A stretch of DNA of 30,756 nucleotides from Cyanophora paradoxa CCMP329 (Eukaryota; Plantae; Glaucophyta): contig QPMI01000037.1 of assembly GCA_004431415.1 (NCBI GenBank), forward strand, positions 1 to 30,756. The letters run 5' to 3'. The notes beneath the pieces are model-generated. The model was not told where the DNA came from. It saw only the letters and a program-made list of their open reading frames with translations, and did no database searches. This document shows positions 1 through 30,756 of the stretch, piece after piece (the stretch's first letter is position 1; each line of letters starts with the position of its first letter). The translations under genes and the position numbers were made by a program.

Positions 1-3000
1 AATAGCCTCATCATCCGCGGGGTGCATGTCTGTGCAGATCCGAGAGATCATCATCAGTGCGGGAATGACTGCACAGATCTAGAGCCGGTGCACCGTCTGC
101 ACCGCCTTCGGGGATTGCCAGATTTAATGTCAGTGAAGACAGCTTCGAGAACCTCGCAATGGCGGACTCGAGCGCTCCCAAGCGCTCGACCATTGCACGC
201 TTCACAACGTGAAGTCTCACACTCACATCTCGCAAGCTTGTCGACTGGAATGCCGCCAGGTCGGCAGACTCCAGTTTGTCACTGCTCAGCTGCGTACGCA
301 GTTAGGGAGTTAGTGACGAGAGCATAACTTAGCTCATATGGACGCGCACGTCGATACATATTTCCTCGAGGAAAGGAAATTTCGCGATGGAGTGTAGACC
401 AGTGTTGTTGAGCGGAAAGAAAATTTACTGCGTCGAGGAATCGGCCGACCTGGGCTTTTTGGCAAACCGCACGCAGTTGCCAGAGCACTCCACGGGATCA
501 GGATCGAGGACAATTGATCGCAGCGACTTTCCAGGGCCAGCAGCTAGAGTCGAGAAGGGTCGCCGATCTCTGAAGGTCCGTGGGGAATCTTTCAGGGTGA
601 ACAGTTGATGACAACGTCACGCAGAGCTGATAAGGTCGGAGGACTGCAAGCACGCTGCAGTCGTTTGCCGAGAAGTGGATAGACTGAAGGTTGGGAGGGC
701 TGGCTGCGATCGCTGCTGCTGCTGTGCTGTCCAGGGGAAACGCGTTCGGCATCAGCTTGAGGGACGAATACTGCTCAACGACTCAAGGACGCTTGCAAGT
801 CCTCAGCGGTTGCCTTTTGCCTCTGGTCAATACGTAGGTTGACAAGGTCGCCCTTAGGGAGTATCCGAAAGAACTCGTACTCCAGCGTCTCTAGGCGAAT
901 GGCAAGCTTCTCCAGAGCGCTGCGCGCCGCACGCTGCGGCCGGAGAGCTGCGAGGGTTGCCAGGATGAAAGCATGCACGACGCTGTCGAGGCTGTTGATG
1001 TGTTCTGCCAAGAAGCACACGTCTGCCTCTGCACCTTGCCGTCCTTGTTTGCAGGCGCAGCACGGCAGAGCCAATGCCAAAGCCGAAATTGCTCTCGCTC
1101 TGCGCATGCATTCCAACGGTGACCCGCGTATGGCGCGCAAGCGAGCTTGATTTCTCGCTCCGGAGCAGCGACACGAGATGCTGAAACACGAATCCTCATT
1201 CGACCGCAGCTCGATACAGTCCCACGCTGTGCCTCGATACGCTCCTCAACGCCTGCGTGGCAGCGCGGGTTGGATCGGAGGTCCAAGTCGACTCGGCAGC
1301 GAGCCTGGGACGCACTACACATTCTCGAAGCGGCCAGGCTTGCACAGCGAGATGACTTGAAAACACTGCCAGGACGCGTCGGGCAGGTCGGAGATGGAAC
1401 GAAGCACCGCGCCAGATTCACTGGCGCTTCTGCACGGGCTCGCTTCGCTGAGCGTTCCGCCATCGCTCGCGTGCTGCGAGCTGGCGTGGCTGAGAGCCGT
1501 GTACCTCCTTCGTTGCAACTACGCTCAGCGGTAGCTCGTGCGGTAGCGCGGTAGCGCGGTAGCGCAGCATTGCAACCGGCGATGGATTGCGCGGCGAACG
1601 CCGCGCGAGACGCGCACGACTGAAACGCGCGCGTGTGAACGAGGAGAGAGCGATCCTGAACATGCGACTAATAGGGCTGCAGCGTTACAAGGTGCGTACT
1701 CTCACATCTTGTGTTGCTTGGTTGCGAGCTTGGTTGCGCAGCTGCAGACACCAGGAGCAGACTTGCAGCTGGCGTCCGCTGCAGAGCGGAGGTCCTTCAG
1801 CTTCATGATCAGCGGCTGCTGCAGTGGGCAGAGCAGCCGGTTGCACAAGACACGGCAGCCGCTTCAAACTTGCTCCAAGCTGCGGGCGCGGAGCCAGCGA
1901 CAGAGAGGTGCCAGCGCTTGCGAACACCCCTTTCGGGCAAGCTGGCGCTGATGCTGAGCGATGCATCAGCGCAAACGTGATCATGAGCAGGAGCATGCGC
2001 ATGCAGAGCAGCAACCGCCCCTTCGACCAGATGCCGGATAGCTCCTCGTTCGCATCTTAGAGCTCGTCTACGATGATCTCTCGAGCGTGCAAACCAGTCT
2101 TCAGCATCAACAAACGCTTCACGCAGCTTCTCAAAGATAAGAACTGGCCTGTGTCCGGCTGAACGGTTCCGATCTTGTGGAAATGGGCCCGCAGCCAACG
2201 AGCTCCTCAGCGCAGTCAGAGCTCTGTTCAGAGAAAAGAAACTCGCGGGCTGCGAGAACGTCATCGTCAGCTCATTTTGGCATGACCGGTCGAGCAGTTC
2301 CCGACATGCTCTACTCGCACCGAACAGAGAGGAAATTTGCATTCAAGCTATGCTTCATATTCTGAGGTCAATATTTGGTGCGCGAATTTGCACAGACATC
2401 GCGACAATGCATCAATTCCACTTCAAAAACCGGTGTTCTAACTGGCCTCGAGCTCAGATGTGATCGAGGACGTGGCAAAGGCGAAGCTTCTGCGGAATTC
2501 TGTGCATGTCATTTTCGAGGGCTGGGACTACTGGGAGAAATGTGAACACGTGTTGTATGACGAAGTCAGCGAACAATTTGTCAGCACTCTAGATGTCGCA
2601 CGCGCATTCACGAAGGCGCTGCGGAACTATCCAGAAGGCGGTATCAGTGACCGCATACGAACGCTTTGCCGCCATCTTTCTCCGTGCAGCCGCTGAGGTC
2701 AATTTGAAAGGGCTCCGCGAGTTGTCATGGTACGATGCGAGCATGCGGGCCAGAGGACATTGATTAACACCGCCTTTCCTGTCAGCTGATCAGGCGGTAC
2801 GTATGCATCAGATGCACGTAATATCCATCAGCGCAGATAGTGTTTACTGACATCGATATCTACTGCAGGAGCGATAGTCAACTCTCCCCGCAACGCTTAT
2901 CATGCACAGTTCGGGAGGACACAGCGCTCTCGACGCTCAATCCGGAAAGTGTGCGAGCGTTGATAGTTGCGTATAAAAGCATGGGTCGACGGTCGAGCGT

Positions 3001-5239
3001 ATCAGCACAATGGCTAACCTCGAAAGTCTCGAGATTCAGGTGCGATTCGCATTGTTGTTCGGTGTTCGAGTTGCTTACTTCGGCAACGTCAGATCGGCTG
3101 CGAGACCACTTCAAAATTTGCGACCGCTCCCGATGCTTAAAAATGTTAGAATCATATCGAAGTGCGTATCTGTGCATTCGTGCCGGCCATCGTTCACCAC
3201 AATTCAGCAGACGCGGAGTTATCCAGCAGAAGACGTGCACAGAGCAATCGGTGTATCTTTCGAAGAAATCGAGCGAACTTGGAGCAACTCCGGCGCTCGA
3301 ACATGTGATCTGCTTGTACGAGATCTAGGCACTCGCTACCATCAGAATGTAGAAGCCGAACACTTCACCAAGACAGTTTTATGGCCTCCTTCGGTCAATG
3401 CGAACGAAAGTTCGCCTGCTCAGCATCGAAGGCTTCTTTCCACATCCGGCAGAAATCTTGCGGGTTCGCTGTTTCACTCATTCAAATGCGATTCCGTGTT
3501 TCTGATCAATGAAAGAAGGCGCTGTTGGAGTCGGGTCCAAGACTGGCTCATGTTGAACTTAACATCGCTGTGCGTACCAGAGTTGGTCTGGAGGAGCTTA
3601 CGCAAGCCGTCAACATGCTCTGCGAACATCAAAATACGCTTTCTCGGCTTTATTGCTTTTGGAGAGTCGAAATACGAGCGGCACGTCATTCTGGCCAGGG
3701 GCAATTCATAGATACCACAAGGGTCTACGCGATTTTTATCCTCTAATTCAACTGCTTTCTCCACGATCAATAAAATGCAGCGAGGGAATTGGTGCAGTGT
3801 GCAGTATGTAAGATTATCGAGCTCGCTTGGCTAGCGCTACAATATGCCAAGTTACATACTCAGCTAGCTTTTGCTTGCTCGCAACAAATAATACAAAGAC
3901 AAAGTCGCATGTTCGCACATGGGATCTCTTCTTACTTCATTCCTGACTTCGCCCTCGGTCTTAAGCGACGATAGTGCTGACGTTGCAGACTTAAGATTGA
4001 CACATTCACGGTTTCGATTTCCCTCTCAAGATGGTTGAATTCGTCGAATTCCCTTTTGATCTGTCGTGCACGCACGTGAACTGACAGACGTCGGCATGAC
4101 TATATAATCACCAAATCTGTCTTTACCATTCGCTTTTGACAGCATTCGATCTCACAAATAACAGCATTCTTGAGGCTTTGAAATAGCTTTTCCAGTTGCT
4201 GAGAGTTTAACATGAGCACACACTCTTCGGAGGCGACCGGTTGGTTTATATCAGCGATCTCCTTTTCGATTACAGAACTGACCTGGAATTCGAGCATTTC
4301 AGAGAGTTGACCATCAGTGAGTGCGGGCCACGGCTCACATTAGCTGATAGCGCCATCACATCACTTCGAAGCTGCCGCATAATGTTCCGCTGGTTGTCGT
4401 GCTGTACATGCACTCGTTCGCACAGACGTCCGACGGTCAAGGAAAACTCATCACTACTATTTGATTCGCACCATCAACTTGTGAAATGTGAAGGGAAGCC
4501 GTACGTGAAATCAAGCGCGTGTTCAAACTGTTTCTAAAAGTGCGAGCGTTCAAACCGTGTTATGAAGAATACTTTTCGCCGAGTCGTAGATCTAGAGTGG
4601 AGTAGTGTTCGCACCAGGTGCTCACTGTTTAGCAAGCTTAAGGCCTTTTTTCGCTGGAGTTCCCTGTGCCCGAAGTTTGCCTTTTGCTCGCACGCTCGCC
4701 ATTGATCTCTCCCGCGCCCGCTTCACCGTCGTGCACTGCGCATGCGCATGCGTGGCCGGTTAGCTTAAGCCAGCAGCTTATCCGCTGGCCGCTGAGTGCG
4801 ACGCACCTTATCTTCAGAGCTTTGATTCGACTGCGATACCAGGCCGGCCATGGGTCTTCAAGCTGCGACATACTTAAAGCTTGTAATACGCGTTTCCGAG
4901 TAAAACGACGGCTTCCCGCGCAAATCCCGTAGCTCGTACCCTTCCCATTTAGAACCCTAACCGTATCCTTACCGTACCCTCTGAGAAATTTCAAACTTGC
5001 GATGCAGCGTAGACGAAGGAAACGCTCGTGCGTCGTATTAATATTGGCGTGGGTGCGTTTATCGTGCTTGATTGTTGTCCTCTGCGCGCGCAGGGACGAG
5101 AGTCTGGATCTGGCCGCTGACTCTGGGAAGACACCAAAACGTGCTGGGCCGACAAATGCGCAGCTGCAGTGCGCATGCACGTTGACGCGCATTCGCGGAC
5201 CAAATCGGCTCACATAATGCAGGGAATCGGCTTGCAGTA

Positions 5240-5380
5240 TGGAGCCTGCGGGCGGGATTCGAACCTACACATGGATCTACTAAAGACGTCGCCACGGTAC
5301 CAGAAGTAGATGAGCGGTACGCATATTCATTCGGAGGCAAAGCAAGCGAAAGAACCCTCTCTAACATTCGCCGCACAGGC
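5240..5380 (-). ncRNA. tRNA-like element (~141 nt): tRNA pseudogene, tRNA with a long insert, or tRNA-derived RNA; anticodon not identifiable
   Basis: On the minus strand the 5' GCCTGTG pairs with 3' CGCAGGC, followed by T-CCA. The T-arm GTAGG-TTCGAAT-CCCGC contains a perfect B-box (GGTTCGAATCC). There is a degenerate A-box (GGCGAATGTTAG) and an internal 7-bp stem ATCTACT/AGTAGAT. No oligo-T terminator follows. Confidence 0.45.
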
Positions 5381-6187
5381 TCGAATCGACAAGAAAGGCA
5401 ACCATAACGATAAATGATCTTCCAGACGATGCCATCGCCATAATTGCCAGCATGGTTCTAATGAACGCTCGAGTCCGTGCGAGCTCTGTGGAGTAGCAGC
5501 CGGCGCTTCTACAGGATTCTCGTGGAACAGGGCAATGGCTTGAAGCGCGTCCGCACCGCGACCATCTTTCTTGACACAATTCCGGCTCTCCTGCTTGAAA
5601 GGGTGTGGATTCGCGCGAAGTGGATCCTAGAGCATGGCGGTAGCATCAATTCGCTTCCTCCAGCTTTGCCTCGGAATTATGGAAGCAGCCAAAGACGTTT
5701 AAGAAACTTGCAATCTCCTGGACAGCATACAGCGTTTCTTTGAGAAGCCCAAGCGGTGCCTAGGAATCTGCACAGGGTGTGGTTCCGACGACCTTGAGGC
5801 CATTCATTTTGACTGGGTCACTTATCTTGAAGACGGCGCCTCGCCGTCTTATTCTGGACGACAAGGCAAGCGCAAGCCTTCGCGCACACCGTGAACGGAG
5901 GAAATAGCCAGCATCGAGCCGTATCGAACTCTGTTACCAACGCAGGTATTCGGGGGCCCGTTCAGTAAGTCCAAATTCGCTACGTATTCGTTTACGTAAT
6001 CCATTCAGAACCAGAAGCTGACAAACAGTTTTTTCATAATTTGCAGCTTTCGTGACTGCGGGCCTGATGACACGTCATTTGGGACGGTCGAAGAGCTATG
6101 TGTCGACCAAGAAACCATCATGTTTCAAGAAGCTGCGGGTTCCTTCTCCTACTGGGCTTTCAGTGCCAAGAAAGTCATCATCAAAGG

Positions 6188-7513
6188 ATGTCTAACAAGC
6201 GAAGGCCTAGAGCTGAAAACCCAGGACTCTTTCGTCCAGCGCCCGCGTCCATGATTTTCAATGTGCACGACCTGCCACTATTTATATTCGAGCAGCCTGA
6301 TTTGGATTGCAGATATCTGACGAGCCTCGGGACATCCAAAATGACTCGTCAATGGCCCACCGCGGCCGGCATCTCTGGTATTGCATCATACGGCGGGGAA
6401 TGCACGGAGGAGCTCCATGTCGAATTCACAGCAACTCGCATCCGCCCAGCTTCGCATCCAGTCGTCCAGTTCTTCTGCTCTCCCGACTCGTGCTGTCTCA
6501 AACATATTTCGTTCATCAATTGCATCATTAAGAGCGACAGCACGAATATAAATAAGATGGAACGGTATCTAAGCAATTTCACGCAAACGTTGCGCTTCAC
6601 GCTGGAGGACGGGCGTGATTACGAGCAAATCTTATCAGCAGCGCGGAAGTGTCAATCTCTTATCACGCTGGACCTGGTGGCATGCACAGTTCCACATGCA
6701 ACCGTGGCACAGCTCCGTAAATTATCACCGAATCGTCTCGCGGAACTCGCAAAGACATTACGATTCAGCAGCCTTCGCGAGCTGATCTTCCGCTTGCACC
6801 CTCTGACGCTCATGGAGCACAAGTCTTACGTGTCGAGCGCAACTGGCTGGTCACTCCATCACGAAGATCGCTTCGCAGTGCTCATCTCTGGAAACCTCCG
6901 CCTGGTTGGAGTGACTGGCTATGAACAGCGAACAGATGCAATGCGCGCAATCCCAGAATATGTTGCTCAGTGTGTGGTCGGGGCGTTCGAGAAGGCGCCA
7001 TCCTTAGAAAAGCTGCATCTTGTAGATATCTACTTGCGCAACGAAGTTGTCTTCGACCGGGCACTTGGAGAGAGAATAAGGTGTATTGTTAACCTCCTCG
7101 CACAGCTACATGAGCTTAATAAGAAGGTTCGTCTGCACCTCTCTTTCGCAGACGTTCTTTTTTGCAGTTTCCAGATTTGTGGTGCCATAAATGAGCTTCC
7201 TGCTGCGCAGATGGCACTCATGATTTCTGGTGCTCAAACCGATGTCAACTACGACGCAACGCGTGCCCTAGGAACACTCAACCAGCAATTGCAAGCGACG
7301 TCCTTCGACGTTCTTGAAACAGCGCTTGCGTCACTTCTCGATCATGTGCGCCAGAAGAACGCTCTGATCAAAGCACAGAGCGATAATGTCGACAATGAGA
7401 TCAAGACGATAAAAAATCGTATCTTAGAGATGCAGTCCTCTCGAAATGCATTATTATCGTGTAATCGATCATGCAATTGTCAATCATTTCAGCTAGACAG
7501 TCACTCGAAGTGA
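6188..7513 (+). CDS. Hypothetical protein with LRR/RNI-like LxxLxL motifs and a C-terminal coiled coil
   Basis: Longest ORF of the GC-rich half (471 aa from 6098; likely start MSNKRR at 6188). Motifs include LKHISFINC, LITLDLVAC, LRELIFRL and LEKLHLVDI. The tail (NALIKAQSDNVDNEIKTIKNRILEMQ) has a heptad-like pattern. Confidence 0.55.
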   Translation: MSNKRRPRAENPGLFRPAPASMIFNVHDLPLFIFEQPDLDCRYLTSLGTSKMTRQWPTAAGISGIASYGGECTEELHVEFTATRIRPASHPVVQFFCSPDSCCLKHISFINCIIKSDSTNINKMERYLSNFTQTLRFTLEDGRDYEQILSAARKCQSLITLDLVACTVPHATVAQLRKLSPNRLAELAKTLRFSSLRELIFRLHPLTLMEHKSYVSSATGWSLHHEDRFAVLISGNLRLVGVTGYEQRTDAMRAIPEYVAQCVVGAFEKAPSLEKLHLVDIYLRNEVVFDRALGERIRCIVNLLAQLHELNKKVRLHLSFADVLFCSFQICGAINELPAAQMALMISGAQTDVNYDATRALGTLNQQLQATSFDVLETALASLLDHVRQKNALIKAQSDNVDNEIKTIKNRILEMQSSRNALLSCNRSCNCQSFQLDSHSK

Positions 7514-7569
7514 ACAATTCATACATGAGAGCACGAACATGCAAACGCAATTCCAGCCACGGCCATGGG

Positions 7570-8203
7570 CTAGTCAAGCTCTATCACTGCGTCCGGATCC
7601 GCCAGGAAAGGTACATGCTCGACGGCCGGATCAACTGTATTCCTCGTAATGTAAAACAGATCATCCGGGGATGGCCCTGCGCCTTGACGCCTGTGCACGC
7701 GCACCCGTGAATTCGCGAGATCCGCAGCAGAAATCACCGTACGTATACGACGCAAAGATCGCTTGCACCAACGACTGGAAGGTTCGGCTTGCTGGGTCGT
7801 ACCAATGCACCGCCAGAGTGCCGCGGTCATCCACATGCGTACTGCAGTGCAGCTCCAAGAACGCCAGGTCCAGTAGCTCGCTCTTCCACGCATTCGAGTC
7901 CGAAGCACGGATCGTGACTCGCACAGGCCCTGCGCATGCGCTGTTGAGATCACGGCACACTAGCAGAAGCAACGATGCAACCGGGCATGCACCTGTCATT
8001 GAAGTGACGCGTAGCGGGGCAGGCCGGCAGTCGCCGAGAACGCGCACCTCGACAGTTTTAGAGCTGCCCTCGTTCTCGGGCACCTGCTTCTTTGACGGGT
8101 CGGGCTCCGGCTCTGACTTCCGCTTTCTTGAAGCTTTGGTAGGCATTTTCTTCTGAGGAATCGATCCGTTGTACTTTCGCGCCTTTTGTTTTGTCTTCGC
8201 CAT
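7570..8203 (-). CDS. Histone H3-tail-like fusion protein, paralog 1 (spliced)
   Basis: N-terminus MAKTKQKARKYNGSIPQKKMPTKASRK aligns to H3 [27 protein letters not shown]. It shares the family core (VEVRVLGDCRP...GPVRVTI...VEHVPFLA). A 33-nt GT-AG intron lies at 7960-7992, with a probable second intron and a small indel near 7670-7685. Confidence 0.7.
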
Positions 8204-8691
8204 TAGAGCGAGCGCGCCTCGAAACTTCCGAGAGTCGCTAGATCCTGTCGGAAAACTGGAAACTGGGGAGTCGCGCTCCTCGAGCTCGCGCCGCGCTGCC
8301 TTGTGCAGACGCTAGATTGCTGGATCTTGGTCTCGTCCGGGACGGCCCGGACGGCCCGGGATGGGACTAGTGGGGTACACGTGCGCTCAATGCCGCAGCA
8401 AGTCTCGAAGCTTTCAGGCGGTGACCGGTGGTCGGAGATCGAGCTAGAGCGCGTAAAACAGCTAGCCGGAGGCTTAGCCATCGCCGGCAGCCTCGCTGAC
8501 GTGGACTCGGGCGCCGCGTGGCCTGTCATGATCAACGGCGCTGAACGTTGAACGTTGATAGATATAGCCGTCGACTTCGGCATTCGTGAATGTGCACGCC
8601 CGCTTCGTGCTCTGCCTTTACAGTTCGCCGCTGGAACTCATGCGGCTTGTTCCCTGCAGGCCTAGGTCGTCCGTTCTCCGGATCCTCGCAG

Positions 8692-9464
8692 ATGGCCTCC
8701 GCGAAGGCAGCGAAGCGCCGGCGGGATATGCAATGTGATGATTCAGATCCGAAGCCCTCTCCTGTAGTTTTAAAGAAGCGCATACGGCGGCAAAGACAGC
8801 TGCAGTGTGGTGACCCAGAGCCCTCTTCTGAGTTGGAGGAGCTGGGCACAGTCAAGGCGCGGCGAAGATCGTTAGCGCAGATCTAGTTCGGCATCAGCTC
8901 AGCTTCAGCTGCAGCCGGGATTTGTGGCTGTCATCGAGCGCAATCGAGAGCGCGCTCGTTTGCATCCGCGGCGGCGGCCAAGGAGGCAGTCACACAGAAT
9001 TGGTTCATCGCACATCCGCTCGCCCTCCACGACGCTGAATCCTACATAGAAGCGTTACTCGAGCACTTGAATGGCACCAGCACACGCGCTCTCGTCCCCG
9101 TCAACAACCGACGACACTGGACACTCTTGGTTATCGACGGCAAGGTCTGCAGATACTACGACAGCATTGGCGCGAAGGCTCCGCGCAAGCTCGCAAGAAT
9201 TCTCTTGAAACATGAAATTGACGTCATCCAATCGGTACAGCGAGCAGTGCAGCATGACGGCCATCAGGTTAGTGCTGTTTTCACTCCCGCCCGTGGCCAG
9301 TGGCAACGGCTGACCACGCTCGCTAGTGCGGGATCTGGTTGCTGGACTTCGCAGAGCGCGAAATGCGAGGCAACCCTCTAGATCTAGATTTAGATGGAGA
9401 CTACATAGAGCGCCGTAGGAGAGAATTTGAGGCGCTCGTGTTGCACTACAGCGCTGGCAATTAG
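8692..9464 (+). CDS. Ulp1/SENP-family (peptidase C48-like) cysteine protease, spliced; 5' structure uncertain
   Basis: Ordered motifs WLSSSAIES, LVPVNNRRHWTLLVID and YYDS are present. Removing a 59-nt intron (9268-9326, GTTAGT...CTGAC...CTAG) gives QHDGHQ|CGIWLL, completing the His-Asp-Cys triad and oxyanion Gln. Stop TAG at 9462-9464. One or two indels lie upstream, and there may be a further exon near 8390-8550. Confidence 0.75.
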
Positions 9465-9562
9465 GCGCTCCTGTTGTATCCGTGCCGCCGCGTATACGTA
9501 TAATACATCCGCGTATTTTTGGCTACGAAATCCGGACTAGGGAAGGATGCCGGCACTTGCAA

Positions 9563-10193
9563 CTATTCCTGATTGATCGCCAGGAAAGGTACATGCTCGA
9601 CTTCCGGGATGATATCCCTCCTCGCGACGTAATACAGATCTCCCGGGATGGCCCGGACTCGACGCCTGTGCACGCGCACCCGTGAATTCGCGAGATCCGC
9701 ATCAGAAATCACCGTAAGACGCAACAATCGCTTGCACCGGAAGCTCGAAGTACCAGCCTGCTTGGTCGTACCGAGATCGATACAGCACCAGCTCCTCGAG
9801 GTGCACATGCGTACTGCAGTGCAGCTCCTCGAACGCCAGGTCCAGTAGCTCGCTCTTCCACGCATTCGAGTCCGAAGCACGGATCGTGACTCGCACAGGC
9901 CCTGCGCATGCGCTGTTGAGTTCACGGCACACTGGCAGAGCAACGGTGAATCGGTGTACATTTGCACCTGTCATTGCAGTGACGCGTAGCGGGGCAGGCC
10001 GGCAGTCGCCGAGAATGTGTACGTCAACAAAGCTGCCTTCGTTCTCGGGCCGCGGTCGTGGCGCGTAAAGAGCATTCAGTGCTTCCGACTCCGCGACCTG
10101 CTCCGCTGTCGGCGGCCGCGGCCGCTGTGCGAGGTTCTTTCGAGGAGCTTTTCCGCCTGTAGACATACGCGCTCTCTCTTTCACTTTCGCCAT
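9563..10193 (-). CDS. Histone H3-tail-like fusion protein, paralog 2 (carries an H3 K9M-equivalent)
   Basis: ATG at 10193 gives [22 protein letters not shown], where STGGKAPRK is identical to H3 residues 10-18 in exact register. A 36-nt GT-AG intron lies at 9932-9967. The C-terminal exon reads DLYYVARRDIIPEVEHVPFLAINQE*. Confidence 0.7.
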
Positions 10194-10515
10194 CCAGCAG
10201 CTTCGAGTTGTGGCAGCACTGCACGCCAAGCCGGCTTTTTTTGCCGGCGCGGTAAGTTCGGCACTCCCCCCCTTCTCTTCCCCCCCTCCTTCCTCTATGA
10301 CCGTGGCCTGAGTATGCACTGTGTGGAAGCTTCCCGATTAAATCGTATTTGAACAGCAGGTTCAGTGCAATACTGAAATTCAATTGTGATTTAAACGAAG
10401 ATCACACGTCTAAATATTGAGCACGCCTTCGAACAGGCGCTGGAATTCAGCATCCTCCAGGTCGTCGATTTTTGCTGATCACAATATCAGCATCGGAGTA
10501 AATAAAAATGCATCC

Positions 10516-10728
10516 GAGGGGAACCGCCATACCTCGCAGTGTCGCAATTTCAGCTGACATTTACAAAGAATCGCGAACGAGGTGTAAACATAAATGTACC
10601 GCGACGTTCATAAAATCATCGGGAGGAAAACCGCCGTACCACGAAGCGTCGTGACTTCATCTAAGATACCCATACTCAAGGCCGGAAATTGAATGTACCG
10701 CGAAGGAGTGAGATAGCGTACCACGAAG
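10516..10728. repeat. Degenerate ~100-107 bp repeats
   Basis: GAGG-(G/A)2-AACCGCC(A/G)TACC..CG at 10516 and 10623; AATGTACCGCGA at 10593 and 10692; CGTACCACGAAG again at ~10717. Confidence 0.5.
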
Positions 10729-10931
10729 AGCTTTCTTCTGAGATTGGAGACCCGCATTCATAGCTGCAGTCATTATCAGTCACTCAGAAATCCCAATTCC
10801 GAGAAAACGGCGAAGTGGAAACCGGTCAGCCGCTGCAGTTGCGCTTGGGGAGCTGCATTCACAGCTACACGCACGGGAAACGGTCAAATCGAGACCTAAA
10901 TCGAAAAGCAGTCTAAAAAAACACCATTGGT

Positions 10932-11582
10932 CCGCTGCAGCTGGGCGACCAGGGAAGCATTCTCATTCTGGATGCCTGCAGACGTTTCAAACGAAGAATG
11001 AAAGAAGGCGCCCCCGAGCAATTTGACCTTTCAGCCACTGCAGTTGGGCGACCAGGGAAGCATTCTCATTCTGGACGCCTGCAGACGTTTCAAGAGGAGA
11101 CTGGAAGAAGGCGCCCCTGAGCGATTCGACCTTGCAGCCGCTGCAGTTGGGCGAGCAGGGAAGCATTCTCATTCTGGATGCCTGCAGACGTTTCGAACGA
11201 AGAATGAAAGAAGGCGCCCCTGAGCGATTTGACCTTGCAGCCGTTGCAGCTGGGCGAGCAGGGAAGCATTCTCATTCTGGACGCCTGCAGACGTTTCAAA
11301 AGAAGAATGAACGAAGGCGCCCCTGAGCGATTTGACCTTGCAGCCGTTGCAGCTGGGCGAGCAGGGAAGCATTTTCATGCTGGACGCCTGCAGACGTTTC
11401 AAAAGAAGAATGAACGAAGGCGCCCCTGAGCGATTCGACCTTGCAGCCGTTGCAGCTGGGCGAGCAGGGAAGCATTCTCATTCTGGAGGCCTGCAGACGT
11501 TTCAAAAGAAGAATGAACGAAGGCGCCCCTGAGCGATTCGACCTTGCAGCCGCTGCAGCTGGGCGACCAGGAAAGCGTTTTC
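10932..11582. repeat. 103-bp tandem repeat array, 6 full units plus a partial unit
   Basis: Unit starts at 10932, 11035, 11138, 11241, 11344, 11447 and 11550 (partial). Units are near-identical. The period is not a multiple of 3. Confidence 0.95.
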
Positions 11583-12118
11583 CTTGCAGCCGCTGCAGTC
11601 GGGGCTGCAGCGGGGGATTACGCGCGGATACTAATTAACTGAAAGCAGTTATAGCTGAACGCAAAAAAGGCATTTACCGTCGACGCGCTCTTTCGCTTGT
11701 CGAAGTAAGGCGTTATCATCCTGAAGTGATTTCACCTGCTGCTGCAAGCATCGAATCTCCTCCGGATCCCGAAGTTCGGCATTCTGAGAACCGGTACCTG
11801 CGAGCCGGAATTCAACTTATCCGAGGGATAGATAGACTGTCTTTCATCGTGTCACCAGTGTGTTTGTGACAGCCTCCATAGGTTGAAGACCATTCCGACT
11901 GGAGATTTGAGGCACCTTGCGCTGGGACGAATGAAATGGGAGGAAAGGTTTGTTCGAAGCATCCTTTTCTTTTTGCATCGAAGGTGTCAGTGTCGGAGCG
12001 GATGCATCTTTTCCACCGTCGACGCATTCAGACTTGCTCAGCTCCAGAGCAACACGTGCATCCTGCGATTATAATTAACAGCAGAACAGCCGGTTGAAAA
12101 AGCAGAAGTAAAGCAAGC

Positions 12119-12823
12119 TCACCTCTTTATCACAGACGTCGAGGACAAACCTCCTGCTCGTCTCCGGATACTAAACGATAGCGGAAGTTTGCGAGAGCGA
12201 TAGATAGTGATAGCGAAAACTTTGCAGAAGTCAGCTTCAACCCCACCCTTTTTAAAATGACTTTGATAATCCGATGCCTGTTTCCAATTCCCGAAAAGCG
12301 AAGGCCAGCCTCGTCTCGTCCACTTCGGCGCTGTCCAGCCAGTCCCGAAGAATCTGAAATCCTCAGGTTTCTCGAACGCCTTACGCAAAAATTCCGTAGA
12401 AAGATCCTGGATTCCGGATTTGAGACCTTTTTGTCTTCTGTCTTTCTGCAAGGTTCCGTCCAGCTTCGCTGCGGTGGCTAGGTCGTCGATTTCGATCGCC
12501 CGAAGTGACGGCCACTGGATATCAAGAGTTTTACGAATCCTTTCGACGTGCTCCGTGCTGTTACTCCACACCCCGCAGTAGACGATGCTTGGATCAAACA
12601 GAGGCACCAAAGTTGCTCTGTGGTTGTCCGATGCGAGGAAGGTACTGTCAATGCATATCCGGAAATTGGGTGACGCGATTCCAAGGAACGATATTCCCTG
12701 CTCCTTCGGCGAACCGAAAAGCCACTTCGGACGAATGAAGAGCGGAGTGTTCTTCGAATCCAAAAGGAGGGCTCTGAACGTGTTCTCAACCTGTTGCACA
12801 CTCAGCTGCAAGTCCACGTGCAT
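12119..12823 (-). CDS. Putative DEDD/WRN-exo-like 3'-5' exonuclease domain protein (divergent, partial; upstream part probably extends to ~13200)
   Basis: ISFLGIASP, LFDPSIVYCGV, IEIDDLA and GIQDLSTEFLRKAFEKP...W follow the order and spacing of WRN/Mut-7-type exonuclease motifs (LLQLA; L.DP.I.KVGV; DL; SL..L....L...L.K; W). The ExoI and ExoIII acidic residues are not clearly seen. Confidence 0.4.
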   Translation of the reverse strand: MHVDLQLSVQQVENTFRALLLDSKNTPLFIRPKWLFGSPKEQGISFLGIASPNFRICIDSTFLASDNHRATLVPLFDPSIVYCGVWSNSTEHVERIRKTLDIQWPSLRAIEIDDLATAAKLDGTLQKDRRQKGLKSGIQDLSTEFLRKAFEKPEDFRFFGTGWTAPKWTRRGWPSLFGNWKQASDYQSHFKKGGVEADFCKVFAITIYRSRKLPLSFSIRRRAGGLSSTSVIKR

Positions 12824-12959
12824 TCACACAGCACAGGCACGGGCGCACATCTGCAAGTGCGTGGGCTCGAGTGAACAGCCTTTGCGTGTGCATTACTGCG
12901 GGAGCTTCTCGCTTCTCCCAAGTACCCGCTTGAGCTCGGAGTTGCAAGAGGTTTCGGCC

Positions 12960-13183
12960 GAGGTTTCGACCTGCGTGTGCCGCGCTGCGTTCAAATGGTT
13001 GATTCCACGGATCTGCAGGTTTGCCTACCTCTACTTGTGAGAACCGGAGCTTTAAACCCGAGGTGCTCCGCTGCAGGGCGCTCCGGACGAGGTTTTGACC
13101 TGCGTATGCGGCAGTGCGTTCAAATGGTTGATTCCACGGTTCGGGCGGGTTTGCATACCTCTAAATTTGCGTACTGGAGCTTT
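12960..13183. repeat. Imperfect direct repeat, ~94-bp core with 129-bp period
   Basis: GAGGTTT(C/T)GACCTGCGT...TGCGTTCAAATGGTTGATTCCACGG...GGAGCTTT at 12960-13053 and 13089-13183. The minus strand reads PWNQPFER in both copies. Confidence 0.85.
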
Positions 13184-13407
13184 CCTCGCGTCTTCGCTCC
13201 AAGTGTCCCCGGCGACTTTGCCCCGGCGACTTTGCCCGGGGGAACTACTTTGCCGGGGGGTACCCGTCCGACCACTGCACCAGCAAGGCTCCAAAAGCGG
13301 CACCCAGCAGATTGAGTAGATCGAGTCTGGCGCTCATGATTTCATGCCTGCGCATGCCTGCGCGCAGTAGATCACGGTGCGCCTGCGCATTCCTGCGGAT
13401 TTCGAAC

Positions 13408-14039
13408 ATGCAGCGCGGCGACGAAGCAGCAGCAAGCAGCAAGCAGCTCGCTTCCAAAGCTTCACGGAAGTCAGCAGCGACAGAGTCCCGACAGCCGACA
13501 GCAGAGCAGATCGCAGAGTCGGAAGCGCTGATTGCTCTATTCACGCCGCGACCGCGGCTCGAGAACGAGGGCAGCTCTATCGAGGTTCGCGTTCTCGGTG
13601 ACTGCCGGCCTTCCCCGCTACGCGTCACTTCAATGACAGGTCCAACCCGGTTGCATCTTCGCCTCGCAACAGCCCTAATCGCAACAGCGCAGGGCCTGTG
13701 CGAGTCACGATAGATATTTCAAACTTTCGAATGTCGTGGCAGAGAGTTCTTCGGGCCCGTGCGTACATGGACCTGAACTGTCATGCGTACGTAATCGATT
13801 TCCGCACTTTGGATCTGTATCGGTATGACCCAGCTAGCCGGTGCTTCGAGCCGCTGGTGCAAGCGATCTTTGCTTCTTACCTCGATTTCTGATCCGGTAT
13901 TCGCGAATTCACGCGAACATGTGCACAGGCGTCGAGTCCGCTGGGGCCATTCGCGGATGACCTGGTCTACGTGGCGAGGAATTCGGTAATACCGGATGTC
14001 GAGCACGCGCCCTTCCTGGCGACCGTTTCCGGATCCTAG
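13408..14039 (+). CDS. Histone H3-tail-like fusion protein, paralog 3 (spliced)
   Basis: KQLASKASRKSAAT matches H3 residues 18-29 (KQLA(T/S)KAARKSA). It has the shared core and an intron donor after ATGACAG. A 72-nt GTGCAA...GCACAG segment lies at 13857-13928. The gene ends VEHAPFLATVSGS*. Confidence 0.65.
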
Positions 14040-14192
14040 CCAGTGCCAAGGCCCCTAGCGGCCCGACAGCTGCATCTTATTGGAATTCATGGCCGCCGAC
14101 GCCATGCACGATATTTGAACAGGGAATGCTGTACTTCGTTTTGTCAATTCGAATTTTCGTCGCGATTTAATGTATCGGCATTGATTTCGCGA

Positions 14193-14265
14193 AGGTCGCG
14201 AAGCGCTTCATCCACGGACGGATGAAGAGGATCGCGAACGCGGAAACCACCATCACAGAGCTGAA
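14193..14265 (+). repeat. 73-bp duplicate of 15503-15575
   Basis: AGGTCGCGAAGCGCTTCATCC...CACAGAGCTGAA occurs at both sites with one mismatch. Confidence 0.9.
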
Positions 14266-14366
14266 TCGCGAACGAAGTCACGGTCAGTATGCCCAGGGGT
14301 AATCCCACCGGGGGGTAAACATTAAGGCATTGGGGTTAACGTTGCGGCCGCGCATCTCTAGAAGCA

Positions 14367-15006
14367 ATGTCAAGCAAAGCTCCCCGCAAAGTTCTCGGCA
14401 CTAGACCCAGACCAAAGAAAGCACCGCCTACTTCACGATTCGTACCCGATCCAGAGCCAACAGCGGAGCAGGTCGCAGAGTCGGAAGCGCTGATTGCTCT
14501 ATACACGCCGCGACGTTTACCGCGGCTCGAGAACGAGCTCGAGGGCAGCTCTGTCGAGGTGCGCGTTCTCGGGACTGCCGCCCTTCTCGGCCACGCGTCA
14601 CTGAAATGACAGGTGCACATGTGTCCGGTTCATCGTTGCTCTGCCAGTGCGCCCTAATTGCAACCGCGCAGGGCCTGTGCGAATCAAGCTGTATGTTTCA
14701 AAGACGTGGGAGAAAGATCTTCTGGCCCAAGCGTACCGGGAATTGCGCTGCACACCGGTGCCCATTGATCGCCGCGAGCTGTCGCTCTATCGGTACGACC
14801 CAGCTAGCCGGTGCTTCGAGCCGCTGGTGCAAGCGATCTTTGCTTCTTACCTCGATTTCTGATGCGGCATTCCCGAATTCACGCGTGCATGTGCACAGGC
14901 GTCGAGTCCAGGGCCATCCCCGGATGACCTGTTCTACGTGGCAATGAAGGAAATCATCCCGGAAGTCGAGCATGCACCCTTCCTGGCAACCGTTACAGGA
15001 TCCTAG
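14367..15006 (+). CDS. Histone H3-tail-like fusion protein, paralog 4 (truncated tail; spliced)
   Basis: MSSKAPRKVLGT resembles H3 KAPRKQLAT. One G is missing in a G-run at ~14571. A 35-nt intron at 14613-14647 restores the frame (MT|VRPNCNRAGPVRIKL). A 72-nt segment lies at 14827-14898. The gene ends VEHAPFLATVTGS*. Confidence 0.65.
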
Positions 15007-15360
15007 CCAGTGTCAAGGCCCTAGCGGTCCGACAGCTGCATCTTATTCGAATTGCACGCCGGCGCCATGCACGCTAGCGGTGGCCGCCGGCGCCATGCAA
15101 GCTAGCCGAACAGAGATTCTTGTGCACAGAGATTGGTAGCAGTATTGTCTTCTCGAATTCGAATTCAGAGCGCCTTGGGCATGGCTGCCGCGGCCGCGAT
15201 CGCATAAATCGAAGAGTTGGAATTCTCCAGAGAACTATGTATGCGAAAACCATCGAAGAGTTAAAGTTTCCGAATACAATTACGTGCCCCCCCTGCCCGG
15301 CCCCGTTGAGGTTGGTTCCGAGGTTGAGGTGCTCAAGCTTCAGCTGCAGTATACTATTGC

Positions 15361-15780
15361 GTGCTTGTTCAAAGTACATGCAAGATGTCAAAAGTCATGC
15401 AAAATGTGCTTGCGTGCTTGTTCAGTGGCCTGCTTTTCTTTCAGGCGCTTGGAAATGTCCCTAAAGAACTCGAGGTCGCTGTTGCTGAGGCAGAGTCCGC
15501 AGAGGTCGCGAAGCGCTTCATCCACGGACGGATGAAGAGGATCGCAAACGCGGAAACCACCATCACAGAGCTGAAACATGCGCAGCGGGCTCTTCACCAC
15601 TTGAAAACCTTCGAGGGTGACCATACAGATGTCCTCCCAGAGTCCCCCTGTGCTCATGATCACTGGCTCTGTGAAAGCAAAATTTCTCGGGGTAAATTAA
15701 AACAGAAGGCCATGCGCACTGTTCAGGTCCAGATTCCCCTCCCCTCCGACGGCAGAGATTCAATCAGGGTGGTGCAGTAA
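15361..15780 (+). CDS. Hypothetical protein (probable terminal exon beginning after TTTCAG at ~15445)
   Basis: Open frame with helical composition (ELEVAVAEAESAEVAKRF) after a pyrimidine-rich acceptor-like site. No family recognised. Confidence 0.25.
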   Translation: MLVQSTCKMSKVMQNVLACLFSGLLFFQALGNVPKELEVAVAEAESAEVAKRFIHGRMKRIANAETTITELKHAQRALHHLKTFEGDHTDVLPESPCAHDHWLCESKISRGKLKQKAMRTVQVQIPLPSDGRDSIRVVQ

Positions 15781-16170
15781 TTCGTGTCCTCACCTTCTCC
15801 TTCGCGATCGCTGTCCTCGCCCGACTGGGGAGGATGTCGAAGGCCCGCGACTGCCGGTGGAGCTTGGCAATCCGAAGCGCCAAATTAGCGAAGGGCCGAA
15901 CGTCCATAGGGAGTTCGTGCAAAGTGCTGGCACTTTCGATACCCAGGATGATGGCGCATATGCACAGTGGGGATGATGGGTTCTCGACACAGGTACGACA
16001 CGGAACCTCCTTTGGCCGCTCTTCCACTTCTTCGTCGTCGCTGAGAGCTCTTGCGTCGTTCTTGGCGGCTGCAGCCCGCTCCTCAGCCTTCCGCAGACGT
16101 CGATGAATCTCCGCCACCGCTTCCGCTGACGCTTGCTTCTCGAGCTGCCGCCGCGACGCCTCATCTCGCG
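15764..16170 (-). pseudogene. 5'-truncated coding sequence interrupted at the AT-rich junction
   Basis: A coiled-coil-like, then Cys-containing, open frame (SRDEASRRQLEKQ...CRTC...CIC) runs right up to 16170. Its only start codon is supplied by the inverted repeat. Confidence 0.45.
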
Positions 16171-16454
16171 ACACATAGTAAAATGCGGAGTTTTAACCCT
16201 CGGCTTAATCTTAATTGATTTTGTTGATATATCTCGTATATTCTATTTCAATCAATCGATAATCTGTGTATATCTTATCGAATATTCAATTATTTCGATT
16301 ATTTTGTATTCTTTTCGATATTTTATCGTAAATTTCTCTTATTTTCCGATTAGTCTTACTGAGTTAATCGATAATCTGTATATATTTCCGAATAATATAA
16401 CTGAATCTCAATTAGATCTTGCCTCTGGTTAAAACTCCGCATTTTACTATGTGT
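16171..16454. repeat. 284-bp module bounded by perfect 28-bp inverted repeats (MITE-like or viral terminus)
   Basis: ACACATAGTAAAATGCGGAGTTTTAACC at 16171-16198 and its exact reverse complement at 16427-16454. A 20-bp internal direct repeat (16254, 16366) has one mismatch. No target-site duplication. Confidence 0.9.
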
Positions 16455-16708
16455 GATTGGTCTAAAAGTTAATTGATTTAATCGATATTATATTCATGTA
16501 CTTTCTCGATTAAATTTAATTAAATTTAAATTCATTTAATCGGAAATATATCGCTTAACTCGATTAAGATCCATATTAGATTCATTTGTTTAATAAAACA
16601 AATAGATCTCTTATTGAATCCAATCGTAATTATACATGAAACTTATATGATTTTATCATTGTTTTATTGAGTCTAAGGGGGACCCTTAGGAATTTAATGA
16701 ATAATTGG

Positions 16709-16799
16709 GTGTCACAGGTGTCACAGGTCCATCCCATCGAAAGGGAAAATCACTCTTTATAGGGCTTGAGCTGGGATAAACCTGTGACACCTGTGACAC
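16709..16799. promoter_or_regulatory. Inverted pair of doubled 9-mers; putative replication origin or protein-binding site
   Basis: GTGTCACAGGTGTCACAGGT (16709-16728) and its perfect reverse complement (16780-16799) flank a 51-bp spacer. The structure is seen directly; the function is inferred. Confidence 0.6.
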
Positions 16800-17300
16800 A
16801 TACCATATTCAGTAAGGACCTCTTATATTGTGAAAATCTCAGTGTTAGTTGGTGTAGTTGATTCAAAAAATGCATTTTATACTCTGATTCATTGTTATTT
16901 CCTGTGAAATTTGAGTCAACTCAACCCACTTAGTCAACCCTTGCATTGAATTCGTAACAAAATCCATATACTATTACTACTTTTACGATTAATATGAGTC
17001 AACCTTGAGTCCACTTTAATATAAATATTATATAATAGGGGAGTGTTGAGTTTTAGTGTAAGGAAATCGAATAGTATTCGAAATACTTGACATTGCTTAA
17101 TGTAGGGTGCATTCATATTTTGGCTACATCATACAGTAGAATTTCTATCGTAAAGAATGACCGGAATCCGGAAAATAATCATTGTAAAAAGCTATTGTAG
17201 GTAAAGGATATATTATATCCTGTTGTAATAATAATAATAGCTGATCAATGTTATTGTTATAAAACAAAGGAATCCTTTCAAAACTCATTATAGAAACTCA

Positions 17301-17699
17301 TCAAAACGGGAATCTATCATGTTTATGTCTTTCAGTCTTCTCAAATGTGAGGAAATTCATTGTTTTATCGATCTCATCTGCTACTGCTTGTGTTTTATGC
17401 TGAGCTTCTTTACCACAACTGAATATATCAATTGCTAACATGCCTTCATTGGAATAACAATGAGCTGTACAATGGCTTTCATCTAATAGCAGAACCAATG
17501 CAAAACCAGGAGGTGATACTTTGCCATCAAATATTTCACAATGTTTATGAACAATCCTAATACCTTGTCTCAATATAGCTTGTTCAAGGGTTCCCATAAT
17601 CCAATTACCTAGGAAGCTAACATGCTCATGTCCTGTTGCAATAGCTGATTTAGCTTTGTAATCAAGCATAACATGAAAGCCTCTGTATTTAGTCTCCAT
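17301..17699 (-). CDS. speD: S-adenosylmethionine decarboxylase proenzyme (short, bacterial-type pyruvoyl enzyme)
   Basis: G.H...D N-terminal motif (GFHVMLD), F....G, LLLDESHCTAHCY with the E|S autocleavage site, and AIDIFSCG. 132 aa from the ATG at 17699. Confidence 0.88.
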   Translation of the reverse strand: METKYRGFHVMLDYKAKSAIATGHEHVSFLGNWIMGTLEQAILRQGIRIVHKHCEIFDGKVSPPGFALVLLLDESHCTAHCYSNEGMLAIDIFSCGKEAQHKTQAVADEIDKTMNFLTFEKTERHKHDRFPF

Positions 17700-17728
17700 T
17701 AAGAATACCTTAGAAAAATTAATTAAAC

Positions 17729-18001
17729 CTAATCGAACCGAATGCAAACATCCCTATATTCCACTGTGATTGATGAAGTAGCCCTTTTCCTATGTGCTTG
17801 ACTTTTTCTTTTATTACAGTCCCTACACCCTGATCCCTTCACATGATTAAAGGGATAGGTAAGGATCACTTTGTTACACTGCAAACATCTAACAGATACT
17901 TTCTCTTGAGCTTTGATGTAATGTGTCTCACTGTAATCGAATTTATCTTTACCATGGACTGTCATAGCAGCATCAATAAACTTTTTTGTTTTACTATCCA
18001 T
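17729..18001 (-). CDS. Small Zn-ribbon protein (DUF723 / homing-endonuclease-associated repeat type)
   Basis: FI..A..VHG..FDYS...Y.....KV...C..C......P.NH..G.GC..C pattern followed by a basic tail. No nuclease domain. Confidence 0.75.
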   Translation of the reverse strand: MDSKTKKFIDAAMTVHGKDKFDYSETHYIKAQEKVSVRCLQCNKVILTYPFNHVKGSGCRDCNKRKSQAHRKRATSSITVEYRDVCIRFD

Positions 18002-18023
18002 ATTCTATATATAACCAATATTC

Positions 18024-18857
18024 TTATGGAGCAGTATCCTGCCCGAAAATGGGGAAATATCGATTTGTCCCATAGTATTCAGCATAGGTATTTTGCTTTG
18101 CAATAAAATCGGTTCTCTCTGCAAACATCACACATTTGTAGATACCAAACTTGGTGGCTCTCACTAAGAACTGATAGTCTTCCAAACCGAAATTGACTCC
18201 ATGATAAGCAATTCCGAAATTATCATATGGGGTGATCACTACTGCAAAGTTGGGAGTTCCACCTTCAACTTGGCATACAGCATAAACATCTGGTGGGATA
18301 TCAACAACAACCTTATAGTGGTCACCAATCTCAACAAGAGAGTCAACAACTGCTGTTTGTTCATTCACAACAATGGGGAATATCTTGATTATATAGGGGG
18401 CATTCATGCTGGGGACATAGGTTCGAATTCTTGTGTTGGGATCAATGGGATTGGGTTGATCATTCACAAATAGAGGCGCTCCAACAGCCCCACCAACCCT
18501 AAGACCATCACCAATATAAGCTCCCCCCGATTTGCAGTTAATAGCTCCCGACCTAGATTCAAAAGAATAAGTAGAAAGAGGATCTCCATAGCTATCTGGG
18601 TCTCCATAATGAGCAGAAAAGTTTGCATTTGTGACAAGTAGCTTAGTTGTCTTAACTATTCCATTATTTTTATCACATCTGAGTTCCTGTAATCTCAGTT
18701 TATGGGTGGAACCAAAGGTGTTCATTGTAGGTTGGACCTCTGTGGATTGGAGACCTTCCACATCATCAAAGGTAGCATGTTGCAGAACATGGTTTGCTGG
18801 GGCTGCTAATGATAGTTGTGGGGTGATAATTCGTTCAAGTGGGGGTTGCTCAGCCAT
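18024..18857 (-). CDS. Putative virion fibre/spike protein, paralog A
   Basis: Intact 277-aa ORF. SGAINCKSGGAYIGDGLRVGG is a fibre-like Gly motif. The C-terminal beta domain (IPPDVY...VVITPY...F.V...AERTD) resembles phage fibre tip domains. Confidence 0.65.
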   Translation of the reverse strand: MAEQPPLERIITPQLSLAAPANHVLQHATFDDVEGLQSTEVQPTMNTFGSTHKLRLQELRCDKNNGIVKTTKLLVTNANFSAHYGDPDSYGDPLSTYSFESRSGAINCKSGGAYIGDGLRVGGAVGAPLFVNDQPNPIDPNTRIRTYVPSMNAPYIIKIFPIVVNEQTAVVDSLVEIGDHYKVVVDIPPDVYAVCQVEGGTPNFAVVITPYDNFGIAYHGVNFGLEDYQFLVRATKFGIYKCVMFAERTDFIAKQNTYAEYYGTNRYFPIFGQDTAP

Positions 18858-18880
18858 TTTACATTAAAGGGATATATCTT

Positions 18881-19726
18881 TTATGGGGTTGGGTCATCAA
18901 TAATATCTGGCTCCATGTAAAACCCTGTAACTGAAAGAGTATCAGGAGTTACACCTCTAAGAGCTGATACAGCGGCTATATCTGTTCTCAAACCGATAAG
19001 AGTTATAGTATATAACCCAATATCTGTAACAAACAAGTCAAAGGTGAAATTATTATTATAAACACAGTAGCCATAACCGAAATGATTATATCCCTGAACA
19101 TTGAAATAGTATTTATGACCTACTTGATTGTTGTTGGCTCTACAAAGGGAAAGCATTGCAGATGGAATCGCAAGACCTCTCAGTACTCTTTTGGTTCCTT
19201 CAATTAATTCCGAGTTTTCAAGAGTAACAGTATATCCAATGTAAAATTGAATTAATGGCTGCTGTGCAACAGGAGTATATAATCGAATTCGTTGGGGGTC
19301 TTCAACATTCTGTTCAAGAGTATCTGGGACATCATTATACGAAATTGAGGATGAAAGCTGACCTGAAACTCTGCAACCTCCACCAATAAAAGCTCCTCCT
19401 GATCTCACAGTAACAGCAGCAGAATTCTTATCGAAATCAAGGGCTTTCAGATCAACACTGTAAGCATCTGGACCTCCATTAGTAGGTTGGAAGAAGTTTG
19501 CATTTGTGACAAGAAGTCGAGTTGTTTTCACCACACCTGAATTCTTATCAGCTCTCAGCTCTTTAACTCGAATAATCGAATTTTTATCAAAGGAGTTACC
19601 ATTGGAGTTGGGTCTCTCTGTGGATTCTAAACCACGAACCTCATCATTTACTTCATGCTGGCGAAAATGCATTGCAGGGGATCCAAGGGAATATATAGGC
19701 AGTTGAACTCGATTATATTCACCCAT
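18881..19726 (-). CDS. Putative virion fibre/spike protein, paralog B
   Basis: Shares ELR.DKN.G.VKTT.LLVTNANF, SGGA.IG.G.RV.G, RIR.Y.P and RTD with 18024-18857. The ATG at 19726 is preceded by AGTAAAAG. Confidence 0.65.
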   Translation of the reverse strand: MGEYNRVQLPIYSLGSPAMHFRQHEVNDEVRGLESTERPNSNGNSFDKNSIIRVKELRADKNSGVVKTTRLLVTNANFFQPTNGGPDAYSVDLKALDFDKNSAAVTVRSGGAFIGGGCRVSGQLSSSISYNDVPDTLEQNVEDPQRIRLYTPVAQQPLIQFYIGYTVTLENSELIEGTKRVLRGLAIPSAMLSLCRANNNQVGHKYYFNVQGYNHFGYGYCVYNNNFTFDLFVTDIGLYTITLIGLRTDIAAVSALRGVTPDTLSVTGFYMEPDIIDDPTP

Positions 19727-19779
19727 TGCTTCTTTTACTAAGAAGTAAAGAAAAATAAACTGCAATCAAGCCAAAGTGA

Positions 19780-20070
19780 TTAAATTCGATCCAAGGATTG
19801 GTAGGCAACTGAAAGTGATTGAAGGTTGGATGTCATCGCTTTGAGGTTAGAATCACATTCACCATATTTTTTTACTGGGTCACCATGAGCCGATTGCGCA
19901 AGGACATTAACCAAGAGGTTTTTATACTCATTTACAACTGGTGAGAGCTTGTTAGTTTGCTGAATCGTTTTTTCAACTGTTTGTAATGCGTTTACAAGGG
20001 TGATTGTATCGAAAGAAAGCGCAACAGGCTCAGTTGAATAGGTGGTTCCACCAAGAGGATAGGTCGCCAT
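19780..20070 (-). CDS. Hypothetical 96-aa helical protein
   Basis: ATG-initiated ORF that fills the gap between co-oriented genes, 3 bp from the upstream stop. Confidence 0.6.
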   Translation of the reverse strand: MATYPLGGTTYSTEPVALSFDTITLVNALQTVEKTIQQTNKLSPVVNEYKNLLVNVLAQSAHGDPVKKYGECDSNLKAMTSNLQSLSVAYQSLDRI

Positions 20071-20073
20071 TTA

Positions 20074-23000
20074 TTATACTGTGACATTTTTAATTTGGTC
20101 TATTTGATCCTGTAGATCTTTGCATTTTTGGGACAACTCCTTCACAGCTTCAATGAGAACTGGAATTAAACCTGTGTATTCAAGAGATAGGTAGCCATCG
20201 TCTTTTTTAACATTAACTACCTCTGGTATTACCTTTTGAACATCTTGTGCAATTAAACCTAATTTAACTCCATCTTTTTCACTTCCAATTCGTTTAAAAC
20301 TCACTCCCTCTAATTTCTCTATTGCTGAAAGAGCGCCGGATATCTTTTTAATATCGGTTTTGTATCTTATGTCACTTCCTTGTGTTAAATAACCTCCAAT
20401 CCACATCCATCCTCCATGATACATGTAACAAATATCAGTATCTTGTTCATTTCGGAATACAAGGGGAATATCTCCCCTCCTTTCAAATATGTAGAATTTT
20501 GGTTACCGAAATGGATACGATTATATCCATCACTTGAACTAAACCAAGTCCCCACAGATCCTGTTAAGATATTTGGTTTACTATAAACGTTATTCCAATG
20601 AATATAGCCGGTGTGACCACCATAACTATTTCCTACCCAAATTTTCATGTAACTAATACCCATAATATGAACTCTTCCAATCTTTGGTCTAATCCGAATA
20701 GTGAGGAATCTATTTCCAAGATGTATTGGAACATTATTTAAACCACTGTGGTTACCATCAGGCGATGTGGCGTATGGTTGATAACTATTCACTGATGTAA
20801 TAAAAACTTCATTCCCTTGTCTATTAACTCCCCAAATTTCAAAAAGTCGTGAGTTAGTCCAAGGTAAATAGGTTAAAAATGCTGTTCCTGTGTGGTATCC
20901 ATCGGGTATATCGAAGTCAATCCAAGCGGTAGAAGTTTCGTCATCAGATTGATTATTATGGACATATGAACCATAATTATAATATGGATCCCATGCTGTA
21001 CTCCATGCCCATGTCCAACCCTCAGAACATCTATTAAATGCAATACCTCCTACTGTTTTATCTGCTGTGTGAAACTTTGGGACATCATTACCGTTTATTT
21101 GGAGTTTGGTAGTAGCATTAATAGTGGATGCTGTAATAGTATTATTCACCCAAAAGTTACCGTTACCATATGATTTTAAGATTGCTGCATCCGCTGAGTT
21201 TCTAAATTCAATTGACACACCGTCAGCATTCGGTCTCCCTCGTATATATGTGCAATCGCCATTACCAAACCAAATTCGCTCGACTGCATCTACTGATTTT
21301 AACCATGTATTTGTTGGCCATGTTGCTGTTCCTGGGAGGTCTGCGGCTGAGTAAAATGATGGTTTACTAAATACGTTATCCCAAGAGATCATGCCCAATT
21401 CATTATCAGTTGCTCTCTGTCTGCTCCACCCAAAAACACCTGTAAGATGGATTCTACCTTTTCGACCTTGAACATATATTTTTGTGTAAAACTCACAATT
21501 AATAGAGATGAAAAGTATACTAGATTGGGTTCCATCGTGTGCTGATGCTTGAATTCCTTGATATACATTTATACGCCTGAGGAAATGTTGATTTCCATTT
21601 GCTGTTTGACCATAGATGTCGAAATATCTACAATTAGACCAACACATGGTCTGAATATAAAATGTTTTCATTCCTGTGGGGACATTCCACCTCATCCAAC
21701 AACCACTGCAATCTTCATCATTTTGTGGTGTTGTGTAACATCCTATTTGCCCTGTTCTTGCTGTCCAATTGACAGTCCAATTATTTGCGCTTCTATCTGT
21801 CGAAACCACATCTAATTGGTCGAAATCGTAACCTTTTGGTATTGTGGTTCCACCAATTTGTAAAGTGGTAGCATTCACAGTTCCTGTTACAGTTCCACCT
21901 GTAAGAGGTAAATAATTCCCAAGAGCTGCTGTTAATTCGGTATCTGTTACAACATCTGTAAGAGCTAATTGTAATTCTGTATTTGTTACATAATCTTTGT
22001 TTTCTAAATAATCATCTGTAACAACACCAGAGAGGGTCTCATTGTGTAAGTTTTTTGCTGCCATCCTCTGATTGACTTCTAAGGCTCCTCCTGCTAATGT
22101 TTTAATCCAGGACATTTCGCATTTCCCATAGTTATCTGATGGTTGTCCCGCAAGTGGGACATAATTGAATTTGGATCGACTGAATATTATTTTAGGTCTG
22201 GAGCCATCAGTTGCACTGACATCTGTTACATTTACTTGCATAATGGCATCCTTGTCATCATATGCTGCTGGATCAGATGGGAGAGGTGGTAATCCTGATG
22301 TCAATGGGATGTCCTCATTATAATAACTTGTTAAGAAGATGCCTGGTTTGGTATCAATCACCCCAACACCACCTGCTGAAATCATTTGGATTCTTGTTGG
22401 TTGTTTGATGTATAATTCACCTTCCATTGTGGTCCCTGCATCAATGCCTTTTCGATTGACATAATAATCATTTAGTTGTAGCCTTTCAGGTATGGTATTA
22501 CTCTGGTAGAGACTCACACCATTTGTAAAGTCTGTCAAAATATTGCCTGCTGATGAAAACCTGGGCTGCTGGTCGATTTCACTCCAAGGGTGTCTGTGGT
22601 TACTGTTGGTGATCTGGGAATAATCATGAGTATGGGAATCAGGAGGGAATGTTAGTGGTCTATCTGTGATATGCTCCCATAAATGTGTGTGATCAAAATC
22701 TGTGATCTGATCTTTGGTGTGAGTATGTGCGAAATCTGTTATTTGGTCTTTTGTGTGAGTATGGGCGAAATCTGTTATTTGGTCTTTTGTGTGAGTATGG
22801 GCGAAATCTGTTATTTGGTCTTTTGTGTGAGTATGGGCAAAATCTGTGATCTGATCTTTGGTGTGAGTATGGGCGAAATCTGTGATCTGATCTTTTGTGT
22901 GAGTATGGGCGAAATCTGTTATTTGGTCTTTTGTGTGAGTATGGGCGAAATCTGTTATTTGGTCTTTTGTGTGAGTATGGGCGAAATCTGTTATTTGGTC

Positions 23001-26000
23001 TTTTGTGTGAGTATGGGCAAAATCTGTAATCTGGGCTTTTGTGTGAGTGTGATTTTGAATCCAACCTTGAACCACATTAGAGGTTGGATGATGTGGTAAA
23101 TTTGCATTGCTTGTAACTGTAAGGTAATCTATTACAGTATCAGGTGAGGTTATTTTTAATCCTCTGTAAATATTCAGAGTCTGGGTATGAGTGAATCCAT
23201 ATTTTTGTTGAATGTAATACCTCACAGCATTCTTTTCAGAAGTTGTCAAAGCCCTATTGAAAACAATCAACTCGGAAATACCACCATTCACAATATTACC
23301 AAATCCGAAATGATTGACAGTATTATCTGGTAGATAATTTGTTCCTACAAGTGTTTCAATATCTACTCCATTTAACCCGACTGTGTAGCTGCTGGAAGTA
23401 ATTGTTTGGTCAGTGTAATACCATGTATTTATTAAAGAAGGAACCGTAATAACTGGGCGGTTTTGGGATGCTCCATTAATAGTGAACTGGTTCATTCCAA
23501 TAGCAGTAGAAGATGTTGCCCATAATAACAATATCGTGATGGAAAGGCGCTTCTGTAAAGTCTCAAGTGAACTTGCATAGAAGAGGCAGTTGGATGATAT
23601 TTTCCCACAAAGAAAAATGTAAGCCCATTTGAGAAATCAATAGTTCTTGCAGCAGAGGTATATGCATAAAAAGTGCCTGTTGGGTTTGAAACACTAACTT
23701 GGTTGTTGATTTCGGGATTGGTGTAATAGGAACTGGCTCCGGAGATAAACAAGTCTGGAACAACTGAATTCGGGACTCTGCTTACTATAGTTGTATACAT
23801 TGCTGATTGACCTGGTACTCCTGATGCCTTCCAAGCAAAAATGCAGTTCGAGATATTTGATGCTGGATCAAAGCTTGGTGGGACATCATACCATTCTTCG
23901 TAAACCTGATTCATGGTATTGAAATTGCAAGAGCCAATTGTGAGGATTCCATTTACTTTCAAATTGCTGGTCTCTATATTGCTACTGTAAATATTACTAT
24001 TAACTGTGAGGTTTCCTGTGATTGTCCCACCCACAAGAGGGAGATATTTGGATAGTTCTGCTGCAAGTTCAGCTTCTGTAATAAATTGATCAAGCATAGC
24101 AAGGGTTACAAAATTAACAAGGATTACTGCAGTAAGGTAATCCTCTGTGACCACTCTCGAAATGCTCTCATTGTGTATGTTTTTTGCAGCCATTCTTTGA
24201 TTGGCTTCAAGAACCCACCATAATTCGTTTTGATCCATGCAAGCTCTGCCCTCCCATAGTTATCATTTGCAGTTCCCACTATGGGAATGTAGGAATATTT
24301 ATCTCGACTGAAAACTATCATTGGTCTTGAGCCATCTAAACTGCTTACATCTGCAACATGAACCTGTATAGCAGAGTTAAAGTTTTGGTAGGTTGCTGGG
24401 TCTGTTGGGACTCTGAATGTATCTGTGGGAATGTCAGCCTCCATGTAGCTTGACACAAAGATATTTGGTATGGTTGCTCCTGGTTCAGGTGGTGGATTAT
24501 AAGAGCCTGGTAATGTCCTAATATGAAGTGGTCCTCTCATAGCTGAATTTGCAAGTGTCCCATTCACATGTACATAGTGTTCATTCAAAAAGATTCTTTC
24601 TGGGACATTACAAGTCTGATAAAGAGAAACCCCCAAGTTATCAAGAGGCTCCACTTTTGCGAATTCTGGTTGGTCATTAATCTCATCCCAAGTGTGTTCA
24701 TGTTTGATTGGTGGAAATTCTTCTGGTATTCCATCAATTTCTCCCCAATCATGCCTGTGATCCTCTGGTGGATACTTTTGAGGTTTGCCTAAGATCTCAT
24801 CCAATCATGATTGTGATCCTCTGGGGATACTTTGCAGGTTTATTATTAATTTGTTCATAATCAGGAAAGAACTCCCAGATCTCAGGTCGAAATCCATCTG
24901 GTAATAATTCCTCATGGGGTTCATAAGGTTGCTCATAATCAACAACTGGTGGATCATGCCCATCTGGCAAATACTCCTCATCAGGTTCATAGTTCTGCTC
25001 ATACTCAAACTCTTGGGGATCTAAGCCATCTGGTAGTATCTCCTCCTCATTGGGGTCAAACTGATCATATTCATATTCTTGTGGGTCAAAACCATCTGGT
25101 AAATACTCTTCCTCATCTGGAACGAATTGATATTCATCAAGCTCTAATATATCGACTTCAGGAGGTAAATACTGCTCATCTATTTGCTTTCTTGGTTCAA
25201 TTATAGGTTTATTGCGAACTTGCTCCCAACTAACAATGTGTTGCCCAAAGGAACTGTCTCATCTGCTGTGTACTCTCTGCCTGGTTGCTTTTTCGGTGTT
25301 AAATCCGGTGGATCCCATGGAAGAGGGAAGGGAACTGGGACAGGTCCATAATACTCAAAGATCTCTCTTATGGTCTTCTCACTTACAAGCTTCTCACCAT
25401 TTGCATACACATTGCTGCCATGGATATTTCGCCATTGCCTGGTTCGAATTCCAAGGTCTTTCACATTGCTATACAAAGGCAAAAGGTGCCTATCCATTTC
25501 AACAAGATCAGGATGTAAATGGATTGCTACTGGCTGACTGGGCTACTGTTGATTGTAATTGATGGCTTTTTTTGATGGACATCTTTTGGAGTAAAGAACC
25601 AAAAGGCTCATTCCTCGCAAAGTCATATGTTATATCCTTGGGATAGACATCATTTGTGTAGGAGACCTGATTTGTGTTGGCAATGGGACCCACTTGCAAT
25701 ACTTGGGGGACCTCAGCTTTTGCAGTGCTGCCCTCATTGTAAATTCGCAAACCTGTGTTCTGTTTGCCCTGCTCATCTTGAACATTGAAAATCAATCGAC
25801 CACTATCAAACCTGGAAGGTATATCTGGATGAGTGCCACTGGTTTTGAGTTTCCTAGGTCTCCTTCTTGTTGCTTTGATCTCTGCCACTTGGTTTGCTTT
25901 CACATTACCCAAGCTAAAAGCTACACTGACTTCCTCCTTATCTGGATCGGTTTGATTCACAGATAAAGCATGCTCCCTTGATTGAGTCTTGGATGAATTA

Positions 26001-26122
26001 TCGGAACTGTGGTCAATCGAAACTGAACCCTTTACTTTAATATTATCAAAGTTCACATGCTTGGTGCTGCTTGCATTATCATCTTGAATGGTTTCTAGAT
26101 TGGGTGGGTAATTGAAGCTCAT
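20074..26122 (-). CDS. Giant (~2,000 aa) trimeric fibre protein with LamG-like domain, HxH repeats and C-terminal peptidase S74 chaperone; split by ~7 frameshifts
   Basis: ORFs 25508-26122, 25201-25497, an unlisted acidic frame, 24124-24804, 23492-24238, 20385-23531 and 20074-20424 can be joined by small frameshifts. Motifs: LLP..SNVKDLG...RQWRNI, YLPL.GGT.TG (twice), GGISELIVFNRALT..E....YIQQKYG (LamG-like), and SDIRYKTDI...GLIAQDV....PE.V...Y..LIPVLIEAVKEL (S74). The first join (~25540) is the least certain. Confidence 0.8.
22692..23051 (-). repeat. Ten 36-bp coding tandem repeats (HTHTKDQITDFA)
   Basis: 360 bp = 10 x 36, in frame in the fibre gene. Resembles the phage-tail HxH repeat. Confidence 0.97.
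24884..25180 (-). repeat. 66-bp period acidic coding repeat (EE.LPDG..P), 4 units plus 1 degenerate
   Basis: CCATCTGG occurs at 24894, 24960, 25026 and 25092. The minus frame reads EEEYLPDGFDPQEYEYDQFDPNEEEILPDGLDPQEFEYEQNYEPDEEYLPDGHDPP...EELLPDGFRP. Confidence 0.9.
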
Positions 26123-26165
26123 GGCTTTTACTATATGGATTTATAAAATTCCTGATAAGTAAAAG
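26123..26165. promoter_or_regulatory. 43-bp bidirectional intergenic region with inverted AGTAAAAG motifs
   Basis: CTTTTACT (26125-26132) and AGTAAAAG (26158-26165) each lie next to a divergent ATG. The same 8-mer occurs at 19732-19739 before the ATG at 19726. Confidence 0.55.
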
Positions 26166-27709
26166 ATGCCTCAGAAGATCGTTTTAAGTCTTTCTGGCGG
26201 GGGTGCAAGGGGCATTATCATAACCAGGCTGCTCAAAGAAATCGAAAATCGAACTGGAAGGAGAATAATCGATCTTGTGGATCTTGTGAGTGGAACTTCC
26301 ACTGGTGGGATCATTGCAATAGGTTTGAATATCAGGCATCCTGATAAACCAGGTGAACCTAAACTGACAGCAAACGATTTACACAATATTTACCTAACTC
26401 AACTGCCCTTGATTTTCGCAAATCCTCGAAATATCATCGAAAATGCCCTATTTAACACAAAGTATGATGTGGGACCCTTGGAAACTGCAATCAATTCAGT
26501 TACTGGTGAATCACTAATACAGGATTCCCTAAAGGACATTGTGATTACATCCTTTGATACTCAGAATATGAAACCAATATTTATCACAAATGACAACAAC
26601 TACAACTTTATGCCTTGTAAGATTGCTGCTAGGGCTACTTCTGCTGCTCCTACATATTTCTCTCCTGTAAGCATTGTTGATTTCAATCAGGGGTATTTGT
26701 CTGTCTCATTGATGTGCCATTTCTGGAAACAATAATCCAGTGTGTGTGGTTACAGCCATGCAAAGAAAATTTACAGTGATGATGATGATATTATAGTAAT
26801 AAGTATATCTTGTGGAGAGGTGGACCCACATTTAGAGTCTGATTATGTGGGTTATGCTTATGAGACTGTCAACAGCTGGGGCATTCTCTCATGGATTGCC
26901 TCAACAGATGGAAGCCCATTGATTAACATGCTCATGGCTGCAAGTGAGCTTTCTGCCCTTGATAAGATGGAGGAGTTGTTACCCTACAACTATGATCAGG
27001 ATTATGGAGATACTATAGGCTATCAGTCCACTTCCAAATCATATAGTAAGCTCCCTGGATGACACTTCTAAAATCCCAGACATGCTTGCATTCACTGAAA
27101 CATACATTGCAGCAAACAATGATATGATTAATAAGCTTTGCAGCATTCTAGTAGCAAACTATGAATTAAAGAACCCTTCAAAGGCTTACATATCATCCAC
27201 TCTCACTACATCACCTCTTTGGATGCTAATTGGTATCAGCTTGCAGATGATGCCTTTACTGCCTCATCCTCTGTGACAGGTAAAGAGCCTTTCATGGCTA
27301 GACCTTCAGCATTTGGCTGGAAGCTGGAGCCTATGCTCCTGAACAGATATGGGAAACTCCACTGAATACCTTCAAGTTGCTTTCCATATACTTTCGAACT
27401 CTCCTCTGTTATTGCCTATGGTTCAGGGACACAATGCTTTTATTAAGACTTTCAATGTGGCAACATCCACTGATGGGATCAACTGGTCTTTTATTCGATC
27501 AGATGGGCAGAACAAAATATATGTCTGTGAGAACATTAACAATGCTCACAACTCAGGTGATGTTGCTTTATTGAGTGGATTTCCTCTCAGCATCAAGGAT
27601 GCTTTTTACATAGGTTTTTCTTCAGAATCAAGTATATTCGCATTTATCCCTTGTGTATGTGAATGCTCCCACAATGAGAGTGGACTTTACAGGTGCCTTT
27701 ATTCGATAA
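26166..27709 (+). CDS. Patatin-like phospholipase fused to a C-terminal F5/8 type C (discoidin) domain; frameshifted
   Basis: LSLSGGGARG, GTSTG, ARATSAAPTYF, reconstructed IDGA.SGNNNP (one G missing at ~26714), WG...W and LDD. Then TASS, EYLQV.F, VQG, FIKTFNVATSTDGINW, KYIRIYP and MRVDFTG across frames. Confidence 0.8.
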
Positions 27710-28618
27710 ACTCCAACTGAAAAGAATTGTCGATTCCATTCATATCAATCAGTTCACCAAAGTAATCTTTAAACTCCACAGTGAGTTCCTTATCACCAGG
27801 TTTCTGTCATTTATCTGAATGAATTCGGCATGCTCACCACTATGGTAAACATAGCCGCCTATATCTTTACTCAATTGCAGTCTAAGGATTGCCCCTGGTT
27901 ATGTGGTTGCGATTTCGGGATTATATTGTGTCTGCTGGCAAAGGGGACAGCTCTTTAATATGCATGTACAGATACTGCTCAGCATTCATATCAGACATCT
28001 TCCTGCTGTCAAAATAATATTGCAAGGGCTTAGATGAGAGTCTGGGTCCGAAAGGTGGTTCCCATGCTGGGTGATCAGGTGTAATAGGTTTGCCATCATA
28101 CTTTAACAGGTTCTCAGGTCGATAGGGTGATCCACCAACAGGAGGAGTGCTATAATACCCATTGGTGTATTCAGTAGAACTCACACCCAAAGCTTCCCTA
28201 TTCTCTGGTTGCTTGCAATAAAACGAACTCATGGTTACTGTAAAACTCACTTTATAGGTAGTTGGGTTATAGAATATCTTGAACTCAAAGCTACTGTTTT
28301 GCCTGCAATGGTTTGGAAGCTTGAATAGTTCAGCCCATAATTATAAGGGTGTGTTACCCCAAATGACCTGGTTAATGTAGCCACTGGGAAGGGGATACAC
28401 TTTCTGTGTGATGATTTCATTGTATGAACCATCTTGGTAATTAAACTGAACTGTTAGATGATCAGTTCCCACACTGTTATAGATACTGTTTGGAATCTCT
28501 GCATAGAGAACCCTACATTCCCTTGGTCTCTCTACTGGAGTTGTGAGAGTGACCCTGTAAGAGTTTTCATTTTGTCCTTGGCTTCTATCCTGCTATCAAT
28601 ATTAACAAGTCGATTCAT
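27699..28618 (-). CDS. Minor capsid (penton, single jelly-roll) protein 1; frameshifted
   Basis: Restoring one G gives MNRLVNIDSRDRSQG...YRVTLTTPV...VLYAEIPNSIYN...LPSGY. The middle reads EQYLYMHIKEL and the C-terminus ELTVEFKDYFGELIDMNGIDNSFQLEFIE*. These are typical PLV/NCLDV penton motifs. Confidence 0.8.
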
Positions 28619-28647
28619 TTTAATATATAAATATAGATAAAAGAAGA

Positions 28648-29640
28648 ATGCCTGTGGATTACATCGAGGTTAGCTCATTTAATACAATCTCTGGTGATGG
28701 TCCACATCAAGCTTTGTGCTAGACTCCCAGTAGTTATGAGAATGTGAGGGCTGTGAGACTGGTCTCAGCCGAATTTTATAACAGTATCCCTATGGTGAGT
28801 GGTGAAACCAAGCAGGAGATGTGACAGTTGACAATGCATTTAGCATTTATTATTCTGACAAACTCCTGGAGCTGGAAGCTCAGGAATTCCAACAGTTCGC
28901 CCAGCTGCTGACTATGAACAATGGAAACAATTCATTATAAGTCGAAACACCCCATCCAAAGCCACCAGCAACTGGTGAATGTAATTAACTCTAATTCGAA
29001 GGCAGAAATCCCAACCATCCATTCGCTGCAAATGGGATGAATCACTGAAACGAATTATATTCACTCAGCAGTACATTTTACTTGGCTTTCTCAGTAGCTG
29101 TGAACCAAGCAACAAACAATCCAAAGCTGTTGAGTTCAGCTAGACTGCTGGGTCTTGATCCTGGAAGATATGGTAACTCCCCAATCCAATCACAGGTTAT
29201 GATGCTCTCACTGATGGAATCTTTACTGGTGGTCGAGTGAATGGCATTATATCTTCTTTTGAGCCTGAAAGACCAGGGACAGTGTTTTGTTTGTGAGAGT
29301 AAAGGAGCTGGGTGATCTGGTGCAATGTGGGGATGGTCTTCTGACTGGTTACTTTCACAAAATAGTGGTCCCTGATAAAGACTATGGTGAGCATGTTGTT
29401 TACAATTCAACAGAGGCTCATCACTTTATAAATACTATAACAAAAAGGTTGGATTATCCACTTTCTCGGTTGATATTGTAAATGCTATTAATGAACCAAT
29501 TGATTTTGAGGGTCAACCTGTTCTATCTTACTTTGAAATCGCTATGGTGATGAGCCAGCTGGGGACCAGTTTATGAATACTTTAAGATGCGAATGTCACA
29601 GCTTCACCCTTCCTATCCAGTTATTACAAACTTCGCATAA
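28648..29640 (+). CDS. Minor capsid (penton) protein 2; frameshifted, end approximate
   Basis: MPVDYIEVSS...SYENVRAVRLVSAEFYNSI; VFVRVKELG...YFHKIVV; VDIVNAINEPIDFEGQPV. Same motif order as penton 1. Confidence 0.7.
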
Positions 29641-29693
29641 ATTAAGGATCATTGGTAGATTTTTTATGTTGCAGTATTATAAAAGAGAATATA

Positions 29694-30756
29694 ATGGATA
29701 TCACTTCCACTCTTCAAAGACTTTCGCTGAAAGAAGCCTAACAACCCCAGAAGGCGAAAGCCTTTTTCTGGATAACTCCCTTATGCTTGGTCTCGAATCC
29801 AAGTCTAAGCCAGTTCTAGTTGTTGTGAATCCCAGCAATACTTTTGAGAATAATGTAGGAAATCGCATTTCCTTCAAGCTACCTCGCTACAATTTCTGTG
29901 GAAAACTCGAACTTGCTTTCGACCTACCAGAAATCACTTTTGCTGGTGAAGATCTAGTTCGCAATGGATACACTCGCCCAGTTGGTGCTTTAGTTCAGCG
30001 ACTTGAAATTACCTATGGATCTTACACCTACCACATTCCTTCTGATTTCCTTGCTCATTTCCCCCTGGTCTATTATTCGGAGGATCAACTAGCTAAAAAG
30101 AAACGCTCAATGGGCATGGTTCATGGATCCCTGCTCATGGAACAACCGACTTGGTGGCTCATTTTTCGTTGAAATCCAGTGCTTGGCTAAATCACTACCT
30201 TCCCCTTGGTGCTTTATCTGGTGAAATGGTTGTTACTGTTTGGTTTAAGGATGCTGGAAAGGGTTATGTTGAAACTTCCTATGGTGGTCGCTCTCTCCCT
30301 GTTGTTGGTGGGACCAGCTGCTGATAAGACAGAAGATGATGGTCTTGGTGATACTGCTAATGCTAACACTTGCCCATGTTGGTCAAAACATCACACTTTC
30401 AGTCTTGGTGCAACAACCCCGCTATTTCAATTACTTCTCCTCGCCTTTACATGCATGCTATTAATGTTTCTGATGAGCTTTTCGCTACTGTAATTGAAAA
30501 AGTAAAGACACTGGCATGGCTATTCCCTCCCTTGATATTGGATTTGTAGATGCCATTGCTTTCCCTGCCAAGGGCAATGCCAGCCCAATCGAATTAACCT
30601 CTCTCAAATCTCAGGTCTTGTCTATGCTCTGCTTGTTTCAGTTCGTGATTATGAGACTGTTGACAAATCCAATGGCTCCCATAGTGTTTCTTAAGACCTA
30701 TGCCAACTCCAAAGAGATAACATTCACAACTGAAATAAATGGACAGCGACTTTTTG
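29694..30756 (+). CDS. Major capsid protein (double jelly-roll, NCLDV-like), 5' part; frameshifted; runs off the window
   Basis: ATG at 29694. SLTTPEGESLF, VGNRISFKLPR...KLELAFDLPEI, VGALVQRLEITYG, YLPLGALSGEMVVTVWF, RLYMHAINVSDE and EINGQRLF parallel the NCLDV MCP motifs (LT..P....F; G....I.R; L...LP; G..LI..VE..IG; LPL.AL; L....I.L...E; L..NG..RF). Confidence 0.75.

Follow-up and report, generated by a model that had tools for sequence, protein, structure and literature searches.

Most of the histone mimics described so far are short convergent motifs in single proteins. EZHIP, a lineage-restricted and fast-evolving non-histone protein of mammals, uses a short K-to-M-like mimic of H3 against PRC2 (K27) (PMC6513997; PMC12713659), and influenza NS1 turns a four-residue H3-tail-like motif against host chromatin (PMC12937675). 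PAF15/PCLAF (Pfam PF15715), a conserved single-copy partner of PCNA with an H3-tail-like N-terminal region, is ubiquitylated at K15 and K24 in the manner of H3 K18 and K23, and recruits DNMT1 (PMC13752237). In H3 itself the K9M change is known as a dominant methyltransferase inhibitor; a free peptide with this change acts as a Clr4 inhibitor and also binds G9a, with residues 3-12 ordered (PMC5030085). Finally, transposons are known to carry Ulp1, in fusion with the anti-silencing VANC genes (PMC13317346).

Here we describe a gene family of Cyanophora paradoxa, a lineage early-branching within Archaeplastida, in which a real H3 tail has apparently been captured and partitioned among paralogs, one of which bears K9M. 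The earlier note had not recognised this as a described family, and neither did we: a literature search gave no description of it, and database matches were absent or spurious.

The gene cluster and its surroundings

The window, meaning the whole stretch of 30,756 nucleotides that was analysed, contains four paralogs between positions 7570 and 15006 (Table 1), each with three exons and encoding about 160-170 amino acids. Their DNA identity is 72-81% over 490-640 nt. A common core had been proposed; it is present, with a length of about 110-135 residues spread over the three exons, and the peptides quoted at that time are found in the sequence.

Table 1. Features of the cluster, in window coordinates
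Feature	Position	Strand	Details
Copy 1	7570..8203	-	ATG 8203, stop 7570; exon 1 7993-8203; intron 1 7930-7992; exon 2 starts 7929
Copy 1 tail	8123..8200	-	H3 1-27, R2K; middle eroded
Ulp1/SENP-like (C48) cysteine protease gene	8692..9464	+	between copies 1 and 2; 5' exons uncertain
Copy 2	9563..10193	-	ATG 10193; exon 1 9968-10193; intron 1 9902-9967; exon 2 9738-9901; intron 2 9666-9737; exon 3 9563-9665
Copy 2 tail	10128..10190	-	H3 1-21 in register
Unrelated multi-exon gene	10410..12900	-	between copies 2 and 3; ends approximate
Copy 3	13408..14039	+	ATG 13408; intact; 168 aa on the splicing given here; exon 1 13408-13639; intron 1 13640-13692; exon 2 13693-13856; intron 2 13857-13928; exon 3 13929-14039
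Copy 3 H3-like stretch	13441..13476	+	H3 18-29, A25S; R26-K27-S28 retained
Copy 4	14367..15006	+	ATG 14367; 169 aa; exon 1 14367-14612; intron 1 14613-14671; exon 2 14672-14826; intron 2 14827-14898; exon 3 14899-15006
Copy 4 H3-like stretch	14376..14402	+	H3 14-22, 7/9 match

Gene models were checked against reads for copies 2, 3 and 4. A frameshift at 14570 in copy 4 is an assembly error, as read contigs carry the missing G, and on this ground the idea of copy 4 as a pseudogene was rejected. In the window sequence exon 3 of copy 2 is two bases short of frame, and the read contig shows three gaps within 9450-9690. Intron 2 of copy 1 has two candidates; 7691-7768 puts exon 3 one base out of frame and 7677-7737 (61 nt) preserves the frame. 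Exon indels among the copies are all multiples of three, intron 1 lengths vary (63, 66, 53 and 59 nt in copies 1 to 4), and frames and splice sites are retained despite numerous indels. Damage to the genes is slight or absent, and purifying selection acts on parts of them.

The cluster DNA is 53-56% GC. In the protease gene His, Asp, Gln and Cys motifs were found by direct reading, with a 59-nt intron (9268-9326) just 5' of the Cys; the match to Pfam Peptidase_C48 has an E value of 0.02, below the cut-off. The gene between copies 2 and 3, for which no family was found, repeats a 103-nt exon-plus-intron unit (a 17-residue coiled-coil exon) about six times at 10829-11643. A neighbouring ORF of 471 residues gave no homolog, and ten ORFs of the window were all absent from an exact-sequence collection. 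Also in this DNA are an F-box-like start near 5402, broken by a stop, and, at 16171, an inserted virus. In 1-16170 neither a transposase nor element ends were found; on the left the end may lie beyond this stretch, and on the right the virus interrupts the DNA. Further paralogs outside the window are visible in the reads at similar depth. With regard to near-identical copies elsewhere in the genome, depth is 1500-2150, with no alternative letters, over contigs of 1-1.7 kb, figures to be read without a single-copy baseline.

H3-like tails and their origin

Each copy had been claimed to begin with a different version of the H3 tail, and the register matches, PDB searches, shuffles and window ranking all agree with this. 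The reference was a string of H3 residues 1-40, of which 1-28 agree with H3 in PDB alignments. Copy 1 matches at 15 of 27 positions with a one-residue gap, retaining K4, K9, K18, K23 and K27, with residues 10-21 largely lost. Copy 2 is identical at 14 of 21, and residues 7-18 are unchanged except for K9M, whose codon (10164-10166) differs by one base from the Lys codon of copy 1. The stretch in copy 3 matches at 10 of 12 positions, or 11 if the fungal-type S22 is used. When each tail alone was compared with 177,635 PDB sequences there were, among the matches listed, only H3 or H3-tail constructs (best E values 1.2e-5, 0.007, 0.24 and 0.41 for copies 2, 1, 3 and 4, respectively). All six frames of the window together give 4369 stop-free 30-residue segments; in a ranking of these the tails take the first four places, with scores of 76, 66, 49 and 48, and the next scores 35. 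Against shuffled sequence, a check that the earlier note had asked for, the likeness to H3 is significant for all four (P<0.001; values of 5e-5 to 3.5e-4). For copies 3 and 4 the likeness stands, though taken singly their matches are weak. An H3 origin of all four tails is supported by these comparisons.

The tails look like the outcome of one capture with copy-specific erosion and not of four captures. Changes away from H3 are held in common, namely R2K and a basic residue 6 in copies 1 and 2, and A25S, with an identical codon, in copies 1 and 3. The tails also have codons in common at A1, A7, A15, L20 and A24. On the strength of these common changes and codons, a single event appears to have placed roughly the first 30 codons of an H3 gene in front of a small orphan alpha/beta domain. 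The fusion was then apparently duplicated several times, each copy retaining a different portion of the tail. The GC3 of the tails, 0.40-0.50 as against a genome GC of 67.6% in C. paradoxa, indicates that they were not copied recently from an H3 gene typical of the host. The family is young.

What might such tails be for? It is possible, if rather unlikely, that the genes act through the core, the captured 5' end having supplied a start codon and a ready nuclear import or DNA-binding basic signal that erodes wherever basic residues remain. A basic cluster is retained in each copy, but a different one each time, copy 1 has gained extra Arg/Lys, and no single H3 site is common to all four copies, as would suit this explanation. 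H3 1-28 is itself an import signal, in which Kap123 reads K14 and K23 in small-residue contexts (PMC5677370), and this too speaks for it. Against it, copy 2 retains S10-T11-G12 and A7-R8, which are superfluous to the Kap123 consensus, and an 18-kDa protein can reach the nucleus without a signal. Even if the tails were import signals only, the family would still be a clear case of gene-family birth via histone-gene capture.

The core, its constraint and its expression

The expectation that no histone fold follows the tail was confirmed: a Pfam search and a PDB profile search of the core found none, and exon 2 is predicted to be alpha/beta. Of the features of an H3 variant, the family has the H3-like N-terminal tail and lacks the histone fold after it. 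The exon 2 model (pLDDT 79) is beta-alpha-beta-beta-alpha, with a best fold Z of 7.3 to ferredoxin-like/ACT/HMA arrangements, below the stated useful level of the tool; neither a histone nor a ubiquitin was among its fold matches. Strands in exons 1 and 3 could complete a ferredoxin-like or a beta-grasp fold alike. The copies end ELD, NQE, SGS and TGS, lacking a C-terminal di-glycine for conjugation. Searches and folding of the spliced models were done exon by exon; folding the copy 2 core unspliced, from its sequence alone, gave an unusable model (pLDDT 38).

The copy 2 ORF and an exon 1 alignment gave nothing against 5.8 billion proteins in a length-limited search that is silent on longer or shorter kin. 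An exon 2 profile against 1.84 billion representatives gave two short, multi-stretch matches; the one inspected was repetitive sequence and was rejected, as was a matching metagenome locus, a bacterial kinase with a beta-propeller. Viral contigs and Rfam were blank, and the ESM Atlas held nothing above 0.76.

Copy 2 exon 1 has a weak match (E 0.19) to the histone-like domain of PAF15 (Pfam PAF). This fits the idea that the tails serve as PAF15-type positive adaptors, ubiquitylated or otherwise marked like H3 and recruiting host machinery instead of blocking it. The adjoining SUMO/ubiquitin-like protease gene would fit. However, the match is below the cut-off and is accounted for by the H3 stretch, K18 and K23 are both present in copies 1 and 3 only, R2 is altered, and there is no similarity to the PAF15 core; the chances of this explanation are slim.

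Coding constraint in the last exon had been suggested from synonymous changes and is borne out by dN/dS and Fisher tests. Exon 3 and the exon 1 core, with dN/dS of about 0.2-0.55, are under purifying selection; for exon 3 the ratio is 0.22-0.31 in five of six pairs, with substantial synonymous divergence, and Fisher P is 4e-4 and 2e-3 in two independent pairings and 0.1 in a third. Exon 2 has a ratio near 1 (0.7-1.2), which relaxed constraint fits too. For the H3 residues of the tails selection is suggestive only. At H3 7-18 copy 2 retains 11 of 12 residues, including the non-basic S, T, G, G, A and P; the chance of this under neutrality is 0.05-0.001 at 0.2-0.4 substitutions per site, for a stretch picked post hoc, and the test is not significant at 0.1-0.2. 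Only 6 of 17 tail codons for the same residue differ, no more than in exon 3, and copy 1 fits neutral drift at H3 11-21 (ratio 0.93). A first tail test (pS 0.83 vs pN 0.24, P 3e-7) was discarded as overstated, having used similarity-chosen stretches, multi-hit codons that inflate pS and a shared Arg-Pro repeat that is perhaps not homologous.

RNA is almost absent. Copies 2 and 4 had none in three RNA-like runs, and the copy 3 tail is covered by one unspliced RNA-like contig (13257-13491, depth 2.3) that crosses no intron. This, with the exon 2 ratio, the mosaic identity between copies (copies 1 and 2, for example, are 97% identical over 136 nt) and the broken F-box-like start and virus insertion nearby, would suit a cluster that repeated DNA carries as silent or decaying cargo, its conservation due to youth, gene conversion and past function. 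We find that improbable, given that every copy has kept its frames and splice sites and that exon 3 dN/dS is about 0.25.

Possible roles and comparison with known systems

Our best reading, held with something short of even confidence, is that the tails are H3-tail decoys or adaptors. Decoys had been proposed in the earlier note; the H3-derived tails on a non-histone core stand, and the step from these to decoys is an inference, an import role fitting the same data. The products would be small proteins of the nucleus. H3 readers and writers would bind their tails outside any nucleosome, and the enzymes would thereby be titrated or redirected. K9M would let copy 2 jam H3K9 methyltransferases. 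The sites on offer would be a free N-terminal K4/K9 in copy 1, K27-S28 in copy 3 and K14/K18 in copy 4, and the fast-changing exon 2 would set partner or location. The cluster would be carried, with the Ulp1-like protease, by an amplified low-GC unit, either a mobile element or a duplicated segment, and would blunt host silencing of that DNA.

In favour of a decoy role, the Met of copy 2 sits at the target lysine amid retained enzyme contacts: within the ordered segment 3-12, residue 4 and residues 7-12 are kept. Against it, K9M takes a single base substitution and occurs in one paralog, the adjacent residues 3, 5 and 6 are changed too, and an older Cyanophora assembly yielded no core PRC2 (PMC5405695). 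The near absence of RNA, the exon 2 ratio, the neutral drift of copy 1 at H3 11-21 and the search of 1-16170 that found no transposase or element end count against this reading as well. The fullest version, which we consider unlikely, is a selfish amplified DNA unit encoding a panel of mark-specific decoys (K4/K9, K9M inhibitor, K14/K18 and K27-S28) on one carrier domain beside a SUMO-type protease, a diversified anti-silencing kit with a naturally selected K9M inhibitor. If functional, the family would give repeated DNA a new means of countering chromatin silencing, or a host a new means of tuning it.

How does the locus compare with what is known? As at the cluster, the Mu-like transposons with VANC/KAONASHI are repeated DNA in which putative anti-silencing genes adjoin an Ulp1 protease sequence. 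VANC, however, lacks an H3 tail and binds to DNA motifs, and no Mutator transposase was found at the cluster. Histone H3 and its K9M form share with the family tail residues in register, copy 2 carrying the A7-R8-M9-S10-T11-G12 bound by G9a and Clr4. Unlike H3, the family genes are spliced, their tails are partial and eroded and, lacking a histone fold, their products would not enter nucleosomes. The likeness to PAF15 is confined to the tail. EZHIP offers a parallel as a non-histone carrier of a K-to-M-like mimic; the family differs in its apparently H3-derived K9M tail, its folded domain and its several genes, any inhibition here being putative. NS1 too bears its H3 likeness on a non-histone carrier, but its motif is convergent and viral, whereas the family has 9-27 residues apparently derived from H3 itself, spread across paralogs in a nuclear genome.

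Gene structure, copy number and transcripts

Four paralogs, two on each strand, lie where the earlier note had placed them, and their frames appear intact once reads are considered. In every copy exon 1 ends in phase 1 and is followed by a GT..CAG intron (63, 66, 53 and 59 nt in copies 1-4, respectively), exon 2 has 51-54 codons, the second intron ends CACAG and the last exon has about 35 codons. Intron 1 is necessarily genuine: neither 53 nor 59 is divisible by three, and read contigs confirm both lengths. The donor of intron 2 is uncertain; a 72-nt reading suits copies 3 and 4. The frameshift of copy 4 is an assembly error, as a read contig carries an additional G behind 14570 and bases are likewise missing at several other G/C runs. 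Three gaps (within 9450-9690) in a read contig that overlaps the last exon of copy 2 are probably errors of the same kind. Read contigs were checked across 9450-15200; in copy 1, at 7570-8203, the frame is kept by an alternative 61-nt second intron. We caution that, because single bases are missing at several runs, frameshifts in this contig should not be taken as pseudogenes without reads.

At least two or three further paralogs are represented by contigs in a DNA run; these match none of the copies described here and have the same depth. Read depth is 1500-2150, with no alternative letters across 1-1.7 kb; this raw, unscaled depth and the uniform sequence suggest that the whole cluster may be present as identical repeats. 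One of three RNA-like runs gave a 235-nt contig (depth 2.3), without intron, at the 5′ end of copy 3; the other two gave no contig over copies 2-4.

Features in and around the cluster
Feature	Position	Strand	Observation
F-box-like start	5402-5500		An in-frame stop comes next; may be a decayed F-box gene
Intronless ORF	6098-7513		471 aa, tail-to-tail with copy 1, looks LRR-like; homolog search found none
Copy 1, start	8203	-	
H3 14-21-like stretch	9147-9175		In the Ulp1-like gene just past the catalytic Asp; score 35 against background 34; probably chance
Copy 2 exon 2, final 20 codons	9738-9800	-	Nearly all differences from other copies non-synonymous; flanks 94-97% identical to copy 1
Copy 2, start	10193	-	
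Repeat array	10829-11643		103-nt exon and intron unit, about six repeats; every unit contributes one coiled-coil exon of 17 aa; read depth four-fold higher here
Assembly gaps (9450-15200)	11600, 13237, 14295, 14570, 15018, 15176		Single G or C missing at runs
Copy 3, start	13408	+	
Duplicated 83-nt piece	14183-14265 / 15493-15575		Part of the neighbouring ORF, repeated just upstream of copy 4; 94% identical; a sign of recent local rearrangement
Copy 4, start	14367	+	
Coiled-coil ORF	15764-16170		Interrupted by the virus-like block
Virus-like block	16171-30756		GC 39%, CpG depleted (o/e 0.36); AdoMet decarboxylase, peptidase S74, tail-fibre-like repeats, patatin
Inverted repeat	16171-16211 / 16414-16454		41 nt; opens the block
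ORF in the block	29573		PDB search without informative match

Capture of the H3-like tails and partial constraint on the core

Searched singly against the PDB, the N-terminal tails match H3 sequences only, among the matches listed, with best E values of 1.2e-5 (copy 2), 0.007 (copy 1), 0.24 (copy 3) and 0.41 (copy 4). The likeness, for which the earlier note had named shuffled sequence as the comparison, is significant; each tail stands out against 20,000 shuffles (P 5e-5 to 3.5e-4) and the four outscore every other segment of the window in the H3 comparison. Placed in H3 register, the copies have codons in common and share the non-H3 changes R2K and A25S, which points to a single capture of about H3 codons 1-30, after which each copy lost a different portion. 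The GC3 of the tails, 0.40-0.50, speaks against a recent copy of a GC-rich host H3 gene.

About a third of the same-residue tail codons differ between copies, similar to exon 3. The copy 2 tail keeps H3 7-18 intact apart from K9M, a methionine in place of Lys9 whose codon is one base away from the copy 1 lysine codon. At 0.2-0.4 substitutions per site, and uncorrected for choice of stretch, the neutral probability of keeping 11 of 12 residues in copy 2 is 0.05-0.001, and that of 10 of 12 in copy 3 is 0.17-0.009. Selection on the tails is only suggested. A previous test with a much smaller P was inflated and has been set aside.

No relatives of the core, the shared non-histone remainder, were found in Pfam, PDB, ESM Atlas or large databases. 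Exon 2 by itself is predicted to fold as strand-helix-strand-strand-helix (pLDDT 79), matching generic ferredoxin-like, ACT and HMA arrangements (Z ≤7.3, the strands of exons 1 and 3 being missing from the model). This predicted fold excludes a histone fold, in agreement with the earlier note, which saw none. A C-terminal di-glycine is absent from all four copies. Constraint on the last exon, previously read from synonymous changes, is borne out: five of the six pairs have dN/dS of 0.22-0.31. The core part of exon 1 is constrained as well (0.27-0.57). In exon 2 dN/dS is 0.7-1.2, indels keep the frame and identity is mosaic, a pattern compatible with relaxed constraint, gene conversion or diversifying selection. 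That the genes are silent cargo in decay is improbable.

Genomic setting

Positions 1-16170 are eukaryotic, with GC 53-56% and short spliceosomal introns; from 16171 GC falls and the sequence is virus-like. Between 85 and 87% of the window's words are present in 20 sequencing runs of one organism (2012, 2019 and 2024). The host is probably C. paradoxa, whose published assembly comprises 99.94 Mb in 712 contigs, with short introns and a mean GC of 67.6% (PMC6704402); if so, GC of the cluster is well under the genome mean. An Ulp1-like protease gene with catalytic motifs present lies between copies 1 and 2. Plant transposons are known to carry Ulp1 in association with anti-silencing genes (PMC13317346), which is a parallel and not a test. 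The cluster may be mobile; a search to the left of the virus-like block revealed neither a transposase nor an element end.

Possible function and comparison with known systems

The earlier note proposed a family of H3-tail decoys. The family is real, undescribed and lineage-restricted; its products are most likely nuclear H3-tail decoys or adaptors, a functional reading that we hold tentatively. The tails would bind or inhibit H3 machinery, copy 2 through K9M. A K9M peptide in free form has been shown to inhibit Clr4 and to bind G9a (PMC5030085), and most of its ordered residues are kept in copy 2. The main rival, that the tail is retained as an import signal, is possible if less likely; H3 1-28 is itself such a signal (PMC5677370). 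A PAF15-like recruiting role is the most doubtful reading. As decoys or adaptors the products would work, if at all, in the manner of known histone mimics, yet they belong to none of those families, nor are they histone variants.
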